Source of the DNA: a virus
Direction: 5' to 3' (one strand)
Length of the DNA stretch: 64,000 nt
Virus record (IMG/VR): IMGVR_UViG_3300045588_000033
Span: 1 to 64,000 of that record
The position numbers and the translations under genes were made by a program. Below the pieces are notes generated by a model, which was given only the letters and a program-made list of their open reading frames with translations, searched no databases and was not told where the DNA came from. Below, piece by piece: positions 1-64,000 of this stretch. How positions within the stretch are numbered: the stretch's first letter is position 1; each line of letters opens with the position of its first letter.

Positions 1-330
1 AACCTCCTCACAACTTGGATTATTTACAAACCATTCTAAAAACTCATCATCAATAGATTGTACACCATCTAATGATTGGTCTGTTGTTAGGATTATTTTT
101 TTAAAGTCACTAATCCTATTATCTTTACCATGTACCGTTAATTTAGATACAACATTACAATAAGTATCATAGAACCAATCTCCTTCTTTAATTTCTTCAT
201 CATTAGTGATGTAGATGTGTTGACCATTAATAGTGTATTTACTAAGTACAGACTCACATAAAACTAACCCTGAATTTCCTAAATGTAACCTACTTGGTTT
301 ATCTGTTGGTAATAAGTGTAAATTTTTCAT
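1..330 (-). CDS. Hypothetical protein, truncated by window edge (MKNLHLLPTDKPSRL...YITNDEEIKEGDW...KKIILTTD)
   Basis: Open frame read by hand from ATG at 330 to the window edge; resembles a family common in Bacteroidota phages. Confidence 0.7.
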   Translation of the reverse strand, partial: MKNLHLLPTDKPSRLHLGNSGLVLCESVLSKYTINGQHIYITNDEEIKEGDWFYDTYCNVVSKLTVHGKDNRISDFKKIILTTDQSLDGVQSIDDEFLEWFVNNPSCEEV

Positions 331-331
331 A

Positions 332-739
332 TTACTTATGTTTTAATTTTGAAGTTAGTTCATCAACTTCAGATTGCTTTTTCTTTAACTCTGGTAATAA
401 TACCTCAAGTTTATGTTCTAAAACATCCTCTTCTGTTAAATGCCCAACATACTTAGTACCTCTTCTGCTATTTTTATCACTAAAAGCAATATAAAAAGAC
501 TCAGGTTTGTCTCCTATACCTGATGAAACTATATCAATACTATTACCATCAGGACGTATTTTACTTTGTCTATGCAGTATTTCAAATTCAACATATATCT
601 CCATGGGTTGCATATCTTTTTCTGTAAATCTATCAGAACGCATACCAACTACTGTTTTTTTTGAATAATTTCTTTTTTCAACATCATAGACATATACAGT
701 ACTTCCTAACTTTATATCTCTCCATTTTTCATTTGACAT
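332..739 (-). CDS. Hypothetical protein
   Basis: 135-aa ORF in a tightly packed minus-strand run. Confidence 0.7.
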   Translation of the reverse strand: MSNEKWRDIKLGSTVYVYDVEKRNYSKKTVVGMRSDRFTEKDMQPMEIYVEFEILHRQSKIRPDGNSIDIVSSGIGDKPESFYIAFSDKNSRRGTKYVGHLTEEDVLEHKLEVLLPELKKKQSEVDELTSKLKHK

Positions 740-744
740 ACTAC

Positions 745-882
745 TTAATTTTTATTTTTCCATTCTTTCCATGTATCAAAGTCCTTGAGCTTTTCAAGTT
801 TCCTTTTCCATTGAGCTTTTAAACTCATTCCTATAGCCCACATAACAAACATGCCTGATAGATATCCTATTACAAATTCCAT
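745..882 (-). CDS. Small membrane protein (45 aa, MEFVIGYLSGMFVMWAIG...)
   Basis: Hand-translated; fills the gap between neighbours; hydrophobic N-terminus. Confidence 0.55.
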   Translation of the reverse strand: MEFVIGYLSGMFVMWAIGMSLKAQWKRKLEKLKDFDTWKEWKNKN

Positions 883-883
883 A

Positions 884-1111
884 TTACTTAATGTTTTCTA
901 GTGGATAACTGTTTAGGATTGAATCTTTATCAACACTGCCATCGCTGAGATGTATCTCAAGTTCCTTTAATCTGGCATTTTGACTAGCTTCTTTCAATGC
1001 TGCTTCTACATGAAGTTTAGCAAATTCAATCATCATAGGAGTTAATAAATCTGTCATTCCTACTACATTATTTTCTTTTAGAAATTGTTCCGCTGTTGGT
1101 ATTTTTTCCAT
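884..1111 (-). CDS. Hypothetical phage protein (EFAKLHVEAALKEAS...DKDSILNSYPLENIK)
   Basis: 75-aa ORF in operon context. Confidence 0.75.
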   Translation of the reverse strand: MEKIPTAEQFLKENNVVGMTDLLTPMMIEFAKLHVEAALKEASQNARLKELEIHLSDGSVDKDSILNSYPLENIK

Positions 1112-1112
1112 A

Positions 1113-1673
1113 CTATTTACGTTTTAAAATTAAACAACCATCTGCATCATGCTTAAAAAGCACACCATCAAAAGCTTTGTTGTGAGCTGCTTTCATAGTA
1201 TCTGTAACAGAATAGACTTCACCATCTTCAACTTCAACTATTTCAACATCCCATTCAGTTTGTTGTAGTGATTGGATATGTTTATTTCTTAGTTCAGTCA
1301 TTGAGGAACAATCTTTGTCTTTATCATCTTCACACCAATCCCAAACTCTATCCATCGCAATCCTTACATCCTCCTCACTAAACTTCTTATCACCAAGAAT
1401 TTTTAGAGCGTGATGCCAACCAGCCTTGAAGCCTATTGTATGTGACTTTGAATCTAAACTATTATTAAATAGAATGTTTATTTTATTCATACTTGCCTTA
1501 GCCAACTCATACAAATCATAACCATTCTCAACTTCTTTGCAGTTTTTGAGGGATAGAGAATAGAAACCATGTTCTTCTGTAAGTTCTTTATTAGTAATTG
1601 CATAGATGTCATCTATATCTCCTGTCAATGATACTATATATCCTTCCAACATTTTAATTAATTTTGCTTCCAT
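1113..1673 (-). CDS. Hypothetical protein, MEAKLIK N-terminus
   Basis: 186-aa ORF; first 21 nt identical to upstream neighbour. Confidence 0.75.
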   Translation of the reverse strand: MEAKLIKMLEGYIVSLTGDIDDIYAITNKELTEEHGFYSLSLKNCKEVENGYDLYELAKASMNKINILFNNSLDSKSHTIGFKAGWHHALKILGDKKFSEEDVRIAMDRVWDWCEDDKDKDCSSMTELRNKHIQSLQQTEWDVEIVEVEDGEVYSVTDTMKAAHNKAFDGVLFKHDADGCLILKRK

Positions 1674-1677
1674 TTGA

Positions 1678-2148
1678 TCAATTCAATAGTTTATAAATGG
1701 TATCATAATCCATACCGTATTGATTACACTCATTTTCACCAACTGGTTCACATTTAACTAATCTTAGTTTATTATAATCATTAGTGAATGTTACTTTATA
1801 TCCATCATATCCATCACTAAATGCAATAAATTCCCATATATTATCATCTAGTTTTAATGTTTCTAAGTTTTCTGATTCGGAATCATAAAGAGATTTTGCT
1901 GTTGCATCATCAATATCATGAATATATCTAATAAATGATTCGAATTTCTTTTTCCATGATTTCTTAATCAATTCATAATTGGCAATATCAATCCCTAGGT
2001 GATGTAGCGCATCATTATCACGTTCATCATTTCTAGCATCAATTAGTTTTTTCAATATATCAATTACTGAATCACTATCAATTACAGCTATTTGTTCATC
2101 AAGTATTTGTAAAGCTTCTTCATGATCTTTAATTAATTTTGCTTCCAT
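1678..2148 (-). CDS. Hypothetical protein, MEAKLIK N-terminus
   Basis: 156-aa ORF. Confidence 0.7.
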   Translation of the reverse strand: MEAKLIKDHEEALQILDEQIAVIDSDSVIDILKKLIDARNDERDNDALHHLGIDIANYELIKKSWKKKFESFIRYIHDIDDATAKSLYDSESENLETLKLDDNIWEFIAFSDGYDGYKVTFTNDYNKLRLVKCEPVGENECNQYGMDYDTIYKLLN

Positions 2149-2151
2149 CTT

Positions 2152-2370
2152 TTAATTATTTAAATGATTTAATTGCTCATAGATTATTTCTCTAATCTTC
2201 TCATCATAATGATGTAATAATTCAGTTATATCATCTCCAGATACAGTGTGAATTAATTCTAAATGCATATTTTCTAACTCTTGTTCATCAGATTCATACG
2301 CTGCAGTAAAGTAATATCCAACATTTAGTTGAACGTTTTCTAACTCTATTGTAATTGTCTTGCTGTTCAT
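2152..2370 (-). CDS. Hypothetical acidic protein
   Basis: 72-aa ORF, tight packing. Confidence 0.65.
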   Translation of the reverse strand: MNSKTITIELENVQLNVGYYFTAAYESDEQELENMHLELIHTVSGDDITELLHHYDEKIREIIYEQLNHLNN

Positions 2371-2371
2371 T

Positions 2372-2569
2372 TTAAATAGTTTTAAATGATATTAATGCTA
2401 TCCATTTCTTTTCTTTAATCCATATTTGTTCAAATACAACTTTATGGTTATTTTTAGATGCATTAAGAGCATCAGCTTGATAAGAATCAACTTCCATTTC
2501 TAATGGATTGCCGTCTTCTAAATATTTAACAACCCATTTTTTACCTTTTTTAACTAATGTTCCTTCCAT
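2372..2569 (-). CDS. Hypothetical protein (likely start MEGTLVKK)
   Basis: ORF 2372..2602; internal ATG avoids overlap with the upstream gene. Confidence 0.6.
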   Translation of the reverse strand: MEGTLVKKGKKWVVKYLEDGNPLEMEVDSYQADALNASKNNHKVVFEQIWIKEKKWIALISFKTI

Positions 2570-2573
2570 CTTT

Positions 2574-2852
2574 TTATTTTTTAAATTTAGGACTACATCC
2601 AAATAATATTGTATTTTTAAATGATTGCTTAAAAATCTTGTGTTTGATTTTATAAAGCTTAGTAGTATTTTCTACTATTTCATCAAAGACAGACTCTTCT
2701 ATCTCATAGTCCATAAAAGGTATCTCTCTTTGTCCTCTTTCATTTACTGTAGAGTTTTTCAACAACTCATCAAATGATGCAGCGGGAGTTGCATTTGCAA
2801 ACAACTCCCTATAACAATGCATTATTGCTTTATCAATGTTCTTATTTGTCAT
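2574..2852 (-). CDS. Hypothetical protein (likely start MTNKNIDK)
   Basis: ORF 2574..2933 with the start shortened to reduce overlap. Confidence 0.65.
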   Translation of the reverse strand: MTNKNIDKAIMHCYRELFANATPAASFDELLKNSTVNERGQREIPFMDYEIEESVFDEIVENTTKLYKIKHKIFKQSFKNTILFGCSPKFKK

Positions 2853-3093
2853 TCTTTTTTCTTTTAGTTTCCTCAAGAGGATTAAAATACTTATCCCATT
2901 TAGAAAAATGTATTGATTTAATAGTTGCTGCATCTATCATATCCATGTTACCTTTTTTTTCAGCAAGTTTTTCTAATGCTAAATGAATTAAATCTGCTGT
3001 AACATAATCTATATGAATTCCTACCATGTTAAGTGCTACTAATAAATAGTGCTGCTTATCTTCATAATCTTTAATTTCTACTTTTCTTTCCAT
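2842..3093 (-). CDS. Hypothetical protein
   Basis: 83-aa ORF. Confidence 0.65.
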   Translation of the reverse strand: MERKVEIKDYEDKQHYLLVALNMVGIHIDYVTADLIHLALEKLAEKKGNMDMIDAATIKSIHFSKWDKYFNPLEETKRKKNDK

Positions 3094-3119
3094 AATTTAG
3101 ATTTTAGATTGTTAATAAT

Positions 3120-3262
3120 TGGTGGCTCTAGTGGGAATCGAACCCACCTTGTATACTGTAATATGTAATATGAATATGAAGGAGAGCTACTCACCCATAC
3201 TTCTCTATTTATTACCTCTACCCACTCACAGTTCAGGAGCTACCTTTACCTGTTATAGAGCC
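3120..3262 (-). ncRNA. tRNA-like RNA (143 nt) with a ~68-nt insert in place of the anticodon loop
   Basis: Acceptor stem GGCTCTA/TAGAGCC, discriminator A, encoded CCA, T arm GTGGG-TTCGATT-CCCAC, D-like stem CAGG/CCTG, anticodon-like stem ACTGT/ACAGT. Confidence 0.7.
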
Positions 3263-3471
3263 ATGTACGGGTCTTTCCCCGATTGTCACCATTGCCAATT
3301 TTGCGCATCAACTTGGACTTGCTTCCTAAAAGCTTTTTCTCCTATCTATTTAGAGCTGACCATTGGTTTTCACTCTCACTTCTTAATCAGTGATTTACTT
3401 CACTTAAAATAAATGCTGCAAATACTACAATTGCAATTATAAGATATTCCATTGTTATTTAATTTAATTAG

Positions 3472-3625
3472 TAGTCAGGACAGGAGCTGCCCCTGCACGT
3501 AACTTAGGTTTTCCGCTTTCACTTTTTTAGACCCTCCGTGAAATTGTTAGATGTGTCCTCACCAGTTATCCCTGTTACAGACCAAACTCTACCTCTTGCG
3601 TCTCTCATATTTCCGCCACCTGACT
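3472..3625 (-). ncRNA. Degenerate class II (Leu-like) tRNA frame (154 nt) with large central insert
   Basis: Acceptor stem AGTCAGG/CCTGACT, 5' TGGCGGAA...AGACGC D arm, T stem GCAGG/CCTGT with non-canonical loop GGCAGCT. Confidence 0.55.
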
Positions 3626-4169
3626 ATATTACTATTAGCTCTTTAGCATTCTACTCCCAGCTCCGAGGAATTGTATCTTACTTAGCCCATCTCACCGCTG
3701 TACGGGTACTAAAGTTTACTAATAGTTGAGGTTGAGAATTCCTCTGTGTTATAGAGAACTTATACTCTAATTTTTAGTACTCCTCATCTCATAACGGTTT
3801 GCTTACCGTATCGGGAATAACACATTTAATAAAACTAAGGCGTATTACACTATACTACTTTCTCTTACGAGCCTGTGACAGTTCTAGCTGCCCATTTCCT
3901 TAGTTTTAACAACATACCCTGTCAGCCCAAGTTGCTGAATATATTATATAAGGCTTAAATCCTATACACGACTTTCACCCATGAGCCTAGTCTAATATCC
4001 TTCCACAAACAACTCCACCTTGGTATGGATTCTAACCTTCTTTAGACTCTTGCTTACGTAGGGCCCTATAGTTTTCTTTTAATATTGGTTATTCATTTGC
4101 TTCCAGCAGGGTAATTTTATACTGTGCCAAAATTGTAAAATAATTATGCGTTTGGCGGATTATAAATTT

Positions 4170-4224
4170 TCATAACAAGGTATAAGCGCAATTGAAAAAA
4201 ACTGCGCCTATACGGATGTTAGGT
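4170..4224 (-). repeat. attC-like site 1
   Basis: TCATAAC 4170-4176, arms GTATAAGCGCA/TGCGCCTATAC (10/11), GTTAGGT 4218-4224. Confidence 0.75.
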
Positions 4225-4225
4225 G

Positions 4226-4537
4226 CTATTGTAAAGACAACCACTCCTCACCTTTAGCAGTTATTTCAAAATCTCCCCTACAACCACAGCTACAACCATC
4301 AACTAAACCACGTTTCATTAATTGCCTCATTTTTGCTAAAATCAATTTTTCAGAAGCAATATTTTTAGGCATTACATTTCTGACATCTCTATCATTTTCA
4401 AAATACCAGTTACACCAATGCCCTTTGTGTTTTAGCAAAAATTCCATAATAGGTTTGTCTGGTATCTCTTTACATTGAGAAACAACAGCACCTAACACGG
4501 GTTTGGCAAAAAAGCCGTTTTGTTCTTCGTTTGACAT
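4226..4537 (-). CDS. Cassette protein, wHTH-like with CxCGC motif; start codon lies inside the loop of site 2
   Basis: 103-aa ORF, LMKRGLVDGCSCGCRGDFEITAKG; stop abuts site 1. Confidence 0.75.
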   Translation of the reverse strand: MSNEEQNGFFAKPVLGAVVSQCKEIPDKPIMEFLLKHKGHWCNWYFENDRDVRNVMPKNIASEKLILAKMRQLMKRGLVDGCSCGCRGDFEITAKGEEWLSLQ

Positions 4538-4615
4538 ATTGTTCTAATTTTTAAGTTTTGTGCTTCGATTTAGCTTTTCGTTTCGGCTTCTTCGCCAAGC
4601 CCGAACCCGTTAGCG
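4490..4615 (-). repeat. attC-like site 2
   Basis: ACCTAAC 4490-4496, arms 4498-4517/4584-4603 (17/20), GTTAGCG 4609-4615. Confidence 0.8.
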
Positions 4616-4621
4616 GTCAGT

Positions 4622-4918
4622 TTAGTGAGAAGCATTGTAATAACCACTCCAAATTTTCTCTTTGCACTCAAATAAATTTGATAATTGTTTACCTAAATTA
4701 TATTCACGCATTGGGTTTCTGCAACTATCTATTTCTTTTTCTAAGTCTTTAATTCTTTGCTCGACCATTTGCTCAAACATTTCAGGAATATTATCTTGAA
4801 TTTCTTTTACTATTTCATTTTGAAATTTTGCCAAATCTTCTAATTCTTTACGTTTTGGAATACCTAACATAAATTTAGTAGTTAGCTTTAATAATTTATT
4901 TGTTACTTTTTTTGACAT
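4622..4918 (-). CDS. Cassette protein, helical hypothetical (likely start MSKKV)
   Basis: ORF 4622..4954 between sites 3 and 2. Confidence 0.7.
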   Translation of the reverse strand: MSKKVTNKLLKLTTKFMLGIPKRKELEDLAKFQNEIVKEIQDNIPEMFEQMVEQRIKDLEKEIDSCRNPMREYNLGKQLSNLFECKEKIWSGYYNASH

Positions 4919-4945
4919 AATATTTATTTGTTTAGAAAACCGAAC

Positions 4946-5080
4946 CGCTAACACTCGTTTTGTGCTATTACGGCAATTTCAGTTAATATTAAATTTTGTT
5001 GTTACGTTCACGTTTTTCGGTAGCCGAAAAACCTCTTTTCGCTTAGTGCCGTAACATCACAAAGCGAGATAACGTTATCA
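4946..5080 (-). repeat. attC-like site 3
   Basis: CGCTAAC 4946-4952, arms 4954-4975/5047-5068 (19/22), inner hairpin GTTTTTCGG/CCGAAAAAC, GTTATCA 5074-5080. Confidence 0.8.
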
Positions 5081-5362
5081 AACATTGATACGTTTTCTGT
5101 AACCGTTGCAAATATCAAGAATGAAATCTATTCTGTTTTCTTCTGTATCAAAACCAGTCATCATTTCTTCAAGAGTATCTTTCAGTATTCCCACTTGCTC
5201 ATCAATAAGTTTGTGCTTTTGTTTTTGCAGATATTCTTCAGCGTATTGACTACACATCAATTGTATTTTATACCTTCCCATTTCAGAGTTCCCAAACTTA
5301 TCAATAATCTCGTAAGCCATTTCTTGAATGGTTTTCTCTCTATCTATTTTTACTCTTTCCAT
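5078..5362 (-). CDS. Cassette protein, hypothetical
   Basis: 94-aa ORF; TGA stop overlaps the core of site 3. Confidence 0.7.
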   Translation of the reverse strand: MERVKIDREKTIQEMAYEIIDKFGNSEMGRYKIQLMCSQYAEEYLQKQKHKLIDEQVGILKDTLEEMMTGFDTEENRIDFILDICNGYRKRINV

Positions 5363-5404
5363 AATTCGAATTTTAGTTCATTTATAATCTTTTCCGCAAC
5401 GCTT

Positions 5405-5458
5405 TGCTAACAATAGATAAGCGCAACTTTGCAGTCGCTTATCTATATCACGTTATAA
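5405..5458 (-). repeat. attC-like site 4
   Basis: TGCTAAC 5405-5411, arms ATAGATAAGCG/CGCTTATCTAT (11/11), GTTATAA 5452-5458. Confidence 0.8.
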
Positions 5459-5695
5459 ATCAGTTTGCTTTTTACCAGTTCCTTTACACCAATCACAATC
5501 ACTTATCAATAGTTTGCCTGAACCTGAACAAGCAATGCAAACCGAACTTATAACAGTAGGTTGGTGCAATTTACTTAGTATCGCATCCGAAACAATATCG
5601 AAGTTATCTTCGTGTATCGCTTTTTCAGTTCTGCTACGGTCAATATATCCGCCATATTCTTTTAATAATTCAATAATTTCGTGCTTCGTTATCAT
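5453..5695 (-). CDS. Chimeric protein: N-terminus encoded in site 5 plus DnaJ-type zinc finger (CxxCxGxG x2) from the next cassette
   Basis: 80-aa ORF; CIACSGSG...CDWCKGTG; TAA stop is part of the TAAC core of site 4. Confidence 0.75.
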   Translation of the reverse strand: MITKHEIIELLKEYGGYIDRSRTEKAIHEDNFDIVSDAILSKLHQPTVISSVCIACSGSGKLLISDCDWCKGTGKKQTDL

Positions 5696-5745
5696 AATAT
5701 TTTATTTTTAATTCGTAAACTCCACCAACCTACATTACGTTATAA
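5548..5745 (-). repeat. attC-like site 5 (long protein-coding loop)
   Basis: TTATAAC 5548-5554, arms GTAGGTTGGTG/CACCAACCTAC (11/11), GTTATAA 5739-5745. Confidence 0.75.
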
Positions 5746-5749
5746 GCAA

Positions 5750-6049
5750 TTATGCTTCTTTTAGTGGTAGCCAAATTTCGGTATCTACAAAGCATTTTTC
5801 TTTACCTGATAAAGCATTGTACTTTTTAACATAGTCTTCTGCTACTTCTTTTGTGGTACAAACAACGTCTTCATTATTATTATCGTACCATCTTACAATT
5901 GCATAACTTCCAATAACAGCATCTTGGCTCAATGCGAGTTTCTTTTCCATCCAATCAGAATATGCAGGTATGTTGTCGCTAAATACCAAATCTGTTTCAC
6001 GAGAATATTCAATCCTCAATTTCATTCTTTGTTCACTTACTTTATTCAT
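5750..6049 (-). CDS. Chimeric hypothetical protein (likely start MNKVSEQ inside the loop of site 6)
   Basis: ORF 5750..6136; crosses site 6 at LSQDAVIGS. Confidence 0.7.
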   Translation of the reverse strand: MNKVSEQRMKLRIEYSRETDLVFSDNIPAYSDWMEKKLALSQDAVIGSYAIVRWYDNNNEDVVCTTKEVAEDYVKKYNALSGKEKCFVDTEIWLPLKEA

Positions 6050-6104
6050 TCTATTATATTTTTCGTTAATAATTCGCACTAAGCCAAGTTGCATTCCGTT
6101 ATAT
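5911..6104 (-). repeat. attC-like site 6 (long protein-coding loop)
   Basis: CAATAAC 5911-5917, arms 5919-5937/6074-6092 (16/19), GTTATAT 6098-6104. Confidence 0.75.
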
Positions 6105-6209
6105 GCAACGCTACTTGACTGCTTCCAATTCATCAATTCGTTTTATTTAACTGGACAAAAATACAGCCACAAATCAATGCAGCCGTATATTTTGTTTACA
6201 GTAACCTAT

Positions 6210-6335
6210 CTAAATAGTAAGTAATATATATACTGCATAACCTACAGCAAATAATCCTACTAATAATTGCAATAAAGGTAAACAACCTGCTGCTGCACTT
6301 TTGTTGTCTTCTTTGTTTTCTTCACTATTTTTCAT
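6210..6335 (-). CDS. Small membrane peptide (41 aa)
   Basis: Hand-translated MKNSEENKEDNKSAAAGCLPLLQLLVGLFAVGYAVYILLTI. Confidence 0.5.
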   Translation of the reverse strand: MKNSEENKEDNKSAAAGCLPLLQLLVGLFAVGYAVYILLTI

Positions 6336-6354
6336 CTTGTTTATATTTAATTAA

Positions 6355-6618
6355 TTAATAAAAAGGATTTGATATTCCTAATTGTCTACAATAATTGTCT
6401 CTTTTACCTATTAAATCGTAGTCTTGGCTCTCTGCTAAGCTACTATAATAGCACATTTCCTCGTATTCTTCAATGTCTTCTTCAAGACATAGCACAGGAA
6501 AGTTATCAGTTATTAATTGAGCTCTATGCTCATTATCTTTGGGCTTATACTCAAGCTCTATTGCTCGTAAGTATACTCCCAATTCAGTAATAATTACTCT
6601 TGGTTTTGTTTCTTGCAT
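6355..6618 (-). CDS. Hypothetical protein
   Basis: 87-aa ORF. Confidence 0.65.
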   Translation of the reverse strand: MQETKPRVIITELGVYLRAIELEYKPKDNEHRAQLITDNFPVLCLEEDIEEYEEMCYYSSLAESQDYDLIGKRDNYCRQLGISNPFY

Positions 6619-6664
6619 GATGGAGTTATTTAGGTGATACCGCTAAATTTTTTTTAAAGAAATA

Positions 6665-6695
6665 AAAGGGAGAATAGATTTACTATTCCCCCTTT
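6665..6695 (-). terminator. Intrinsic terminator
   Basis: Minus-strand hairpin AAAGGGGGAATAG/CTATTCTCCCTTT followed by a T-rich tract, just after the stop at 6704. Confidence 0.65.
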
Positions 6696-6703
6696 GCTTC
6701 AGA

Positions 6704-7219
6704 TTAAATACCTAATGCGTCAGCAATTGCTGAATTACCTGTAACAGCTTGACGAGTTGTCTCAGCGATTAAAGTATGCTTAGCCTCACCCAATACTACA
6801 GAAGTATTTACGTAGATATACAAACCATCTTTAGACATGATGAAATCACCGTCTTTACCTGCACGCTTTGCTCTTCTTTCAAAGTTAGCTACATCATAAT
6901 CTGATCCAGCAGTAGTCTCAGTAATTTGAAGATTCAAAGAACGATCATCTCCTGCAATTTTAGGATCAACCATATCAATTTCTAATTCTTCTCCTTCTGC
7001 TAATGCAGAAACATCTAGACCAAATTGTAATTGAACATCTGCAGGTTGTGCAGATAACCAAGCATAACGAGGCTTAGACTGATTAAATCTTTCGTCAGAA
7101 GCATTCAAGATGCCCAACAAACCTGTTGGAGTCTTTCCTGTTTCTACAATTTGAGAGAAAGTTAATTGTACTTTTCCACCTTTGATTCCTTTTGCTGATA
7201 CTAATGTTACTTTTTTCAT
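6704..7219 (-). CDS. Early protein of unknown function
   Basis: 171-aa ORF with its own terminator. Confidence 0.8.
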   Translation of the reverse strand: MKKVTLVSAKGIKGGKVQLTFSQIVETGKTPTGLLGILNASDERFNQSKPRYAWLSAQPADVQLQFGLDVSALAEGEELEIDMVDPKIAGDDRSLNLQITETTAGSDYDVANFERRAKRAGKDGDFIMSKDGLYIYVNTSVVLGEAKHTLIAETTRQAVTGNSAIADALGI

Positions 7220-7414
7220 AATAATTTTGTTTTTTAAAGATAAATAATTTATAGATTTTGCTCTAAAACACAGACTTATAAAGTCTTTTCACATACACGA
7301 GCATGTACATAAAATGTAATTTGGTTGTATTTTTTCGACGATGCTAACAACCATTACTAATAAATGAAAGAACTGTTCATCGCAGTAAATAAATAGATTT
7401 CATTCTATTTAATT

Positions 7415-7446
7415 AAAAAAGATAGTGGGACACGCTTCTCCCACTA
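7415..7446 (-). terminator. Intrinsic terminator
   Basis: TAGTGGGA/TCCCACTA stem followed by TCTTTTTT on the minus strand. Confidence 0.55.
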
Positions 7447-7719
7447 AGAACTTACCTAACCTAACTAAACTACTATAACCATTAAACTAGCACCCTTTGA
7501 CTTGTAAACAAGAATAGGGTCATATAGTAAGAGGTATTCTATACATGATATATAGACTGTGACACATTACTATTTGCTGAGAGCTCATTTGCATTGTATA
7601 GGACTATTTATGTCTCTATATGTTTTTAGTCTTGCTTTCTCAAGGCAACAATACATTACGTATTTCTACGTATATCCAATTTTTAAACAGGCTTATCAAT
7701 GTTTAGTCCTGTGGCATCC

Positions 7720-7974
7720 TTAGTTTAATGCATGCTTGCGGTTAATAGCTGTATTAGCTATCACCGCTATTTTAATACCAGCTTCAAAAGTCCAAAGCTT
7801 GGTAAATTTATATTTAGTACGATCTGATTCCTTGTGTAAATACTTAGAATACAAATCATCCTCAATGTTTTTTATTAGCCCATCATCATCAGGAGAGATA
7901 ATGTTGTATACAAGAACATCATCTTCATCGAAAATAAGTTCTAATCTATATATGTAATCATTTTCAAAGTCCAT
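7720..7974 (-). CDS. Hypothetical protein
   Basis: 84-aa ORF. Confidence 0.6.
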   Translation of the reverse strand: MDFENDYIYRLELIFDEDDVLVYNIISPDDDGLIKNIEDDLYSKYLHKESDRTKYKFTKLWTFEAGIKIAVIANTAINRKHALN

Positions 7975-8142
7975 GATACAGTTTTTAAAGTTCTATTACT
8001 AAATTAATCTTTTATTTAGTACTAAATACTAAACAGAGATAATTAAAAGAATCTTCATCATTAAGCTATAAGATGGAGATTCTACTGACTTATAAAGTCT
8101 ATTAAGCAATACGATATAAGACTATTCGTTGCTCAATTTTCA

Positions 8143-8295
8143 TTAAGATATAGCTAATGTAGCTGTAATCCCAATTGCTGATGCAATTACTATTAGATCA
8201 CCTAAATGATTACCACCTAACATTAAGATTGTTCCTAATACCATAGTTACAAGCAATATTGCTGTGAATATGTGCGCTAAATTCTTTCTTTTCAT
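8143..8295 (-). CDS. Small two-TM membrane protein (50 aa)
   Basis: Hand-translated MKRKNLAHIFTAILLVTMVLGTILMLGG... Confidence 0.5.
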   Translation of the reverse strand: MKRKNLAHIFTAILLVTMVLGTILMLGGNHLGDLIVIASAIGITATLAIS

Positions 8296-8405
8296 AATTT
8301 CTCTATTAATATTATTAATACTATTATTACTATCATTGTGTATAAGTAAAATATACCCACACTTCCATTTCTCTTCATAAGTTTAATTTTTAAGTTAATT
8401 AAAAA

Positions 8406-8581
8406 TCCCTCTGCACTCAGTTGTAATATGTTGTTCCTACTATTTTTCCATGACTATGTTTCTTAATAAACTATTAGGATCTAGTCTATTAACTACTTTC
8501 ATAGAGGGCATTTCAACCTATACTTTGGCCAAAGCATCAACATATTACAACTGCTCACCCTTGGGAAGTGAGATTGGTGCA
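8406..8581 (-). ncRNA. Candidate structured RNA (three-way junction plus pseudoknot)
   Basis: Perfect 16-bp stem 8418-8433/8538-8553, stems TGCAC/GTGCA and CTCAC/GTGAG, loop-tail TCCC/GGGA complementarity. Confidence 0.5.
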
Positions 8582-8602
8582 TTACAAATATGAAGCTTAC
8601 TA

Positions 8603-8812
8603 TTATTCAGCTTCATATTTTTTAAAGTCATTTATTTCTGAGAGTAATCTACATACTCGGACATGACTAGGTCCAAATGTAATTTTATTGTTTGGCTGCA
8701 TTTGATTGAGGAGTTTTTCAAAAGATCCAATCTTTTTAAATCCTAAATAATTTGCAACAGCACAAAATCTTACAGTGAACCTTTGATTCGTAATATTTTT
8801 CTGTGAATACAT
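8603..8812 (-). CDS. Hypothetical protein
   Basis: 69-aa ORF. Confidence 0.5.
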   Translation of the reverse strand: MYSQKNITNQRFTVRFCAVANYLGFKKIGSFEKLLNQMQPNNKITFGPSHVRVCRLLSEINDFKKYEAE

Positions 8813-9057
8813 TTCTTTAATTTAAATGTTAATAAATAATTAAGCCATACCCTTATTAAAGGATATGACTTGTTAACTCTTTAAGAGTTAGGGTTACGAG
8901 TCCAAGACTGGTTAGTAACCACACCGTTAACTACACACATAATTGAAAATCAATTAGTTAAGTATGAAAACAAGCACACTCACGTAGTGCTCAACGACAG
9001 TATATTCACAGACGAGTGAGTATATTCAATGTGTCTGACTCCGCAAAGCGGTGACCC

Positions 9058-9336
9058 TTAGAGGATCACTGCCTTGAAGTACTTAGAGTCAGGCTTAGCC
9101 ACGAACTCTACCTTCTTTGCGTAATCAACATCAAGCGGCAATGCTGTCTGCACTTGCTCCAGTGTGTACTGAGGCAGCATGAAGATAGAAGCAAGAGCAG
9201 TCCCACAAGACAAGCCGTTAAGCTCTTTGTCCTTACGAAAGACAACGAGCACGCGTGTCTCATACGCTCCTGTCATTGCGTCGTTCTCCCAAACTGGGCA
9301 TTGTGTTTCTTTAATTTGGTGGATTGAAATTTTCAT
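9058..9336 (-). CDS. Hypothetical protein, first gene of the leftward arm
   Basis: 92-aa ORF, visibly more GC-rich than surroundings. Confidence 0.65.
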   Translation of the reverse strand: MKISIHQIKETQCPVWENDAMTGAYETRVLVVFRKDKELNGLSCGTALASIFMLPQYTLEQVQTALPLDVDYAKKVEFVAKPDSKYFKAVIL

Positions 9337-9590
9337 TTTGTAATTTTTAGTGGGGGCGACATTGCCCGTCCAAGATTTAGTGGGGGTGGTTGACTGTGGT
9401 ACTAACCACTAGCTTGAAATCTAAGAAATCTAAAATAAAAAAATATAAAAAAAAATTATTTATAATCTAAAGGTAAGTGGCTAAACAGCGCTACATTTAT
9501 ACATTCGTACAAGTGCACCTACTGTGTAGGTTTACCTATACATTAGTCTAAAATCATAAAATACTATATAACAGTTAGTTACAATTTTCT

Positions 9591-9680
9591 ACTACCATAA
9601 TTGGTAGGCTCTTACTACCATCAGAGTGATAGTAATAACCTAACAAGCACTGATAGTTGGACTACCACTTACATGATAGT
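9591..9680. promoter_or_regulatory. Cluster of ACTACCA-N4-6-TG(A/G)TAG(T) palindromes (operator or replication-origin iterons)
   Basis: ACTACCA at 9591, 9614, 9661; TGGTAG 9602; TGATAGT at 9627, 9651, 9674; located at the transcription divergence point. Confidence 0.6.
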
Positions 9681-9801
9681 ACGTCTCATAACTATAATAA
9701 TTCAAAATTCCTAATAATATTTACATTATTATTAGCCTACTATTCCTTCATCATATTGAATTATTACATAACTTTACGAACAAGTTAAAAACAAGCACAC
9801 T

Positions 9802-10605
9802 ATGAGCAAAAATAAAAGTAAAACTAAAAGCGTTAGAAAGAGAATGTTCTATGATATAGAGGTTTCTTATTTCATAGTTAGTGCTTGGAGATTAGGATAT
9901 AATCTTTCTATCCAACCACATCAGATTATTAAGTACCCTTCCGTAATTTGCCTATCATGGAAGTGGGAAGGTGAGGAAGAAGTTCATAATCTTAGATGGG
10001 ATGATGATCAGTGTGATAAAACTCTAATACAGGACTTTGTCAAGGAGCTTAATAAAGCCAATCAAATAGTAGCACATAACGGAGATAGATTTGATTTAAA
10101 ATGGTTACGCACAAGAGCAGTCCTACACGGGCTACACATGAACCCTAGATATGAAACTATAGATACTCTTAAAATAGCTAAGTCACAATTTAGTTTTGCT
10201 TCTAATAAACTAGATGAACTAGGAAAATACTTAGGAGTAGGACAGAAGATACCTACTGATTACTCTTTATGGGACAAAATATGCCAAGAGAAATCTGAAG
10301 ATGCACTTAACGATATGGTTAAATACTGCGATGAAGATGTTAGACTTTTAGAGCGAGTGTATCAAAAATTAAGACCTTACGCTAAGGCTCAGTTTAACTA
10401 CGGCAAACTTTACGGCAATGATAACTTTGCTTGCCCAGAATGTGGAAGTCTACACCCAAGGGTTACTAAATGCTACACTACTGCAATGGGAGTAAGAAGA
10501 TATTACTTGCAATGTAAAGAGAGCAAATGCCAAACTAATTACCCTGTAAGTAACCGTACGTACCTCAAAATGATAGAGCACCAAATACTAAATCCAATAA
10601 TTTAA
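9802..10605 (+). CDS. DnaQ/RNase H-like 3'-5' exonuclease (DEDDy) with C-terminal zinc ribbon
   Basis: YDIE, HNGDRFD, YCDEDV motifs; CPECG...CKESKC. Confidence 0.85.
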   Translation: MSKNKSKTKSVRKRMFYDIEVSYFIVSAWRLGYNLSIQPHQIIKYPSVICLSWKWEGEEEVHNLRWDDDQCDKTLIQDFVKELNKANQIVAHNGDRFDLKWLRTRAVLHGLHMNPRYETIDTLKIAKSQFSFASNKLDELGKYLGVGQKIPTDYSLWDKICQEKSEDALNDMVKYCDEDVRLLERVYQKLRPYAKAQFNYGKLYGNDNFACPECGSLHPRVTKCYTTAMGVRRYYLQCKESKCQTNYPVSNRTYLKMIEHQILNPII

Positions 10606-10681
10606 CTATCTTATTTGTATATTTATACTATCAAATTTGGATAGTATCTATATTATTATGATATTTGTACTATCAATTATG

Positions 10682-10689
10682 TATATTTG
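10682..10689 (+). promoter_or_regulatory. Bacteroidota primary-sigma -7 element TAnnTTTG
   Basis: TATATTTG, with TTTG upstream at 10664. Confidence 0.6.
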
Positions 10690-10724
10690 CAATGTATAAG
10701 TACAGAGATAATAAAAATAGAAAA

Positions 10725-10997
10725 ATGGTAGCAGTGTATTTAGATACAAAGGAAAGCGTATTATTAAAATCAAACGATAGAACCTTCCATGTATTATTCT
10801 ATATCATGCGTCAATTAGATTTTGAGAAGAATTTATGGTACGCAGATAAACAAAATAAACTTGCCATCATGAATAAGTTAGGAATATCTCCTCCCACTTT
10901 AGATAAGCATTTAGCTTCTCTAAAAGAGCGGGACTTAATACGGACAGCAGAAACAAGGGGAAGATATAGATTAAATCTAGAAATCTTTTCATTGTAA
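10725..10997 (+). CDS. RepL-like winged-HTH protein
   Basis: LGISPPTLDKHLASLKERDLI HTH and RGRYRLN wing; start may be 10692 or 10725. Confidence 0.7.
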   Translation: MVAVYLDTKESVLLKSNDRTFHVLFYIMRQLDFEKNLWYADKQNKLAIMNKLGISPPTLDKHLASLKERDLIRTAETRGRYRLNLEIFSL

Positions 10998-11007
10998 GGT
11001 TACTGGG

Positions 11008-11214
11008 GTGAGAATTGGAGAATTTATATCTGGTGATTTACAAGGATTATTTAAAAGAGAAGAGGCCTTGGAAGAAGATTTTATAGAGTTCTGCTTAAAG
11101 CATAACAAAGTATTTGAAGCTTCCTTTTGCATCAGCAACGACATAGGCCCTACTAAATTTATTTTACAAATTAATATTAACGATGAGCACAACGGAGAAT
11201 TTAAAGCAGATTAA
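11008..11214 (+). CDS. Hypothetical protein
   Basis: 68-aa ORF with GTG start in operon context. Confidence 0.5.
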   Translation: MRIGEFISGDLQGLFKREEALEEDFIEFCLKHNKVFEASFCISNDIGPTKFILQININDEHNGEFKAD

Positions 11215-11566
11215 GACAGTATTAGCTACTTGCTTTTTAACAGCAACAGAAAAATGTTTAGCAGATGGTCTGCAGTTTAAGTATACATCTTATCCTATGA
11301 AGGATAATGAAAATGCTTGGGCAGTAGATATCATTGTTAAGGAAGCAGGGTACAGTGAGAGAACTATACAGCAGTTTAAATACTTACGACCTGATAACAT
11401 AGATGCTAAGAATATGGAATACCATGTTATCCTAGATGTACTAGGTTCCTTGGCACAAGGCGCATTAATCACATGGTATGAAGTAGCTAAGATGCTAGCA
11501 ACAGACGTAGATTTACAAAAAGTAATTATCGATGAAGCAAAGAAAAGTAATATCCCTTCCTACTAA
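11183..11566 (+). CDS. Hypothetical protein
   Basis: 127-aa ORF. Confidence 0.7.
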   Translation: MSTTENLKQIKTVLATCFLTATEKCLADGLQFKYTSYPMKDNENAWAVDIIVKEAGYSERTIQQFKYLRPDNIDAKNMEYHVILDVLGSLAQGALITWYEVAKMLATDVDLQKVIIDEAKKSNIPSY

Positions 11567-12149
11567 CGAAGGAAAGATATATCGCCAGATTCTAGCCTTT
11601 ATGAATTTTATGCTCAATCTTACACCACAAGAGAGAGACGTATTAGCAGAGCTCATTAAATTAAATAATGAGTATGAAGCACTTCCTCCCGATAAGAGAG
11701 CTAAGTTTATTCTGTCTACTGATATGCGTAAAGAAATTAGGGATGTATTAAACATAGAGGAGAAACAATTTAATGTTATCCTGTCTAGACTTAAGAGCAC
11801 TAAGAAATCTTTCATGGGCACGCAGTTATTAAATGATCAAAATATGATTCATCCACAATTGCAATTTAAGCCTGACCAAGATGGATTCCAATTTGAAGTA
11901 AATCTTATCATGACTACTATTCCTCCAACTACTAAGAAGTTTACAGAGGAATTAGATGAAGCTATTATAGATAAGAACGAGGAGGAGCAAAAGTTTGTAG
12001 AAGAATCAATTTGGGGAGCAGATATAAAAGACCCTGCAATGGAGTATGCTAAAGCAGTTGTCAATTCTGAATATGACATTGATGCTTCTAAGGCTCCCGT
12101 ATTAGAGGAAGAAACTTTTGATTTTAGTATAGCACCGCCTAATGATTGA
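11532..12149 (+). CDS. Hypothetical protein, possible HTH with acidic tail
   Basis: 205-aa ORF; LTPQERDVL...IRDVLNIEEKQFNVILSRLK. Confidence 0.7.
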   Translation: MKQRKVISLPTNEGKIYRQILAFMNFMLNLTPQERDVLAELIKLNNEYEALPPDKRAKFILSTDMRKEIRDVLNIEEKQFNVILSRLKSTKKSFMGTQLLNDQNMIHPQLQFKPDQDGFQFEVNLIMTTIPPTTKKFTEELDEAIIDKNEEEQKFVEESIWGADIKDPAMEYAKAVVNSEYDIDASKAPVLEEETFDFSIAPPND

Positions 12150-12411
12150 ACAACGTAGATTACTGTTAGAAGTAGCAACTCGCCACGGAGTAAAGATAGG
12201 ACAAGCAGAAGAAGTTTGGAATTTACTTGGTGGTAAGATTGCTGAAGTGATTGCCGACATAGACAAGAAGAGCGACGAGCTTTATGATAAAGAAAAGTTT
12301 CCAGTAATCCATATAGATAATTTTGGTAAATTTATTCCTAATCAAAGAAAGATAAGACATGCTAATCATTGTTTAAATTTAAAAATAGAAAAAGATGAAC
12401 ATAACATTTGA
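12142..12411 (+). CDS. HU/IHF-like DNA-binding protein
   Basis: Two helices then VIHIDNFGKF, matching the HU/IHF signature. Confidence 0.65.
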   Translation: MIEQRRLLLEVATRHGVKIGQAEEVWNLLGGKIAEVIADIDKKSDELYDKEKFPVIHIDNFGKFIPNQRKIRHANHCLNLKIEKDEHNI

Positions 12412-12592
12412 AATAATTAAAGAAGATAAGACTGTTACGCCTGTGACTTTCTACGATATTACAGCAATAGGACAAGGGTCAGAAATAGGAACCTCAACAA
12501 TTTACAGCAATGGTATGCAGTTTACCTGCACACTTCCTATGGGAGAGTTATGGAATAAGCTAAAAAAGATTAAGGATGAAAGCGGCTCATGA
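12395..12592 (+). CDS. Hypothetical protein
   Basis: 65-aa ORF overlapping both neighbours. Confidence 0.6.
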   Translation: MNITFEIIKEDKTVTPVTFYDITAIGQGSEIGTSTIYSNGMQFTCTLPMGELWNKLKKIKDESGS

Positions 12593-13097
12593 TAATAATT
12601 ATTGGGAAGTAAACTCAGAGTATTTATTACTGACTGAGTTTTCTCAGTTTTATAATAAAGATAAATCTAAAGGCAAAGAGGAAAGCTCAAGAGTAATGTG
12701 GGCTGTTAATTATGCTTTTAATCCTGAGTCTAAATTCTTTCATTATCCAAATAAATTAGAGGTATTATCTAAGGACTTTATAAAAATCGCTAAGTTTAAA
12801 TGGGATAGCATACAAAGTGTCATAGATGTATTTAAAAACCTAGTACTATCTGATGCAGAGAAATCATTAGTAAACTGGAGTGAGATAATGGTACTCAGAG
12901 ATAATTCCTTAAAGGATCTCTATAGAAATGCTATTCAAGCAGGGGACACTGACGAGTTAGTTAAACTAGATAAGATGTTGAGCAACACGCCTAAGATGTT
13001 TGAGGATTATAAGAAAATCAAGAGAGATTACGAAGAAGAGAAGACTACCAAAAAAGGTAAGTCTATTGCATCACTATCAGATAGCGGAGAAATATGA
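12576..13097 (+). CDS. Hypothetical protein upstream of terminase (candidate small subunit)
   Basis: 173-aa ORF with ATGA overlap onto terL; assignment positional only. Confidence 0.55.
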   Translation: MKAAHDNNYWEVNSEYLLLTEFSQFYNKDKSKGKEESSRVMWAVNYAFNPESKFFHYPNKLEVLSKDFIKIAKFKWDSIQSVIDVFKNLVLSDAEKSLVNWSEIMVLRDNSLKDLYRNAIQAGDTDELVKLDKMLSNTPKMFEDYKKIKRDYEEEKTTKKGKSIASLSDSGEI

Positions 13098-15271
13098 TAA
13101 TAGAAAATTCTAATTTTAGACTTAAAGATATTCCTAATTATCATCCTGAATTAGAATACTATGAACGTATTGCTTTTTGGAAAGAAGAAAAGCGTAAGTG
13201 CATAGAAGGTTATTGGGTTGGTGGAAAATGGATGCCAGGGCCTCTATACTACTACATCAACTTTCACAATATACAATTTGAAGACGACACATCTGTAGCA
13301 CAAGCATTTGGTCTGCCTTTTCTACGCGATATAGATTGGGAATTATTTCTTATCTATGACGAGTGTAGGGGCTTTTCAGGATTCACAGGGGACAAGGTTT
13401 ATACATGCGATAGAAGATATGGCCCAGATAAGGCAATTTCTATTACGCTTAAAAGGATTACTGAAGCAGAATCTCAGAAAATGACTTACGTTCCCGCAAG
13501 AGAATACTTAAGAAGAAACCACGGTAAATCTTTAGGTAAGCCTTTATACAAAAATGCAGCAAAGCATTTTATGTCTATACAAGCGAGGGGGTCAGGTAAG
13601 TCTTATTCTACTTCAGCAATAGTTGCCCATAACTTCTTATTTGATGGAGCTACAGACTACGATGATTACTTATCAAGAAGAAAATTAAAACAATATACTT
13701 CGTCAGAAAGTATCATCGGTGCGATTGATACTAAATACACCGAACCATTAGTAGCTAAGGTAAAGACGGCATTTGAATTATTACCTGGGGGATTTTCCAT
13801 AGGTGATGAAGAATACCCCGCACCGCTATTCTCAAACTACACAGGGTCGCTACAGTCTAACAAATATATTACAGCAGCACTTTCTAAATCTAAATTATAC
13901 CATAGAACCTTTAAAGATAATCCACTAGCAGCCAATGGTACTCGTGCCAACTTAGTAGCACTAGATGAGGTAGGTTTCATGTATAATATAAAGGAATCTT
14001 GGGGAGCTATCGAAGCTATCCAAGCAGCAAAGGCTAAGAAAAATCTTGTAATATGGGCCCTAGGAACGGGGGGACTTGTATCAGGTAGAGCAGCATTATA
14101 TGCAGAAAGTATATTTAGAAATCCACAAGATTATAACTGCGTAGAATTTGATGATGTATTTGAACATAGAGGAAAGATAGGATACTTTGTGCCGTATTCT
14201 TTAGTACAAAATGAATTTAAGAAAGGCCCTAATCTAGAAACAGATGAAGCGCTAGCAAGAGTAAATATAGAATACAGACGATCTATTGCAAAAAAATCAC
14301 CAGACCCGACTGTATATCAGACAGAAATTATCAACGGACCGATGGTTCCGAGTGAAGCCTTCTTAGTTCTTGAAGGAGCATTCTTCCCTACGCTACAACT
14401 TAAAGAACAACTAGCTGAAGTAGAGGGAGGTAAGTATAAGAAATATACAGAAGCATCCTTTAAGGGTCACATATCTTTTAACTCTGCCAACGAACCTGAG
14501 TTTTTTACAGAGCAAGATGCACAACCTATTAGAAAGTTTCCACTTAACAACAATGATGATAAAAAAAGTTGCATAGAATTATGGGTAAAACCGCAAAAGA
14601 ATGACGAAGGTGTAGTGCCGAGAGGAGTGCACATCGCAGGAATCGACGTTGTAGATAAAGATAAATCCACTACTGATTCCTTACCGTCTATAATTATATT
14701 GAATCGTTTTACTCGACAAATAGTTGCCGAGTATACAGGGCGTACAGGGGAAGCAAAAGATTTCTATGAAGTATGTCGTAAGATGTTGTTGTATTATAAT
14801 GCAATAGGAATGTATGAGAAAAACCTTATTGGTCTCTACAATTACTTTGACCAAAATAAGTGTACTTACTTACTTGCAGATACACCTTATCAATTAAGAT
14901 CTACAGATACTTATAAAGCAGGAACTAATACTTCTAAAGGTATTAACGCATCTGGTACAGTCAATGCTGAAGCAAGAAATATGATTAAGTCTTGGTTGCA
15001 AGAGAGAATCTCAGAGAAATCTGAGACAAGAGTGTACGAGACATTATATTCTTCTGCTATGATAACAGAATTAGTAATGTGGAATCCTAGTGGCAACTTT
15101 GATAGAGTTTCTGCATTAGGTATGCTAATGTGGTTAGACTCTACAATGTTCAAAGAGAACGTTAAACTTAAAGACGATATTAAAGGTTTTATGGATAATC
15201 CATATTGGGATAAGATGGGTGTTTTAAAAAAGAAACCTATCAATACTATTAATTCCAATTTTTATCCATAA
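13094..15271 (+). CDS. terL: Terminase large subunit
   Basis: Walker A ARGSGKS, Walker B VALDEVG, nuclease motifs AGIDVVD and NFDRVSA. Confidence 0.95.
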   Translation: MIIENSNFRLKDIPNYHPELEYYERIAFWKEEKRKCIEGYWVGGKWMPGPLYYYINFHNIQFEDDTSVAQAFGLPFLRDIDWELFLIYDECRGFSGFTGDKVYTCDRRYGPDKAISITLKRITEAESQKMTYVPAREYLRRNHGKSLGKPLYKNAAKHFMSIQARGSGKSYSTSAIVAHNFLFDGATDYDDYLSRRKLKQYTSSESIIGAIDTKYTEPLVAKVKTAFELLPGGFSIGDEEYPAPLFSNYTGSLQSNKYITAALSKSKLYHRTFKDNPLAANGTRANLVALDEVGFMYNIKESWGAIEAIQAAKAKKNLVIWALGTGGLVSGRAALYAESIFRNPQDYNCVEFDDVFEHRGKIGYFVPYSLVQNEFKKGPNLETDEALARVNIEYRRSIAKKSPDPTVYQTEIINGPMVPSEAFLVLEGAFFPTLQLKEQLAEVEGGKYKKYTEASFKGHISFNSANEPEFFTEQDAQPIRKFPLNNNDDKKSCIELWVKPQKNDEGVVPRGVHIAGIDVVDKDKSTTDSLPSIIILNRFTRQIVAEYTGRTGEAKDFYEVCRKMLLYYNAIGMYEKNLIGLYNYFDQNKCTYLLADTPYQLRSTDTYKAGTNTSKGINASGTVNAEARNMIKSWLQERISEKSETRVYETLYSSAMITELVMWNPSGNFDRVSALGMLMWLDSTMFKENVKLKDDIKGFMDNPYWDKMGVLKKKPINTINSNFYP

Positions 15272-15297
15272 ATTTGTATCTTAAATAAATTATCACT

Positions 15298-17739
15298 ATG
15301 AGTTCTCCAGTTAAAATGCAAGGATATATTAGTTTCCCTAGACAGAAGCTACCTGATTCCAAAAAAGATGACAATTGGTTTAAAAAGAATATAGACTTTG
15401 CAGAGCATTTGTTAACCTCTGATGTAAACCTGCGTTCTAACTTTAAGAATAAAAAAGCTAACTATAATTTAAGAGCTAATATAATCAACGTTAAGGATTT
15501 TGAAAAATTTATTAATCCAGACAATCTGGACCTTGAATCTCTTCCTGCATCTTTCCAGCATTTGGGCATTGAGAATTCTAAAATTAATTTATTATTAGGA
15601 GAGTACTCTAAAAGAAAAAAAGAATTTAAAGCATATATTTCTTCTAATGATAAAGATGGCATCACTAGAAAGGAAGAACAATTAATGGAACAAATTCGTG
15701 GTGAAGTAATTTCATTAATTAAAACTGATTCTATATCTGAAGAAGAAGTAAAGAAAAGACTTGATGCTCTAAACAAGTATCAGACTTACGATTTTCAAGA
15801 TATTGCAGAAATCACCGCTAATCAGATTCTCAAAAAAGAATATAAAGAAGGAGACTTTGATTTTCTATTTATGAGAACTTTTGAGGATCTATTAGTAGGT
15901 GGCGAAGAAATAATGTATTGCGGAGTATTAGGAGGTAACCCTGTTATGCGACGAGTTAACCCGATGAACTTATATACAATGGGAGGTAACTCTATGTATA
16001 TTGAGGACGCGGATATCATTGTTGAATACGGATATAAATCTGTAGGGCAAATAATAGATGATTATTGGGACCAACTTTCACCTGATGATGTAGACTTCTT
16101 AGAACGAGGAAAGACTGATGCTTCCGCTGGAGGTGGTGGTATAGGACTTAATCGTGATGTATCTGTTTATGATTACTATGGAGAGCAAGGAGCACTAAGT
16201 ATTTTCCATCCTAATGAAATGGGAACTAGAACTTTTTCAGGAGCTTTTGATACTTATGGAAACGTAAGGGTCTTGAAAGTATGTTGGAGGAGTAGAAGAA
16301 AGATAGGAGAATTAAAATATTATGACCAAGACGGTCAAGAACAGAAGGATTGGGTTCCTGAAGATTACAAACCTGACAAAGATAAAGGTGAAGAAGTAAA
16401 ATGGATATGGGTTAATGAATGGATGGAAGGTACTAAAATTGCTGACCACGTTTACACAGTAATGCGTCCTGTACCTTATGCTTCTAAATCTATAGTAAAT
16501 AAATCTAAAGGAACTCCTCCGTATGTAGGAAGTGTGAATAGTACCAATGATTATAAAGTGCAGTCATTGATGGATATAATGAAGCCATTAGCTTACTCTT
16601 ATGATATTGCTTATTACAAAAGAGAATTAGCTATTGCTACATATAAAGGGTCTTTCACTGCCCTAAACTCCTCACTGGTGCCATCTGGTTGGGATCCAAA
16701 AGAGTGGATGCGCTATGTAACTATTAATAAGTTTGCATGGTTAGACCCAACTAATGAGATTCTTAAAGGACCTTCACAAGGTAAATCTGCAGGAGCATTT
16801 AACACATTAACAGCACAGCAAATACAAGTAGGCGACCCTAATGAGATTGGCATGTATACTAATCTGATGCTAGATATAGAAAATACTTTAGGTAAAGTAG
16901 CAGGTGTAACAGGTGCGAGAGAAGGCCAAATACAAAATAGAGAAGCAGTAGGAAATGTAGAAAGAGAAGTTGCTCAAACAAATCACATTACTGAAAAGTG
17001 GTTTGCAATAGATGCTAACTTCCGTAAAAGAGTTCTTACTAAATTCTTAGAGGCTTGTAAATATGCATATAAGAAAAATCCTAAAAAGGGTCAGTTCTTA
17101 TTAGACGATATGAGCCAAGTGATGGTGAATAATTTTGATGAATTTGTTGCAACTGAATATGATATCCACATGTCTAATGCTACTGCAGATACACAATTGT
17201 ATAACGACCTAAGATCGCTAGCACAAGCCGCTATCCAAAATGGACAAGCTACTATTGCAGACTTAGCTGCTATATCGCAATCAGAATCTGTACAAGAAGT
17301 TGCTAGAAGACTAGACGAATCTGCTAGAAAAATCAAAGAGCAAAATGATGCAATGCAAGAAAAGCAATTAGCTGCCCAACAGGAAAATGCTAAATTGGCT
17401 ATGCAAGAGCAACAGGAGGCCCGAGCATTTGATGCAGGTGAAGCAGAAAAAGATAGAAATCTTAAGAGAGAAGAAATTGCCTCTAAAGAAAGAATGAACG
17501 AGCTGGATCATTTAGCAACACATGCTAGAGAAATAGATAGTAGATTAGGAAATGCTGAACTAGACACAGATGCTAATGGTGTAGGAGATTACTTAGACAT
17601 CAGAAGAACTGAGATAGATGAGCAATATAAACAGAGCCAAATAACATTAGGAGAACAAAAGCTACAAGAGCAAATAAGATCGAATAAAGCCAAAGAAGTG
17701 ATTGCTAATAAAAAAAGTAAATCAAATGGCACAACATAA
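15298..17739 (+). CDS. Portal protein (crAss-like, long C-terminal helical region)
   Basis: 813 aa after terL; PRQKLP..KK...W N-terminus, GVTGAREGQI motif. Confidence 0.9.
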   Translation: MSSPVKMQGYISFPRQKLPDSKKDDNWFKKNIDFAEHLLTSDVNLRSNFKNKKANYNLRANIINVKDFEKFINPDNLDLESLPASFQHLGIENSKINLLLGEYSKRKKEFKAYISSNDKDGITRKEEQLMEQIRGEVISLIKTDSISEEEVKKRLDALNKYQTYDFQDIAEITANQILKKEYKEGDFDFLFMRTFEDLLVGGEEIMYCGVLGGNPVMRRVNPMNLYTMGGNSMYIEDADIIVEYGYKSVGQIIDDYWDQLSPDDVDFLERGKTDASAGGGGIGLNRDVSVYDYYGEQGALSIFHPNEMGTRTFSGAFDTYGNVRVLKVCWRSRRKIGELKYYDQDGQEQKDWVPEDYKPDKDKGEEVKWIWVNEWMEGTKIADHVYTVMRPVPYASKSIVNKSKGTPPYVGSVNSTNDYKVQSLMDIMKPLAYSYDIAYYKRELAIATYKGSFTALNSSLVPSGWDPKEWMRYVTINKFAWLDPTNEILKGPSQGKSAGAFNTLTAQQIQVGDPNEIGMYTNLMLDIENTLGKVAGVTGAREGQIQNREAVGNVEREVAQTNHITEKWFAIDANFRKRVLTKFLEACKYAYKKNPKKGQFLLDDMSQVMVNNFDEFVATEYDIHMSNATADTQLYNDLRSLAQAAIQNGQATIADLAAISQSESVQEVARRLDESARKIKEQNDAMQEKQLAAQQENAKLAMQEQQEARAFDAGEAEKDRNLKREEIASKERMNELDHLATHAREIDSRLGNAELDTDANGVGDYLDIRRTEIDEQYKQSQITLGEQKLQEQIRSNKAKEVIANKKSKSNGTT

Positions 17740-17816
17740 AGCTATAGGACTATAGATGAATTCATAAATAATTTATAGACTATGTATAAAAATTTTTTTA
17801 ATATTGTAACTAATTA

Positions 17817-19007
17817 ATGACAGCAAATATGGATGCAGATATCAATGACTTGTTTGAAGGACTTCAAATAATGTCGGCAGAAGAACTAAATTCAGCAGTA
17901 GAATCAAAAAATGAAGGCGGAGAACCTTCAGAAGATTCAACAGAAGAATTTACATTAACACCTGTAGTAGCGGAAAAAGGAGACGATACTACTACACGGG
18001 AAAGCAAAGCTACACAAGTAGCAGCAACAGAGACAAAAGATTCGGGTTCTAGCGAGAACAAGAATGAGATAGTTTACAAAGCATTAATGAAAGAACTTGT
18101 TACAGCAGGAGTCTTAACCGTCGAAGAGATGGAAAAGTTAGACGAGATGCCAGGAACATTTGATTCTATTAAAGATTTAGTAAGCAAAACAGTTGAAACA
18201 AATTTTAAGGCCAAAGAAGAGAATTGGAAAAAAGGCATGTCGTCTGCAAAGAAAAGATTTTTAGAAATCGAAGATGCATTTGATGATACCGACAACGCTA
18301 TTCTTATGGCACAAAGATTAGAGTTCTTTGATAGTGTTGGAGTAGAAGATATTAAAGCAGATGAAAATTTGCAGAAACAAATCTACTTTGAACAATTAAA
18401 AGCTAAAAACTTCTCAGATGCAGATGCATTAGAGGCGATAGATGATGCGTTAGCAGTAAATAAATTAGAGGAAAAGGCACTAAAGGCAATTCCTGAATTA
18501 AAGAACCAAGCGCAATCAGTTATTCAGGAGTCTAGAAGCAGTAAAGAGCTAAAGACTAAAGCAGCTCAAAAAGCACAGACAGATGCATTTGAGAATTTAT
18601 TAGGACACATTGATACAAGAGAATCTTTCATCGATGGTTTAAGTCTTAATAAAATTGCCAAGGATAAATTAAAAAGCAATATAGTAAACCCAGTTTACAC
18701 GGACCCTAAATCAGGGAAAGAGTTTAACAGTTTAATGTATAAACAACAAAGAAACCCTGTAGAGTTTGAGATGTTAATTAACTACTACGATACTATGGGA
18801 TTATTTAATTTAGATAAAGAAGGTAAGTTTAAACCAGATATTGCTAAATTAAAAGCAGTTGCTAAGACTGCCGCTATTAATGAACTAGATAAAGTTATAG
18901 CAGCTGAAGAGCAAAGAGGAGTAGGTAGAAATACCTCTATGGAAACTTCTCAAAAGACAGAAGGAATACTGAGTTTGCTTGAAAGAGCGACTAAGGGAAA
19001 TAAATAA
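17817..19007 (+). CDS. Putative scaffolding/head assembly protein
   Basis: Acidic helical 396 aa between portal and capsid genes. Confidence 0.65.
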   Translation: MTANMDADINDLFEGLQIMSAEELNSAVESKNEGGEPSEDSTEEFTLTPVVAEKGDDTTTRESKATQVAATETKDSGSSENKNEIVYKALMKELVTAGVLTVEEMEKLDEMPGTFDSIKDLVSKTVETNFKAKEENWKKGMSSAKKRFLEIEDAFDDTDNAILMAQRLEFFDSVGVEDIKADENLQKQIYFEQLKAKNFSDADALEAIDDALAVNKLEEKALKAIPELKNQAQSVIQESRSSKELKTKAAQKAQTDAFENLLGHIDTRESFIDGLSLNKIAKDKLKSNIVNPVYTDPKSGKEFNSLMYKQQRNPVEFEMLINYYDTMGLFNLDKEGKFKPDIAKLKAVAKTAAINELDKVIAAEEQRGVGRNTSMETSQKTEGILSLLERATKGNK

Positions 19008-19042
19008 ATTATTCGTTTAACAATTAATAACAAAAGAAAAAA

Positions 19043-20554
19043 ATGGCTCAATTACTCCCATTACAAAGGTATGAAGCTAAAGACTACAATGGATTGGTTA
19101 CAGATAACCACTTCCATTCTTTGTATCAACAAAAACCACAGTTGATTAGCAATGTAATTAAACAAATTTACAAAACTAATCTTCAAGGTAAATTACGTGA
19201 ATTCGTAGATCGTTTCCCTGTTAAAGAGGTGGAACAAGAAAATGGTTTCTATAACTGGATGTTGCAAGGTCAACACGACAAGAATCTTCCTCTAGTAGAT
19301 GCTGAAACAATTGACGGACGTACTATTTCTGCAGGGACTTTCCCAGCAAATGTTGGTGCTAACGGAGAGCGTTTTTACTTAATCTTTGACGAACCGTTGT
19401 TTGAAGAAACTAACGTACTTCGTGGAGAAGTAGATGATTACCACTTGTTGGTTAAGAAATCTATGGACGCAGGTTCTCGTTACAAAGTTGAAGTTGAATT
19501 AGTAACTGATAGCTCTACTAAGTCTGTTCCTTCTGAGGAATTTTCTATCGGAGGTCGTTGGTCTAAATTCTACTCTTTGTCTCCATCTACTCTATCTTAC
19601 CAAGGTGCTAAGCCGTATTTTACATCTCCTTGGAGAATGGAAAATCGTCCTTCTACATTGCGTATGGAGTATGAAGTTGCAGGTAACACTATCAACAAAG
19701 GTAAAAACGAACCATTAGAGTTTGGATTTAACTACAAAGGTCAACAAGAATCAATCTGGATTAACTACCAAGATATGGTAGCTCATCACCAGTGTGAAGA
19801 AATGTTTGCTCGTATGTTGATGTACGGTAAGAAAAACTGGACAGCAGATCACAAGTATTTAAACAAAGATGACAAGACTAAATATGCTATCGAATCAGGT
19901 GCAGGTTTCTTCGAGCAAATTGCTCCATCTAATGTTCACCACTACAACACTTATGACCTTGATTGGCATTTAGAATTGTTGTTAGATATGGGTGTTGGTA
20001 AAATTGAAAGAGGTAAGCGTGTAATTCACTTGTTAACAGGAGAATTCGGTGCTATTGAAATCTCTAAGCAAATCCAAGCTAAATCAGGAACAGGAAAATT
20101 CACAGTAATTTCTGATAAATTCTTGATGTCTAACACAGATGCAGGTAACTTAGGCGGTAGTAACACTAAAGGTTTAATGGAACCACAGTGGAACGTGTAC
20201 GAATGGTACAACGGAGTTGTTATCAAAGTTGAAATCGTTGATTTCTTCGATGATGATGTTTACTTCCCACAACGTCACCCAGATGGAAAAGGTCTTGTTG
20301 AATCACACAGAATCCTTGCTTTGGATTATGGTGACAATGCGGGTATCTACCGAGTTAAGCCAAAAGGAGTTCCAGATTACAACTGGGCGTATATCCCAGG
20401 TATGAGAGATCCTTTCTCTCCTGCAGGTAAAGGTTCACCAAAGATGGTAGCTTCTCCAGTAGACGGTTACTCAGTACACTTCCAGAAGTGGGGTGGATTG
20501 ATGATCGAAGATCCTACAAAAGTAGTAGATTTACGTCTTTCAGTAGAAAGATAA
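19043..20554 (+). CDS. Major capsid protein (crAss-like, HK97 fold)
   Basis: 503 aa, canonical position, high-expression codon bias, YIPGMRDPFSP and SPVDGYSVH C-terminal motifs, terminator downstream. Confidence 0.9.
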   Translation: MAQLLPLQRYEAKDYNGLVTDNHFHSLYQQKPQLISNVIKQIYKTNLQGKLREFVDRFPVKEVEQENGFYNWMLQGQHDKNLPLVDAETIDGRTISAGTFPANVGANGERFYLIFDEPLFEETNVLRGEVDDYHLLVKKSMDAGSRYKVEVELVTDSSTKSVPSEEFSIGGRWSKFYSLSPSTLSYQGAKPYFTSPWRMENRPSTLRMEYEVAGNTINKGKNEPLEFGFNYKGQQESIWINYQDMVAHHQCEEMFARMLMYGKKNWTADHKYLNKDDKTKYAIESGAGFFEQIAPSNVHHYNTYDLDWHLELLLDMGVGKIERGKRVIHLLTGEFGAIEISKQIQAKSGTGKFTVISDKFLMSNTDAGNLGGSNTKGLMEPQWNVYEWYNGVVIKVEIVDFFDDDVYFPQRHPDGKGLVESHRILALDYGDNAGIYRVKPKGVPDYNWAYIPGMRDPFSPAGKGSPKMVASPVDGYSVHFQKWGGLMIEDPTKVVDLRLSVER

Positions 20555-20570
20555 AAACTATAGGAAATGA

Positions 20571-20606
20571 TCCCCTCGGAGTTGAACGCCTCGAGGGGAC
20601 ATTTTT
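20571..20606 (+). terminator. Intrinsic terminator after the capsid gene
   Basis: TCCCCTCG/CGAGGGGA stem followed by CATTTTT. Confidence 0.7.
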
Positions 20607-20635
20607 AATAAAGAGAATTAATTAAGACAGCAAAA

Positions 20636-21574
20636 ATGGAAACAGCAAAAATTGAAAAACAAATTTATGGATCTTTTCTACAAAATAGAATCGTAGCTAT
20701 AAAGCCAGTAGAATCATCGGGGAAATGGGGTACCTTATTAGTACAAGGACAGGATAACAAAAAAGATCCTTTCATGTACAATAAAACAAAACGAAGCTTT
20801 CAAGTTCCGCTTAATAATGCAAACTTGGGAGGCGGAGTAAAAGTAATTTTGGACGACCAAAAGAGAGTTAAAGTTCAAAAATACATGGAGTCTTTTCCTA
20901 ACGGAATGACTCAAAAAGAGTTCTTTGAAAAAGAATTAGGTGTGGATTTAAACCCAACACTTAAGCAAGAGGATAACTTCTGGAGAACAGACAGAAGAGG
21001 ACGTGTAGTACTTACAAAAGAAGGTACAACATTAAATCTTAATCAGTCTTTAGATATGTTAAAGTATCTTATATTGTTAGCTGATAAAATGCGTATATCA
21101 CCATCTTACGATGATAGAACATTAAAAGCTACTTATGAGTTTATGATTGTAGACGAAAGCAAAGTAACTACTAAGAAATTAGAAGAAGCTAGTGTTAAAG
21201 CAAATGCTTTTGTTAAGTACGCAGAAATTACAAATAGTAAAACAGCTACAATAGGATTTATTAAATCTCTTGGTAGAACTATACCTGCTACAGCAAATGA
21301 CGAATGGTTAAAGAACGAAGTATTAAATATTGTAGACAGTAATCCTACATATTTCTTAGAAATTGTTAACCATCCACAATATGCTGAAAGAATCTTTGTA
21401 CAAGAAGCTGTAGAAGCTGGTGCAGTTATTCGTAAGGGTGAAAAAAGATACACACTTGATAATGGTGCTGAGTTAGGAGATATGACTGATGTTATTAACT
21501 ACTTACTTAACCCTGACAATCAAGAAGTAAAATTGAGAGTAAAAGCAAAAATTGATTTAGCAAAAAGAAATTAA
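20636..21574 (+). CDS. Conserved crAss-like protein downstream of the capsid gene
   Basis: 312-aa ORF in syntenic position. Confidence 0.7.
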   Translation: METAKIEKQIYGSFLQNRIVAIKPVESSGKWGTLLVQGQDNKKDPFMYNKTKRSFQVPLNNANLGGGVKVILDDQKRVKVQKYMESFPNGMTQKEFFEKELGVDLNPTLKQEDNFWRTDRRGRVVLTKEGTTLNLNQSLDMLKYLILLADKMRISPSYDDRTLKATYEFMIVDESKVTTKKLEEASVKANAFVKYAEITNSKTATIGFIKSLGRTIPATANDEWLKNEVLNIVDSNPTYFLEIVNHPQYAERIFVQEAVEAGAVIRKGEKRYTLDNGAELGDMTDVINYLLNPDNQEVKLRVKAKIDLAKRN

Positions 21575-21577
21575 GAT

Positions 21578-22342
21578 ATGACTGCAAACCAAATGGCCGA
21601 TGAATTAGAATTGAAACTAGACAGAAGTGATAGTTTTGGTTCCCCTGGTTATGAAGATTTTGAATTATCTTCTGTACTAACAGAGGCTGAGCAGTTATAT
21701 GTTAAAAAATACTTTGACGAATTAAATAATAGAAAGGGTAAAGGCTTTCAAGAAACAGAAATTAGGGATCAAGGATTGGGAGCACTTATCAAAGATGCTC
21801 CTGCCCTAACCCCTTCTGCATCACAAGCAGGAATAATTGTGAACACAGATGTAACAGGAAAGTTCTTTGATTTACCGTTAGACCACATGTACACTATATA
21901 CGAAGAATGTACTATAGATAAGATGACATGCGGAACAACAAATAATATTGTAGGATATGTTGTCCAGATTGCTCACAACGAGATGCAGAGATTCAGTTGG
22001 AGCAAATATAAAAAACCTTTCTACAAATCCTCGGGAGATGCTAGAATATGGAGATCGGAATTCTCTAGACAGGTAACAGGTATATCACCTACTGCTCCTG
22101 CAACTGCTAAACGACATGAGTTGTTTACAGATGGTACTTTTAACATAAACATATACCACATGCGATATGTTAAAAATCCACAAGCAATTGTAGTAGATAG
22201 AGATACTCCTGCTAACCAACAAAATTGCGAGTTAGATACATCTACCCATACAGTTATAATAGATATAGCAATGGACTTAATGTATCAAAGAGTAAAAGAA
22301 CAAAAAATGCAAATAGTAGAACCTTTTAAGGAACTAGAATAA
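21578..22342 (+). CDS. Head-tail connector/ring protein
   Basis: 254 aa; YxMRYVKNP..I and CELD..TH..IID.A C-terminal pattern; synteny. Confidence 0.7.
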   Translation: MTANQMADELELKLDRSDSFGSPGYEDFELSSVLTEAEQLYVKKYFDELNNRKGKGFQETEIRDQGLGALIKDAPALTPSASQAGIIVNTDVTGKFFDLPLDHMYTIYEECTIDKMTCGTTNNIVGYVVQIAHNEMQRFSWSKYKKPFYKSSGDARIWRSEFSRQVTGISPTAPATAKRHELFTDGTFNINIYHMRYVKNPQAIVVDRDTPANQQNCELDTSTHTVIIDIAMDLMYQRVKEQKMQIVEPFKELE

Positions 22343-22376
22343 ATAAACAATAATATTAATTTAAAAACAAAACAAA

Positions 22377-23711
22377 ATGTTAAGAAAAGCAAACAATGTA
22401 TTTAGTGTATTGCTAAATGACGCTTCTAAATTGACGGCTAACTTGCCAGTAACAACTGCAGGTACAGTAGTATCTGACTCTAACCTTGAAGTAGGTGCGA
22501 TTGTTGTTACAGATTTAGGTTTACAAAGATTAAGTGCTGCAGAGTATACAGCATTAAATAACGGAGATCGTTTCCTAATCGTACAAGGAAAAGGTGTTGG
22601 AGTTCCTTTGATGAAGTCTCCAATCCTAACTAAAGGTAGTATTAAATTGTCTGCAGCTCGTTTTAAAGCAGCTGTTCAACAAGTTACTTCTTTCGGTTTT
22701 AATGGTACAACTGGAGCTTTGCCTACATCTAATAATACAGATTTCTGGATTAAGATTCGTAAGCAAGATAATGATGCTGCTAACCGTTCTCAACCAATGT
22801 CTCTTTTTGCTGGACCAGTTCGTACAGACGGTACAGGTACTCAAGCAGAATTGGCTATGTTGTTGGTAGAGTCAGGTTACAAAAACTTTACTGCTCAAGA
22901 GCCTGCAAATGGTTACTTGAAAATGGAAGCTATTTGTGCTGATGCAGGTGCTGCAATTACAGGAACGGCAACATCTTTAGGAGTTGTTTATAAGTCTAAA
23001 GGAGTTTCTATCATAGGTGGAACTGTAACTAACGTTGTCGTAGGCGATTTTATCCGTTTGGGTGGAACTACAACTACAACTCCAGTTTACCGTGTTACAG
23101 CTATTACTGCAACAATGATTACACTTGATGCTCCTTATGTTAGTGCAAGTGCTACTATCGCAATTGGTAGTGTAGAAGTTATTGCTGCTGCAACTGCTGC
23201 AACATCTGCATTCGGTGTTCGTGTTACAGGTGTACCTGCTAACTTTAATGTTAACACATTCCGTGATTATTACTCAAATCGTTTTACTGCAACTTTCTCT
23301 GATTCTTCTACATTGAAGACTCACACAATGGGAGCATTTAACGGTAACGGTGTATGGCAACAAGTTGCTATGGACGAGTACATGAACTACGGTTTTGAAG
23401 GACAAAACAACCAATTGGCTGTACCTTCTACACCTCGTGACCAAGCAGTTAAAATCCCAGGAGTTAATGGATCAACTACACTTACTTCTAAGTATTGTGC
23501 ATTGAACATTTCTTGGGAAGAATCAATTTCTGGTCTTGTTACTATGGCAGGTGGAAAAGGAAATGTAGTAATCTACATTAACCTTACTAACGATGCAGGT
23601 TTAGGAAAAATTTCTACACCAACAACAACAACAGGAAATGAACTTATCACTGTATTCGGTGGACCTACTGCTTTCGGAGTAGCTGCTCTTACAGATTTAG
23701 ATGAGATTTAA
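22377..23711 (+). CDS. Abundant virion protein (candidate auxiliary capsid protein)
   Basis: 444 aa, T/A/G-rich, high-expression codon bias, terminator downstream. Confidence 0.65.
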   Translation: MLRKANNVFSVLLNDASKLTANLPVTTAGTVVSDSNLEVGAIVVTDLGLQRLSAAEYTALNNGDRFLIVQGKGVGVPLMKSPILTKGSIKLSAARFKAAVQQVTSFGFNGTTGALPTSNNTDFWIKIRKQDNDAANRSQPMSLFAGPVRTDGTGTQAELAMLLVESGYKNFTAQEPANGYLKMEAICADAGAAITGTATSLGVVYKSKGVSIIGGTVTNVVVGDFIRLGGTTTTTPVYRVTAITATMITLDAPYVSASATIAIGSVEVIAAATAATSAFGVRVTGVPANFNVNTFRDYYSNRFTATFSDSSTLKTHTMGAFNGNGVWQQVAMDEYMNYGFEGQNNQLAVPSTPRDQAVKIPGVNGSTTLTSKYCALNISWEESISGLVTMAGGKGNVVIYINLTNDAGLGKISTPTTTTGNELITVFGGPTAFGVAALTDLDEI

Positions 23712-23730
23712 TTTGTAATTCTCCAACCCC

Positions 23731-23780
23731 AGTAGCCTGCCACGGAATTTTGCTGTCGAGTGGTGGGCTACTATATTTTT
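23731..23780 (+). terminator. Intrinsic terminator
   Basis: AGTAGCCTGCCAC/GTGGTGGGCTACT stem (with G-U pairs) followed by ATATTTTT. Confidence 0.65.
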
Positions 23781-23803
23781 AACTATTACAAATACTCCGC
23801 AAA

Positions 23804-24937
23804 ATGGATATCGAAAAAAAATATATTAAAAATGCTTTTAATGAAACTTCTGACCTTATCGATGTTTTTAAAAGTATAGAAGATGATACAGTTGTTTATA
23901 AAAATAAGTATGGTATCCTTATTCCACTAGGAAGTACTGGTACGCCAGATTTTGCTAATGTTTACGATAATTTAGTTGCTAATAGTACTAACTCTAATAC
24001 TACCGCAGTTTTAAAGTACGGAGTAAATGTATTTACTACAGTTACTGTTACTGACTATGCCGCTAAATTACCTCAACCTAAAACTGGACGAACAACAATC
24101 ATAGTAAATAATTCTGATGGTATTATTACTTTATATCCTTCTAACATAGGGGGAAGAATCAATAATTATGCTATTAATGTTCCTGCAACAGTTCCACCAG
24201 ACGGCAAACCTTATACATTTTACTGTATAGAGAATCCTTTACCTGGAGCTTGGACATGGAGCGCGCCTGCAACTACTCAATATGTATCGGATGTTATCAC
24301 TATTCCTACTTTAGTATCTGGAGGAACTCTTGCAACTAATCCTGTCTATTCTATTTATAATAGCACAAACTATGTAAATAGAGGCCCAATGTTTGGAGCT
24401 TTTGCTGAATCTTCAGGTGGAAAAAATAAACCTTTAGTATTTAGTAATGCTTCTGGAGTATATTTTAAATTTGATCCATACGCTACAGGTATAGCAAAAA
24501 TAAAAGTGTATACTAACTTACTAAATAAATCAACATTTACTTTAGCAGGTTCTTTAGGAAGTGGCTATTACGATACTACTACAGGTGAACATCAAAATAA
24601 TGTATATATTACATCAGGAAATTTAACTGGATACCAAGATACTAATAGTATTATGCCAGGTACTCCTGTAGGTACTTATGTGTCTGCTAATATAGGAGAC
24701 CCAGGAACTCGTTATGGGGAATTAGTATTACCTGCGGGCATTAGTTCTCAGGGAGGTATAGTATCAAATATTATAGGGGATAAGTTTTTATCTCAGTCTA
24801 TTAACCCTAGCACAGGAGTATTAGCGGATGTATGGGCAACAGGTTATTTAAATTTAGAAATAGAGCCATTATCTAGTGTTGGAAATTATGGAACACTTTC
24901 TAATGTCAAGTTTCAGTTTGCTATTGAATACTACTAA
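23804..24937 (+). CDS. Putative head/tail fibre or decoration protein
   Basis: 377 aa, beta-rich; N-terminal 42 aa paralogous to 24974. Confidence 0.6.
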   Translation: MDIEKKYIKNAFNETSDLIDVFKSIEDDTVVYKNKYGILIPLGSTGTPDFANVYDNLVANSTNSNTTAVLKYGVNVFTTVTVTDYAAKLPQPKTGRTTIIVNNSDGIITLYPSNIGGRINNYAINVPATVPPDGKPYTFYCIENPLPGAWTWSAPATTQYVSDVITIPTLVSGGTLATNPVYSIYNSTNYVNRGPMFGAFAESSGGKNKPLVFSNASGVYFKFDPYATGIAKIKVYTNLLNKSTFTLAGSLGSGYYDTTTGEHQNNVYITSGNLTGYQDTNSIMPGTPVGTYVSANIGDPGTRYGELVLPAGISSQGGIVSNIIGDKFLSQSINPSTGVLADVWATGYLNLEIEPLSSVGNYGTLSNVKFQFAIEYY

Positions 24938-24973
24938 ATAATTATAATTAAATTATTACAAATATTTCCCAAA

Positions 24974-25288
24974 ATGAACGTTGAAAAAAAATATATCAAA
25001 GATGCACAAAATGAAGATGGTTTAGAAATAGATATTTTCAAAAGCATTGAAAATGGTGTAGTAGGATATAGAAATAAATATGGAATTGTTATTCCACTAA
25101 GTAATGTAGATAATACTGATACAACTATAACAAACTCAATTTGGGCTAATGGCTTTAAAATTGTAGGATGTATCTCAGAAGATTTAACATTACCTAGTAA
25201 CTCTAATTTGCAGTATACATCTCCATTAGCTATGTGTGCAGGATACACATTAACAGTTCCATCAGGAACAACTTTAACAATCGTATAA
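24974..25288 (+). CDS. Short fibre-associated protein
   Basis: 104 aa; shared N-terminus; ends GYTLTVPSGTTLTIV. Confidence 0.6.
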   Translation: MNVEKKYIKDAQNEDGLEIDIFKSIENGVVGYRNKYGIVIPLSNVDNTDTTITNSIWANGFKIVGCISEDLTLPSNSNLQYTSPLAMCAGYTLTVPSGTTLTIV

Positions 25289-25298
25289 TATATAAATT

Positions 25299-26099
25299 AT
25301 GAGTCAAATTAACGTAGATACAGTATTGCCGTTTAGTGGCGACTTAGTAAAAGTAAATGGAGTTGTTACTCAAAAAACATCAGGAGATACAATCCAATTA
25401 ACTGATTTTGCAGTATCAACAACTGCTACAATTTCTACATTTTTAGGAGTTAGATCTGGGCAAGGAAATGCAGGAAGCTCGAATACATTTATTGGTTACT
25501 ATGCAGGTAGAAATGCAACAAATGGACTCGGTGTTTTTGTAGGTAATCAAGCAGGTCAATCTTGTACAGGATTAGCAAATACTTTTGTTGGAAATAATGC
25601 AGGAGCAACTGTAACAGGAGATTTAAATGTATACGTTGGAAATGGAGCAGGAAATATTGCAGGTTCAGGATCTAATAATATTGCCATTGGTAATCAATCA
25701 ATGCCTGCAACAATAACAACTTCTAATTCAATTACATTAGGTAACTCATCTCATAATATTCTTCGTTGTGCTCAAACTTCAATCACATCATTATCTGATG
25801 CAAGAGATAAAAAAGATGTAAAAGAATTATCAATTGGCCTTGACTTTGTTAAAGGATTAAAACCAGTTGAATTTGTATGGGATGAGAGATCGGAAGAAGG
25901 AAGACATGATATTAAAGATTTTGGTTTTATTGCACAAGATCTTAAAAAATCACAAGAAGATGCTGACTTAGTTGAAACTTTAAAATTGGTTTATGAAGAA
26001 AACCCTGAAAAATTAGAGGCTTCTTACGGTAAATTAATTCCTATTTTAGTTAAAGCTATTCAGGAGTTATCTGCAGAAATTGAATTACTAAAAAAATAA
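25299..26099 (+). CDS. Fibre protein with C-terminal intramolecular chaperone (peptidase S74)
   Basis: GxxNTFxG repeats; SDARDKKDV...GFIAQDL...LVKAIQELSAEI. Confidence 0.85.
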   Translation: MSQINVDTVLPFSGDLVKVNGVVTQKTSGDTIQLTDFAVSTTATISTFLGVRSGQGNAGSSNTFIGYYAGRNATNGLGVFVGNQAGQSCTGLANTFVGNNAGATVTGDLNVYVGNGAGNIAGSGSNNIAIGNQSMPATITTSNSITLGNSSHNILRCAQTSITSLSDARDKKDVKELSIGLDFVKGLKPVEFVWDERSEEGRHDIKDFGFIAQDLKKSQEDADLVETLKLVYEENPEKLEASYGKLIPILVKAIQELSAEIELLKK

Positions 26100-26106
26100 T
26101 TAATTT

Positions 26107-26144
26107 ATAATTAGGTTGTATTACTTCTAGTACAACCTAATTAT
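26107..26144. terminator. 14-bp perfect hairpin, probable terminator
   Basis: ATAATTAGGTTGTA/TACAACCTAATTAT. Confidence 0.55.
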
Positions 26145-26164
26145 TTAAATACATAAATTTTTAT

Positions 26165-26172
26165 TATCTTTG
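26165..26172 (+). promoter_or_regulatory. Bacteroidota -7 promoter element
   Basis: TATCTTTG upstream of ATG 26187. Confidence 0.6.
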
Positions 26173-26186
26173 ATAAACTTTAAAAC

Positions 26187-27017
26187 ATGGCATTAGTACC
26201 TAAAATATCGCTTACCCTTGGAAATAAATGTAACTTAGTTAATTTATATGAAGAGACTAATGCTTATAACCTAACTACTAATCCTACAGGATGGGGAACT
26301 CCTAATATAGATACAGCTGCTGTAGTATCAGCAACTGTAAATGTTTACCCTTGGACTTATACTCCAGCTATTAATGCTTTTGGTACAGGAACAATCTCAG
26401 GAACTACTTTTACAGATGTATCGCATTTATCAGGTACTTTTGTTGTAGGGCAATACTTAACAGGTATCGGAGTAACTCCAGGTACTAAAATAGTAGCATT
26501 AATAACAGGTACAGGAGCTAATGACGGAGGAACTTATCAAGTTAATATCTCTCAGTCAGTATTATCTACTGTTATAATGGGAGTATCTGTTTTAGAGCAG
26601 TTTATCTTTAAAAATTCTACTATCAATTTATATACTGGACAAATAGGAAATCCTACTCCAGTTCCTTTTACCGCTTTAATTGACCAATCATGGAGTCAGT
26701 CAGACGGTATATATCAAGTAGTTTATTCTGTATTAACATCAACAACAGAGTATACTAATGATACACAATATGAACTATTCTTGTGCAATGTATGTAATTG
26801 CAAAGATAGACTTGTTGTTGCTTTAATAGATGCATGTGATTCTATCACTGTAAGAAAATTAAAAGACCAAGTAGATCAAATGGAAATTTTTATCTACGGA
26901 ATACAATCTGCATTTGCATGCGGAGATTTTGATACTGCAGAAGCTATTCTTACTGCGGCTAGTACTTACTGCCAAACAATTGTAGATTGTGGTTGCGGTT
27001 GTAATGGAGGATGTTAA
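26187..27017 (+). CDS. Virion protein with Cys-rich C-terminus (candidate tail hub/collar)
   Basis: 276 aa ending CQTIVDCGCGCNGGC. Confidence 0.6.
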   Translation: MALVPKISLTLGNKCNLVNLYEETNAYNLTTNPTGWGTPNIDTAAVVSATVNVYPWTYTPAINAFGTGTISGTTFTDVSHLSGTFVVGQYLTGIGVTPGTKIVALITGTGANDGGTYQVNISQSVLSTVIMGVSVLEQFIFKNSTINLYTGQIGNPTPVPFTALIDQSWSQSDGIYQVVYSVLTSTTEYTNDTQYELFLCNVCNCKDRLVVALIDACDSITVRKLKDQVDQMEIFIYGIQSAFACGDFDTAEAILTAASTYCQTIVDCGCGCNGGC

Positions 27018-27034
27018 TATAAATATAAAGAATT

Positions 27035-27670
27035 ATGTGTGGATGTAAAGATTGTCAAGGAATTACTTTATTAAGTGGAAATGACGGAAAAGGAATAGTA
27101 AGTGTTACTTCTAATGGTAACGGAACTTTCACTTATTTATACACAGATGGGACAACTTATATTACGCCCAACTTAAATGGAGCAAACGGTACTAATGGTA
27201 CTAACGGAGCAACAGGTGCTACGGGCGCAACAGGTCCACAAGGTCCTGCTGGAGTTTGTCCTTGTGAGCAAGTATTTTACACTACAGAAAGATTGGGAAT
27301 AGGAAGTGTAGCTACTAGTCCATTATTGAGTACCATTACTGGAACTAGTTACACAGTACCTGTAGGAACACCTACAGCTTTGTATAAAGTTAGTTATTCG
27401 GCACAAATAACTTATCAAATTGAGTCTGCATTTACAGGAGGATTAATATCTTATAATATTTTTAATAATGGAGTAATAATAGATGCCCAAGTAAATAGAG
27501 TTTCTTCATTTTATTCTACATTTTTACAAAATATGGTATTTAATACATCAGTTCTTCTTTCTGATATTTCATTGTCAGCAGGAGATACTATAGATATTAA
27601 AGGATCATCAACCAATTCTGATAAAATATATTTAGGATTTGGAATATTTATACTTGATAAAATTAGCTAA
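27035..27670 (+). CDS. Collagen-repeat fibre protein
   Basis: GANGTNGTNGATGATGATGPQGPAG followed by a beta-rich head. Confidence 0.75.
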   Translation: MCGCKDCQGITLLSGNDGKGIVSVTSNGNGTFTYLYTDGTTYITPNLNGANGTNGTNGATGATGATGPQGPAGVCPCEQVFYTTERLGIGSVATSPLLSTITGTSYTVPVGTPTALYKVSYSAQITYQIESAFTGGLISYNIFNNGVIIDAQVNRVSSFYSTFLQNMVFNTSVLLSDISLSAGDTIDIKGSSTNSDKIYLGFGIFILDKIS

Positions 27671-27915
27671 TGGCGATGTGCGATGATTATTCGTTATTAG
27701 TTTGGGATAAACAATGCGAGTTTGGTAAAGCAACATTTAAATACATGCAGCAATTGCAGTTCGGCAATGCATGCTGCGAGACACTAGATAAATTAAAAAA
27801 TAAGCGTAGAGCTTTAGAAATTCTTAACTGCTACGATACTAGAGATATAGAAAATAATACTACTATATACAACACTTTAACTTACCAACAGATTAAAAAC
27901 TTATTAAATTCTTAA
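27670..27915 (+). CDS. Small Cys-rich putative virion protein
   Basis: 81 aa, TAATG coupling. Confidence 0.6.
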   Translation: MAMCDDYSLLVWDKQCEFGKATFKYMQQLQFGNACCETLDKLKNKRRALEILNCYDTRDIENNTTIYNTLTYQQIKNLLNS

Positions 27916-27917
27916 TT

Positions 27918-28313
27918 ATGTCACAAAAAGAAGTAGCCATAGTAGGCCATAATAATACAAGAGCACAAGTAACAGGTCAAGAAGAATTACTTGTAAAAGT
28001 AAACTCTATAGGGTCTACTACAGGTTTAGCTACAGAAGTTACATTACAACAAGTAGAAGTAAACACTTCTCCTTACGCAAGAGTACCAAGCATGATTAGA
28101 ACATCTTTATCAGGTGCTTTAACTCCTAATATTTATAGTGCATCTGTAGCTAACGTAGGTACATTAGATGGATTATTTTTAGGAGCTATACTTAAGAGTG
28201 GTGAAATCATTAATATTTCAGCAGGAGATATAAACAATTACTTTGCAAGTAATGTCATTACATATAATGCAATTGGAACAGAGTTTATTATAACTTATAT
28301 AACTGCGGTATAA
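27918..28313 (+). CDS. Putative virion protein
   Basis: 131 aa, GLATEVTL linker. Confidence 0.6.
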   Translation: MSQKEVAIVGHNNTRAQVTGQEELLVKVNSIGSTTGLATEVTLQQVEVNTSPYARVPSMIRTSLSGALTPNIYSASVANVGTLDGLFLGAILKSGEIINISAGDINNYFASNVITYNAIGTEFIITYITAV

Positions 28314-29680
28314 TGAATTCTAAAACAAGAATATTTAAGTTTGTACCTACAACTGTATCAGGGCCTTTTAAAGTAAGGGTAGTTGCTGACGGTGGTAGTG
28401 TTGAATCAGAATCTTGTTTAAATGCTCAGGCTAAAGTATTATCTGACTCAGGTATATTAAGAGAGTGTAGTTTATTTATTACTCCTAATGGATATAAGAC
28501 AAGTAAACTATATGCTCAAACTCCATCCAACGGCAACGGAGACTTAACATGGACACGAAATAGTGAAACAACAAGGGTAAATAGTGCGAGGTTAATTGAG
28601 AATGTACTAGCAAACGTACCACGCTTAGACTATTCTTTGGGCGGTTGTCCAAGTATTTTATTAGAACCTCAGAGGACTAATCTGGCACTAAACTCAGGCG
28701 ATGCACTAAGTGGTGGTGGGACTGGAGGTGTGGTCGTTGCTGATCAGATTACGGCACCTGACGGCAGCTTGGCTGATTTCTTTAAAGAGGACACAAGTAA
28801 TGGTGAGCATTATGCGGGTGACAGAACTTTTTCCGTTACTGCTGGAACCACATATACATGGTCGTTTTATGCCAAGCTTGGGTTGACAGGGGAGGTCCGA
28901 CGCGTGTGCGTGAGAACTGGTCTTCAAGGCCCAGCAAATGTTATTTTCGATCTTGAAACAGGTGACAGTACTGTAATTGGAGGTGCTATTTCTTTCGGCA
29001 GTAGTTCTGCTGGAAATGGATGGTGGCGTTGCTGGATTGTGTTCATAGCAACTGGCACTGGAGTAGCTGTGTTTCGTCAGCAATTAGCAAAAGGCGTTAG
29101 CACTGGTTACATAGGTAACGGCACCTCAGGTCTATTTCTCTGGGGCGCTCAACTGGAAGCAGGAGCCTACCCAACATCCTACATCCCAACAGTTGCAAGT
29201 ACATTTACAAGGGTTGCGGATACATTTAGCCGAAACAACATATTTACAAATGGGCTAATTTCTGCAAGTGGTGGAACATGGTTTATTGAATTGAATAATA
29301 ATTTATTATTGACAAGAGATGCAATAGGAAATGGTATTTGGATTGGAGATAACAATACATCAAGCACAACTGGAAATTCATTAAACATTAGACACAACGG
29401 ATTGACTGCAAGATTAATTATAAATAAGTGTATTAATGGTACGTTAACACCGTTATACACCACTTTGACAAACACTATTAAAATAGCAATTGATTGGAAT
29501 GGTACAACTGCAGATGTCTTTGTGAATGGTGTTAAGGTTGTAACAAATACTGCCTTTGCAGTTACTAATATGGAATTCTTAAATGGTAATGGTATAGACG
29601 TTACAAAATACATCAAACAAATGTGGCTTGAAAATGTTCCAATGTCCGACACTAAATTAATAGCAGCAACAACATTATGA
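28313..29680 (+). CDS. Spike/fibre protein with carbohydrate-binding-like and concanavalin-like domains
   Basis: PRLDY...LLEPQRTNL, GNGWWRC, WGAQLEAGAYPTSYIPT...TRVAD motifs. Confidence 0.8.
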   Translation: MNSKTRIFKFVPTTVSGPFKVRVVADGGSVESESCLNAQAKVLSDSGILRECSLFITPNGYKTSKLYAQTPSNGNGDLTWTRNSETTRVNSARLIENVLANVPRLDYSLGGCPSILLEPQRTNLALNSGDALSGGGTGGVVVADQITAPDGSLADFFKEDTSNGEHYAGDRTFSVTAGTTYTWSFYAKLGLTGEVRRVCVRTGLQGPANVIFDLETGDSTVIGGAISFGSSSAGNGWWRCWIVFIATGTGVAVFRQQLAKGVSTGYIGNGTSGLFLWGAQLEAGAYPTSYIPTVASTFTRVADTFSRNNIFTNGLISASGGTWFIELNNNLLLTRDAIGNGIWIGDNNTSSTTGNSLNIRHNGLTARLIINKCINGTLTPLYTTLTNTIKIAIDWNGTTADVFVNGVKVVTNTAFAVTNMEFLNGNGIDVTKYIKQMWLENVPMSDTKLIAATTL

Positions 29681-29949
29681 TATACCAACTCAAATATCCA
29701 ACAAAAGAAGTAGCAATAAAAGACTTGCTACAAAAAGGAGTGTATACCAAAGATATGCAGTTCGGAAATAACATTCAAGCGGTTGTAGAAATCGGTTTAA
29801 TTGTAGATACTCCAGCAGTAATGGAAGACATGGAAATAGTTACAGAAGCTATCTATTTTGATGGTTACCACTTTGATATAATGACTGATGAAGTACTTGA
29901 ATTTGATTATATTGTAACACCAAAAAACCAAAGTCATAAATTCTTATAA
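29677..29949 (+). CDS. Small fibre-associated protein
   Basis: 90 aa, ATGA overlap, DGYHFDI motif. Confidence 0.65.
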   Translation: MIYQLKYPTKEVAIKDLLQKGVYTKDMQFGNNIQAVVEIGLIVDTPAVMEDMEIVTEAIYFDGYHFDIMTDEVLEFDYIVTPKNQSHKFL

Positions 29950-29951
29950 TC

Positions 29952-30506
29952 ATGGCAACAGATATCCAAATAGTAAAACCGCAATTACCTCAGTATCAAC
30001 CAGGATTATTTGCACAAACTGCATTAGGCACTGTAATAACTAATACTATTGCAGAAACTTCTCTTATAGGCCCAGGAGTGGGTACATTATCCGTTCCTGC
30101 AAATGGTTTTAAAGTAGGAGATAGTTTTTCACTTAAGATGTGTGGAAAGTTATCTTGTGCAAACAATGAAACAATACAGGTTAGAATTAAATCTAATGGA
30201 GTTGTTATTGGAGACTTTGGAGTATTTCCAATGAAGATTGCTACAAGTAAGTTTTTTGAACTAATAGCAGACTTCACAGTTACTAAAATTGGTGCAGCAG
30301 GTGTTGCAGAATTATTTGTCAATGGTCAATATAGTTATAATCACAATGCAGCTGGTGTATTAGATGGAACTAACTTTGCATTAATATCTAATACCGTATT
30401 TGATACTACTATAAATAATACTCTTACTATTACAGCACAATGGGGATTAGCAAATGCTGCTAATGCTATTCAATCACAAAACTTTGTATTATCTAAAACT
30501 TATTAA
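29952..30506 (+). CDS. Putative fibre/decoration protein
   Basis: 184 aa beta-rich; N-terminus MATDIQIVKP. Confidence 0.65.
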   Translation: MATDIQIVKPQLPQYQPGLFAQTALGTVITNTIAETSLIGPGVGTLSVPANGFKVGDSFSLKMCGKLSCANNETIQVRIKSNGVVIGDFGVFPMKIATSKFFELIADFTVTKIGAAGVAELFVNGQYSYNHNAAGVLDGTNFALISNTVFDTTINNTLTITAQWGLANAANAIQSQNFVLSKTY

Positions 30507-30509
30507 AAT

Positions 30510-31997
30510 ATGCCTACTGATATTCAAATTGTAAAACCAGATTTAATAATAGAAGGAAATAATATTGCTACTCCTAAGAGGGCTGCATTAAATTTTATAA
30601 ATGCTACAGTAACAGATGATGCTATTAATAATCAGACTAATGTTACTATACCACCATCAGGAATCACAATAGGCACAACACCAATCACTTCAGGAGTTGC
30701 AGGTCGTGTGTTGTTTGAGGGTAGTGGGAATGTAGTGCAGGAAGATGCTAACTTTACATACGATGAAACATTAAAAAGATTAACTTTAAAAGCAGTTGGC
30801 GCACTATCTACCGACATAGCATTCCGCATTAGAAACTCAGCAGATACACTTGACATAATCCGTGCAAATGGAGCAGGGGATGTGTTTGTTGGGTTAGGTG
30901 CGGGAAGGGTTAGTACGGGAAGTGGTAATACAGCTATTGGATTTCAATCTCTTTTTTCAAATACTTCCAGTGGTAGTAACACTGCTATTGGTAATAATTC
31001 ACTATTGAATTCTACAGGCGCTAGTAATACAGCTCTTGGATTTCAATCACTTTATACAAATTCATCAGGAGGAGGAAATGTAGCAATTGGAGCAAACTCA
31101 CTTTTAAGTAATACGACAGGAAACAATAATGTTTCAAATGGTTTTGGATCACTTAATTTTAACACAACAGGGAGTAATAATGTTGCTGATGGTTTTTATG
31201 CAGGTCGCTTCATAGCAGACGGCACAACAGCAAACACTATTACAAATAACTCAATCTACCTAGGCAACAACACTAAAGCCCTTGCAAACAACCAAACAAA
31301 CCAAATAGTTATAGGAGATAGTGCTACGGGTTTAGGTTCAAACACAGCGGTACTTGGAAATGACTCAATTACATTAACTGGGTTAAAAGGTAACGTAGCT
31401 ATTGGTGCAACAAGTGCTAGTGCTAAACTAGACATCAAATCCCAAGGAGCGTTAAGTACGGATGTTGCGTTTAGAGTTAGGAATAGTGCGGATACTTCAA
31501 ACTTAATGAGTGTTCAAGGTGATGGAAATGTTAACTTTTTAACTAGGACAAACTTAGGTTTTCAAGGAATGACAACAACGGGCGGAGCATTATTTGTCTA
31601 CGCTGGTAATTCTGCGGATTTCATGTCGAGATGGATAAATACAGTTGGAAATCCTTGTATTGATTTTAGAACAAATGCAGATGGTGGGCAAATAATTTTA
31701 AGAAATCATTTAGGAGTTACTTCACTTACTTTGGACGGTAGATTTTCTAACGCTGTTGATTTTGCAGATAGTAGAGATATCGGATTCGGAACGGGTGGAG
31801 GTACTCGAATCGGTTACGCAACAAATCAAAAACTTGCATTTTGGAACGCAACACCAATAGTTCAGCCAACAACCGCAGTAACAGCAGCTACTTTAACAAG
31901 CAATTTAGGGACAATATTAACAGACACAGATACATTTGATGGCTATACAATGAAACAAGTTGTAAAAGCATTAAGAAATATGGGTATATTAGCGTAA
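30510..31997 (+). CDS. Tail fibre with GxxNTAIG beta-roll repeats
   Basis: ~14-aa repeats; internal duplication GALSTD(I/V)AFR(I/V)RNSADT; N-terminus MPTDIQIVKP. Confidence 0.8.
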   Translation: MPTDIQIVKPDLIIEGNNIATPKRAALNFINATVTDDAINNQTNVTIPPSGITIGTTPITSGVAGRVLFEGSGNVVQEDANFTYDETLKRLTLKAVGALSTDIAFRIRNSADTLDIIRANGAGDVFVGLGAGRVSTGSGNTAIGFQSLFSNTSSGSNTAIGNNSLLNSTGASNTALGFQSLYTNSSGGGNVAIGANSLLSNTTGNNNVSNGFGSLNFNTTGSNNVADGFYAGRFIADGTTANTITNNSIYLGNNTKALANNQTNQIVIGDSATGLGSNTAVLGNDSITLTGLKGNVAIGATSASAKLDIKSQGALSTDVAFRVRNSADTSNLMSVQGDGNVNFLTRTNLGFQGMTTTGGALFVYAGNSADFMSRWINTVGNPCIDFRTNADGGQIILRNHLGVTSLTLDGRFSNAVDFADSRDIGFGTGGGTRIGYATNQKLAFWNATPIVQPTTAVTAATLTSNLGTILTDTDTFDGYTMKQVVKALRNMGILA

Positions 31998-32022
31998 AAT
32001 TTAACAATTAAAAACAAATAAA

Positions 32023-32334
32023 ATGGGTTTAAAAATCAAAGCAACAAAAGAAAAGACAATCAAGTACATGGATTTGTCGGGTGAAGTGCAAGAGTTAACA
32101 AGTGTTTACGCACGTGTAGAGTGGGCAGCTAGAGAAAATGGAACAAAAGTTGAGGCTGCGTTTCCTTACATCTTTGTAAGCAAAGAAGCGTTTAAGTTAG
32201 GAGCTTCAATGATTCAAACAGACATTCCAACAAGTGCAAATGGAGAAGTTGTAATACAAGACAACCAAACTGTGCATGAACTTTGTAAAGTTGAACTTGA
32301 AAAGTTGGGTTACGAAGTTGAAATAGACTTGTAA
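32023..32334 (+). CDS. Hypothetical protein (possible fibre chaperone)
   Basis: 103 aa directly after the fibre gene. Confidence 0.6.
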   Translation: MGLKIKATKEKTIKYMDLSGEVQELTSVYARVEWAARENGTKVEAAFPYIFVSKEAFKLGASMIQTDIPTSANGEVVIQDNQTVHELCKVELEKLGYEVEIDL

Positions 32335-32879
32335 TGCAATTTGATGTAAGACATATAATTACTTTATTCTTTGCTACTTTAATTAGCATAGTAATGTTGT
32401 ACATGTTATCTGGCTGTCACAATGCCAAATATCATTTAGATAAGTTCTATGCTAAAGGTGGAGTAATAACGTGTGACACCACTTATATCAAGACTACAGA
32501 CACTATATACATTAAGGGAGTTGACGGAAAAGACTCCCTCATATATGTTGTCAAAAATATACCATGTCCAAAGGCTACTGTAGAAACAAGATGGATGACA
32601 AGATTTGATAATAGAAGATTCAAAGACTCTTTAAAGATAATGGCAGGAATGTATTCTGATTCTTTAAGAGCAGCTATTAAAAACAATAGAATAGATTCCA
32701 GAGAAGAAAAAATTAAGAATTCACAAGAAGAGAAAACAAATAGAACTCAAATAAAAGAAGAAAATAGAAATTATCCTTGGTGGATGATATTTCTTTCAGT
32801 TATGGGTACTATCTTTATAGTTATTATTTTAACCAAAGTATTGATAAGATATATCAAACTACAAGCACCATTAATATGA
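32334..32879 (+). CDS. Unimolecular spanin-like lipoprotein
   Basis: Signal peptide with lipobox LSG-C, C-terminal TM helix, adjacent to holin and endolysin. Confidence 0.7.
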   Translation: MQFDVRHIITLFFATLISIVMLYMLSGCHNAKYHLDKFYAKGGVITCDTTYIKTTDTIYIKGVDGKDSLIYVVKNIPCPKATVETRWMTRFDNRRFKDSLKIMAGMYSDSLRAAIKNNRIDSREEKIKNSQEEKTNRTQIKEENRNYPWWMIFLSVMGTIFIVIILTKVLIRYIKLQAPLI

Positions 32880-33373
32880 AAACGAATTTAATACTTATAG
32901 CTTTGTCAATCTTTTCTTTTTTTGCTCCAATAGAGCTTTGTACAATTATCTTAATGGGTATTATATTATTAGACACAGTAATAAAATTAATATCTTTAAA
33001 AAAGATAGCGTGTGTAGAAGGTAGGAAATTCAGGGATCTATTTAAATCTAAAATGCTTAGAAGAGGATATATATTTAAAGCAGCAGGATACTACATCCTT
33101 GCAGGAGCTTTATTTCCTTTAGACTTCTACGCATTAACTCCATTTAGTTCTAGCCTACTAAGCGCATTGGGATATTCATTTGTAATACCTACACCAGCTT
33201 TGTTTACTAATATGTTATTGTGTATATTTGCTTTAATGGAATTGTCTAGTATCAACGAAAATTGGTTCGATATTAGTGGTAATAACATTTTAAAAAGTAC
33301 ATTTAGTATTGTTAGAAAGATTAGAGCAACGATAACTAAAGTGTCAGACACTTGGAAAAACATTAAAAATTAA
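32876..33373 (+). CDS. Holin (multi-TM)
   Basis: Start MKTNL overlapping the upstream stop; hydrophobic helices, ELSSINEN motif. Confidence 0.75.
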   Translation: MKTNLILIALSIFSFFAPIELCTIILMGIILLDTVIKLISLKKIACVEGRKFRDLFKSKMLRRGYIFKAAGYYILAGALFPLDFYALTPFSSSLLSALGYSFVIPTPALFTNMLLCIFALMELSSINENWFDISGNNILKSTFSIVRKIRATITKVSDTWKNIKN

Positions 33374-33376
33374 GAT

Positions 33377-33895
33377 ATGAGTTATAGTTTTTTAAATACT
33401 GAAAAATCACCAAAGCTTTTAGTTGAAGCAGTAAAAATGCTTGGTACTAAAGAAATTGTAGGTAAGCAACATAATCCTGTTATTATGGGATGGGCTAAAG
33501 AAACTGGTTTAGAAAAAGTTTATACAGCCGATGAAATTCCTTGGTGTGGATTAGCTATTGCGTATGCTTGTCATAAAGCAGGTGTGGAAGTAGTAGATAA
33601 ACCTCTTTGGGCACTTAACTGGGCTAAATATGGAACTAAAGTAAATGAACCTATGTTAGGTGATATTCTTACATTTAAAAGAGATGGTGGCGGGCATGTA
33701 GGAATTTATGTTGGAGAAGACAAAGATTGTTATCATGTACTTGGTGGAAACCAAGGAAACGCTATGAATGTAATAAGAATATTAAAATCAAGATTGCACC
33801 AAGCTAGAAGAACTAAATGGAAGGTTGCTCAACCTGCAAATGTTCGTAAAGTATTGTTAGATGCTAAAGGTATAATCAGTAAAAATGAAGCATAA
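33377..33895 (+). CDS. Endolysin, NlpC/P60-CHAP-like (TIGR02594-like)
   Basis: DEIPWCG, GGHVG, LGGNQ motifs. Confidence 0.85.
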   Translation: MSYSFLNTEKSPKLLVEAVKMLGTKEIVGKQHNPVIMGWAKETGLEKVYTADEIPWCGLAIAYACHKAGVEVVDKPLWALNWAKYGTKVNEPMLGDILTFKRDGGGHVGIYVGEDKDCYHVLGGNQGNAMNVIRILKSRLHQARRTKWKVAQPANVRKVLLDAKGIISKNEA

Positions 33896-34053
33896 TGAAA
33901 ATTAGAAACAATTGGAGAAGCAGTAGAAGACAATGGGACAAATTGTCTTTAAGATTAAGAGTAGCATATTTTGATATATTTACTGTAGAAATAGATATCT
34001 CAAGAGAATTCTATATGTTGACAATTTTAAACATAACTATTAAAAATAGATAA
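33895..34053 (+). CDS. Small hypothetical protein (52 aa)
   Basis: Hand-translated MKIRNNWRSSRRQWDK...; TAATG coupling. Confidence 0.6.
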   Translation: MKIRNNWRSSRRQWDKLSLRLRVAYFDIFTVEIDISREFYMLTILNITIKNR

Positions 34054-34055
34054 TT

Positions 34056-34196
34056 ATGGCTAAGATTAAAGACAGTGCTACAGGAAAGGAAACTACTACT
34101 AAAGTTTATAGACCAGGTGTACATGCTAAATCTAAAAGTTCTAAATTAAAGAGCTCACGTAACTACAAAAAAGCTAACGTAGGCCAAGGAAGATAA
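34056..34196 (+). CDS. Small basic protein (46 aa) ending GQGR
   Basis: MAKIKDS...RPGVHAKSKSSKLKSSRNYKKANVGQGR. Confidence 0.65.
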   Translation: MAKIKDSATGKETTTKVYRPGVHAKSKSSKLKSSRNYKKANVGQGR

Positions 34197-34212
34197 TTTA
34201 AAAAATTAATCG

Positions 34213-34220
34213 TATATTTG
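34213..34220 (+). promoter_or_regulatory. Bacteroidota -7 promoter element
   Basis: TATATTTG ending 5 nt before ATG 34226. Confidence 0.6.
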
Positions 34221-34225
34221 CTATT

Positions 34226-34933
34226 ATGTTATCATTACAAGATTTACAGGCTCAGATAGATGAATCACTTGCGATTAACTCCGTAGAGTCATCCTTCTCG
34301 TATGAATTTTATACAGATTTAATTAATGAGCAAAGATCATTGTGGTTACGCAATGAGTACAATAAAAACAGAAGCATCGATCCGTATGTAATACAGGATC
34401 TAAATTGCATCGAACTAGAATTAGTAAACCCTATACAATGCTGTGTCGCAGTGCCTGCAGGTTGCAAAGTTTTACGAACTAAATTAAAGATTCCAAATAC
34501 AATAGAGTTTTTCTTTACTAAAGGAATCGTTTCTGTAGGTTCTCCCGATATAATGAAGCCAAGAGCTTTATTGGTAGATTATTCTAGAGTGCCTTACGTA
34601 GGTAGCGGCAGAACTAATCAAAATGCTGTTTATGCTTTTTTATACGGAGGGTACATGTACATTACGTCTAAGAGTAGTAGCCATCTAATGATGAAGTACA
34701 TCACCATCAGAGGAATATTTGAAGACCCTACTTCTTTGGGAGAATTTATCAATTGCTCTACTAATCAGACTTGTTGGACTCCAGCAGACCCTTATCCAAT
34801 TAATCAATGGATGTGGGCATATATTAAGCCACAGATATTACAACAATTACTACAGAAAGGTGCAGCACCATACGATGATGCTAACAATGCGCAAGATGCA
34901 AGAATAGATGTTCCCACTCAACCTGCTAGATAA
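34226..34933 (+). CDS. Tail ring protein (crAss-like)
   Basis: 235 aa; QDLNCIELELV, IRGIFEDP motifs; synteny. Confidence 0.7.
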   Translation: MLSLQDLQAQIDESLAINSVESSFSYEFYTDLINEQRSLWLRNEYNKNRSIDPYVIQDLNCIELELVNPIQCCVAVPAGCKVLRTKLKIPNTIEFFFTKGIVSVGSPDIMKPRALLVDYSRVPYVGSGRTNQNAVYAFLYGGYMYITSKSSSHLMMKYITIRGIFEDPTSLGEFINCSTNQTCWTPADPYPINQWMWAYIKPQILQQLLQKGAAPYDDANNAQDARIDVPTQPAR

Positions 34934-35475
34934 TGGAAATGGCTAACATATATTTAAAAAGAGGCAAAGGGAAAATTGCTGGCAATATTAAGAAGGATGA
35001 TTTCTTTTCTTATTATAAAAGCAATGCTAGAGAATCCCTATTGCCTAAAGATAAATATAATGCGTTTATTAAGGATTTACTAAATACCTTTAGTACAGCT
35101 ATAGTTGATAACAATCTAGAGTTAAAGATTACTAAAGTAGGAAAGTTAAGAATAAAGAGTAGTCATTTGAATTTCTTTAAAGCTAATGGGGAGAAATCCA
35201 AAAGCTTAAAACCTAATTGGAAAGCTACTTGGGAATTTTGGCAAAGTAAATACCCAGGATTAACAAGAGACGAGATTGTAGAAATAAAAGATAAGAAAGT
35301 TATTTATCACGAGAATGAGCATTCTAACCAAGAGTTTTATGAGCATTACTGGGATAAAGCAACAATTAATTTAAAGTATAAAAGTTTTTATGTATTTAAA
35401 GCATCAAGACAATATTCTAGATTAATTGCTAAAATAGTTAAAGAACCGAATCGTAAAGTATTTTATTATGGATAA
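34933..35475 (+). CDS. IHF-like protein of the crAss-like tail block
   Basis: LKITKVGKLRIK...NWKAT...YHENEHS; position before tail tubular protein. Confidence 0.65.
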   Translation: MEMANIYLKRGKGKIAGNIKKDDFFSYYKSNARESLLPKDKYNAFIKDLLNTFSTAIVDNNLELKITKVGKLRIKSSHLNFFKANGEKSKSLKPNWKATWEFWQSKYPGLTRDEIVEIKDKKVIYHENEHSNQEFYEHYWDKATINLKYKSFYVFKASRQYSRLIAKIVKEPNRKVFYYG

Positions 35476-35743
35476 CGAAACAATGGAAAACGAAGGCTCC
35501 TCTAAAAGTGTGGAGACTGTAGTAAAGACTACTAGAAAAGAATTTGAAGACGGAGGTTACGAAGAAACACGCGTTGAAGAAGTTGAAGGTGGATTTATTA
35601 CAACCGTTTGTACTCGTAAAAAAGTAAACGGAGAGTGGGAATATAAAGATGAAAAATCAGTAAGCGTAGAAGATCCTACTAAAGATACTTCATCTGAAGG
35701 AATCGCAAGTAGACTAGAAAGCATACTTAAAGGTATAGTATAA
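35468..35743 (+). CDS. Hypothetical acidic protein
   Basis: 91 aa, overlapping neighbours. Confidence 0.6.
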   Translation: MDNETMENEGSSKSVETVVKTTRKEFEDGGYEETRVEEVEGGFITTVCTRKKVNGEWEYKDEKSVSVEDPTKDTSSEGIASRLESILKGIV

Positions 35744-36567
35744 TGTACGCAGGAAAAACAGTTTCTTATAAAGCAATCCTTGATAAATGTATCAGGGATT
35801 TCGGCTTTAACTATGATATCCACGAAGAAGAAGGAATAGAATGGTTAGCAGAATTTATGGCACACACTAATGTAGGCGTGACTATGGAGGAAAAGATTGC
35901 TTATGTTGAATCTTGTGACGGTAGAGCAGACTTGCCATTTGACTTATATAAAATAGGCCAAGTAGCTCACATGGAAGGAATAACAACAATAGAAGAAGCT
36001 GAATGCGGGCACGGTAGAATGTATCCAATGCGTTGGAAAACAGATTACTTCCACAAAAGATATCACAAAGATACTAGAGACTATACTACCGAAGGTAGAG
36101 AAACTTACACTGTAGGTCAAGGATACATTTTCCCATCTTTTAATAAAGGTATTATGGCGATGAGTTATTCGGCTATACCTACAGACGATTGTGGCTATCC
36201 TACTATTCCTGCAGAACAACAATGGATGGAAGCAGGAGCTCACTATATTGCTCATAAAATAGCAAGAAAACTTTGGTTACGTAACGAATTATCGGGAGAT
36301 AAATTCCAAATTATAGAACGAGATAAAGAATGGTACTTTGCTCAAGCAGTAAACCATGCTAAACAATGGAACGGTGTTGATGAAGCAGAAAGTGTTAAGA
36401 ACAGTGTAGTAAGAACTATACCTGATTTACAGGCGCATGCTTCTTTCTTTGCTAATATGCAATTGCCAGAACAAAGAAAGTTTAGACCGAAAGCAGGTAC
36501 AGGTTTAGTATCTACTATTAACGTATTAACTCAGAATGCACAAGGAAGTAACCCAGCTACTACATAA
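35743..36567 (+). CDS. Tail tubular/ring protein (P22 gp4-like)
   Basis: 274 aa; GRADLP, Y.AIPTD..GYP.IP motifs; synteny. Confidence 0.75.
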   Translation: MYAGKTVSYKAILDKCIRDFGFNYDIHEEEGIEWLAEFMAHTNVGVTMEEKIAYVESCDGRADLPFDLYKIGQVAHMEGITTIEEAECGHGRMYPMRWKTDYFHKRYHKDTRDYTTEGRETYTVGQGYIFPSFNKGIMAMSYSAIPTDDCGYPTIPAEQQWMEAGAHYIAHKIARKLWLRNELSGDKFQIIERDKEWYFAQAVNHAKQWNGVDEAESVKNSVVRTIPDLQAHASFFANMQLPEQRKFRPKAGTGLVSTINVLTQNAQGSNPATT

Positions 36568-39500
36568 TGGAAAGACACATAAATACATACCAAGGATTAA
36601 ATAAAGATACTGCTTATGATAGTATACAATCTGAATTATATATTGATGCCAAAGATATTAGGATAACTACTACTAATGGAGAATCTATGGGAGCCTTTAC
36701 TAACATTAAAGGTAACCAAGAAGCTTTTACTATTCCTAATGCCTACGGAGCAGGTCTACCTTTTGGACCATGGGCAGCTGTAGGAATCCCTCAAATAATA
36801 GGATACACTACTATAAGAAATAGGATAGTATTATTTGTAGCAGATGATTCAGAGGCAAACGGTTGGATTTATGTAGTTGAATATAATACAGCTACCAGAG
36901 AAATACTTCCTGGATTTCCAGTATTAAAATATTATAGTCCAATCTTAAACTTTAGTAAGAAATGGCCAATAGAAGCATTAGGTCTATATGAATCTAACTG
37001 CATTCAAAAAGTATATTGGACAGATTACAATAATTACTTTAGAAGTATTAATTTAGAAGATGCTAACTTACTTACATTCCCAGCTTCTTCTGTAGATATT
37101 TTTCCAGACATTACTTATACTCAACCGCTTTTAAAAGTAATAGCAGGTGGGGGAATAGGTGTGTATGCGGGTGAGTACCAAGTAGCTTATAGATTAATTA
37201 CATCTGATGGTAAAGAAACTTTAGTTTCTCCTCCAAGTAATTTAGTACATGTTGTTTCCGATTCGGAAACTACTCAATCTGCTTTTTACAACGGAGATTT
37301 AAATGCTACAATAGATACAGGTAAAAGTTTAAGTTTCCAAGTAGATACAAGTAACTACGGAGATTTTAATGAAATAGAATTTATAGTAATATATCATTCT
37401 TCTCAAGTATCATCGCCTGTAGTTAATAGTATAGAAAAGATAAGTATAAATAATCAAACTACTATTAGTTTTACTTATACAGGAAATGAAGGAGCTATAG
37501 TACCTATTGAATTATTAACATTTACAGCTAAGAATAATCCATTTAAAACTCCTAAAACAATTACTCCTAAAGATAGTTCTTTAGTAATTGCTAATATTAA
37601 AAGTTCTACTGTATCTATAGCAAGTTTATTAGGGCCTAATGAAACTTTTGATTCTAGAACTAATAGATTCTTAAATGACGGAGTAACTTTGCCACATCCA
37701 CTAACAGGTAATCCAGAACAAATAGATGAAGCTAAAACTAAGAATGCTTTTAATGTATCTGTGGATCCTTCTTATAGTGCTAAACCATCTATAGGATTTA
37801 ACTCAGATGCGCATTGGGATACTGAATGGCAAACTGCAAAGCAATTTAAATATAAAATTGATGGAGCTACTTTAGGAGGAGATGGTCCTAATATTTCTTA
37901 TGAATTTCATTTAGAAGCTTTTACTTTAGACTCCGCTGTCCCAGGATTCTCAGAAGGAATTCCTACTGTTCCAAATACTCCAGATTTTGTATTAACTCAT
38001 AATCTTAATGACGGTTATGGTACTTACGAGAATACTACTTACCCTAATTTTGCCTCTCCGTTTTTATCGGGGCTAATGCGGGGTTATAAACGGGGGGAAA
38101 CTTATCGTTTTGGTATAGTACTGTATACTACTAAAGGAGAAGCTACTTTTGTAGAATACATTGGCGACATCAAGTTTCCAGATATTTCAGAAAGAAACAG
38201 CACTGAAACTATTCCAGGGACTGGGATAAACTATTGGCCATTATCCTTATCTCCTGCGGATACGGCACAACCACGTACTGTCGGATACTCATTAGGAATA
38301 AAATTTAATATAGATTTTTCTAGTTGTCCTTTATTAGAATCTCAAATAGAAAGTTATCAAATAGTAAGAGTACAAAGACAAGATGCCGATAAGCGCAGAT
38401 ATTCTCAAGGTTTAGTAAAAGGATTTTATTTTGCTCCTATTTTAGAAGGTGATGCAGAAGATTTTAATTTACAAATAAATGGCAGCAGCAATGCCTTACA
38501 TTTATATCCTTATTATCCAGTAGATAGTGGGACTAATTTATCTAATGCTACTTTTGCCACTCTAGAAGATCAAGAATACGATCCTTCTCCTTATACTCCT
38601 GTATATGCAGATTATAAAGTTAAAGGACAATACTTAGGGTTTTATTCCCCAGATTTATCATTTAAATTTGGAGATAGTAATACCGCAATGACAGCTTTAA
38701 GCAACAACCCTTGTATGCTAGTAACAGGAGCTTACTACGACTACATGAACTCTTATATTCCAATAGGTGGAAGAGATTTTTCTGCACAAGGTTTGGGACA
38801 ACATTGTTTTGATCAAAGATTAACTTCCAGAAGTACTTATCCAACTAGTTTTAATAGTATAGAAAATATTAAACAATTTGCAGATTTAACTTATATGCAA
38901 ATGCCTGATACTGCTAGCTATGAAAACAGTGTTACTTCTGATTACGGAGGATCTTATATGCGCAATTATTACGCAATAGATGATTACAATAAAAAACCTG
39001 ATGTAAATTTAAATAAACCACAGGATGGTGCTTCTAATACAGATGTGCCTACTATAAATAAAGCTGGAACAAGTATTATTGGAAGAATTAAAAGGATTAC
39101 TATAGACCCTTTAATAGGTACATCCGTAACTCCTTCTGCTTTCGATTATTTTAAAGCCCCTTATACAAATTATATACACGTCAAGACTATAACTTCAGGT
39201 GCGCCTAATATCGGTATATCAGATTCTACTTTTCCTATTATAGATTATGTACTTCCTAAAAGTGAGGTGTACGGAGGATATAATCAAAGTGCGTTAGAAA
39301 CTAATATCTTCATAGGAGCTTCACCTGTAATAGCTAAAACAAATCTTAATCCTAAAGTATTTGGTGGAGATATTTTTGTAAACATGTTTACGCTACAGAC
39401 ACAGACTGTTGATTTTAATACAGACTTTTATGCTGATAATAAATATCACCAAGATAATACTGAGACACAAGCTTACCCAGTAGAAACACAATTAAATTTA

Positions 39501-40961
39501 GAATTAGCTGCAGGATCTACTTTAAGAACAGAAGTTAAATATACTTTTAGTGGCGAACAACAAACGCACTTTAGACAAGAAACAGAAAATTCTTTTACTA
39601 ATTACGGTAAGACTAGTTCATTAATGTATGCTTATAATAATGTTTACTCTAGAGATAACTACGATGTAACTTTCTTTATAGAACCTGTCAACGGCAATAA
39701 CTGTTCTATAAAAGTAAATGATGTTAGGGCTTATTTATCTAGTGTAAAAATTAATGGTGAGACTATAGATTCTTGGACAAAGTTTGGTGCTAATAATTAT
39801 TATGATATAGATGACTACGGTCCTATTAATAAAATAATTAACTGGAAAGACACTGTGCATTTTGTGCAAGATAGGGGGATAGGAATTTACGCTATTAATA
39901 GAGCTGCCGTAACTACTACTGCTGACGGAGTTCCTACTCAACTAGGTACAGGATTAGGTTTTGGTAAGCATCAATATTTTTCTAAAGAAAATGGATCTAT
40001 TCACCAATGGGGAGTTAAGACTACTAATTCGGGTTTATACATATTTGATGCTATTAGAAGAAAATTACTAGTAGGTGTTGGCGGAGGGCAGTTAACTATG
40101 TTATCGGAGATAACAGGTTTACATTCATTATTTCAACAATTGCCTGAAACTACTTTTTTACGTAAAGAAAATGATGGAGATAATCCTATATTAGGAAAAG
40201 GAATTACTATTGGAAAAGACCCTATTAATGATGAGGTTATATTTACTTTCTTAGAAGAAGCTAACTATTTAACTTTAGGTTTAAATACTACTTACCTAGT
40301 AGGAAGTGTTATTTATCTAGGAGAAGGTTACGGATATGTTGAAGTAACTACTCAATTTACTACAGGAAGTAATAAACTATTAAATATAGGAATTGCTTTA
40401 GCAAACTCCGTTGCTTATACTCCTAAAAATGTTTCTATAGTATACGATGAATTAGCACAAAAATTCTCTTCTATATATTCAGCAACTCCTACACTGTGGA
40501 TAGACAACGGTGATATATTATTAAGTCCTAATCCAACAGCCAATAATGTAATCTATACTCACAATATAGGAAACTACGGAGAATTTTATGATAATGTAGA
40601 AGAAGCTTCTGTTACATTAGTAATTAATCCGCAGGCAGATATTAATAAAATACTAAGAACATTAGAATTTAATTCTATCGTCAGAGATGATGCTAAAGTA
40701 ATTGACAGAAATATCACTATTACAGCATTTAGAATACAAACACAAGTACAGGATACAGGTAAGGTATTATTTTCATCAGGTAGAATTAAACGTAAATTTG
40801 ATAAATGGAGAGTTAAAATTCCTAGAGATATAAACACAACTAATCAAAAAGGACGTTTAAGAAGTTCACATTTTATTGTAACTTTATACTTTGACAATAC
40901 GGCAAACAAACAACTTATAATGAATCGTTTAATGTCTTACTTCGATTATCAGATATTCTAA
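36567..40961 (+). CDS. Tail stabilisation/muzzle protein (P22 gp10-like)
   Basis: 1464 aa; GLNKD N-terminus, GYKRGETYRFGIV, FGGDIFV, YGPINKI, RKFDKWR motifs. Confidence 0.85.
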   Translation: MERHINTYQGLNKDTAYDSIQSELYIDAKDIRITTTNGESMGAFTNIKGNQEAFTIPNAYGAGLPFGPWAAVGIPQIIGYTTIRNRIVLFVADDSEANGWIYVVEYNTATREILPGFPVLKYYSPILNFSKKWPIEALGLYESNCIQKVYWTDYNNYFRSINLEDANLLTFPASSVDIFPDITYTQPLLKVIAGGGIGVYAGEYQVAYRLITSDGKETLVSPPSNLVHVVSDSETTQSAFYNGDLNATIDTGKSLSFQVDTSNYGDFNEIEFIVIYHSSQVSSPVVNSIEKISINNQTTISFTYTGNEGAIVPIELLTFTAKNNPFKTPKTITPKDSSLVIANIKSSTVSIASLLGPNETFDSRTNRFLNDGVTLPHPLTGNPEQIDEAKTKNAFNVSVDPSYSAKPSIGFNSDAHWDTEWQTAKQFKYKIDGATLGGDGPNISYEFHLEAFTLDSAVPGFSEGIPTVPNTPDFVLTHNLNDGYGTYENTTYPNFASPFLSGLMRGYKRGETYRFGIVLYTTKGEATFVEYIGDIKFPDISERNSTETIPGTGINYWPLSLSPADTAQPRTVGYSLGIKFNIDFSSCPLLESQIESYQIVRVQRQDADKRRYSQGLVKGFYFAPILEGDAEDFNLQINGSSNALHLYPYYPVDSGTNLSNATFATLEDQEYDPSPYTPVYADYKVKGQYLGFYSPDLSFKFGDSNTAMTALSNNPCMLVTGAYYDYMNSYIPIGGRDFSAQGLGQHCFDQRLTSRSTYPTSFNSIENIKQFADLTYMQMPDTASYENSVTSDYGGSYMRNYYAIDDYNKKPDVNLNKPQDGASNTDVPTINKAGTSIIGRIKRITIDPLIGTSVTPSAFDYFKAPYTNYIHVKTITSGAPNIGISDSTFPIIDYVLPKSEVYGGYNQSALETNIFIGASPVIAKTNLNPKVFGGDIFVNMFTLQTQTVDFNTDFYADNKYHQDNTETQAYPVETQLNLELAAGSTLRTEVKYTFSGEQQTHFRQETENSFTNYGKTSSLMYAYNNVYSRDNYDVTFFIEPVNGNNCSIKVNDVRAYLSSVKINGETIDSWTKFGANNYYDIDDYGPINKIINWKDTVHFVQDRGIGIYAINRAAVTTTADGVPTQLGTGLGFGKHQYFSKENGSIHQWGVKTTNSGLYIFDAIRRKLLVGVGGGQLTMLSEITGLHSLFQQLPETTFLRKENDGDNPILGKGITIGKDPINDEVIFTFLEEANYLTLGLNTTYLVGSVIYLGEGYGYVEVTTQFTTGSNKLLNIGIALANSVAYTPKNVSIVYDELAQKFSSIYSATPTLWIDNGDILLSPNPTANNVIYTHNIGNYGEFYDNVEEASVTLVINPQADINKILRTLEFNSIVRDDAKVIDRNITITAFRIQTQVQDTGKVLFSSGRIKRKFDKWRVKIPRDINTTNQKGRLRSSHFIVTLYFDNTANKQLIMNRLMSYFDYQIF

Positions 40962-41803
40962 TGAAAAAAACTCCTAAAAATATACCAAGCCCTTATAAGT
41001 TCCCAGGTACACCTATCTTTAGAGATACTACTGCTTTACCTTTTGCTGACGGAGGCCCATTAAACGATAGGACTAATCATGGTGAAATATTAAACAGTGT
41101 TTATGCATCTGCTTTAGGTAATTACTATGCAAATGGAGGAATGCTTAAAAGAGCAGATGGTTCTTATTCTCCTCGTGGATTATGGGATAATATTAGAGCT
41201 AATGCTGGGTCTGGAAAAGCGCCTACTAAAGAAATGTTAGCGCAAGAAAAAAAGATTAGTAGAAACTATAAAGACGGAGGACAATTTCAAGGTAATTATT
41301 CTTTACCTGAAGATAGTTTTAGACAAGGAGGAAATAATTTACACGATAGTATTTATGCATCTTCTCCTCAACAGTACCCAGGGATTTATAATTTAGGAGG
41401 TAATTTAGATGATAGACAACAAATGTATATGCCACTTGACCATGTTACTCGTAACGGTGGAAGTATACTATCAATGTCTAATACTCCACAAATGGAAGGA
41501 GAAGGAAAAGATTTGACTTATCCTGAAGATTCTTATACTTATGCTGATGGAGGACCTTTATATACTTATGCAGGCAGACCTGGAGCTAAGTATCAAAAAG
41601 ATACTCAAGGAAATTGGTTAATAAATACAAGTGGAGAAGAATTTACTCCTATAAAAGACCCGACAGGAAAGAGAAGTGCAATCTTAAATAAGAATGCTAC
41701 TATTTATACAAATCCTGCTAAGTTTAAAAGAGAGTATGATCCTTTGTTAGATATTCCTGCTGCTTTATCAAATCCTGAACAAGAAAAACCTAAAGGATTA
41801 TAA
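40961..41803 (+). CDS. Internal virion (cargo) protein with [YF]xxGG repeats
   Basis: 280 aa with FADGG, YANGG, YKDGG, FRQGG, YNLGG, YADGG. Confidence 0.65.
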   Translation: MKKTPKNIPSPYKFPGTPIFRDTTALPFADGGPLNDRTNHGEILNSVYASALGNYYANGGMLKRADGSYSPRGLWDNIRANAGSGKAPTKEMLAQEKKISRNYKDGGQFQGNYSLPEDSFRQGGNNLHDSIYASSPQQYPGIYNLGGNLDDRQQMYMPLDHVTRNGGSILSMSNTPQMEGEGKDLTYPEDSYTYADGGPLYTYAGRPGAKYQKDTQGNWLINTSGEEFTPIKDPTGKRSAILNKNATIYTNPAKFKREYDPLLDIPAALSNPEQEKPKGL

Positions 41804-41853
41804 TATTAAAAAAATAAATAAAAAATTGTATCTTTACACATAAAATTGCGTAT

Positions 41854-44800
41854 ATGTCTGATAATTTAACTTACGGTGATATTCCTCCTCAAATACAGCA
41901 GTATTTGGCTAGGCCTGGTGTTAATAAACAAAAGGCTTTAGAATGGTTTAATTTAGGTATATCTGAACCACAGACATATAACCAAGCTAAGTTATTAGCA
42001 GAAGCTGTTGGTAATTCTCCTGAGCAAGCAAAAGTAGTTGCAGGACAATGGCAATTAGAATCAGGAGGCGGTGCTAGCGTAGGTGCTAATTATAATTATT
42101 TTGGTATTAAATCACACGATAAAGCTACAAGAGATAAGTTAAGTGCGAGAGGTATAGCAGTAACTGCAGGAGCAGAAACAGGAACAGGTGAAGTTTTTGG
42201 CGGTAAGAAAGTAAAACAACAATCTAGTTTCATGGAGTTTCCTAGTTCTTTTGATGCTTTTCAAGCTCATAGAGTATTCTTAGAAACAAATCCTAGATAT
42301 GAAGGAGCCTTAGCAGCAGAGACTGCTAAAGATTTTGCCCTAGGTTTAGAAGCAGCTGGCTATGCTACTGCTCCTAATTATGGCAGCACTTTGTATAATA
42401 GTTATGTAGCACCTAAAGAAAAAAGACCTGCTTCAGGTGATGTACGCCCAGCAAGTTTAGGTAAAACTAAATCTAAGTTAGGAACTTCTTTACCTAATCA
42501 GCAGCCTATAGTACTTCCAAGTATGCAAACTAAATCTCCTGAACTTATTACAGATACTTTAGGAGTTAGACCAGAAATTTCTACTAGCCCTTCTCAAGCT
42601 AATTATATTCCAGAAAACTCTGCACCAATAGTAATGCCTGAAAGTCAAGCTATGAAGTTGACTACTCCCGCAGGATGGTTCGGTAGTGGTAAAAGTATTT
42701 TTGCAAATGGAGGACATTTATATCCAGATGGAGGAAAAGTAGGTTCTTCAAGTGGCTATGCTGCATCTAGAAATCCTAATGCATGGAGAGCAGAGTATGC
42801 TCCTCTAAGTTATAATTATAATGACTATTTAAATTCTGTAGGATATAGAGTAGGAGTAAGTACTCCTAATGTTTTTCCTAATATATCAGGTAAAAAGTCT
42901 AGTAAAATAGATGCTAAATTTCCAGCATCTATAGACGTATATCAAGATTATCACGATAGTAGTAGAGCTTTTGAAAAAGATCCTACTAAATATAATATAC
43001 CTGGAGAATACGAAGGTATTAATACACCCACAGCTATTAATCCTCTTGATATAAGCCATATTCCCTATGAACGTGGAGTACGGCCTGCTAATTTAGGTAT
43101 TGAAGGTAGATTTGGCGTACATGGTTTACCTGGTTCTGCTAATGCAGAAGGCAGTAGAGTTAATGCAAGACTAGAGGCTATAGCAGGCTATAGTAAACAT
43201 AAAAAAGGATACGCAGGATTTGAACCAGGAGTAGATTGGAAATATAGTAAAAAAGATCCAGGAAATCTAAACGGTATGCTAAATACCAAAATAGGTGCAG
43301 GATGGCCTTTACAAGTTACTGGTAAAGCTCCTTATAGTTATGTAGACACTTATGCACCTAATGTGCCTGAAAATACAGCGCCAACTGATGTAGGCAAGTA
43401 TGAAGAAATATTAGGAAAGGGAGCTCCTAGTAGAATGCAGATGGGGCCTAAATTTACAGCTCAAGCAGATTTTACTGCTAGTAAAGGCCCGTTAAGAGGT
43501 GCTCAAATTGGTGCTAGAGGTAGTGCATTATTTGATTATAATTCAGGTGAAAATACTTATCATAGTGTAAACACTTTAAATTCCGATTCAACAGCAGTTC
43601 TAGGACAGGCAGGTAATGTAGATTTTGCAAGAAAGCAACCTATTTTAAATGCTGAGATATTTGGAAGTTACCCTATAAAAGCTGCTGCACAAAAATTAAA
43701 TATACAAGATAAAATAGCGGCAGCTAAAGAAAAAGACGATAGAATATTTAATGATGTTACTATAAGCGGCCCTAGTGGAAATATGGGGATGCCTAGTTTT
43801 AATAAAACAATACCAACAAATAATAATCCAGTTGGCGCTATGCCAGGATTCTCGCCAGAAACAAACTCACCTGTTTCTGAAGAATTTACACAAGAAAGAT
43901 ATAATACAAATCCTATGATGGAATATGCAAAAGGCGGCAACATGTACGCTAACGGAGGTTCTTTTAACAACAAAGGTTTTAGATCACTGCCTACTAATGT
44001 GCAGAATAAAATTAAATCTAACTCATTTGCTGATGGCGGTCCTATGGGACAGTTAACAGAATTTAATGGTGGAGGAACTCACGAAGAGAATCCATTAGGA
44101 GGAATACCTCAAGGTACAGCTCCTGACGGTGCTGTAAATTTAGTAGAGTCTGGTGAGACTAAATTAAATGCTGAGAATTATATTTTCTCTGACCAAATTA
44201 AAATAACAAAAGAAATTGCTAAAGAATTTAATCTTCCTGAGAAATTAGTAGGAAGAACTTACGCAGAAGCATCTAAGAAAGTTAACTATTCTGACTCTAG
44301 AAGAGAACCAGGATACGATACTATTCAAGATAATAGTAGCAAGAAGAATTTAGATACATTAATGCGAGGACAAGAACTTCAAAAACAAATGGAAGTTCAA
44401 AAAAAATTAGGAGAAATTCAATCTTTAGACCCTAATGCATTAGCACAAATAGCACAATCTTACCAACCACAAGGAATGCCTCCACAAGGAGGAGCTCCTC
44501 AAGGTATGGAACAAGAAATGCCTCAAGGACAACCATCTCCTGAAGAAATGGCGATGATGCAACAAGGTCAAGGACAACCTCCTATGGATCCAGCAATGAT
44601 GGAACAAATGATGGCTCAACAAGGAGGACAACCTATGACAATGCAATACGGAGGACCAATGTCCTATAAGTGTGGCGGTAATATGTATGACTTTGGTGGT
44701 ACTATGCGTACTATTGGTTCAGGTGCTTACGGTGTTGGTGAAGGTCTTTTAGATACTTTAACTATGGGAGCAACTGATGCTTTAACAGATAAAGGATACG

Positions 44801-46032
44801 AAGCTTTAAATAATATGGGCAATCTTTCCGATACAGAAAAAGAAAAAAATGCTTCTGTTAGAGGATTTAGTAATGCTGCTGGCGCTATAGGTGGAGCAGT
44901 TTTAACTGGTGGGGCTACTACAGGAGCTGCAATTTCTGAAGGTTCAGAAGGACTAGCTACGGGATTAACTGGTCTAAAAGGTACTAACGAAAAGTTTGAC
45001 AATATTGCAAACTCACTTGGACAAGTAGGTTCGATAGCAGGAGGTTTTGTAGGAGGAAATCCTAGTGAAGCTATGGGAGCAATGGCTGGAAGTAAAGGAG
45101 CAAATGCTTTAATGCAGTTAGGAAGTAATCCAATGGCAGGAAATATTGCTAATATGGGACAAATGGCTAGTAATTTTGCTGATGGCGGGCACTTATATCC
45201 TGGCAATTACCCAACCTATAAAGACAATGCTGGCCCAATGGGACAACCATTAACTAATATGTACGCAGGTGGTGGATATAAAGAAGAGGATATCTATAGT
45301 CCTGACCCTAATTCAATAGTTACAGATGATACCTTAGCGCAGGAAGCTTATGATGCAAAAAATTATTTAGCAGGATTACCGAATCCTGATGGATCTTATA
45401 GTCCTATTTCAGGATTTAAAACTGATCAATCTACTACAAATATGCCTTCTGGATATACAGAAAATCTAGGAACTTATGCTGCAGGCATGGCTCCTATTAT
45501 CTATAATGCTTATCAAGGATTCTTAGCTAAAAAATCACCTTTGCCGAGTATTGAATCCATGACTGCTAGTTATGATCCTTACCGACAAAATATAGCACCA
45601 CAGTTAACAGCTGCAGATAGAGCTTTAGCAACTAGTCAACGTGCTGCTAAAGATGTTGCATCTGGAGGTGGGAGTTATATGGCTAACATGCAAAATTCTG
45701 CTAATCAATATAGAGATTATATTGATGAAGTAACTACAGGGAGAGAAAATGCTTACGGCCTTGCTAAACAAGAAGCTGACAAGTATAAAAATAAAAACAA
45801 AGTAGATGCTACTATGGCTAGATGGCAATTAGAAGCGCAGATGAAAGCTGCTAGACAAGAACATCAAAAAGAAGCATTATCGGGTATTAAATCTTATAGT
45901 GACGCACAAAAACAAAATGCTTTAGCAAGTGATTTTAATACAATGGCTGGTGAAGGTAATTATAGTTATGTTTACACTCCTTATTTAAAATCTTTGCAAG
46001 AAAAAAATAAAGGAAAGAAATCTAATAAATAA
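41854..46032 (+). CDS. Cargo/ejection protein with N-terminal GH73 (FlgJ-like glucosaminidase) domain and [YF]xxGG repeats
   Basis: QWQLESG...NYFGIK...GYATAPNY; GGTHEENPLGGIP; Q/M-rich linker; glycine-zipper hydrophobic segment. Confidence 0.75.
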   Translation: MSDNLTYGDIPPQIQQYLARPGVNKQKALEWFNLGISEPQTYNQAKLLAEAVGNSPEQAKVVAGQWQLESGGGASVGANYNYFGIKSHDKATRDKLSARGIAVTAGAETGTGEVFGGKKVKQQSSFMEFPSSFDAFQAHRVFLETNPRYEGALAAETAKDFALGLEAAGYATAPNYGSTLYNSYVAPKEKRPASGDVRPASLGKTKSKLGTSLPNQQPIVLPSMQTKSPELITDTLGVRPEISTSPSQANYIPENSAPIVMPESQAMKLTTPAGWFGSGKSIFANGGHLYPDGGKVGSSSGYAASRNPNAWRAEYAPLSYNYNDYLNSVGYRVGVSTPNVFPNISGKKSSKIDAKFPASIDVYQDYHDSSRAFEKDPTKYNIPGEYEGINTPTAINPLDISHIPYERGVRPANLGIEGRFGVHGLPGSANAEGSRVNARLEAIAGYSKHKKGYAGFEPGVDWKYSKKDPGNLNGMLNTKIGAGWPLQVTGKAPYSYVDTYAPNVPENTAPTDVGKYEEILGKGAPSRMQMGPKFTAQADFTASKGPLRGAQIGARGSALFDYNSGENTYHSVNTLNSDSTAVLGQAGNVDFARKQPILNAEIFGSYPIKAAAQKLNIQDKIAAAKEKDDRIFNDVTISGPSGNMGMPSFNKTIPTNNNPVGAMPGFSPETNSPVSEEFTQERYNTNPMMEYAKGGNMYANGGSFNNKGFRSLPTNVQNKIKSNSFADGGPMGQLTEFNGGGTHEENPLGGIPQGTAPDGAVNLVESGETKLNAENYIFSDQIKITKEIAKEFNLPEKLVGRTYAEASKKVNYSDSRREPGYDTIQDNSSKKNLDTLMRGQELQKQMEVQKKLGEIQSLDPNALAQIAQSYQPQGMPPQGGAPQGMEQEMPQGQPSPEEMAMMQQGQGQPPMDPAMMEQMMAQQGGQPMTMQYGGPMSYKCGGNMYDFGGTMRTIGSGAYGVGEGLLDTLTMGATDALTDKGYEALNNMGNLSDTEKEKNASVRGFSNAAGAIGGAVLTGGATTGAAISEGSEGLATGLTGLKGTNEKFDNIANSLGQVGSIAGGFVGGNPSEAMGAMAGSKGANALMQLGSNPMAGNIANMGQMASNFADGGHLYPGNYPTYKDNAGPMGQPLTNMYAGGGYKEEDIYSPDPNSIVTDDTLAQEAYDAKNYLAGLPNPDGSYSPISGFKTDQSTTNMPSGYTENLGTYAAGMAPIIYNAYQGFLAKKSPLPSIESMTASYDPYRQNIAPQLTAADRALATSQRAAKDVASGGGSYMANMQNSANQYRDYIDEVTTGRENAYGLAKQEADKYKNKNKVDATMARWQLEAQMKAARQEHQKEALSGIKSYSDAQKQNALASDFNTMAGEGNYSYVYTPYLKSLQEKNKGKKSNK

Positions 46033-46040
46033 GATTAATT

Positions 46041-48857
46041 ATGATAACTCCATATTCTACTCCATTAAAAACTGAATATAAACCTTTAGGTTTAGAAGCA
46101 TTTGCTCAACCTTTATCCCAAATGTCTGAAAAATTAGAAACTGCTAAAAGTTTAGCAGCTAATGCAGACTTCGAGATGAGCAGATTAAATCAAGATGACC
46201 CTAGAAGTAAGGAGTTAATGGAATTGTTGAATCAAAAAAGTTCTGAAATAGCTTCTAACTTAAATACTTCAAAGAATTACCGCCAAGCTACACAGCAAAT
46301 AATGGATTTAAACAAAATGTTTACTAAAGATCCAGAATTGCAATCTATTAAAAGTAACTATGAAGGTTATAAAAAAATGGAGCAAGAGCATAAAGATATG
46401 GTTGCTAAAGGAACTATAACTCAAAGAGATCTTGATACTTGGAAAATGAAAACTTTAGGAGAGTTTAAAGGCACTGGATTTAATCAAAAAGGTGGAGATT
46501 ATACTACTATAAGCTTACAACCTCGTATGAAGAATATGGAGGAGGAAATGCGTAAAGAATCTTTAGAATTAGCTAGAATGGCTGTAACACAGCATTATCA
46601 AAATCCAGGAGTAGATACACAAGTAGAAATATCTCCTGGAGTTACACAACGTATTGAAACTAAAATAGATTATAGAGACTTAAATCAAGTAGCAGGAGAA
46701 ATTCAACGTATGCTAGCTACTTCTGATAAATACAAAGATTGGGTACAAGAAGATGCTGATTATACTTTCTATGCAAATTCTCAAGGAGAAAAAGGAGAAG
46801 AATTTAGAGATAATATTATTGACGGAACTGTAGGAATTTTACAAACTCAACTTGCAGCAGCTGTTAAAAGCAAAAATCCTGAACAAGTTACTGCTCTTAC
46901 TCAGGAATTAAACAGTACTTTACAAGAAATAGAAGAAGCTAAACTTAATAGCAATGAAGTAGAATTAGCTAAAAAGTATTATAAGCAAGCAGCTAATAAT
47001 AGATTTGCGCAATTAGGTGTTGCTGCTGCAGATTTAGTAGATTTTAAAGATGTAAGTAAGGACATTATTGAAAAAGTTGATGCAGGTGTTAAAGCAAAAT
47101 TAGATGCAAGCACAGCCTTACTTAAAGATTTTAAATCTATAGATACAGATATAGCTACTGCAGATCTAGATAAGAAAAATATGCCTTTCTCAGGTGGAAG
47201 TAGTACAAGTTCTGTGGAAGAAGAAGTACTTATTTTAAATAATAAAAATACTTATGAAAGAATTAGAGATACTAAAGTAGAAACGGTTCCTACTTTAAAA
47301 CAATTTGTAGGAGGTAATAACTTAGATCCTAATTATAATGAAATATTAGAAACTGCTAAAGATATTTATGTAGTAAATAACGGATTAGAGAAATTTGAGC
47401 CAGCTATTAAAGATGTTGATGCTAAAATAGCAGCTGAAAACTTAAAATTAAACAAAGCGGTAACGCCTGAAGAAAAAGCAGAACAAGCAGCAAAAATAAA
47501 GGTATTAAATCAAGATAGAAATCAATTACAATTAGCTCGTGCTGATACGGGAATAGTTCTAGAAAATCTTATTGTAAGAAATATAGCAGGCGATGAAGAA
47601 TTAACTTCTTTGTGGAAAGAAGCTGGTAGAGATACTCCAACATTCTTAGGAATGTTACAAGAAGCTAATATTAAATATCTTGAAAAAGTTAAAAGTAATA
47701 TAATAGATCCAAATGCTAAAATAGATCCTTTATCCAAAGAAGGACAATTACAGGCTGAAGCAGCTGCCAAAGGATTAGTAATTGACTACCAATTACCGTC
47801 AATTCCAGGAATAGGAGTTAAAAAAGGTAAATTAGTGGATTTCTCTGAAACATTAATGGCCAATTATAAAGAAAATATATCTAATAAATTACCTTCAGGA
47901 GTTACTCCATTAGAAGCAATAGGTAATGAAAATTTAGATAACTACACTGGAGGAGTAGTAGAAAACCTAAAGAAGAATATATTAGCCAATCAAGGGGGTG
48001 CTTCCAAAGTTGATCGAGTATCTTTCAATAAAACAAAAGGTACTACAGAACCGATGGTAGGAAAAAATAACTACGATTTAAATGCTTACGAGCAAGAATT
48101 CCATTATGTAGGAAACAATCAAGATGGTACTCAAGTTCTTAGATACGTATTAAAAAGAGAATTCCAAAATGCAGAAACTGCTAAGAGTGCAGTAGCTTCG
48201 GCAATTAGAACTCAAAAACAATTGCCTGAAAATACTATTGTATCGGATAAAGAAATTAATGCTTGGAAAGCAGCTAACCCTACTGACATTTATATTACAC
48301 CTACGGGGCAATCAAAGAGTCTAGATATCGCAGCAGCGGCAAAAGAAAGCTATGTTGAATATGCTAATGCGATGCTAGATGTAGGAAGTGAAAAAATGTT
48401 TGATAATGTAAATAACTTTGCATCAATACATTTGATATCTGATCCAGCTAGAAGAATAGCATATACAGAAATGGCAGGAAGATTGCAAGATGCTGTAGAA
48501 AATAAATATACATCAACCGAATTAATTCAAGCACCTGCTGCATATAGTCAAAATCAAGATGGAACTCAATCAGGGTTTGTAATAAGATACAAAGTAGAAT
48601 CTGGAGAAGTAGTAGCTAGTATCAATAGAGTAACTATTCCTAAAGGGGGTGGCCAAGCTATATACAGTGATGTTATTGCTAGAAAAACTTTAGATGCTGC
48701 TGGTAATTTACCTACGCAATTAGTAGCAATGGATTTAATGTACGGTACAGGTGCTGAAAGAGATTTAATACAAGAGACTACAGGTTGGCAACAATCTACT
48801 TTTGTTCCTGCATTTAAATCTTCTAAGTTTACTACTGTATACAACGCATCGTACTAG
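46041..48857 (+). CDS. Large internal virion/ejection protein
   Basis: 938 aa, helical, syntenic with crAss-like cargo proteins. Confidence 0.65.
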   Translation: MITPYSTPLKTEYKPLGLEAFAQPLSQMSEKLETAKSLAANADFEMSRLNQDDPRSKELMELLNQKSSEIASNLNTSKNYRQATQQIMDLNKMFTKDPELQSIKSNYEGYKKMEQEHKDMVAKGTITQRDLDTWKMKTLGEFKGTGFNQKGGDYTTISLQPRMKNMEEEMRKESLELARMAVTQHYQNPGVDTQVEISPGVTQRIETKIDYRDLNQVAGEIQRMLATSDKYKDWVQEDADYTFYANSQGEKGEEFRDNIIDGTVGILQTQLAAAVKSKNPEQVTALTQELNSTLQEIEEAKLNSNEVELAKKYYKQAANNRFAQLGVAAADLVDFKDVSKDIIEKVDAGVKAKLDASTALLKDFKSIDTDIATADLDKKNMPFSGGSSTSSVEEEVLILNNKNTYERIRDTKVETVPTLKQFVGGNNLDPNYNEILETAKDIYVVNNGLEKFEPAIKDVDAKIAAENLKLNKAVTPEEKAEQAAKIKVLNQDRNQLQLARADTGIVLENLIVRNIAGDEELTSLWKEAGRDTPTFLGMLQEANIKYLEKVKSNIIDPNAKIDPLSKEGQLQAEAAAKGLVIDYQLPSIPGIGVKKGKLVDFSETLMANYKENISNKLPSGVTPLEAIGNENLDNYTGGVVENLKKNILANQGGASKVDRVSFNKTKGTTEPMVGKNNYDLNAYEQEFHYVGNNQDGTQVLRYVLKREFQNAETAKSAVASAIRTQKQLPENTIVSDKEINAWKAANPTDIYITPTGQSKSLDIAAAAKESYVEYANAMLDVGSEKMFDNVNNFASIHLISDPARRIAYTEMAGRLQDAVENKYTSTELIQAPAAYSQNQDGTQSGFVIRYKVESGEVVASINRVTIPKGGGQAIYSDVIARKTLDAAGNLPTQLVAMDLMYGTGAERDLIQETTGWQQSTFVPAFKSSKFTTVYNASY

Positions 48858-48898
48858 GAAGTACTTATTAAGAATTTCTAAATAACAATAATTTTATT

Positions 48899-48906
48899 TA
48901 TCTTTG
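48899..48906 (+). promoter_or_regulatory. Bacteroidota -7 promoter element
   Basis: TATCTTTG upstream of ATG 48923. Confidence 0.6.
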
Positions 48907-48922
48907 ATTAATATAAACATTC

Positions 48923-51900
48923 ATGGAAGAAGATATAGATAAGCCAGTTAAGGTAAAAGGAGTAGACACTGGTAAAGAAGGTGGGACCTATTCTTCTGTA
49001 TTGCCTAAAACTAAATCTTCCGATGCTTACCGAGAAGCTAAAACTTCTGAAGAAGATTTTATACAGAAGTTAGGAAATATTGCTGAGACTTCTTCTAAAA
49101 CTACTATTGCAGGGACTGACTTCAATGTTGACGTAAGAGCTAGAGCTCTATATACTCCTATGAATTTGGCTAGCGGTATACGTGACCCAAATGAACGTGC
49201 TAAATTCTTAAACGAGCACGGGAACAAAATGGTTAAATTAATGGGCCAAGATGAATATGGCATCAGATTTAATCGTGAAATAAAAGATGTTGCAGCTTAT
49301 AAAGAAAAATTATATGATAAACATGTAGATAAATTTCTAGATGATTTAGATGAAAATCAAGGATTTCTGGCAGAAGCTGCTAATACTGCAGTAAAACTTG
49401 TAGGAGGAACTGCTGTAGCTGTAGGAGGATTAATACCTTTAGTATATGGTTTAGGAAAAGGATTAATTACTTGGGACGCTAAGAATATTTTCAATAACGG
49501 AATGTTTGATGCATGGGAAACCGTGGATCAAGGGATAAGTAATAAGTTTGCAGTATATGGAGGATCAGATTATGATTTAGACGAAACAGGAGCTCAAAAA
49601 GGTTTCTTCTCTAGATTTATATCTCATCCAATGAAATCTCTTAATGCAGATATAGCACCTGCAGTTTCTTTTGTAGCTAGTGCAGTTATTACTGAATTAT
49701 TAGCAGGAGCAGCAGCACCATTTACAGGCGGGGGGTCAGTGATAGCAGCAAATGCTATGTTGGCTGCAAGAGCTACTAGATTATTTGGAGGAGGAGCAAA
49801 AGCAGCACTACAAGTAGGAATAAAAGGTACTAACCTACTACTTCCTAAGGGTATGAAGGCTATTCGAGGTTTGGAAACTTTGAGTGACTATCAACAAGCT
49901 AAAAAGTTAGTAGTACTTTCTAAAAAATATAGAGAAACTTTAGGCACAGCAACTTCTATGGTAAGAAGTGCTGGTTATGAGTCTTCTTTAATTGCCAGAG
50001 ATACTTATGAAAGTACTTTGGAAAGTATGCTAAGTAAGCATGCAGAATTAAATGTAGATGCACAAGGTAACTCTATACAGCCTACAGAAGCAGAAATGGC
50101 ATTATATACTCAAAAAGCAGAAGATGCTTCTGAGTATGCTTGGTTTACTAATATTCCATTAGTAGGCTTTTCTAATATGATGCAATTTCCTAAGATTTTT
50201 GCAGGAGGGTATAAAGTAAATAAAGCATTATCTAAATTAAATCCAATAAAAGCTTCAGGAACTGTAATTAACAAAGAAGGTGTTAGAGTTGCTCGTTCAG
50301 AAGTATTAGGTAAATGGGGACGTACTGCCGTTGTAGGCGGTGCAATGGTAAAGTCAGGTATTACTGAAGGATTTGAAGAATTCTCTCAAGGAGTACTTGA
50401 GCATGGTTTAGCTGATTATTATACTGCAAAATATACTAAAAATTCTAGAGATACTTCTATTGGCTTAGTGTCAGCAATGAATACTGCTGCTAGAAATTAT
50501 GCAGGATCAACTGAGGGACAAGATTCTATGGCTATAGGATTCCTAATGGGGATGTTGGGAATACGTTTACCTATGAGGGTTAATAAAGACACAGGTAAAT
50601 TAGAAAAAGGTTGGGAAGTTTATGGTGGAGCATTCCAAGCTCGTAGAGATGTTAAAGAAAAATGGGCTAAAGATAAGATTAATGCTGATTACCTTAATGC
50701 GCATTCTACCCAAGATGCATTAAAAGCCAATTATAACAACATGGCTCGTGCGGTTACTACTCAGGAAGAACAAGATCTTGCAGAAAGTAGTGGAGATTTA
50801 TTTACTTATAAGAATAAGGAACATGAGCAAATGCACTCATTTGTTTCTACAAGAATAGAACTAGGATTAGAAGATACTATTTTTCAAGATTTAGATGCAT
50901 ACGAAGCATTACCTCTTGATGTATTTAACGAACAATTTAGTACTAAAGAAGTTAAAGAATTTACTGAAGAATCTAGAAAAGAAGTACTAGACAAAGCTAG
51001 ACAAGATACAAAGAGTGTTATAAAAGCAACTGAAGAAATAGATGCGTTATTTAATGATAACACTACTTTTGTAGATTTCTTAACTAGAAAAGATTATAAA
51101 GGTTTACAAGATCCTAAAAATATTACACAGGCTCTAAAAGAACAAATGATTTACTTACATTCTGCTAATAGTAATCTAGAAGGAAGAGAAGTTAAATTAG
51201 GTGAGGATGTGCAGAAGCTGACTAACGGTGAGATTTTACCTATGTTATTTAATAATATAGTAGGAAGAATAGCAGGTATTAAGAAGGACGACGGTAGTGC
51301 AGAAATGATTACATCGGCAGCAGAGTTATACAAAGCTGCTATGCAAGAATGGCAATCAAAAGACCCTAACGGTTATAATTTTCATGCAAAAGAAGTTGGG
51401 CCTATTCTACAAGACATAGTAAAAATTAAAGTAAAAAGAGAGCAGTTAAGTAATTTATACAAAGTATTATTTACTAAATCAGGTGCTAAAAACTTTGCAC
51501 AATTCTATGAATTATTAGAAAGCCACTACATTGATGAGGCGAATAAAAAGGTTTTAGAAAAAATAGCTGAAGATGCTAAGACTGCTAAAACTTCTCAAAA
51601 AGTCGATAAATTAAATAGAGATGAAAAATCTGTATCTGGAGAAACTCCAATTATGGATGCAAAAACTAAAGCAGAATTAGAGCAAGCTGACCAAGAATTA
51701 AATTCACTTTTTACAGAAACTATTCCTGAAGATGTTATTAAGAACTCGGATTTAGAAACATTAATACCTTCAGCATCTGCTAATACTATATTAGAGATAC
51801 TAGCAACTAAACCTGCTATTTTTAGATTACTAAAAAAGAGTCTATTAAACAAAGGAATTATATTAGGAGACACTGTTGATGAAGCTTTGCAGAATCTAAC

Positions 51901-52858
51901 AATGGACCCAAAATTAGGATTTAACATTGTAGCTGAATATAATAATATTAGAGCATCACTTTTGGCTAATGCCCCAGCAGTTAATGTAATATTAAACTTT
52001 GCGGATTCTAAAGACAGCAGTCAACCTAATCCTGGTGCAGAGAAAGTATTAACTCCTGAAGAAGAATTAGCAATAGAATTGGGTAGATTACAAGCTAAGT
52101 TTAACCCTGGGGATACGGTAACAGCTTCGGCAATTATAGGGGTAACTCACCATAAAGAAATAAAAAATAAGAAACTTACAAGAGACCCTAAAACAGGTAA
52201 ATTTATTAAAAAAGAAACTGATCAGCCTGTAGATAATGCTTTACTAAACTCTACTGAATTTTTATCTAATAAAGAATTAGAAGAGAAGTTTAAATATGCA
52301 GAATTTAAAATAGAAAAAACTATTCCTTGGAAAGATCGTAAAGGCAACACAGTAGAAATTACTGATGATAATATTAGAATAGGTGTTTATCACGAAGGAG
52401 TATTCTTAATGGATTTACCTGCTTTTCAAGAAGGTATGCCTGCAAATTTCTTAGCACTTCGTAAAGCTATTATAGCTCAAGAAACTGGAGTAGCAGCACC
52501 AAGTACTACTACTGCGACGGAAACAATTACAAAACAAAAAGTTCGTTTAAAAAATGTTATTAATGATTTTTCTATAGACGCACAAGCATTATTAAATAAT
52601 CCTAATCCTACTATAGAAGAATATAATGCCGTAATAAGTAACTATGAATTTGATTTATCTGCAGATTTACCTAGTAAAAAATTACGAGCTAATATAGAAT
52701 CCCAATTAAAAGATATTAAAAATACTTTTAAAATTACAATTCCAACTGCTACACCAAGAAGATCGGAAATAGATGAAAATTTTGATAATATAATAGAACA
52801 ATTACTTAAATCAAAAGTTAATGTGTTCTTTAAAGAAGAATTTAAAAAAGAATGTTAA
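48923..52858 (+). CDS. Large ejection protein with hydrophobic Gly/Ala-rich segments (candidate membrane channel)
   Basis: 1311 aa; TEGFEEFSQG motif, TM-like stretches; single Cys at the last residue. Confidence 0.7.
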   Translation: MEEDIDKPVKVKGVDTGKEGGTYSSVLPKTKSSDAYREAKTSEEDFIQKLGNIAETSSKTTIAGTDFNVDVRARALYTPMNLASGIRDPNERAKFLNEHGNKMVKLMGQDEYGIRFNREIKDVAAYKEKLYDKHVDKFLDDLDENQGFLAEAANTAVKLVGGTAVAVGGLIPLVYGLGKGLITWDAKNIFNNGMFDAWETVDQGISNKFAVYGGSDYDLDETGAQKGFFSRFISHPMKSLNADIAPAVSFVASAVITELLAGAAAPFTGGGSVIAANAMLAARATRLFGGGAKAALQVGIKGTNLLLPKGMKAIRGLETLSDYQQAKKLVVLSKKYRETLGTATSMVRSAGYESSLIARDTYESTLESMLSKHAELNVDAQGNSIQPTEAEMALYTQKAEDASEYAWFTNIPLVGFSNMMQFPKIFAGGYKVNKALSKLNPIKASGTVINKEGVRVARSEVLGKWGRTAVVGGAMVKSGITEGFEEFSQGVLEHGLADYYTAKYTKNSRDTSIGLVSAMNTAARNYAGSTEGQDSMAIGFLMGMLGIRLPMRVNKDTGKLEKGWEVYGGAFQARRDVKEKWAKDKINADYLNAHSTQDALKANYNNMARAVTTQEEQDLAESSGDLFTYKNKEHEQMHSFVSTRIELGLEDTIFQDLDAYEALPLDVFNEQFSTKEVKEFTEESRKEVLDKARQDTKSVIKATEEIDALFNDNTTFVDFLTRKDYKGLQDPKNITQALKEQMIYLHSANSNLEGREVKLGEDVQKLTNGEILPMLFNNIVGRIAGIKKDDGSAEMITSAAELYKAAMQEWQSKDPNGYNFHAKEVGPILQDIVKIKVKREQLSNLYKVLFTKSGAKNFAQFYELLESHYIDEANKKVLEKIAEDAKTAKTSQKVDKLNRDEKSVSGETPIMDAKTKAELEQADQELNSLFTETIPEDVIKNSDLETLIPSASANTILEILATKPAIFRLLKKSLLNKGIILGDTVDEALQNLTMDPKLGFNIVAEYNNIRASLLANAPAVNVILNFADSKDSSQPNPGAEKVLTPEEELAIELGRLQAKFNPGDTVTASAIIGVTHHKEIKNKKLTRDPKTGKFIKKETDQPVDNALLNSTEFLSNKELEEKFKYAEFKIEKTIPWKDRKGNTVEITDDNIRIGVYHEGVFLMDLPAFQEGMPANFLALRKAIIAQETGVAAPSTTTATETITKQKVRLKNVINDFSIDAQALLNNPNPTIEEYNAVISNYEFDLSADLPSKKLRANIESQLKDIKNTFKITIPTATPRRSEIDENFDNIIEQLLKSKVNVFFKEEFKKEC

Positions 52859-53334
52859 TTATGGAAAATTTATTAAGTGAAATAGAACAAAAAGAACTAA
52901 ACAAGTTTGGTTTACTAGAACTAACTGCTTCTCAGAATTACTTACATCTTAGTAATAGGATGAAAACTTTAGGCTATTTCGGTGCTGAAAAGTTTTTCTT
53001 AAGTGAATCTAATAGTGAAAGAGATCACTATGGTAAAATTGAAAAATTTGCTAATGATTTAGGCGGAGAAGTATCAGTAGAATCTTTGGTAAAAGTAACT
53101 AGCACTGTAAGTAATATTAAAGAAGCCTTAGAACATGCTTACCAAATGGAAAAAGATTTGATGATGGAGTACGAGAAAGCAGCAATACGCACCGACTTAT
53201 CATTAAAAGTTGTACTTTTGTTGCAAGACTTCACAACGCATCAAGTAGGAGCAGTAGGTGAATATGGAGATTTACTTGCTAGGTTAGCTCTTACAGATAA
53301 TATGTTGTTGTTCGATCAAGAACTTGGTAATTAA
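52852..53334 (+). CDS. Ferritin-like protein
   Basis: E..ASQNYL..., GAEKFF..ES.SERDH..K, ...QME, HQVGAVGEYGD, FDQEL; start may be 52861. Confidence 0.85.
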   Translation: MLIMENLLSEIEQKELNKFGLLELTASQNYLHLSNRMKTLGYFGAEKFFLSESNSERDHYGKIEKFANDLGGEVSVESLVKVTSTVSNIKEALEHAYQMEKDLMMEYEKAAIRTDLSLKVVLLLQDFTTHQVGAVGEYGDLLARLALTDNMLLFDQELGN

Positions 53335-53345
53335 AAAATTAAATT

Positions 53346-56300
53346 ATGGCTTGTCAATACTGGTATAATAATGCTTGGCGTTCTGAAGAAGAATTTAAGA
53401 ATATTTTAGATAGTGGATTATTAGACAATTTAATCAAGGATAAGAAAGTATCTATCCCAGGGTTAAAAGCTGATGCCAAAAAAGCTAGAGAATTTGCTAA
53501 GGCTGGTATTAAAAAACAACCATTAAGATTACGTATTATAAATAAAATACAAGCACGTATTAATAATGAGAGAGAGCCTATAACAGGTGCTTTTGTTAAT
53601 AATAATCCTGTAAAAGTTTTAGCTCAGGCAACTGCTGAGAAAAAACAAAAAAATCCTAAAGCGGCTCAAATTCCTTTTTTAATTGTAATTAAGGTTAAAG
53701 GAGAGCTGAAAGTAGGTAAAGAAACTAAGAATACTGAAAAACTTAGAAACGAGATATTAAATTCAAAAATATCTGGAACTATTGTTGAGAATCTAAAAGA
53801 AGGTATTCCTTATATGATGGTTCCCTCTGCATACGGATTATACCCTATACAGATGAAATCTCACGCTGTTAAAGATACAACAGCATTTACGGGATTAAAA
53901 ACTGCAGTTAAGGCCCTACAAACAGCCAATCCTCAAGATTTCTTCCTTACTAAAAAGAACATTGAGAAAATGTTATACCAGACTACTATTGACATAGAAG
54001 CTGGTAAATATAAAGTAGTAAGACAAGACCCTACAACTAAATTAGCAGTTACTAAGTTATTTAGCACTGCTGAGGAAACTAGTGCTTATTTAGGCAATTT
54101 ATTATATCGTTGTGACTATACCAAGATTAACTCAGTAGTAGGAGGAACAGACTATAATACACAATTAGCTAATATTGGAGCAGTCTCTACAGATTTATTT
54201 TCTGAAGACGGCAACTTCTTTAACTCTAGTTCTTTTGTAATAGAAGCTTACCAAATATCTCCTGAAGATAAAGCAACTTTAGAATTACTTATAGAATCTA
54301 AAGTAGGGCCTAATCCTGCTTCTGTATCTTTTTCTAATGCAGTAGCACAACAAAATACTACAGCTCCTGCAGCAAGTATTAATAAAGCAGACGAAAGTCC
54401 TATCTTTAATACTCCTATAGACCAAGTAAATGCTGCTATTGCAGCTTCTACTGGAGAAATTATACGTGATTATACAATTGCCCCAAATACTAATTTTCCT
54501 ATTGCTAGAGTTATTGCTTCTGTAAAAGATGGAGTAGTTACGGTACAATCTATCCAGTTAATTTCTAAATCTAAGCAAGTAAATCAAAGTGATAAAATTA
54601 CAATTTCTCCTAAAAAACCTACATCCAAGCAACAACAAGCTGCTACTAAAGCATTTTTTGAATCTAAAGATATTATTGCTATAAAAGAAAAAGCTACCAA
54701 AACTCCTGCACCGACAGGTGTTGTAGATTGGTTAAATTTAATATCTAAAGCAACTTCTTCAAAAGAATTAGATGCTATTGTCGATCAGATAGACAAAGCA
54801 GATGCTATGACGCAAGCTTTGATGGAAGACATAGCTACTACAAGACTTATATTACCTGAAACTTCTCCTACTACAAAAAGTCCTTCTGCAATTACTGCAG
54901 CACTGCAGCAGATGGTGGATCAAGAGTTAACTGATTTAGCGCCAGAAGTAGAAGAAGAAGGAATGGATACTTTAGAAGGGATGATAGCTCGTTCTAAAGA
55001 AACAGTTGCTGAAGAACCTATAGCTGAAGAATCTATGGATTTTGGATCTTTATTTGACGATGAAGTAGATATTGAGGGTAAAACTTTAGAAGAAGTTCCT
55101 AATGCTGTTAAAACAAGATTAAGACAAACTCCTAAAACAGACGGAACTAAGTGGTCTAAAAAAGAAGAGATTACCAAATTAAGAGAAATGATTGGTAATC
55201 GTAGTAAAAAAAATAATGGTAAAGTAAGAATATTTAAATCTTTAGAAGCTTTAGAAGAATATTTACCTGCAGAGACTTACGAAATGCTTCTTGAAGCAAG
55301 AAAACATGGAAAACAACTTCACGGTGTATTTACAGAAGCAGCGTTGTATTTAAGTGAAAATGCAGCAGCAGGAACTACTTATCACGAAGCTTTCCACGTA
55401 ATATTTAATTTAGCCCTACCTCTAGAAACAAGAGTTAAGATTCTAAATGAAGCATTAGAAAAATATCCAGAAGAATTACCCCTAGTAAAAGTAGTAGATG
55501 CATCAGGTAAGGAAACTTTCAGAATGCCTACTTTTATTGAAATAGAAGAATTACTTGCTGATAAATTTATGGACTACGTTATGTCCAAAGAAGAAGATAA
55601 ATTTGGAGATAAAGACTTTGAATTTACTACTTTAGGTAAGACTTTTAGAGGTATGTATAGAATGTTGGAAGTATTCTTCCACCCTTCTAGAAAAATAGAT
55701 ATAGACCAATTATTTGAAGATATAAATTGGGGAGTATATAAGTACTCTGTCAATTTTAGAAATACAGTATTGCCATTCCAAGTTAAACTTAAACAAACTG
55801 ATCCCGATCATAAATATGATAACGGTGAGGAAGAGCGTCAAGCTTTTGTTTACATGCAATCTAGAATGGATGATATTTTTGATGTTTATAGAAGTATCAG
55901 CATTGAAAACGAGAATAAGACTGAAAGAGAGATTATTAATACCATGGGAGTAGATAAATTCTACACACAGTTATTAAGTAATATCTTTGCAGATGCTAAA
56001 TTAAACAGAAATAATAGTGCAGGACAATACATAATGAAATTGTACTCTGTGTTAACTAACGGAGGTACTGCTGCATCAACTGTTGAAATAGAAGGTAAAT
56101 TATTTAAACAATTTAATAAACCTACAGACTTACTACAAAGATTTAATCAATCTTTAGTACTAAGAGGTTTACACATGAGCTACAAAGGTGCAGTCGCTGC
56201 CAAGGATAATTTAATTGGCGATAGTGCTAATCCTATAGAAACTAACGAAGAAAATACAAAATCGGAAGCATGGATGAAAGGGAACATAGAAATGGACCCT

Positions 56301-59300
56301 AGAGACAGCATGAGTCAGAAACTCAAAAGTTTCTTTGCTACTATTCCTAAATTTGTTTCCAATAGAAAGGACGCTAGGCCTCTACTAAACGTATTTAATG
56401 TACAAGAAAAAGAAGAAGGCGGTAAAGTATTTGGTTACCTATTATCTCGTATTTCTGATAGTTATTCTGTAGAAAATATGATGGAAAAGCTTCAAGCTAT
56501 TAAAACTGAGAAGCCCTACATTGTGCACATTATAGAAAAAATGGAACAAGATTCCACATTGAAAACAGAATTGTGGCTAGCAATAGGACAAAAGCATTTT
56601 GCTACTTTCTCATTTGCTTATGATGATAATGGTGAATACAAAATAATTAAATCTAATAGAAAGAATTTTGGAAATATAGTTAGAGACGAAATTATTGGTG
56701 GATTCTTAATACAAGGTAATCCATTGTTTGAAAAAGATGCAAAAGGCCGAACTAATTTTGAAGATATTAATTTAGAAAAAGTAGATGCTTTATTAGAAGC
56801 TCTTACAAATATTAAGTTAAGTGCTTCTACAATAAATAAAGCAGAAGGAAATACTAAAAAAGCTGCTGAATTATTATTTAAAGTGCTTTCTAATACAATT
56901 ACTAAAGTCAATATTAATATTTCTCCTGAAGATATTTACACAGTGTGGAATCCTGAAACAGGAAAAGCTTCTTGGAAAAATATTGAAAATTTAATAAATA
57001 CCTTAATAGATATCACTACTGAGTTAAGCAATAATAAAAATCCATTCTTAGGTTTAAAACCAGACGAGTTAATAGTAGATAGGAAAGTAAAGGGAGATAA
57101 GAATTCTATAGAAAAATTAGGTAGAATTTTACAACCTGCTTTAGAAAAAGAAGTAGTTTCTGCATTTAGAAATATAGAGGGAAATACTGTGTACAATTTA
57201 ATTTTATCTAATTTCTTAAATAAACAATTAGATAAGTTTAAAAATGAAGAATCTTTTCAAGAGTATTTAGAACAAATATCTAAAGATTCTTTACTAAGCA
57301 ATCTTCCATTTATAAAAGATTTAAATGACCCAGACTCTGGAGTTATGAAGGCTCTAAATGTAATTATATTAGACGGTCTAGCTAGAAAAGGTAAGAAGAA
57401 GTCGGTAACTTACGAGAAGATGTCGGATATAGAAATGATGGCTACAGAGTTAGCAATGTTTCAGAATTCAAATTCTCAATCAAAAGCAAAATACAAATTA
57501 CCAATTCCTTCAGATGCGCCAACAATTCCATTCTTGGAATCAAGTAAGTTTACAAAAGAAGAATTAGTAGATAAGTTAACTGCTACAGCTAAGGCAGAAT
57601 TTTCTAGAATTACTAAATTACGAAGTAATACTAATAAAGACCTTGCATTAATACCTAATTATTTAGAAAAAGGTGTAGACTTTCAAATATTATCTTTTTT
57701 AAATAGTAAGATTGATAAAACTAAGGTATTTAATGAAAAGCAAGTTAGAGCTCTAATAGAGGAATTCTTAAATAATAAATTTATACAAGACCATATTGCA
57801 TATTACAAGAAAAAAGGTATTATAACTGCAGTAAATCCAACTACAGGAGAAATTGCTTTTGCTGACGGTTTAATAAGTAAGAGTGTAAAAAACAAAACTG
57901 AGTTCTTTAAAGACTTTTTGTATAACACTTATTATATGAATACTCAGTTAACTACAGTATTTGGGGGAGATCCTGCTTTTTATAAGAGCACTGTAGATTA
58001 TCAGAAAAGATATAAGCAAATTATGAGTCCAGGTATCTACACAGATACTGCAAATTTACCTGATACTTATAATGCTATTATTCTTAATGATGAAGAAGCT
58101 CCTACAGCTAAAGAAACTGTAGAAGTTATAGTAGAATTAATTAAAAATTCTGATTTAAATAAAGAAGAAAAAGCAGAATTAACAGCTTTATGGAAAACGG
58201 CTAAGCACAATCTTACAGATGCTGCTACTTTTATTAGTCCTTTACGTAAGAAGCAACAATTGCAAGGATTAAAAAGATGGACTCCTCCACACGAAGATGC
58301 TTATCAACGGGAAATTAAAGGCTTGCCTTCTTTGCCTGAAGATTTAAATTTATTCCAACCAGAAAAACCTTTCTTCTTTACGCAAAGAATAGTTAATGGG
58401 ACAGTTGTTCCTACGCAAATTAAAAACTCTGAGATAGTTCTTACAAGAGAATTAGCTTATAAAAAAGATACAGACGGTAATTTTAAATTTCCTAAGTTAG
58501 TTGCTATTTATAATACTTTAATGAATGGTATAGAAACTGAAGAAGGAGTTACTAGAATAGATACTGCTATTTTTGAATCAGCTGTTAAAGTAGGCGCTTT
58601 AGGTAATTCTACTAATGCTAAAGGCAAAGTAAGATTTACTTCTTACGAATTACAAGAAGACGGTACTTACGCTTTACCTGCAGATACTCAAGTAATAACT
58701 CTTAAAAGTGAAGAATGGAGATTACAGCAAGAAACTCCTGAACACTACATAGACTCAGAAGGTAACTTTGGTACCCAGTTGAGAAACCTTGCTATTGGAG
58801 ATATGGACCTTACAGGTACGTATAATATTAACGGCAAAAGTATGACAGGCGAAGACGTTGCTAAGTTATACCAAGAATTAATTGCTGAAGATTTAAAATC
58901 TTCTTTTGAAGAATTAAAAGAAGTATTTGAAAACAAGGATGGCTCAATAGATTACGAGCGTCTAGCAGAAATGCTTAGAAAAGAGGTTATAAGTAGAGAC
59001 ATGGGTCAAGAATATTTAGATGCATTAGCACCTATTAAAGATGCCATGGGGAATACTACTACTACTCTTCCTTTGTACCATCCTTTGATTTCTTACAAAA
59101 TGATGGCAGTAATGAACTCTTTCTTTCAGAATAGAGTTACTAAGCAAAAAATTGCAGGAGGTGCAGTAATTAATGCTTCTTCTTACGGTGTAAATGAAGA
59201 CTTAAAGTTTAAAGTAGATAAAAAACTAGGTAAAATTACTCTTCAAGCAATGATGCCTTGGACATCCAGAAAGTATTTCCCATTAGATGCTAATGGAGAA

Positions 59301-62300
59301 GTAGATATGGCTGCTATTAAAGCAAATGCTCCAGAATTATTAAGAATTATTGGATATAGAATTCCTAACGAAGATAAGTACTCAACATTTAATATTGAGA
59401 TAGTAGGATTTACTCCACCAAATATGGGGGGATTAATGATGCTGCCTGTAGAGGTAACCACTTTAGCGGGGCTTGACTTTGATATTGACAAAATGTATAT
59501 GATGGCTAGGTCATTCTATGTCAATAAGAGAGGTAATCCTGTTTATATTAAATACGTAGATAAAGTAGAATCTGAAGAAGATGCACAGACTTTAGCTAAA
59601 AATATATTCTCTAATTTTAAAGATTATAAAAGATTTGTTCTTAAGAATGTTGAAGCCAAGAACGTCGATAAGATGTTAGAAGGACGAACAGATTTATTAG
59701 ACAAGTTAGCTCTTGACCCTGCTATAATGGCGGATAAAGAGGATATCAGCAAATCTATTAAAGAATTAAAAGAAGAGAAAAAAGCTGCTATCTTACTACA
59801 CGGCCCAGATAGTAGATTTGTAAAGTATATTCAAGATAGTTTAGATGATTTATACCTAGCTATTTCCGATGCTGTCCCTTTTAATGAAACACAAACTCCT
59901 TTAACAGCTAAACACGAAGAAGCAATTAACTTTATTGCTAAGAAATTATTAGACAAAGATTTTAATGCTGTAGAATTTAATTCATCATTAGCAAGAGATA
60001 ATAAAAAATTAGAGATTATTCAAGGTATTTTTGAGAATAAGAACACTGCATTGTCTATACTTAACCCTGGAAACTTTGACTCTCTTAAAGAAAATGCTGC
60101 TAGAATTAGATTGCTACAAGCAGGAAAAGAAGTAGAAGGATTAACTAGAGCACAACTTATTAAAGAAACAGAAGCACTAGATAACGAAGAAGATTTTAAT
60201 ATTAACTATCCTTCTACGCAACTAGAGCTATTCAGAAGAAATATGACGGGTAAGCAGTTGATTGGTATTTTTGCTAATCACAATACTCACCATGCTAAAG
60301 CGCAATATACTGACTTGCAATTAAAAACTCCAATTGTTATAAACGGAGTTTCTTATTCTATGTTGAATCAAGTTAAGAATGAACAAGGATCTCGTATTTC
60401 AAAATCACTAGCAACTGACTTAGCAGCTGTAGTGGATACTGCAAAAGATCCAATTGCATCTTTCTTAAATATGAATACGTTTACTGCTAATACACAAGCA
60501 CTGTTGCAGCGATTAGGAGTAAATGATAGAACAGTTTTTGCTCTATTGAACCAGCCTATTATTTTGGAATTAACTCAAAAGTATTTTAACGATAAAGGGT
60601 CGCTATCTGAGGAAAAGCACTTAATGGAAATTAAAGCAAAGTGGCTAAAAACTTTAACAGAAAAGCTAGAAGGAGCAGATATAGATTTAAAAGAATATAA
60701 AGATAATTTAGAATTAAATTTAGAAACTCTAGAAAATAATATCTATCCTAGTAAGACCTTAGAATATTATGCTGAACAATATAGAGCTATTAATGCTTTT
60801 GAAGTTTACTATAAATATGCTACTGAATTAGGCACAGGTGTACAAGCTGCTAAAGTTGATACAACTGGAGTAGGCCCTACAAGTGCTACTAACTTCATCA
60901 TAGTTAATAAGCAAAATAGATTACTAGAAAAAATAAAAGGAAATTCTAATACTATAATTGGATTAGACGAAGTATTTAAAACAGGTACTCGTCAAATAAT
61001 GATTCCTGCATTTAATAAATGGGGTATAGAAGGTCCTATTAATATTCTTAATAAAATATTTGCATCTATTGGTAATTTTAATGCTCAAGGAGAATTAAAT
61101 TTCTCTTCTCTTGGAGAATTAAAAAATTGGTTCGACAAGCAAAAAGGTGATTTTTCTTCTTTAACTGAAAAAGAAGCAGGAATGATTGACATAAATTACA
61201 TCAATTTCTTGGCAAGTAAATTTCCTTTCTTTGACTACAGCAAAAGTGCTAATATTCTAAATAATTTACCCGATGCTTTAGTCGCTTTTAAAAAGGAAAT
61301 GCCTACTAATTCTCCTTATAGTTCATTGCTGAATTCTTTGTATGTAGTAGCTCCCGACGGTAGTTCTAATATCAAAAGAATTGACTTTTACACTACAGGT
61401 AAAAATTCTCTAGATACTCAGAGAAGTAGAGAAGCTTGGGAAAGAATGTTAATAGATGAGAATCCTGCAGTAAAAGAATTGGCACTTAAATTAGTTCAAT
61501 ATACTTTCTTCTCTGCAGGTTACGGATTTGGACCATTTACTTTTGCTAATATAGTTCCAGTTAAGTTTTGGACAAATAAATATCAAATAGAAAATAATAT
61601 TGTAGATTCTAAGGGAAGACCATTTAATCTTTTCTTATCGTCTGCTTTAGAGTCTGATTTCTTGAAAAATGATCCAGTAGTTGCGGATAGATTTAAGAAA
61701 CAATTTATTCAAAATTACGCAGATAAAGAGCAGTTTACTAAAACTGTTAAAGTAGACAAGGTATTTACACCAGGTGCAGGAAAAACTAAAGAACAATTAG
61801 ATTTCGATACTACAATGGCTGCCAAAGAAGCTCCACAAGGAGTTATTATGACTGCTAAAGGTAATTTAATTGTTAATAGAGATAAGAATCCTCAATTGCT
61901 TCCTTTTGGTCTTAAAGCTGCTCCTGTAAAATATATTAAAGTTTATAATAAAAAAGGAGGATTTACTTTATACGAATATAAAGAAACTGCTTTTGACCAA
62001 AAAAACAATGATATTTATGAAGGAAAAACTAAAATAGACACTGTAACATATTTCCCTATAAATACTTTAGGTACTTCAAACTTTGCTTTAGAATTTAATT
62101 ATAATGATGATATTTCAAAGTCAATACTTGAGGGTACTAAAAAAGTGGCAACTGCTAGTCCTATATCACAAATGGACGCAGAAATGGACAGAATAACTCA
62201 AGAATCACTAGCAGGCATAGAACAAGATGCCTTACAAGATATTAGATCTCTAAGTCCTACTACTGCTCCAACTACTAGCACTAGCCCTTTAGATCTTTTA

Positions 62301-62549
62301 GGACAAATGGCAGATAGAAATTTAGAACCTGAAAAAGAAACTCCTGCAGCTACTAAATCTCCATTAGATTTACTCGGGCAGATGGCAGATACAAGTAGAA
62401 ACGCTGAGGGATTGTTTGAAAAATTAGGAGGAGATTCTTATAAAGAATATACAGATGCAGGCGGTACTGAGATAAGTAAAAAAGATTTCTTATCTTTAAG
62501 CCAACAATCTCAGGATAATGCAATATTTCAAGCTAAAAATTGTAAATAA
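53346..62549 (+). CDS. Giant virion-packaged single-chain RNA polymerase (phi14:2 gp66-like) with zincin-like domain
   Basis: GYRIP and AGLDFDIDK catalytic loop (59475-59492); HEAFH...EELLAD zincin motif (55383-55397). Confidence 0.9.
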   Translation: MACQYWYNNAWRSEEEFKNILDSGLLDNLIKDKKVSIPGLKADAKKAREFAKAGIKKQPLRLRIINKIQARINNEREPITGAFVNNNPVKVLAQATAEKKQKNPKAAQIPFLIVIKVKGELKVGKETKNTEKLRNEILNSKISGTIVENLKEGIPYMMVPSAYGLYPIQMKSHAVKDTTAFTGLKTAVKALQTANPQDFFLTKKNIEKMLYQTTIDIEAGKYKVVRQDPTTKLAVTKLFSTAEETSAYLGNLLYRCDYTKINSVVGGTDYNTQLANIGAVSTDLFSEDGNFFNSSSFVIEAYQISPEDKATLELLIESKVGPNPASVSFSNAVAQQNTTAPAASINKADESPIFNTPIDQVNAAIAASTGEIIRDYTIAPNTNFPIARVIASVKDGVVTVQSIQLISKSKQVNQSDKITISPKKPTSKQQQAATKAFFESKDIIAIKEKATKTPAPTGVVDWLNLISKATSSKELDAIVDQIDKADAMTQALMEDIATTRLILPETSPTTKSPSAITAALQQMVDQELTDLAPEVEEEGMDTLEGMIARSKETVAEEPIAEESMDFGSLFDDEVDIEGKTLEEVPNAVKTRLRQTPKTDGTKWSKKEEITKLREMIGNRSKKNNGKVRIFKSLEALEEYLPAETYEMLLEARKHGKQLHGVFTEAALYLSENAAAGTTYHEAFHVIFNLALPLETRVKILNEALEKYPEELPLVKVVDASGKETFRMPTFIEIEELLADKFMDYVMSKEEDKFGDKDFEFTTLGKTFRGMYRMLEVFFHPSRKIDIDQLFEDINWGVYKYSVNFRNTVLPFQVKLKQTDPDHKYDNGEEERQAFVYMQSRMDDIFDVYRSISIENENKTEREIINTMGVDKFYTQLLSNIFADAKLNRNNSAGQYIMKLYSVLTNGGTAASTVEIEGKLFKQFNKPTDLLQRFNQSLVLRGLHMSYKGAVAAKDNLIGDSANPIETNEENTKSEAWMKGNIEMDPRDSMSQKLKSFFATIPKFVSNRKDARPLLNVFNVQEKEEGGKVFGYLLSRISDSYSVENMMEKLQAIKTEKPYIVHIIEKMEQDSTLKTELWLAIGQKHFATFSFAYDDNGEYKIIKSNRKNFGNIVRDEIIGGFLIQGNPLFEKDAKGRTNFEDINLEKVDALLEALTNIKLSASTINKAEGNTKKAAELLFKVLSNTITKVNINISPEDIYTVWNPETGKASWKNIENLINTLIDITTELSNNKNPFLGLKPDELIVDRKVKGDKNSIEKLGRILQPALEKEVVSAFRNIEGNTVYNLILSNFLNKQLDKFKNEESFQEYLEQISKDSLLSNLPFIKDLNDPDSGVMKALNVIILDGLARKGKKKSVTYEKMSDIEMMATELAMFQNSNSQSKAKYKLPIPSDAPTIPFLESSKFTKEELVDKLTATAKAEFSRITKLRSNTNKDLALIPNYLEKGVDFQILSFLNSKIDKTKVFNEKQVRALIEEFLNNKFIQDHIAYYKKKGIITAVNPTTGEIAFADGLISKSVKNKTEFFKDFLYNTYYMNTQLTTVFGGDPAFYKSTVDYQKRYKQIMSPGIYTDTANLPDTYNAIILNDEEAPTAKETVEVIVELIKNSDLNKEEKAELTALWKTAKHNLTDAATFISPLRKKQQLQGLKRWTPPHEDAYQREIKGLPSLPEDLNLFQPEKPFFFTQRIVNGTVVPTQIKNSEIVLTRELAYKKDTDGNFKFPKLVAIYNTLMNGIETEEGVTRIDTAIFESAVKVGALGNSTNAKGKVRFTSYELQEDGTYALPADTQVITLKSEEWRLQQETPEHYIDSEGNFGTQLRNLAIGDMDLTGTYNINGKSMTGEDVAKLYQELIAEDLKSSFEELKEVFENKDGSIDYERLAEMLRKEVISRDMGQEYLDALAPIKDAMGNTTTTLPLYHPLISYKMMAVMNSFFQNRVTKQKIAGGAVINASSYGVNEDLKFKVDKKLGKITLQAMMPWTSRKYFPLDANGEVDMAAIKANAPELLRIIGYRIPNEDKYSTFNIEIVGFTPPNMGGLMMLPVEVTTLAGLDFDIDKMYMMARSFYVNKRGNPVYIKYVDKVESEEDAQTLAKNIFSNFKDYKRFVLKNVEAKNVDKMLEGRTDLLDKLALDPAIMADKEDISKSIKELKEEKKAAILLHGPDSRFVKYIQDSLDDLYLAISDAVPFNETQTPLTAKHEEAINFIAKKLLDKDFNAVEFNSSLARDNKKLEIIQGIFENKNTALSILNPGNFDSLKENAARIRLLQAGKEVEGLTRAQLIKETEALDNEEDFNINYPSTQLELFRRNMTGKQLIGIFANHNTHHAKAQYTDLQLKTPIVINGVSYSMLNQVKNEQGSRISKSLATDLAAVVDTAKDPIASFLNMNTFTANTQALLQRLGVNDRTVFALLNQPIILELTQKYFNDKGSLSEEKHLMEIKAKWLKTLTEKLEGADIDLKEYKDNLELNLETLENNIYPSKTLEYYAEQYRAINAFEVYYKYATELGTGVQAAKVDTTGVGPTSATNFIIVNKQNRLLEKIKGNSNTIIGLDEVFKTGTRQIMIPAFNKWGIEGPINILNKIFASIGNFNAQGELNFSSLGELKNWFDKQKGDFSSLTEKEAGMIDINYINFLASKFPFFDYSKSANILNNLPDALVAFKKEMPTNSPYSSLLNSLYVVAPDGSSNIKRIDFYTTGKNSLDTQRSREAWERMLIDENPAVKELALKLVQYTFFSAGYGFGPFTFANIVPVKFWTNKYQIENNIVDSKGRPFNLFLSSALESDFLKNDPVVADRFKKQFIQNYADKEQFTKTVKVDKVFTPGAGKTKEQLDFDTTMAAKEAPQGVIMTAKGNLIVNRDKNPQLLPFGLKAAPVKYIKVYNKKGGFTLYEYKETAFDQKNNDIYEGKTKIDTVTYFPINTLGTSNFALEFNYNDDISKSILEGTKKVATASPISQMDAEMDRITQESLAGIEQDALQDIRSLSPTTAPTTSTSPLDLLGQMADRNLEPEKETPAATKSPLDLLGQMADTSRNAEGLFEKLGGDSYKEYTDAGGTEISKKDFLSLSQQSQDNAIFQAKNCK

Positions 62550-62558
62550 ATTTATTTT

Positions 62559-64000
62559 ATGTCACATTGTATAAATACTTCACATCCAGAATATTTAGAG
62601 TTATTACTTCAAACTGAATTAAGTCCAGGTGTTTTAAAAGCTAAAATAGCTACTTGGATGGATAATAATACTGCGGATAGATTTCCTACAGTCTCTGATA
62701 TATTAGATGCTACAGATGATGTTTTATACAATATAGAAAAAGAAACGCATGCTTCCGCAAAAGCTAAAATACTTAAAAAAGTAAATGCTAATAAAGAAGG
62801 TTATGTTTCTCCCTTTAAATATCCAGAACTACTTACATTAGTAGGAATGTATAATAGGAGTCAGCCTAAAAAATCTTTAGAATTACTTAAAGCAGCTTCA
62901 GGAAATTATTATATTAATGTTATAGGCACTGCATTACAACTAACTTCTAAAACTAACGAACAACCTATAAAGGAATTAGAAACTAAATTAAGAAGTTGGG
63001 CAAGAACCCATGGTATCGCTATTGAAGCGATGGAAGATTTAATGAGAAGATTTGATGGTCGCTATAAAGACGGAGCATTAGGATTAGCAGATTTTACTAA
63101 ACAATTAATAGGATTAGCAGACGGTGCTAAAATGGATACTCTGCCTGAAGAAATTGCTCACTTTGCAGTTAGAATCTTAAAAGATAGAGGAGATATAGCG
63201 GTACTAAGAGCATTGGAAGTAGTTAATTTAACTACTGAATATGCAGAAGTATTAGAAGAATACGAAGGTGTTTATACTACCGAAGAGCAATTTAGGGAAG
63301 AAGCATTGGGTAAAATACTAGCCAAAGAAATAGTAGGTCAATATACTAAGCCAGAGGTTGCAAGACCAGAAACCAAAGGATTCCTTGCATATTTAAATGC
63401 TATAAAGGAAAGATTTTTAAAGTGGGTAAAAACTAATTTCAGCAAAGGCACACCTGCTAGAACAGATTTAGAGAATTTTATACAACCATTAGCGCAATCT
63501 ATATTGCAAAATGAGCGATTGGGAGAAATACAAGTGCAAAGAGAATTAGATGTGCTATATCAATTGCCTAAAGAGGAAGAAGAAGAAATTCCCGAAGCAG
63601 AACAGCCTGTAGATTTAGCAATGGAAAGAAAACAAAAATTCTTACAAGAAGCTAAATTACAGATGATAAATCGTATGACGCAATTAGAGCGTGGTGCTAA
63701 AAGTCAGTTAGCTATAGACAGATTAAAATCAGAAATAACAATATTAGAATATCAAATAAGCACTGGACAATTAGATGCAGCTATAAGTAGTTTTGTTATA
63801 TTGGCTCAAAAAGAATTAGGTCAAATTTATAATGTATTAGAAAAAGGAATAGATAGCAGCACTATGAATCCTGGAGTAATTGTAATGTCCAAAGGATTTA
63901 TAGATATGTATTCTAATTTATTTAATACTTTCCTAGCAGATATCTACGATTGGAGAGTTCCTAAAGAAGTTCGACAAGACTTAATAAATACTATCCAAAC
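62559..64000 (+). CDS. Large virion protein, truncated by window edge, with degenerate zincin-like motif
   Basis: Frame from MSHCINTSHPEY apparently open to the edge; TLPEEIAH...EEALGK. Confidence 0.8.
   Translation, partial: MSHCINTSHPEYLELLLQTELSPGVLKAKIATWMDNNTADRFPTVSDILDATDDVLYNIEKETHASAKAKILKKVNANKEGYVSPFKYPELLTLVGMYNRSQPKKSLELLKAASGNYYINVIGTALQLTSKTNEQPIKELETKLRSWARTHGIAIEAMEDLMRRFDGRYKDGALGLADFTKQLIGLADGAKMDTLPEEIAHFAVRILKDRGDIAVLRALEVVNLTTEYAEVLEEYEGVYTTEEQFREEALGKILAKEIVGQYTKPEVARPETKGFLAYLNAIKERFLKWVKTNFSKGTPARTDLENFIQPLAQSILQNERLGEIQVQRELDVLYQLPKEEEEEIPEAEQPVDLAMERKQKFLQEAKLQMINRMTQLERGAKSQLAIDRLKSEITILEYQISTGQLDAAISSFVILAQKELGQIYNVLEKGIDSSTMNPGVIVMSKGFIDMYSNLFNTFLADIYDWRVPKEVRQDLINTIQ

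Follow-up and report, generated by a model that had tools for sequence, protein, structure and literature searches.

The DNA analysed here, a stretch of 64,000 nucleotides taken as a whole and hereafter called the window, spans the first 64 kb of a phage record in IMG/VR that measures 91.5 kb and is 69% complete. This phage uses the standard code, and its large terminase, portal, and major head proteins have matches among the PHROGs families. The window contains a 1.1-kb tract (3094–4226) with no sense-strand ORF of at least 50 aa, be it under table 11, with TAG read as Q, or under table 4; the GC content of this tract is 0.35–0.42 vs. 0.25–0.31 in the 1.6 kb downstream. At its 3′ end lies a tRNA-shaped element carried by the minus strand (3120–3262), and the next ORF (2842–3093) has its ATG at 3093, 26 nt past the CCA that closes the element.

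Read along the minus strand from 3262 to 3120, the element consists of GGCUCUA, UA, a 26-nt segment (ACAGGUAAAGGUAGCUCCUGAACUGU), GAGUGG, a 71-nt segment, AAG, a T arm, UAGAGCC, A, and CCA. The 5′ strand of the acceptor stem P1, GGCUCUA (3256–3262), forms seven of seven pairs with its 3′ strand, UAGAGCC (3124–3130), and is followed by a U8-A9 linker (3254–3255) and by a two-tier hairpin in the D-arm position, P2 (3228–3253), with a basal stem ACAG/CUGU, an apical stem AGG/CCU, a UAGCU loop, and internal loops. Then come a G-rich junction J2/3, GAGUGG(GU) (3222–3227), the arm P3 in the anticodon-arm position (3151–3221), and J3/4, AAG, in the variable-loop position (3148–3150). The T arm P4, GUGGG-UUCGAUU-CCCAC (3131–3147), precedes the 3′ strand of P1, and the discriminator A73 (3123) with an encoded CCA (3122–3120) ends the element (3120–3123). 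Reading the sequence bears out, in letters and in pairing, the acceptor stem, the canonical T arm, A73, and the CCA that an initial annotation of this DNA had pointed out.

Several features of a canonical tRNA are there, namely the 7-bp acceptor stem, the discriminator base, and a UUCRANY-type T-loop arm; the anticodon arm (a 5-bp stem with a 7-nt loop carrying U33 and a purine at position 37) is missing, and RF00005 gave no match at E ≤ 10. The annotation tools suggested by the initial annotation returned little: ARAGORN in its default, intron, and tmRNA modes found nothing, over the whole window and, with introns allowed, over this stretch, and no Rfam model reached its gathering score in the window, the sole match at E ≤ 10, chance hits aside, being that of the 17-nt T arm to the tmRNA model. 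Taken alone, the T arm scores 15.5 bits (E 4e-4) against the T arm of this model, which belongs to the tRNA clan. The element is not a tmRNA, in agreement with the initial annotation: position 3:70 is C3:G70 and not G3:U70, ARAGORN makes no tmRNA call, and the Rfam match covers these 17 nt only.

Other units of the tract

A strong terminator-like hairpin of 14 pairs with a T-rich tail (4180–4213, minus strand) stands at the head of the tract, directly after ORF 4226–4537. The first 18 codons of that ORF (4484–4537, minus strand) encode an N-terminal peptide, MSNEEQNGFFAKPVLGAV, with 89–100% conservation in 37 viral contigs that are otherwise unrelated, and this conservation does not extend to the remainder of the protein; this suggests a shared leader, an exchange point, or a conserved DNA site at gene starts. 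The segment adjoins a cassette-like array (4170–6104). The 5′ modules of the tract, at 3830–4167 (minus strand), are 71–94% identical across the loci L045, L047, L060/L065, and L063/L064 and have no Rfam match; they include a unit whose closing stem is TACCCTG/CAGGGTA and a hairpin closed by TAAAACTAAGG/CCTTAGTTTTA, and they look like further structured RNAs. Two more modules recur in the tRNA clusters of other phages: an 82-nt block starting with GTACCCGTACAGCGGTGAGATGGGC (3638–3719, minus strand), which is 85–90% identical in L074, L081, L086, L095, and L100, and the motif CACAGAGGAATTCTCAACCTCAAC (3724–3754, minus strand), which carries a GAGG/CCTC hairpin, is present in up to three copies per contig, and ends, in L086 and L095, exactly at the 5′ end of a 150-nt member of the RNA family described below. 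Tiny hydrophobic ORFs lie between the tRNA-like units, such as MEYLIIAIVVFAAFILSEVNH in the window (21 aa; 3387–3452, minus strand), with 99% DNA conservation in L045, and a 34-aa one in L045 (~4670–4775, minus strand).

A second family of tRNA-framed units, of 66–154 nt, alternates with small ORFs in the locus. Its ends are near-constant, TAGTCAGGTG(GCGGAAT)... on one side and ...CAGGTTCGAATCCTGTCCTGACTAC on the other, and its interiors are unrelated. Units lie at 3472–3625 in the window (minus strand), 4132–4237 in L065, 4653–4759 in L047, and 4786–4856 in L045; the genome of one relative holds six or more copies of 66–127 nt, those of L064 being located at 7069–7173, 7340–7425, 7689–7754, 12963–13075, 13860–13986, and 15025–15132. 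Five contigs have such a unit with its end 6 nt upstream of a 150-nt family member. Rfam scores some of the units as tRNA (30–41 bits) even though they have no anticodon stem, and the window unit has its T loop altered to GGCAGCU. One compensated change, C-G to A-U, lends support to a long hairpin shared by the L047 unit and the L064 unit starting at 15025. At 4462–4578 of L047 (minus strand), a sequence unrelated to the window element presents a tRNA frame closed by GGTTAGG/CCTAACC, with a canonical D arm, a T arm GTGCG-TTCGAGT-CGCAC, and about 53 nt between ATTGG and CCAAT; ARAGORN calls it a tRNA-Ala(agc) with a 44-nt intron, and its loop is devoid of U33.

A family of tRNA-shaped phage RNAs

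Homologues were first searched for by scanning metagenomes with the 20-mer that runs from the T loop to the discriminator, and two kinds of locus were returned: four tRNAs of 72 nt that match the element exactly in acceptor stem and T arm and have CUCUAAA as their anticodon loop, and three elements of 149–151 nt that have in common with the window copy a 5′ GGCU(C/U)UAUA, GUGAGUGGGUA, and ACAAGG ahead of the T arm. Pattern scans of IMG/VR and the covariance model R1, built from the homologues, gave 39 loci scoring 88–171 bits, plus the window copy, which collapse to 27 distinct sequences of 140–179 nt; these were fished with conserved sequence patterns, so that the sample is biased toward similar copies. 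The window element belongs to this family of 145–180-nt tRNA-shaped RNAs, the 27 distinct members of which include it: it scores 94.2 bits against R1 (E 1.4e-19), as the sole match in the 91.5-kb record, and this score, together with the Rfam match of the T arm, shows that the resemblance is not fortuitous.

Apart from the T arm, and ordinary tRNAs aside, the window and four member loci found no match in Rfam 15 at E ≤ 1, and blastn matched neither the window tract nor a typical member to GenBank phages (50,697 phage records for the typical member). The family is thus apparently uncatalogued; tRNA-like candidates are mentioned among the 10,006 viral candidate RNAs catalogued in 2023 (PMC10690425). 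As for the 72-nt tRNAs with the same acceptor stem and T arm (L066, 7223–7294, minus strand; L068, 6584–6654, minus strand; L069, 191–262, plus strand; L071, 1414–1485, minus strand), they have a CUA anticodon, i.e., of the amber-suppressor type, and each stands alone behind a promoter-like box in other phage contigs. They may share an ancestral tRNA with the frame of the 150-nt family.

The family fold was defined by the agreement between the single-sequence folds of most members and RNAalifold. It comprises a 7-bp acceptor stem, P1, stacked on the 5-bp T stem, a “TA” after the acceptor stem that is invariant in 27 of 27 members, a P2 hairpin of 22–30 nt, the two-tier shape of which recurs in most members, with UAGCU or UCGCU as the usual loop, and a G-rich J2/3 junction, GAGUGGGU, within which GAGTGGGT is nearly invariant. 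This junction is a candidate partner of the T loop at the elbow, where it could mimic the G18-G19 contact. The third arm, long and rod-like, begins with P3a, GUAAAU/AUUUAC, and continues with a conserved internal loop, P3b, and P3c up to P3d, CUCC/GGAG, which closes a near-invariant apical loop of 14 nt, UUAAUACUAGGAUC; such near-invariance would imply a specific partner. The UACUAG motif of this loop is found in 25 of the 27 members and is missing from the window copy. After P3 come AAG, within an ACAAGG that the family conserves ahead of the T arm, then the T arm itself, whose UUCGAUU loop is invariant and whose stem covaries, position 73 (A in 24 of 27 members, G in 3), and C74.

Covariation was measured on an alignment of 21 sequences, part of which had itself been fitted to the structure of the model. 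The 36 pairs that make up P1, P3a–d, and P4 are paired in 90.6% of cells, compared with 31–45% when partners are slid by 1–3 columns, and 24 of them show double-sided changes vs. 5–11 in the slid controls, none of 500 shuffles reaching any of the five covariation measures. In P1, all six counted pairs are double-sided, the seventh, A7-U, being outside the tested structure, and members have acceptor stems as different as GGCUCUA, GGUUCUA, GACUCCA, GACCUCA, GAUCCUA, GUCCGUA, and AUCUCCG, each with its own complement. As the acceptor stems vary freely, the stem is kept as a structure and not as an identity set, which leaves the idea of a synthetase decoy, put forward by the initial annotation, without support. 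Covariation among homologues thus speaks in favour of a real RNA in the case of the family; the insert of the window copy, for its part, is unique and unconserved.

A 7-nt anticodon loop is absent from all 27 members, which means that the family is unable to decode and that its conserved interior is not an intron; the initial view of a tRNA mimic, as opposed to a decoding tRNA, is thereby supported. A decoy for anticodon nucleases is unlikely for the same reason, since there is no anticodon loop to cut.

Members of the family keep company with tRNAs: in 18 of the 21 loci examined, ARAGORN tRNAs are found on the same strand within a few hundred nucleotides, and a member typically begins a few nucleotides past the tRNA or tRNA-like unit that comes before it, with an A/T-rich ...AATAT directly ahead. 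The L073 group of members has, as judged by eye, its own TAnnTTTG-type box 13–20 nt upstream. No protein neighbour recurs near the 27 members, a given protein family being present at five loci at most. The window genome has no canonical tRNA, and its element lies in the ORF-free tract, alongside a tRNA-like unit and RNA modules that also occur in the tRNA clusters of other phages.

The window copy within the family

The window copy is the shortest member (140 nt) and the most aberrant one. Every part of the family frame, which is derived from tRNA, is present in it, namely P1, U8A9, the J2/3 junction GAGUGGGU, ACAAGG, the UUCGAUU T arm, a purine at position 73, and C74. The encoded CCA belongs to this copy alone: in 26 of 26 other members, A73-C74 is followed by A, T, or G, which does not bear out CCA as a feature of the RNA, and its presence here may be a coincidence. 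P2 has the same shape as in L079, L072, L088, and L108; compared with L079, a basal U-A pair became A-U and an apical G-C pair became A-U, two compensated changes which argue that this part of the frame stayed under selection.

The cloverleaf drawn in the initial annotation is not borne out. Its D-like stem CAGG/CCTG and its anticodon-like stem ACTGT/ACAGT do exist as letters, with about 68 nt between the two strands of the latter, and a cloverleaf made of them clashes with the family fold: the 5′ part folds as a two-tier hairpin in the 26 homologues, as do ACAG/CUGU and AGG-UAGCU-CCU in the window, and CUGU (3228–3231) is already taken by P2, the “anticodon stem” having no counterpart in any homologue. 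CAGG/CCTG (3249–3252/3234–3237) is the counterpart of the apical stem of P2 in other members, L085 among them, and is displaced in the window copy by an apparent 6-nt duplication, AGGUA(A). Nor does the self-pairing insert described earlier amount to a convincing hairpin, as the arm (3151–3221), a weakly pairing sequence unrelated to that of the family with GAG-UAGCU-CUC at its apex, folds at −12.2 kcal/mol (z −0.64), a value equalled by 50 of 200 shuffles. Of four typical family arms, three reach about −20 kcal/mol (z −2.4 to −2.8) and one, from L073, −17.1 kcal/mol (z −1.05).

Frame and arm behave very differently in this copy, a mosaic. P1 and P4 keep six of six family pairs each, and P3 only 7 of 24 (4 of 6 in P3a, 3 of 13 in P3b/c, and 0 of 5 in P3d), where every other member keeps at least 16 of 24. 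Changes hit 15 of the 31 near-invariant columns of the arm vs. 2 of 34 elsewhere (Fisher p 1.3e-4). Over the frame, the window copy is 0.61–0.76 identical to 18 of the 20 other members of the A3 alignment (0.37–0.54 to the outliers L093 and L082), and over the arm, its identity to the 20 members is 0.28–0.37; in ordinary pairs of members, arm and frame identities are alike, both at about 0.6–0.8. Nothing similar to the window arm or to the 120-nt leader that precedes the element was found in any fetched locus. A changed arm within an intact frame points to segmental replacement and not to uniform decay, and, judged from its sequence, the window copy is a divergent arm-swapped member in which unrelated sequence appears to have taken the place of the family arm.

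Synteny through the flanking small proteins P0001 and P0002 reached contigs without the RNA and was discarded, the first 18 residues of P0002 matching many unrelated contigs; the exonuclease gene (9802–10605) led to the true relatives L045 (97% aa identity) and L047 (83%), which have parts of the non-coding tract in common with the window and lack the element. L045 runs directly from ...AAATCACT into AATTATTAAC, at the point where the window inserts a block of ~264 nt (3121–3384, minus strand), made of the unique 120-nt leader and the element, with ATTA on both sides. Model R1 found no family element in the records of the four closest relatives (51–67% complete). This absence, together with the clean gap in a 97%-identical relative, indicates that the element is dispensable. 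A host tRNA or att-site origin was also considered and rejected, the 3′ 20-mer TTCGATTCCCACTAGAGCCA being absent from 185,579 species genomes; a 15-mer scan of bacterial genomes was uninformative, with 68 scattered matches over unrelated phyla vs. ~1,100 expected by chance.

It is possible, with a lower probability than the reading we favor, that the window copy is a functionless relic, i.e., a decaying copy from a tRNA cluster lost by this phage lineage, perhaps still transcribed and without a role. Canonical tRNAs are indeed absent from the window genome and its two nearest relatives (G000, G043, and G044), which fits the erosion of a former cluster, and the remoter relatives G045 and G046, with the same 5′ modules of the tract, carry 17 and 24. 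The loss of the conserved arm and loop, an arm that folds like shuffled sequence, the lack of the element in the nearest relative, and the lost T loop of the neighbouring tRNA-like unit (3472–3625) all go in the same direction. Decay should, however, be uniform, yet this copy preserves every one of the 19 near-invariant columns that fall in the junction, the T arm, and the acceptor 3′ strand (p 1.3e-4), P1 and P4 are perfect, and P2 has its two compensated changes; moreover, useless DNA is quickly shed by phage genomes. We give about 60% to the reading of the window copy as an arm-swapped member that is still processed and that carries another payload or serves mainly as a handle or cleavage site. 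More broadly, the most likely view is that of a member whose arm was swapped or which is eroding, that is made by tRNA-processing enzymes, and that cannot decode.

Processing, payload, and known counterparts

Bacterial RNase P, the 3′-end enzymes, and the CCA-adding enzyme recognise a 12-bp acceptor/T minihelix, the T loop, the G-rich junction, and A73(-CCA). As the element matches these tRNA-maturation signals, its RNA should be cut from its transcript and be stable. RNAs of the family would be transcribed together with their neighbours, cut at the 5′ end by RNase P, and trimmed at the 3′ end by the tRNA 3′-end machinery, the CCA being added by the host or, in the window copy, encoded; the product would accumulate as a stable L-shaped RNA unable to read codons, in which the tRNA frame would be the handle for processing and stability and the arm the working end, binding a putative partner. 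For the element itself, transcription, end formation, and stability are predictions drawn from sequence features. Since its arm is replaced and folds poorly and the family loop is lost, the window copy most likely no longer does the arm-dependent job; it would either carry a different short payload or owe its survival solely to being a tRNA-like processing site, located 26 nt ahead of the next gene. Among the roles suggested at the outset, a stabilised carrier and an RNase P/Z processing signal would be the most plausible ones.

A purely cis-acting role, in which the fold is kept only as an RNase P/RNase Z cleavage site between the non-coding RNAs and mini-ORF on its upstream side and the mRNA on its downstream side, the released RNA having no role, seems to us improbable. 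The parts conserved in this copy are only those that RNase P and the 3′-end enzymes read (acceptor, T arm, elbow candidates, A73, and CCA), the element ends at 3120 when the next ATG is at 3093, and the second family, TAGTCAGGTG...CAGGTTCGAATCCTGTCCTGACTAC, also combines constant ends with unrelated interiors and alternates with small ORFs; a minihelix would nevertheless suffice for such punctuation, which leaves the retention of P2 and J2/3 unexplained.

The least credible explanation, to which we give hardly any weight, is a tRNA that would become functional once proteins or self-splicing had taken out 61–68 nt, along the lines proposed for the tRNAs of Lak megaphages: there is a precedent in phage tRNA genes for short inserts without explanation (10.1101/356790, PMC6784885), other phage contigs encode 72-nt tRNAs that share the acceptor stem and T arm exactly and carry a CUA anticodon, and ARAGORN with a lowered threshold proposes a tRNA-Asn(att) with a 65-nt intron, but joining ACTGT/ACAGT with any flanking letters or deletion gives no 7-nt loop with U33, the 26 homologues have no anticodon loop and their “insert” is the conserved, covarying part, Rfam holds no intron or ribozyme match, and no RtcB or RNA ligase was found in the 69%-complete record. 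The tRNA-Asn(att) call itself was rejected, as it involves an A-A mismatch in the stem, an unused AUU anticodon, and no support from homologues. A group I intron had already been dismissed in the initial annotation, and rightly so: the insert is 68 nt long vs. a core of ~200 nt or more, no Rfam intron model matches, and the exons yield no anticodon loop. The precedent refers to the tRNA genes of Lak megaphages, said to contain “enigmatic” short introns (Devoto et al. 2019, PMC6784885; 10.1101/356790). Like the family, these are over-long, tRNA-framed phage genes missed by bacterial tRNA finders, with conserved inserts of no known intron class; they are otherwise complete tRNAs with an assignable anticodon and have insert-free alleles, whereas the family has no anticodon loop and its interior is its conserved signature.

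The closest known analogues are RNAC (species 1 RNA, 139 nt) and RNAD, from the tRNA cluster of phage T4. Like the RNAs predicted for the family, T4 RNAC is stable, measures ~140 nt, lies on the same strand at the end of a tRNA cluster, and has no anticodon; when folded, it shows a canonical T arm, CCGGG-UUCGAAU-CCCGG, beside a stem that pairs its ends, with long internal hairpins in place of the D and anticodon arms. The T4 rnaC gene has, however, no detectable homology to the family, as model R1 gives it 12.9 bits over a partial match, which is no better than ordinary T4 tRNAs; the internal architectures differ, and T4 is a coliphage of the Straboviridae whereas the family comes from uncultured phages. 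The function of RNAC is still called unknown (PMC9697503).

Family members also resemble tmRNA in having an acceptor and a T arm, an analogue of the D loop without a normal D arm, and a long helix at the anticodon-stem junction; unlike tmRNA, they vary at position 3:70, have no tag reading frame and no pseudoknots, and measure 140–180 nt and not more than 250 nt. The Y-RNA reading was discarded. In YrlA, it is reportedly the stem bound by Ro that the RNA ends make up, next to a closed tRNA-like module, whereas the ends of the window element form the acceptor stem, i.e., the opposite topology. No Rfam match to YrlA or Y RNA was obtained at E up to 10, and no TROVE/Ro60 gene (PF05731) in the 69%-complete record. 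The likeness to YrlA-type Y RNAs is that of a non-coding RNA imitating part of a tRNA, in bacteria and phages (Chen et al. 2014, PMC4201824).

Another counterpart is man-made. In the engineered “tRNA scaffold” attributed to Ponchon and Dardel in 2007, a payload hairpin placed in the anticodon stem is said to be protected by the cellular processing and folding of tRNA. The window copy has the same design, natural use of it by phages being a hypothesis. We would consider it conceivable, at a rather low probability, that phages use tRNA frames as natural, exchangeable scaffolds, with one frame for processing and stability and varied payloads in its interior. If so, the window copy would be the 150-nt family frame with a swapped arm, the second family, TAGTCAGGTG...CAGGTTCGAATCCTGTCCTGACTAC, would take the same principle further with its fully unrelated interiors, the 1.1-kb tract would be a factory in which tRNA processing sets small RNAs free, and the whole would be the natural counterpart of the engineered scaffold.

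Phage clusters have been known since T4 to hold stable tRNA-like RNAs, and, to our knowledge, T4 RNAC and RNAD are unexplained after fifty years. The present family is a second well-defined family of phage tRNA-cluster RNAs, with strong covariation, a distribution over many uncultured phages, and a model with which it can be searched; its nearly invariant loop, in all likelihood, must contact something. Should any member be found in a cultured phage, its RNA ends, its partners, and its knockout phenotype would become directly testable. The window copy, finally, indicates that an exchange of the arm can leave the tRNA frame intact, as would be expected if the frame were a module for processing and stability, separable from its payload.

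Follow-up and report, generated by a model that had tools for sequence, protein, structure and literature searches.

A probable orphan array of integron-like gene cassettes in a crAss-like phage, and its site family in Bacteroidota and their phages

Positions 4173-6101 of a crAss-like phage sequence very probably form an orphan five-cassette array whose site-specific recombination system, integron-like but non-canonical, is one found in Bacteroidota and their phages. The DNA analysed (the window) is a 64-kb stretch of the 91.5-kb record IMGVR_UViG_3300045588_000033, about 69% complete, which derives from an environmental phage. Its assignment as crAss-like in a preliminary description was borne out by an MCP 29-31% identical to Crassvirales MCPs over 98% of its length and by the presence of terminase and portal genes. 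The same description had reported no integrase in the window, and this absence extends to the rest of the record: a PF00589 search detected no tyrosine recombinase in the 64-kb window or in the remainder of the 91.5 kb, and tblastn with six array-associated recombinases as queries revealed neither a recombinase gene nor a remnant in the whole record. As the phage has no recombinase, its array is an orphan, CALIN-like one.

Results

Sites and cassettes in the window

The sites were scanned with the pattern TAAC, one nucleotide and an arm (at least 9/10 complementary), followed after a loop by the partner arm, five nucleotides and GTTA. Inspection of the sequence and the script scan agreed on five sites with these 1/5 offsets, at 4493-4612, 4949-5077, 5408-5455, 5551-5742 and 5914-6101 (sites 2 to 6), whereas site 1 (4173-4221) has offsets of 3/4. 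When any offset was allowed, 12 matches were obtained in the window against 1.5 expected from Markov shuffles. No further match of 1/5 geometry was found elsewhere in the window or in the remaining 91.5-kb record, in which 4173-6101 is the sole such cluster. A repeat search recovered the same arms together with a 16-nt inverted repeat (4217-4232/4482-4497) bracketing ORF A. The stops of the five minus-strand ORFs (4226, 4622, 5078, 5453 and 5750) lie 0-9 nt from a core, and the bases flanking the cores are complementary across the cassettes (10/10, 9/9, 8/9, 8/9 and one weak pair). These results are in agreement with the preliminary description, which had reported six TAAC...GTTA sites, one geometry for sites 2 to 6, small ORFs ending at or near the cores, and flanks matching across cassettes with a weak fifth pair. 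It had also proposed folding both strands; this was carried out for sites 1 to 4, and the minus strand folded slightly better in all four. An Rfam scan of positions 1-10000 at permissive thresholds matched no family on the sites, and ARAGORN gave no match in 2800-4300.

Site 1, on the minus strand, is the 49-nt terminal hairpin of the array (-9.3 kcal/mol, z -2.9) and is followed by backbone sequence. Its geometry is atypical, with a 5-bp TAACA/TGTTA box, a 3x2 internal loop and a 12-14 bp stem, and it is the only site flagged as terminator-like as a whole. The array in another viral contig, L281, likewise ends in a 45-nt terminal site, similar to site 1, with offsets of 4/3.

All five cassettes lie on the minus strand. 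Cassette A (4219-4609, 391 nt) combines site 2 (120 nt) with ORF A (4226-4537, 103 aa), whose ATG and first 15 codons are inside the loop and 3' arm of the site. Its flanks, GTTAGGTGCT and AGCACCTAAC, match at 10/10 positions and at 15/16 over the longer repeat. ORF A matches phrog_5135, and its body has homologues of 76-84% amino acid identity located outside any array; these have a native ATG, which the site leader replaces in the cassette form. Cassette B (4610-5074, 465 nt) is made of site 3 (129 nt), which is non-coding (-22.5 kcal/mol, z -3.1) and has an inner hairpin resembling a terminator, and of ORF B (4622-4918, 98 aa); its flanks GTTAGCGGT and ACCGCTAAC match at 9/9 positions. Cassette C (5075-5452, 378 nt) carries site 4 (48 nt, perfect 11-bp arms, fold z -4.1) and ORF C (5078-5362, 94 aa), with flanks matching at 8/9. 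In cassette D (5453-5739, 287 nt), site 5 (192 nt) has a coding loop and is followed by the rest of ORF D (5453-5695, 80 aa), which shows a DnaJ-type CxxCxGxG zinc finger (PF00684, E 4e-4, below the cut-off) and whose stop codon is provided by the TAA of the next core. Cassette E (5740-6098, 359 nt) comprises site 6 (188 nt), also with a coding loop, and ORF E, for which the ATG at 6049 is the likely start (5750-6049, 99 aa); its flank pair is the weakest of the five. Beyond it on the same strand, 6102-6160 reads ...TAGCGTTGCATA|TAAC, the usual 3' end of a cassette (family consensus tagcattgcataTAACG), with no site upstream. This segment is probably a truncated cassette tail forming the ragged outer edge of the array, and an intrinsic terminator of the upstream gene follows at 6161-6188.

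A site family common in Bacteroidota and their phages

The arms of the six sites had been described as unrelated in sequence but conserved in geometry. This view was not upheld, since the arms belong to conserved families and close copies of sites 2 and 6 occur in other viral contigs. Five of these contigs (L027, L090, L113, L089 and L095) have sites with 95-97% identity to the whole 120 nt of site 2, which is also 76% identical to Muminvirus sites, and L037 has a site with 74% identity to site 3. Near-identical leader-encoding sites precede unrelated bodies, and the L281 site with 86% identity to site 6 is joined there to a different body. The occurrence of the same site with different ORF bodies is in keeping with conserved site families, of which the Vibrio VCRs are an example; exchange at the opposite core, or a homologous exchange inside the sites, would account for it as well. 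When the fetched loci were searched at the DNA level for a cassette body recurring in another context, only three identical triplicates were returned.

The site family is common in Bacteroidota and their phages. Viral contigs and Bacteroidota genomes each gave at least 120 exact matches to a 19-mer of site 2; all comparison loci were fetched through this 19-mer, so that the sample is biased to that site family. In the viral loci the strict scan found 194 sites, most of which form arrays on one strand. This count, like the other family counts from the strict scan, is a lower bound because the sites of Polaribacter phage P12002L, with a 3' spacing of 2-3 nt, escaped the strict geometry and were found by eye.

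On the minus ('bottom') strand, the site reads 5'-TAACG, a 4-nt bulge, a 20-bp stem, a variable loop, the stem partner and TGTTA-3'. Stem positions 14-19, which are not selected by the scan, are 82-93% Watson-Crick with 2-4 pair types, against 6-50% in shifted controls. Compensatory changes were present in 13/13 stem pairs, and the covariation score of 0.624 (against 0.154) was reached by 0/500 shuffles. On the TAACG strand, G.T wobbles outnumber A.C mismatches (319 versus 31), and a closing G.T is found in 195/197 sites. The flank signature also holds in the family: the triplets formed by the 3 nt outside each core pair across the cassette in 73/115 cases, compared with 7.5 by shuffling (maximum 17), and within a site in only 19/237.

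In bacteria, the folding strand is antisense to the genes in 54/84 cassettes. Phage cassettes face the opposite way, with the ORF on the folding strand, and the site is consequently 5' of the gene; in 74 of the 111 long phage sites, an ATG in the loop reads into the gene.

Recombinases beside related arrays

Chromosomal arrays, of 12 to at least 21 sites, begin beside a tyrosine recombinase of 369-379 aa which, in bacteria, is co-directional with the cassettes. Some phage arrays also adjoin an Xer-like tyrosine recombinase. In locus G044, the first cassette begins at a lone GTTA about 100 nt past the recombinase stop, and four phage records have a lone TAAC as the end of the last cassette, directly before a recombinase homologue of 265-294 aa. 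Examples of the enzyme are a compact phage form at L254:3704-4573 and a bacterial form at L247:13275-14414, which has a lone-core junction beside it at L247:14415-14531. These lone cores have no hairpin, whereas the window has only the atypical site 1. Recombinase homologues were found within 8 kb in 14/120 bacterial loci. Among near-complete array-bearing phage records, only 1/15 encodes its own tyrosine recombinase, so that supply in trans looks like the normal state.

The best matches of the array-associated recombinase are XerA-type proteins. It scores 204-208 bits against the integron-integrase model TIGR02249 (cut-off 265) and aligns to VchIntIA in two blocks, skipping IntI4 residues 182-241; in place of the IntI-specific insertion of about 60 residues in VchIntIA it has about 17. 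The preliminary description had suggested that a host or distal tyrosine recombinase serves the array and had called for a search of the rest of the genome and of candidate hosts for an IntI-like enzyme. A dedicated tyrosine recombinase does exist in Bacteroidota genomes and in some phages, at the head of arrays of this kind; it is Xer-like, without the IntI-specific insertion, and the 91.5-kb record has none.

Position of the crossover

The Flavobacterium phage filifjonk9-1 carries three extra genes compared with mumin6-1, and both breakpoints lie within AACGTTA. In this Muminvirus pair the crossover is thus confined to 7 nt, with the arms differing on either side. Together with the lone GTTA or TAAC beside recombinase genes, this indel places the predicted crossover at plus-strand G|TTA and not at plus-strand TAA|C. 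Cassettes had previously been delimited at 4176-4495, 4496-4951, 4952-5410, 5411-5553 and 5554-5916; as the crossover appears to lie at the other core, these bounds have been replaced by those given above. With a crossover at G|TTA, a cassette would consist of a site and the complete ORF downstream of it on the minus strand, and under the corrected boundaries no cassette holds a protein domain only, so that domain-only cassettes and a combinatorial assembly of proteins need not be invoked.

In a protein-level comparison of the bodies the 5' site was co-inherited (in the three closest pairs, 5' sites have an identity of 0.91-0.97 and 3' sites one of 0.56-0.70; 13 versus 3 overall), in a sample confounded by the retrieval of all loci via the site-2 19-mer. 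For this reason the register was based on the Muminvirus indel and the lone cores.

Comparison of relatives for changes exactly at the cores, as had been proposed, gave a divided answer. The Muminvirus indel is core-exact, and relatives of the phage differ in cassette content at the same locus, but its closest relatives, L256 and L259, lack the whole block 4165-6340, and the nearest cores are 5-8 nt and about 240 nt away from its outer breakpoints. The preliminary description had named indel breakpoints unrelated to the cores among the observations that would speak against mobile cassettes, and in the phage's own lineage this is partly what is seen. The array therefore did not enter this lineage by a clean exchange from core to core, and it seems to have arrived as a block.

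Discussion

Proposed mechanism

In the proposed mechanism, each cassette would be made of one folded-DNA site followed by one small ORF. An Xer-like tyrosine recombinase would recognise the bottom strand in its folded form, with the crossover at TAA|C (G|TTA in the complementary strand), and in the family cassettes would be excised and inserted as circles. After insertion of a circle, the 3-10 nt that a cassette brings with it outside the cores would be complementary to one another from end to end of the cassette. The phage site, 5' of its gene, would often provide a start codon and a short leader peptide, as predicted here for ORFs A, D and E. Because the phage record encodes no recombinase, further movement in this phage would need an enzyme from the host or from a co-infecting phage. 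The recombination chemistry, the circular intermediate and present-day activity are what we infer from these sequence patterns.

Relation to known systems

The family of the array shares many properties with classical integrons and CALINs: same-orientation arrays, one ORF per site, structure conserved over sequence, and imperfect hairpins that are closed by AAC/GTT cores and have a variable loop (48-240 nt here). A better-folding strand, complementary own bases outside the cores, a predicted crossover at G|TT, a tyrosine recombinase beside a simple, possibly attI-like core heading related arrays, and near-identical sites on unrelated ORFs are also common to both. The closest known arrays are the sedentary chromosomal integrons, the Vibrio cholerae repeats measuring about 123-126 nt. 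The differences lie in the recombinase of the related arrays, without the IntI-specific insertion, below the integron-integrase cut-off and, in bacteria, co-directional with the cassettes; in a one-sided 4-nt bulge in place of the two-sided unpaired spacer of canonical attC; in fixed G.T and C.A positions in place of extrahelical bases; and in phage ORFs that share the folding strand and often begin within the site. An integron in the strict sense has an IntI with its specific additional domain next to the array, and none is present in the window or the 91.5-kb record, while G|TT-bounded cassettes with complementary outer bases are found in the window, in the family and at the Muminvirus breakpoints. 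With six same-strand sites within 1.9 kb and no recombinase in the record, the array corresponds to a CALIN whose sites are of a non-canonical family. Of the original interpretation as integron cassettes recombining at AAC/GTT cores, the identity of the array and the flank signature were retained and the register was corrected. The pdif modules of Acinetobacter plasmids, which are XerC/XerD-dependent, are likewise gene modules bounded by sites for an Xer-type recombinase encoded elsewhere, but their sites are 28-bp double-stranded dif-like sequences in alternating orientation and not long same-orientation folded hairpins.

IntegronFinder surveys reported almost no integrons in Bacteroidetes (PMC9024848), and a study of 10,705 genomes with canonical attC models yielded only 17 phage CALINs (Front Microbiol 2023, PMC9892861). 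One of these, in Polaribacter phage P12002L, is similarly an attC-like array that lacks an integrase and is carried by a phage infecting a Bacteroidota host, with small genes or methyltransferases. Its P12002L_attC1, called attC by HattCI, is, according to the published primer sequence, a 49-nt member of the present site family; with IntI1, it was the only one of six sites without verified recombinants, and this is the sole published test of a family member (PMC9892861). The site family, its geometry, its own recombinase and the reversed gene orientation are not described in that study. In T4-type phages, PeSL (promoter-early stem-loop) cassettes resemble the present ones in that small genes of unknown function in variable regions are bracketed by a conserved stem-loop and an expression motif (PMC2839356, PMC4122927), with indels between relatives at those motifs. 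They differ in having no AAC/GTT core, cross-cassette complementarity or associated tyrosine recombinase, and their shuffling is ascribed to homologous recombination between repeated motifs.

Alternative explanations

The most serious alternative, which we consider possible but rather unlikely, concerns the present activity of the array and not its identity. The sites would be truly integron-like but captured once by illegitimate or homologous recombination and now immobile, the hairpins having no role left but in gene expression, as start-codon modules, processing sites or terminators. The lack of a recombinase in the record, the off-core outer breakpoints, the truncated tail at 6102-6160, the terminator-like site 1 and the one decayed flank pair are all compatible with such a fossil. 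On the other hand, four of the five flank pairs are still complementary at 8/9 to 10/10 positions, and the copies of site 2 in other phages are 95-97% identical to it, which points to strong constraint or to a recent exchange. The presence of other cassettes at the same locus in relatives also argues against immobility, and a phage without its own enzyme is, as noted, the usual case in this family.

It is improbable that the sites are RNA-level elements of phage early transcripts, serving in processing, termination or start-codon presentation, with shuffling by homologous or microhomology recombination as proposed for PeSL cassettes (PMC2839356, PMC4122927). Because phage sites fold on the coding strand, the G.U pairs would form in mRNA; the loop ATGs, the terminator-like site 1 and inner hairpin of site 3, and the PeSL precedent are in line with this view. 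In bacteria, however, most sites fold antisense to the genes, which makes the conserved strand bias a property of DNA, and the pairing of variable triplets across a cassette has no role in a local RNA hairpin. Furthermore, the Muminvirus crossover falls within 7 nt between differing arms, and arrays are consistently linked to a tyrosine recombinase and a neighbouring lone core. The specific candidate of an RNA regulatory hairpin or intrinsic terminator was rejected on the bacterial antisense folding, the covariation of distal flanks across the cassette and the lack of an Rfam match.

That the sites are MITEs is hardly credible: the sites are short, bear terminal inverted repeats and are common to hosts and phages, and a census reports many MITEs in Flavobacterium and Bacteroidota phages (PMC11602168), but here the flanks are inverted and pair across the gene rather than the element, the arrays have one element per gene in the same orientation, structure is kept while sequence varies, indels carry whole gene-plus-site units, and the reading was rejected as neither a direct target-site duplication nor a single insertion was found, none of the latter (with target duplication) being seen between near-identical genomes. 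A chance origin of the array was also rejected.

Significance

Integrons are the textbook gene-capture device of bacteria, and surveys find them nearly absent from Bacteroidota and rare in phages. If the orphan array and its relatives work as proposed, Bacteroidota, a large phylum of ecological importance, and their viruses, including crAss-like phages, would swap small accessory genes through a parallel system which standard integron finders miss. Many cassette genes in the relatives are DNA methyltransferases, so that anti-defence functions are likely for cassette genes. A recombinase without the domain thought necessary for recognition of folded attC sites bears on the evolution of integrases from Xer proteins, and cassette A, as both a free phage gene and a cassette, offers a rare handle on the unsolved origin of cassettes.

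The array of the window is one more orphan member of this family. A broader reading, to which we give about an even chance, combines several points: Bacteroidota and their phages may share a distinct, essentially overlooked integron-like system with an Xer-like recombinase devoid of the IntI insertion; phages may run it 'inside out', the site being a portable 5' expression module with start codon and leader peptide; and ordinary phage genes may be converted to cassettes. If true, this joint reading would give a view of how cassettes arise.

Hairpin sites in the window

The phage codes for terminase, portal and head proteins, and its major capsid protein shares 29-31% identity, over 98% of the length, with the counterparts in Crassvirales and in Flavobacterium and Cellulophaga crAss-like phages; it is thus crAss-like, as assigned in the preliminary description. 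The hairpin sites claimed there were borne out by reading positions 3800-6500 and by a script scan of the window, as sites 1 (4173-4221), 2 (4493-4612), 3 (4949-5077), 4 (5408-5455), 5 (5551-5742) and 6 (5914-6101). Sites 2-6 have the common form TAAC, 1 nt, arm ... arm', 5 nt, GTTA, with identical 1/5 offsets and arm starts complementary at 9 or more of 10 positions; the offsets of site 1 are 3/4. An offset-free scan of the window gave 12 hits versus 1.5 in Markov shuffles, and scanning did not find the 1/5 geometry outside the cluster, either in the window or in the other 27.5 kb of the record. Along the coding (minus) strand of the array region, the layout of a site is 5'-TAACG, 4 nt, stem ... 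stem, TGTTA-3', with a G.T pair closing it. Folding of sites 1-4 gave a slightly more stable minus strand each time, and the TAACG/TGTTA box closes there. The core is reached 0-9 nt after the end of each of the five minus-strand ORFs (A-E), and the bases flanking the cores pair across the ORFs (10/10, 9/9, 8/9, 8/9 and one weak pair), as had also been described.

Spread and structure of the site family

In a distant DNA search only site 2 matched, with 76% identity to an intergenic sequence that separates DNA methyltransferase genes in Muminvirus phages of Flavobacterium. Its 19-mer TAACACGGGTTTGGCAAAA had at least 120 exact matches in IMG/VR contigs and at least 120 further ones in Bacteroidota genomes, including Flavobacterium, Chitinophaga, Sphingobacteriaceae, Cytophagales, Saprospiraceae and Algoriphagus. 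A strict scan of the viral loci found 194 sites, mostly in arrays of 2-6 on one strand, with length classes of about 49, 57-64, 72-80, 87-91, 115-120, 125-130 and 188-240 nt. The longest class (188-240 nt) has a common inner motif, CGAATTATTAACGA, with a second TAACG (window 5914-6101; loci L036:1118-1306, L115:1968-2178 and L070:3516-3754), and its loops encode about 45 residues; these could be nested or composite sites.

When 197 non-redundant sites were anchored on their cores, they showed a 20-bp stem with a closing G.T pair in 195 sites and fixed non-canonical positions (G.T at 10 and 13, C.A at 4). At stem positions 14-19, outside the scan selection, Watson-Crick pairing, with 2-4 pair types, amounts to 82-93%, versus 6-50% after one-column shifts. 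When 21 diverse 126-nt sites were aligned with MAFFT, changes on both sides were present in 13 of 13 testable stem pairs, and the covariation score was 0.624 versus 0.154 in shuffles (0/500 reached 0.624) and at most 0.105 for slid partners, the first ten stem pairs having been a selection criterion. Because G.T wobbles exceed A.C mismatches by 319 to 31 at positions 10-19 of the TAACG strand, this strand is the one selected for folding.

Cassette signature and crossover

The three variable bases beside each core were used as a barcode and compared between adjacent sites of the viral loci. In 73 of 115 cases the barcodes on either side of a cassette were complementary (shuffles 7.5, maximum 17 in 1000), and those on the two sides of a single site matched in only 19 of 237, as would be expected if complete hairpins were split by crossover at the core. 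The Flavobacterium phage filifjonk9-1 has three additional genes compared with mumin6-1, gp007-gp009, each with its own site. Identity between the two phages runs to ...GAGAACGTTA on one side and resumes at AACGTTAGTGGC; since it ends at the cores while the adjoining arms differ, the exchange is limited to 7 nt at the GTTA cores of the top strand.

In the window, the crossover falls between G and TTA of the top strand (TAA and C of the minus strand), and the cassettes are therefore 4219-4609 (A), 4610-5074 (B), 5075-5452 (C), 5453-5739 (D) and 5740-6098 (E), each a site and then a complete ORF. The cassette coordinates of the preliminary description were off by one site and separated the ORFs from their starts. 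ORFs A and D start inside the site loop (ATG at 4537 and 5695), as ORF E probably does (ATG at 6049); the starts of ORFs B and C lie 30-45 nt past the site. ORF D (5453-5695) ends with a DnaJ-type CxxCxGxG-x-CxxCxGxG zinc finger (PF00684, E 4e-4, below cut-off), and its residues 1-47 are encoded in the site 5 loop.

Gene orientation and site-encoded leaders

In bacterial cassettes the longest frame lies on the TAACA (top) strand in 54/84, which is the classical integron polarity, whereas viral cassettes have it on the TAACG (folding) strand in 97/116 and on the opposite strand in 4. A loop ATG is open through the core into the gene in 74 of 111 phage sites of 100-135 nt versus 10 of 108 bacterial sites on the same strand. 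The window leader MSNEEQNGFFAKPVL (4493-4537) recurs nearly unchanged before unrelated ORF bodies in other contigs and phages (for example at L095:9757-9876, L098:1131-1250 and L111:11397-11516); in the leader peptide, the 3' arm of the hairpin translates as F-A-K-P-V-L.

Homologues of the ORF A body (4226-4474), 76-84% identical to it, occur in three phage contigs (L282:2496-2736, L283:2499-2737 and L284:2263-2493). No site was found within 2.5 kb of the homologue in L282 or L283, and only weak, atypical scan hits near that of L284. The native ATG of the homologues aligns with ...TCTCAATGT... of the window, there fused in frame to the site leader. In these contigs the gene (phrog_5135, C-terminal GCxCGCRGDFEIT motif) is an ordinary phage gene that has its own ATG, and in the window the site-encoded leader substitutes for the native start. 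The comparison of cassette and free gene may be a snapshot of cassette origin.

Recombinase and attI-like core

Any tyrosine recombinase was present in 6 of 40 array-bearing viral records and in 1 of the 15 that are at least 90% complete. Chromosomal arrays of Bacteroidota are long (at least 21 sites over 32 kb in genome G042, 12 over 16 kb in G041), and those of G041 and G044 are headed by a tyrosine recombinase of 369-379 aa on the cassette strand, 48% identical between the two genomes. With NCBIfam, their nearest model was XerA/'integron integrase' (213-223 bits, cut-off 220), and they scored 204-208 bits against the integron-integrase model, below its cut-off of 265. Among solved structures, archaeal XerA proteins are the best relatives, and the array recombinase is devoid of the IntI-specific insertion, because its alignment to VchIntIA skips IntI4 residues 182-241. 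In public sources the family is named XerD, 'site-specific integrase' or 'tyrosine recombinase/integron integrase'. Four phage records have an array ending with a compact homologue of 265-294 aa (35-38% identical), and 14 of 120 bacterial loci have a homologue no more than 8 kb from the sampled site.

A lone core without hairpin adjoins the recombinase gene in G044 and in the phage records. In G044 it reads ...AAGTAAG/TTAGCGGTC, with ...ACCGC-TAAC as first cassette end; in the phage records it is ...TTGCACA-TAACG, with the recombinase ATG about 45 nt further. Its place and polarity would be those of an attI site. On the G042 chromosome (L243:12884-19296 and L218), about ten sites spaced by about 530 nt are separated by near-identical repeated units, in which convincing ORFs were not found; the units resemble cassettes that were tandemly amplified or lack an ORF.

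The locus in the phage lineage

The nearest relative, L256, has flanking proteins 89-99% identical to those of the window phage. The whole block 4165-6340 is absent from L256 and from L259, which have at this position an unrelated ORF and only a terminator hairpin, respectively. The left outer breakpoint precedes site 1 by 5-8 nt and the right one lies about 240 nt beyond site 6; a putative truncated cassette tail, ...TAGCGTTGCATA/TAAC, sits at the right edge of the array. In L269, which is more distantly related, the locus holds two well-formed cassettes that are different. The locus is thus a hotspot, and the array probably came as a fragment of a longer one. Also within the block, outside the site array, a 41-aa hydrophobic ORF F (6210-6335) is followed by a terminator-like hairpin (minus strand, 6161-6188).

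The stretch of about 1 kb that immediately follows the array on the minus strand (3100-4165) is conserved in parts among relatives, 3384-3630 being 99% identical in L256. Convincing ORFs are absent from this region; the only Rfam match, at 3131-3147 to the 3' end of a tmRNA, is weak (E 0.005), and ARAGORN found neither tRNA nor tmRNA there.

Relation to described integrons

In IntegronFinder surveys, integrons are essentially absent in Bacteroidetes (PMC9024848). A 2023 study of 10,705 phage genomes reported 17 CALINs, including one in Polaribacter phage P12002L (PMC9892861). The P12002L_attC1 primer sequence of that study is a 49-nt member of the window site family, and this was the sole site of six without verified IntI1 recombinants (PMC9892861). 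Both methyltransferase arrays of P12002L (L280) finish in the same element of about 70 nt, TAACAACGGATAAAACAAG... (29150-29260 and 37180-37320). This element is the published attC2, which recombined with IntI1 (PMC9892861), and it is unlike the internal sites of its arrays; it may be a dedicated terminal site, as may site 1 of the window. Our literature search found no description of the site family, the associated recombinase or the reversed phage orientation. The integron-like reading of the preliminary description finds support in substance, and recombination itself is what we infer; the window array belongs, as an orphan, to an integron-like system that is non-canonical and poorly described.

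Follow-up and report, generated by a model that had tools for sequence, protein, structure and literature searches.

Can the hairpin sites that separate small genes in a phage genome also be read by ribosomes, and if so, what has moved across them? This question is raised by an array in IMG/VR record IMGVR_UViG_3300045588_000033, a 91.5-kb phage contig with a completeness of 69% according to CheckV. The stretch of DNA analysed here, which we call the window, comprises the first 64 kb of this contig. Reading of the sequence identified six imperfect hairpin sites at positions 4173-6101, alternating with five small genes on the minus strand. In order of position, the features are as follows.

S1, 4173-4221 (core to core), minus strand: short hairpin that closes the array on its 3' side and is not followed by a gene
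ORF A, 4226-4537, minus strand: 103 aa, starting at 4537 in the S2 loop and crossing the core in frame 2
S2, 4493-4612, minus strand: hairpin site with a loop that holds the leader, the ATG and the first 13-14 codons of ORF A
ORF B, 4622-4918, minus strand: 98 aa, with its ATG outside S3
S3, 4949-5077, minus strand: hairpin site
ORF C, 5078-5362, minus strand: 94 aa, with its ATG outside S4
S4, 5408-5455, minus strand: short hairpin with a 40-nt loop region
ORF D, 5453-5695, minus strand: starting in the S5 loop; 47 residues, then Val
ORF D body, 5453-5551, minus strand: 32-residue zinc-ribbon-like tail (CxxC...CxxC)
S5, 5551-5742, minus strand: hairpin site with a loop that holds the leader, the ATG and the 47-residue head of ORF D (5555-5695)
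ORF E, ATG at 6049 and end at 5750, minus strand: starting in the S6 loop; 44 residues, then Val
ORF E body, 5750-5914, minus strand: 54 residues with a predicted beta-beta-alpha-beta fold
S6, 5914-6101, minus strand: hairpin site with a loop that holds the leader, the ATG and the 44-residue head of ORF E (5918-6049)

The anatomy of the array is well established. Sites S2-S6 share a common geometry, which reads on the plus strand as TAAC, 1 nt and a stem, followed on the far side of the loop by the stem, 5 nt and GTTA. In the orientation of the genes this becomes TAAC, 5 unpaired nt, stem, loop, stem, 1 nt and GTTA, and we refer to the two tetranucleotides in this orientation as the 5' core and the 3' core. 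When the whole 91.5-kb contig was scanned, this geometry on that strand was confined to the array, three further matches having different offsets, and on this ground we rejected a chance origin of the hairpin geometry. The arm offsets of S1 are unlike those of S2-S6, and S1 is the only array site with a terminator-like score on the minus strand. Outside this contig, the geometry of S2-S6 is found again in Muminvirus, a genus of Flavobacterium phages, and in many phage contigs from the environment. Searches of the window for tRNAs and Rfam families returned no match for the sites, and sigma-70-like promoter matches were fewer in the sites than in shuffled sequence. Pfam searches assigned no firm family to ORFs A-E; the body of ORF D had a weak match to the DnaJ CXXCXGXG zinc finger.

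In four contigs that carry the same E head, the arm bases near the cores differ and yet compensate each other. Together with the strongly strand-biased energies of the arms, these compensatory changes argue that the stems represent real pairings. The strand bias itself is firmly established. Across 35 distinct phage sites, 43 G·T mispairs fall on the sense strand versus 7 on the other strand, the corresponding numbers for 76 bacterial sites are 128 and 50, and folding of the sense strand gives the more stable arms in 34 of 35 sites. The mispair bias and the arm stability both show that the strand that folds is the sense (coding) strand; its AAC belongs to the 5' core and precedes the loop. For classical attC sites, the strand rich in G:T pairs is the bottom strand, which is the one that recombines and is cleaved in its AAC triplet (PMC5027507).

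The cassette bodies are bracketed by inverted repeats of their own, which are ~16 nt long and extend the cores; around the body of ORF D, these repeats are themselves translated. Over 16 nt, the two ends of a cassette have 8.8 matches, compared to 4.9 for ends that do not belong together and 5.1 for both flanks of one site, and the first 5 nt have 4.3 matches versus 1.95 for non-own pairs, in a test that is symmetric between the two cores and cannot tell which of them is the crossover. Such complementarity of a cassette's own ends is the signature of an integron cassette.

We next consider the ORFs that cross the core. ORFs A, D and E start in the loops of S2, S5 and S6 and run through the 3' arm and the GTTA core, with heads of 14, 47 and 44 residues. 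The original prediction, made from the letters of the DNA alone, had described three ORFs that start in hairpin loops and read through the core, with heads of ~47 residues at S5 and ~44 at S6 and a core GTT that forms an in-frame Val codon in both. All of this was confirmed: 47 and 44 residues precede the Val, which is encoded by an in-frame GTT that appears on the plus strand as AAC at 5552-5554 in ORF D and at 5915-5917 in ORF E. The core GTT of ORF A is split across codons 14 and 15 (GTG TTA) and is out of frame. Homologues of ORF A mostly start just before a QCKDIPDKP motif, and its cassette versions carry at least eight different N-terminal extensions through the core and inverted repeat. 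Site S2 is 76% identical to a stretch of a Muminvirus (L001:3003-3120), with the similarity stopping at both cores, and this homologue is read in another frame and heads a methyltransferase. Because of this difference in frame, and because the body family starts near QCKDIPDKP, the 14-residue head of ORF A is a by-product of site S2 and not a domain.

The longer heads behave differently from that of S2. Purifying selection on them is evident from dN/dS values of 0.11-0.26 (0.11 for the D head and 0.17-0.26 for the E head), which argues that the long heads are genuine translated coding sequence. The proposal that hairpin loops encode N-terminal domains therefore holds for the heads of D and E and fails for that of site 2. 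Heads of at least 15 residues in phage sites are in frame 0 in 14 of 16 cases, and those of at least 40 residues in 7 of 7. A shared frame 0 of the long heads is what free exchange would require.

Recent gains and losses could be located by comparing near-identical phages. Phages filifjonk9-1 and mumin6-1 are identical over 6 kb save for a block of three genes (1581 bp), both ends of which lie in the 5' core. Between mumin6-1 and tooticki6-1 we found a 499-bp indel of one gene with ends in the 5' core, as well as one replacement beginning at the 5' core. Two metagenome contigs that are 99.8% identical (L017 and L018) differ by an indel of ~0.8 kb, again with ends in the 5' core; this block consists of a site and a methyltransferase gene that starts in its loop. 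The breakpoints of recent events are thereby established: all four indels or replacements, which come from relatives (0 were observed within the window itself), end in the 5' core, a stretch of 4-7 nt, and their flanks are unrelated. Because the recent blocks run from 5' core to 5' core, the unit that has been moving recently is, judging from these comparisons, a site together with the gene that follows it, and this gene is a complete ORF that brings its own start. Here the original prediction has to be revised. It had proposed that re-ordering switches start-less cassettes on and off and that the in-frame GTT is the crossover, ideas that are contradicted by recent units made up of a site and a complete downstream gene and by four recent events that all end in the other core. 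Comparisons of close relatives revealed no recent events at the 3' core at the DNA level, and support for exchange there comes from protein mosaicism. In an all-against-all DNA comparison of 99 loci, similarity was mostly restricted to the sites, with few shared bodies.

The protein mosaicism suggests that the in-frame GTT is a second exchange point, older but precise. Searches with ORF D and ORF E yielded 69 proteins, which we split at the junction into heads and bodies. The combinatorics around this fixed junction are well established: the proteins combine heads from 13 clusters with bodies from 47 clusters, giving 59 pairings, and the junction residue is Val in 62 of the 69. Running the check that the original prediction had put forward thus bore out its expectation that the halves change partners exactly at the junction. 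The E head was found with 33 partner body clusters and the D head with 14, while the E body had nine partner head clusters and the D body five. Other heads are attached to the D body in P0012, P0015 and P0018; in P0012, this body is identical at the protein level to that of the window and the head is unrelated. One further head is joined to a D body in P0018, and in P0029 it is joined to a body of the E type. Because this single head occurs with both types of body, the heads of the site 5 and site 6 types are interchangeable in nature, as had been predicted for the heads and bodies of these two sites. The two residues preceding Val go with the head and change in concert with the 5' arm, whereas those following Val go with the body, and the sequence common to all pairings amounts to ~6 nt around the core (T-GTTA).

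Structure models were consistent with two modules. The model of ORF E shows a two-helix head followed by a beta-beta-alpha-beta body, with a boundary at residue 45, so the junction of this ORF is predicted to fall at a domain boundary. In the model of ORF D, the head again consists of two helices, and the zinc-ribbon tail is poorly predicted. No fold in the PDB matched the E model at E <= 0.001. The E body had a weak anti-CRISPR-like resemblance, which we rejected and did not count as evidence. A metagenome scan with the alignment of the E head identified six loci, and a scan of viral contigs at the DNA level gave no match for the D body, as did the same kind of scan for the E body.

Which enzyme might act on these sites? 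No tyrosine recombinase (PF00589) was detected in the 69%-complete contig or in seven related phage contigs. One of the related contigs had a weak PF00589 match, which we rejected as a recombinase because it lies in an HTH-like ORF of 124 aa. The 5' element of S2 was found in the genomes of at least 120 species, almost all of them Bacteroidota, where it often occurs as sites of ~126 nt in arrays. The most recurrent neighbour at these bacterial loci is a small Xer/IntI-like recombinase, present at six of 120 loci, three of which have it adjoining detected sites. The recombinases at the chromosomal arrays match best to Xer and integron-integrase models, with scores below the integron cut-off, and they match the integron-integrase model in two stretches. 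One recombinase of this kind, in a chromosomal array of Flavobacterium, lies at L082:3318-4118. These neighbours hint at a possible link of the recombinase to the site arrays.

Weighing these observations, we consider it probable that the array is a recombinase-less set of five single-gene cassettes from an integron-like system of Bacteroidota and their phages, with two precise exchange points. The imperfect hairpin of each site would fold on the sense strand of the genes, with a loop that carries the translation start of the downstream gene and, in three cassettes, also 14 to 47 N-terminal codons. The three ORFs concerned would continue through the 3' arm, across the GTTA core and along a translated inverted repeat of ~16 nt into the body. 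At the 5' core (TAA|C), recent gain and loss would move a complete gene with its own start. At the 3' core, an in-frame GTT (Val) in sites with long heads, modules would have been re-paired many times over evolution, with families of two-module small proteins as the outcome. The folded single strand, we infer, is the substrate of a Xer/IntI-like tyrosine recombinase encoded by the host. The same enzyme might bring about exchange at the 3' core in either of two ways: it might recombine the hairpin formed by the opposite strand, or an exchange of the second strand might let two sites trade the entire interior of their hairpins. The interpretation from which we started, domain shuffling by site-specific recombination, is partly supported as a whole: the precise combinatorics stand, and ongoing re-ordering in this genome, with no recombinase in the contig, would be conjecture.

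Modules could also have been swapped by the general recombination or replication machinery of phages with no dedicated recombinase, if the arms, leader and repeats served as homology linkers similar to the promoter-terminator stem-loops (PeSL) of T4-type phages, or if templates were switched at the feet of the hairpins. One observation of this kind concerns the D-type site family, in which L012 and L014 have unrelated heads with identical stems and leader, a 50-nt 5' element and the 3' arm being fully identical. Because these heads differ within identical stems and leader, some exchanges have had ends inside the site, which fits homology-driven swapping better than cleavage at the core. Likewise, ORF D of the window and L003 share the site and both inverted repeats and differ in ~68 nt of the body interior, no recombinase is found in these phage contigs, and an exonuclease gene lies nearby at 9802-10605. 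However, homologous exchange would need more than the ~6 nt (T-GTTA) that junctions of different head and body families have in common, and yet the position of the junction is constant to the codon; the indels, too, end in cores of 4-7 nt with unrelated flanks. The conserved core, the fixed 5/1 bulge and the strand-specific G·T pairs point instead to a recognised structure, and we regard homology linkers or template switching as an unlikely origin of the array.

Still less likely, in our view, is that the sites are attC sites in the classical orientation, with the in-frame GTT as the sole crossover and a cassette that consists of a body and the following site, three cassettes being start-less. 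Partner changes of heads and bodies exactly at the GTT would fit such an arrangement, and so would the extra unpaired bases, which are on the arm equivalent to R''-L'' of the classical top strand. The genes would then lie on the top strand, as they do in integrons (PMC5027507). Against this, each of the four recent indels or replacements ends in the other core and involves complete genes, and the sense strand, the AAC of which belongs to that other core, is singled out as the folded one by its G·T mispairs and by the stability of its arms. That the hairpins act in mRNA (processing, stability or start-codon control) and that module boundaries coincide with them just because they are the conserved parts is very improbable, for all that the sense strand folds with strongly enriched G·U-type pairs and that loops enclose leaders and start codons. 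Gains and losses of DNA have their ends precisely at the cores, the bodies have inverted repeats of their own on both sides like the cassettes of integrons, the same sites occur in chromosomal arrays near a Xer/IntI-like recombinase and there is no Rfam match.

The integron-like reading can be set against known systems. With integrons and CALINs the array shares imperfect hairpins that have R boxes with AAC/GTT, a second paired box and a loop that is variable here. Further similarities are the gain and loss of whole genes at an AAC/GTT core (the four events in relatives), first cassette bases that are complementary to the cassette's own inverse core and not to the neighbouring site, strand-specific folding with G:T mispairs, DNA methyltransferase cargo in relatives, and a recombinase of the Xer/IntI kind near chromosomal arrays. 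It differs from an integron in that folding takes place on the sense strand and the site precedes the gene with which it moves and carries the start of that gene, whereas in integrons the ORF is on the top strand, attC is downstream and the recombined bottom strand is antisense. [quoted passage not shown] IntI, attI and Pc, which a complete integron needs and a CALIN does not, are lacking here. The second, in-frame junction that re-pairs protein halves distinguishes the array from both integrons and CALINs.

Clusters of attC-like sites have been described in virulent phages, such as a Polaribacter phage with methyltransferase cassettes, along with single-strand recombination by IntI1 (Qi et al. 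2023, PMC9892861); that study describes no ORFs through the sites and no partner changes of half-proteins. We found only two sites of the S2-S6 geometry in this Polaribacter phage, which does not imply that the site families are identical. Synthetic attC sites have been embedded in protein-coding sequence as engineered linkers and tested with IntI1 (Nivina et al. 2020, PMC7439510). The array resembles these in having a structure-specific site within an ORF that still codes for a functional peptide, and differs in being natural and widespread and in having demonstrably produced many head/body pairings, so that it looks like their counterpart in nature. In-frame shuffling at a hairpin site was not found in the literature searched.

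PeSL are intergenic, and homology is their presumed mode of action (Arbiol et al. 2010, PMC2839356; Comeau et al. 2014, PMC4122927). As in our array, conserved stem-loops lie next to early genes that are small and variable, and indels and replacements between related phages end at these stem-loops. The sites studied here differ in their AAC/GTT cores, cassette-specific inverted ends, strand-biased pairing and ORF read-through, and no composite of a terminator and an early promoter of the PeSL type was found among them, S1 alone being terminator-like. In shufflons and the invertible tail-fibre segments of phages (R64 Rci, Mu Gin), site-specific recombination at short intragenic repeats offers several alternative partners to a constant part, through inversion by a dedicated invertase among silent segments stored in one genome. 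Our array has instead one pairing per gene in one genome, and the variety lies between genomes; each head and body is single-copy in the contig, which has no detected recombinase.

A bolder reading, which we put forward tentatively and at somewhat less than even chances, is that in Bacteroidota phages both feet of the folded single-stranded hairpin serve as exchange points, of which one moves whole genes and the other, maintained in one shared frame, lets helical heads be freely re-paired with small effector bodies, many of them zinc ribbons. If this were true, the system would represent a structure-specific, combinatorial assembly of early or anti-defence proteins, as well as a natural counterpart of the synthetic attC sites embedded in coding sequence.

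What integrons are known to move are whole genes, and integron sites are regarded as non-coding. In this array, ribosomes would read a related site, and the codon in its core would be the joint in a large natural collection of proteins made of two parts. This suggests that new proteins can arise by recombination at a structure and not at a sequence, and may provide natural examples for protein engineering with embedded attC sites. It also bears on how cassettes and sites come together. For the phages themselves, the junction delimits the modules in hundreds of unannotated small proteins and may thereby guide tests of the functions of heads and bodies.

Arrays with the same site geometry occur in the early regions of cultured Flavobacterium phages of the genus Muminvirus (L001, L002 and L145), where most of the cargo consists of DNA methyltransferase genes. 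Several of these genes start within a hairpin loop, with heads (the loop-encoded N-terminal parts) of 14-20 residues and differing frames. In Muminvirus, as in our phage, the plus-strand block opens with an exonuclease gene:

9802-10605, plus-strand block start, RNase H-fold exonuclease gene (PF13482)

This exonuclease could be part of the phage's own recombination machinery. Some arrays of the same site family in Bacteroidota chromosomes adjoin a recombinase gene, located downstream of the last site and oriented towards the array:

L082:3318-4118, Xer/IntI-like recombinase
L089:6172-7284, Xer/IntI-like recombinase
L030:4023-5156, Xer/IntI-like recombinase

This orientation differs from classical integrons, where intI is divergent.

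At the 3' end of the phage array, a hairpin in its last site, S1 (4180-4213, minus strand), scored like an intrinsic terminator, and array transcription may also stop there. Directly downstream lies approximately 1 kb without ORFs (3100-4165), in which ARAGORN identified no tRNA or tmRNA; a tmRNA model matched there by its 3' end only (E-value of 6.5e-4):

3119-3147, minus strand, tRNA-like T arm, acceptor and CCA

The 44-residue head of ORF E, encoded in site S6, was also found within longer, ordinary ORFs (L016:1943-2323 and L021:1273-1578). In both, the 5' site is gone and the GTTA core has decayed to TTTA or ATTA. These ORFs look like fossil junctions, now fixed as normal genes.

Some homologues of ORFs D and E (P0041, P0014, P0017 and P0068) contain the junction motif twice, or an additional zinc ribbon N-terminal to the E head. 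These proteins look like three-module chains (head-head-body), and therefore more than two modules can apparently be joined in series.

What the first reader, a model, noticed from the sequence alone, without database searches (positions are those of the whole stretch)
48923..64000. Terminal cysteines could chain the giant ejected proteins head-to-tail
Seen: the 1311-aa protein has its only Cys as the last residue (KKEC); the 3067-aa RNAP starts MAC and ends NCK with only one internal Cys that I can find; the next protein starts MSHC. Each junction in gene order thus offers a C-terminal and an N-terminal Cys in otherwise Cys-depleted proteins. Inference: disulfide links make a covalent train pulled in order through the tail and released in the reducing cytoplasm, replacing a single polyprotein.
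Basis: partly seen in the sequence, partly recalled or inferred. Interest (0 to 1): 0.72.

Follow-up and report, generated by a model that had tools for sequence, protein, structure and literature searches.

The report
Terminal cysteine pairs chain crAss cargo
Three giant proteins that this crAss-like phage packs and injects, its RNA polymerase among them, are almost free of cysteine except for one at each end that faces the next protein. Relatives keep such a pair wherever the genes are split and lack it where they are fused, so the proteins are probably tied end to end, most likely by disulfide bonds.

Summary
Protein A (48923-52858, 1311 aa) has its only Cys as its last residue. Protein B (53346-62549, 3067 aa, zincin motif plus two-barrel RNA polymerase) has Cys 3, 256 and 3066. 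Protein C (62559 onwards, 1397 aa in the whole genome) has only Cys 4. The cargo block holds 0.07% Cys against 1.03% in the rest of the genome.

Every homologue whose alignment reaches the relevant end keeps the terminal Cys. No A N-end (0 of 73) and no C C-end (0 of 84) has one. The Cys pair moves with the split point in crAss001, DAC15 and phi14:2. It is absent in natural A-B and B-C fusions, where the short terminal modules are also missing.

The same rule holds in Cellulophaga phage phi4:1 and cyanophage Lbo-JY46. In cyanopodophage A4 a disulfide of this geometry (gp27 Cys1715 to gp26 Cys5) has been seen by cryo-EM.

Best reading: a redox-cleavable, head-to-tail disulfide chain A-B-C that stands in for a polyprotein. 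The chemistry and the "train" idea are untested for crassviruses.

This scan has already noted the same pattern on other crAss-like genomes.

The parts
48923..52858 (+). Protein A, 1311 aa, homologue of the N-terminal part of crAss001 gp47. Its only Cys is the last residue (codon 52853-52855).
   Evidence: In 71 of 73 homologues a Cys lies 0-2 residues from the C-end, and in 70 it is the only Cys. The 2 homologues without it are truncated.
52852..53334 (+). Ferritin-like ORF, 160 aa, no Cys, inserted between A and B. It is probably not part of the chain.
   Evidence: Pfam Ferritin 1.5e-13. The same gene sits at the same place in 7 related loci at 66-97% identity.
53346..62549 (+). Protein B, 3067 aa, with a zincin-like HEAFH motif and a two-barrel virion RNA polymerase. 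Cys3 (53352-53354) and Cys3066 (62541-62543) sit at the two ends. Cys256 (54111-54113) is lineage-specific.
   Evidence: It matches PDB 6VR4 (phi14:2 gp66) at E 3.6e-32. Cys3 is invariant and Cys3066 nearly invariant in alignment A2.
55383..55397 (+). HEAFH (residues 680-684 of B), zincin metalloprotease motif.
   Evidence: Invariant in 29 B homologues; sequence read.
59475..59489 (+). DFDID (residues 2044-2048 of B), the catalytic motif of the two-barrel RNA polymerase.
   Evidence: D2044, F2045, D2046 and D2048 are invariant in A2; sequence read. The motif is described for phi14:2 gp66 in bioRxiv 10.1101/2020.03.07.982082.
62559..64000 (+). Protein C, homologue of crAss001 gp49 and phi14:2 gp65. 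It is 1397 aa in the genome (to 66752) and is cut by the window end. Its only Cys is Cys4 (62568-62570), inside a conserved N-terminal module M.C[IV]N.SHPEF.
   Evidence: Cys4 is an invariant column in 30 homologues down to 21% identity.
41854..48857 (+). Upstream cargo proteins: 1392 aa with a glucosaminidase domain and the crAss cargo-1 domain, and 938 aa. Both are Cys-poor (1 and 0 Cys) and have no terminal Cys. They give context and are not part of the chain.

Best explanation
A, B (protease motif plus RNA polymerase) and C are the three RNA-polymerase-associated cargo proteins that crassviruses pack in the capsid and eject into the host. They behave as one polyprotein cut into pieces.

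Inferred: each cut is bridged by a short C-terminal module ending in Cys and a short N-terminal module starting M-x-(x)-Cys. These modules dock, and their thiols form an intermolecular disulfide in the virion. This gives a linear chain A-S-S-B-S-S-C.

Inferred: because each Cys lies within a few residues of a chain end, the joint is almost as thin as a peptide chain. It could therefore pass the narrow tail channel in an unfolded state. The rest of the proteins avoid Cys, as ejected proteins of other podophages do.

Inferred: the reducing host cytoplasm then separates the three proteins.

Shown here: the pattern, its conservation, its co-variation with gene architecture, and the loss of the terminal modules in fusions. 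Shown by others: a disulfide of this geometry in phage A4, and real disulfides in the crAss001 virion.
For: 1. Window pattern and its improbability.

2. Conservation: A has a C-end Cys in 71 of 73 homologues. B has an N-end Cys in 46 of 49 and a C-end Cys in 48 of 49. C has an N-end Cys in 74 of 84. Every exception fails to align to that end of the query. A N-ends (0 of 73) and C C-ends (0 of 84) never carry Cys. In about 60 loci the gene upstream of C ends with Cys 0-3 residues from its end.

3. The Cys follow the split, not the homologous position. crAss001 gp47 is A plus B profile positions 117-756 and ends RCNS. gp50 is the rest of B and starts MSKRC. Neither has a Cys at the site of the window's A|B cut. 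DAC15, phi14:2 gp67/gp66/gp65, a helicase-fused clade, p-crAssphage-type LMMB and crAss002 behave the same way.

4. Fusions lose the pair.
   - A-B fusions P0123, P0124, P0126 and P0128, and those in loci L007 and L009, keep only the B C-end Cys, and their C proteins keep the N-end Cys.
   - P0127 (B-C fused, 4895 aa) has no Cys at all.
   - LMMB (B-C fused) has no Cys at that site.
   - In P0123, A's last ~125 aa and B's first ~55 aa are missing.
   - A FastTree of the B core needs at least 4 architecture changes.

5. Same rule outside the order: Cellulophaga phi4:1 (1957 aa ending in Cys; 517 aa with Cys 4 and 516; 1914 aa with Cys 3) and cyanophage Lbo-JY46. The head of the Lbo-JY46 protein downstream of its A homologue is 45% identical to B residues 3-35.

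6. Precedent: in phage A4 the gp27 Cys1715 to gp26 Cys5 disulfide was seen by cryo-EM (PMC12002296). In the A-4L genome these are the only Cys of those proteins. The crAss001 virion holds real disulfides, and gp47, gp49 and gp50 are in the virion (PMC10172136).

7. Complex prediction, B tail plus C head: weak support. Score 0.40, best control 0.00. The mark was reached by 58 of 80 solved complexes and 2 of 110 mismatched pairs. At 0.60 or under it was reached by only 7 of those 80 and by both mismatches that passed. The runs agree in at least 37% of contacts, and partner pLDDT is at least 53.
Against: - No disulfide between these proteins has been observed in any crassvirus. The cargo was not resolved in the crAss001 maps.
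- Many hosts are strict anaerobes with a reducing cytoplasm, so when and where oxidation happens is unknown.
- The comparative data show that the facing ends work together. They do not show the chemistry: a bridging metal or plain docking would give the same pattern.
- The number of independent architecture changes is small (about 4), and the tree is a quick one.
- One locus (L066) has B's last Cys 62 residues from the end, with small Cys-free ORFs before C.
- Part of the locus survey was seeded with the C N-terminal motif itself, which biases it.
- Ordered ejection as a thread is pure inference.
Confidence: 0.65

Rival explanations
1. The facing terminal modules dock without a covalent bond, and the two thiols hold a bridging metal ion (a zinc clasp or hook type of joint) rather than forming a disulfide.
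For: A metal site can form in a reducing cytoplasm, which suits anaerobic hosts. Many C heads have His near the Cys (MSHCINTSH, MHCINISH). B carries a zinc protease motif. The comparative pattern fits any joint made by the two ends.
Against: Only one residue per end is conserved. His is not among the invariant or near-invariant columns of the C head and is absent in whole clades (MGCVNKSS, MAHCVNRSS). The A tail and B head offer no other ligand (FKKEC and MACQYWY). Two thiols alone make a poor zinc site. The one solved case (A4) is a disulfide.
Confidence: 0.12
2. Each terminal Cys acts on its own. It might anchor that end to another virion part (portal, capsid wall, another cargo protein), or act as a cysteine-switch ligand that keeps the zincin protease or the self-inhibited polymerase latent until reduction.
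For: Some cargo proteins of other phages have a lone terminal Cys with no obvious partner: LMMB 861 aa, crAss002 557 aa, Lbo-JY46 674 aa. phi14:2 gp66 is packed in a self-inhibited form whose activation is unexplained. Fusion removes the ends, so it would remove any end-specific function.
Against: Cys appear only on the ends that would be joined in the fused protein. They never appear on A's N-end or C's C-end (0 of 73 and 0 of 84). They are always gained or lost in pairs. A switch on one protease cannot explain four Cys on three proteins.
Confidence: 0.1
3. The pattern is chance or inherited baggage with no function.
For: Close relatives share it by descent. Cys depletion alone is a known trait of ejected proteins (PMC11445570).
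Against: Random placement has probability about 9e-11. The Cys are invariant down to 21% identity. They are re-created at a different split point and lost in fusions. They are also present in phages with no detectable homology.
Confidence: 0.01

Closest known systems
Cyanopodophage A4 (Anabaena phage A-4L) ejection proteins gp27 and gp26 in the pre-ejectosome (PNAS 2025, PMC12002296)
   Same: Both are large Cys-poor ejected proteins. The upstream one has its only Cys 2 residues from the C-end (Cys1715 of 1717). The downstream one has its only Cys at position 5. Cryo-EM shows these two bonded, with the C-terminal helix of gp27 lying in a cleft of gp26.
   Different: There is no detectable sequence homology to A, B or C. 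A4 has two proteins, not three, and no RNA polymerase. The paper treats the bond as a local stabiliser and does not note a rule tied to gene splits or fusions.
RNA-polymerase cargo block of cultured crassviruses: phi14:2 gp67-gp66-gp65 (gp66 is PDB 6VR4) and crAss001 gp47-gp50-gp49
   Same: These are homologous proteins, detected in virions by mass spectrometry, and they carry the same terminal Cys pattern. Fused polyprotein forms are known in the literature.
   Different: The papers I could read say nothing about these Cys. They propose proteolytic cleavage for the fused forms and leave the relation between the three proteins open. The split point between the first two proteins differs from the window's.
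Cysteine-free ejection proteins of Schitoviridae (N4 gp50, DEV gp71-gp73)
   Same: A giant virion RNA polymerase and its partners strongly avoid Cys. This is thought to ease passage through the envelope (PMC11445570).
   Different: There the polymerase is one chain and Cys are absent altogether. Here the chain is cut, and one Cys is kept at every cut end.
Docking domains of modular PKS/NRPS assembly lines (from my own knowledge, an analogy only)
   Same: Short matched C- and N-terminal modules set the order of separate polypeptides that replace one long chain.
   Different: Those are non-covalent, unrelated in sequence and not ejected. No Cys lock is involved.

Membership tests
Crassvirus virion RNA-polymerase cargo module | Middle protein is a two-barrel RNA polymerase with a DFDxD motif, related to phi14:2 gp66 | tested here: met
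   PDB 6VR4 match at E 3.6e-32. GLDFDID is invariant.
Crassvirus virion RNA-polymerase cargo module | Zincin-like HExxH protease motif in the block | tested here: met
   HEAFH at B 680-684 is invariant in 29 homologues.
Crassvirus virion RNA-polymerase cargo module | Lies downstream of the muzzle and cargo-1 genes of a crassvirus | tested here: met
   Pfam crAss_MUZ 6.8e-128 and crAss_CARG1 3.1e-24 lie just upstream.
Crassvirus virion RNA-polymerase cargo module | Proteins are present in the virion and ejected | not testable with these tools
   Shown by mass spectrometry only for relatives (crAss001, phi14:2, phi4:1).
A4-type head-to-tail disulfide between ejection proteins | Sole or near-sole Cys within a few residues of the C-end of one protein and of the N-end of the next | tested here: met
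   compare A-4L.
A4-type head-to-tail disulfide between ejection proteins | The disulfide is seen in the particle | not testable with these tools
   Needs non-reducing gels, cross-link mass spectrometry or cryo-EM of virions.
A4-type head-to-tail disulfide between ejection proteins | Sequence homology to gp27 and gp26 | tested here: not met
   blastp and hmmsearch with --max give E above 0.1. This is an analogue, not a shown homologue.
Split intein or protein trans-splicing | Intein (Hint) halves at the two ends, with Cys as the first intein residue and the first residue after it | tested here: not met
   No Hint or intein family appears in the Pfam scan. A ends at the Cys itself, and the B and C heads have Cys at position 3-4 within modules of only 35-80 aa.
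Zinc clasp or zinc hook joint | Two ligands (CxxC, or Cys plus His) from each partner | tested here: not met
   Only one conserved Cys per end, and no conserved His.
Fully cysteine-free ejected proteins (Schitoviridae type) | No Cys at all in the ejected proteins | tested here: not met
   The block is strongly depleted (0.07%), but the terminal Cys are conserved.

The most novel reading that the evidence does not exclude
Terminal Cys-capped docking modules may be a general, portable device. With it, phages from the human gut to the sea (Crassvirales, Cellulophaga phi4:1, cyanophages) could cut a giant ejected polyprotein at any point and still deliver it as one thread. Reduction in the host cytoplasm would act both as the release step and as the switch that frees the self-inhibited virion RNA polymerase. 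This would be a redox substitute for a maturation protease.
Probability: 0.3. Interest if true: 0.85.

Novelty: new variant of a known kind. Interest (0 to 1): 0.68.

Why it matters
How crassviruses, the most abundant viruses of the human gut, store about 700 kDa of polymerase-associated protein and deliver it through a narrow tail is an open question. It is stated as open as recently as 2026 (PMC13434306). A covalent, reducible chain would explain three things:
- fixed 1:1:1 stoichiometry;
- the order of exit;
- why these proteins shun cysteine everywhere except at their facing ends.

It would also link the fused and split gene forms seen across the order. The idea is testable at once on cultured phages with a non-reducing gel and cross-link mass spectrometry. 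It also gives annotators a simple rule for finding which cargo proteins belong together, even when their genes are far apart or on opposite strands.

Tried and rejected
**Searches that found nothing**
- Megablast of the region against the phage records: no match.
- PHROGs for the cargo proteins: only an endolysin domain in cargo 1.
- PDB sequence and profile searches with C: no match.
- Papers combining Crassvirales, cargo protein and cysteine: none. The crAss001, phi14:2 and N4 papers do not mention these Cys.

Fusion loci were fetched with the search for related loci instead.
I did not resend them. The C head went in as the window's own sequence, without an alignment.
- NC_024711 is not in the phage collection. 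CrAssphage LMMB was used for the p-crAssphage type.

**Results too weak to use**
- Single-sequence folds of the B tail (pLDDT 53) and the A tail (pLDDT 42) are too poor. They are merely helical.
- The first tree run did not finish. FastTree was used.

**Readings rejected**
- Split intein, lipobox or CaaX-type signals, and a zinc clasp; the reasons are in the membership table.
- The alternative pairing, in which B closes on itself and A bonds to C, is less economical. An A-B fusion would then orphan one Cys of each pair, yet the two that remain face each other.

**Not counted as evidence**
- Fragmented B and C frames in L086, L088 and L091 look like frameshifts or stop-codon recoding. They were not counted either way.
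Full report
**What is there.** The window is a crassvirus. Pfam finds the crassvirus muzzle protein (36567-40961) and the cargo-1 domain (41854-46032) just upstream of the finding. The finding covers three long + strand ORFs.
- A is 48923-52858 (1311 aa).
- B is 53346-62549 (3067 aa).
- C starts at 62559. It is cut by the window end and runs to 66752 (1397 aa) in the 91.5-kb genome.
A has only Cys1311, its last residue. B has Cys3, Cys256 and Cys3066 of 3067. C has only Cys4.

**What the proteins are.** B is the virion RNA polymerase.
- It matches the crystal-structure sequence of phi14:2 gp66 (PDB 6VR4) at E 3.6e-32.
- It carries an invariant GLDFDID motif and an invariant HEAFH zincin motif.
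- A is homologous to the front part of crAss001 gp47, and C to crAss001 gp49 and phi14:2 gp65.

These are the three "RNA polymerase-associated" cargo proteins found in crAss001 virions by mass spectrometry. They are thought to be ejected partly unfolded through the tail (PMC10172136).

**More than chance.** The block from the 280-aa ORF to C has 6 Cys in 8545 residues (0.07%). The other 62 ORFs have 174 in 16959 (1.03%). If the existing Cys of A, B and C were placed at random, the chance of finding them within four residues of the four facing ends is about 9e-11.

**Conservation.** Searches of the large protein collection gave 73 A, 49 close B and 84 C homologues, down to about 21-30% identity.
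- A: 71 of 73 end with a Cys 0-2 residues from the end, and in 70 it is the only Cys.
- B: 46 of 49 start with Cys at 3-5 (MAC[QK]YWY), and 48 of 49 end with Cys within the last 8 residues (..KNC, ..KNCK).
- C: 74 of 84 start with Cys at 3-5 (M.C[IV]N.SH).
- Every exception is a sequence whose alignment does not reach that end of the query, meaning a truncated or mis-started gene call.
- No A N-end and no C C-end has a Cys (0 of 73 and 0 of 84).
- Cys4 of C and Cys3 of B are invariant columns.
- In about 60 viral loci the gene upstream of C ends with Cys 0-3 residues from its end. That survey was partly seeded by the C N-terminal motif, so only the upstream Cys counts as an unbiased observation.

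**The Cys follow the cut.** In crAss001, gp47 (2341 aa) is A plus B profile positions 117-756, and gp50 (2412 aa) is the rest of B. The cut therefore lies inside what is one protein here.
- gp47 has its only Cys 3 residues from its end.
- gp50 starts MSKRC and has a Cys 8 residues from its end.
- gp49 has only Cys5.
- gp47 lies on the opposite strand from gp50 and gp49. Gene order is therefore irrelevant, and the domain order of the fused form is what counts.

The same three-protein pattern holds in:
- DAC15;
- phi14:2, where gp67 has only its last residue as Cys, gp66 has Cys 3 and 2179 of 2180, and gp65 has only Cys 3;
- a clade whose middle protein carries helicase domains and 9-13 internal Cys, yet always starts MGC and ends ..KYC.

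**Fusions lose the pair.**
- P0123, P0124, P0126 and P0128, and the fusions in loci L007 and L009, are A-B fusions of 4100-4950 aa. Each has a single Cys, at the B C-end. Where the downstream C gene was read intact (loci L007, L008, L009), it keeps its N-end Cys.
- In P0123, A residue ~1185 runs straight into B residue ~57. The last ~125 aa of A and the first ~55 aa of B are missing, both Cys included.
- P0127 (4895 aa) joins B to C. It lacks about 80 aa from each side of that junction and has no Cys at all.
- The p-crAssphage type (CrAssphage LMMB) has a 1957-aa protein ending ..SCM, followed by a 4070-aa RNAP fusion that starts MSC and has no Cys near its C-end. crAss002 is alike.
- A FastTree of the B core places the window type as one clade, sister to one fused clade. 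A second fused clade sits elsewhere. At least four architecture changes are needed. This is a quick tree with an arbitrary root.

**Beyond the order.**
- Cellulophaga phage phi4:1 (not Crassvirales) has three mass-spectrometry-verified virion proteins. The A-like one (1957 aa) has its only Cys as the last residue. A 517-aa protein has only Cys 4 and 516. The C-like one (1914 aa) has only Cys 3.
- Cyanophage Lbo-JY46 has an A homologue whose only Cys is its last residue. The next protein (2748 aa) has only Cys 4, and its residues 4-36 are 45% identical to B residues 3-35.
- A note from this scan pointed me to cyanopodophage A4, and I read the paper. Cryo-EM shows a disulfide between gp27 Cys1715 and gp26 Cys5, with the C-terminal helix of gp27 in a cleft of gp26 (PMC12002296).
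- In the A-4L genome these are the only Cys of a 1717-aa and an 1114-aa protein. I find no sequence homology to A, B or C.

**Mechanism.** The simplest account is a head-to-tail chain A-S-S-B-S-S-C.
- Matched terminal modules dock, and their Cys lock the joint.
- Keeping the Cys within a few residues of the ends keeps the joint thin enough for a chain to be threaded.
- Avoiding Cys elsewhere prevents wrong links, a trait already noted for ejected proteins of N4-like phages (PMC11445570).
- Reduction in the cytoplasm would free the three proteins and could replace the proteolytic cleavage proposed for the fused forms.
- crAss001 virions do contain disulfides in the tail and at the portal vertex, so oxidation of virion proteins happens in this group.
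- A complex prediction of the B tail (2948-3067) with the C head (1-100) gave weak support only. The score was 0.40 against a best control of 0.00. The mark was reached by 58 of 80 solved complexes and 2 of 110 mismatches. At 0.60 or under it was reached by only 7 of the 80 and by both passing mismatches. The runs agree in at least 37% of contacts, and partner pLDDT is at least 53.

The disulfide, the threading and the reductive release are inferred. None has been shown for a crassvirus.

**Rivals.**
- A metal-bridged joint would fit the comparative data, but only one ligand per end is conserved.
- Independent roles for each Cys do not explain why only facing ends carry them, nor why they come and go in pairs.
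- Chance is excluded.
- One locus (L066) remains an unresolved exception.

**Novelty.** I found no paper that describes terminal Cys in the crassvirus polymerase proteins. A single disulfide of this kind is published for phage A4. The crassvirus case adds a three-link chain around the RNA polymerase and a rule tied to gene splits and fusions. This scan has already noted the same pattern on many other crAss-like genomes. My tests here were done independently on this window and agree with those notes.

Noticed in passing
window 52852-53334: A ferritin-like ORF (160 aa, no Cys) sits between A and B. The same gene lies at the same place in 7 related loci. In L002 and L003 it is 96-97% identical, although A there is only 67% identical. 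It is absent upstream of B in other members of the clade (L048, L054, L056). Its role is unknown. Its ATG overlaps A's final Cys codon.
   Followed up: partly
window 26187-27017 and 27035-27670: A 276-aa protein with 11 Cys ends GCNGGC, and the next ORF (211 aa, weak collagen-repeat match) starts MCGCKD. These are Cys-rich facing ends in what look like fibre genes, possibly another disulfide joint.
   Followed up: partly
window 54111-54113 (B Cys256): The one internal Cys of B is kept only in the nearest relatives (positions 251-261) and is absent in more distant ones. No partner is evident.
   Followed up: no
L105:2200-4785; L106:2159-3832; L104:6938-8962: Cargo-type proteins of other phages have a lone Cys near one end with no obvious facing partner. 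CrAssphage LMMB (861 aa) has Cys 860. crAss002 (557 aa) has Cys 550. Lbo-JY46 (674 aa) has Cys 5.
   Followed up: no
G000 66700-66752 (C-end of protein C) and its homologues: C proteins end in a conserved acidic tail, ..[DY]N[GE]FN, without Cys. This may be a docking motif of another kind.
   Followed up: no
L066:189-10001: The B homologue's last Cys lies 62 residues from its end, and two small Cys-free ORFs lie before C. This is the only unresolved exception to the rule.
   Followed up: partly
L086, L088, L091: B and C homologues are broken into several frames without terminal Cys, some with overlapping ends. They look like frameshifts, introns or stop-codon recoding rather than true splits.
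   Followed up: no
window 41854-46032: The cargo-1 homologue carries an N-terminal glucosaminidase (GH73-type) domain (Pfam 1.2e-15; PHROGs endolysin). This suggests wall digestion during entry.
   Followed up: no
L100:1843-2502; L096:7142-9994; L032:14426-15979: The middle protein of the chain can be very small (219, 950 and 517 aa) and still has Cys at both ends.
   Followed up: partly
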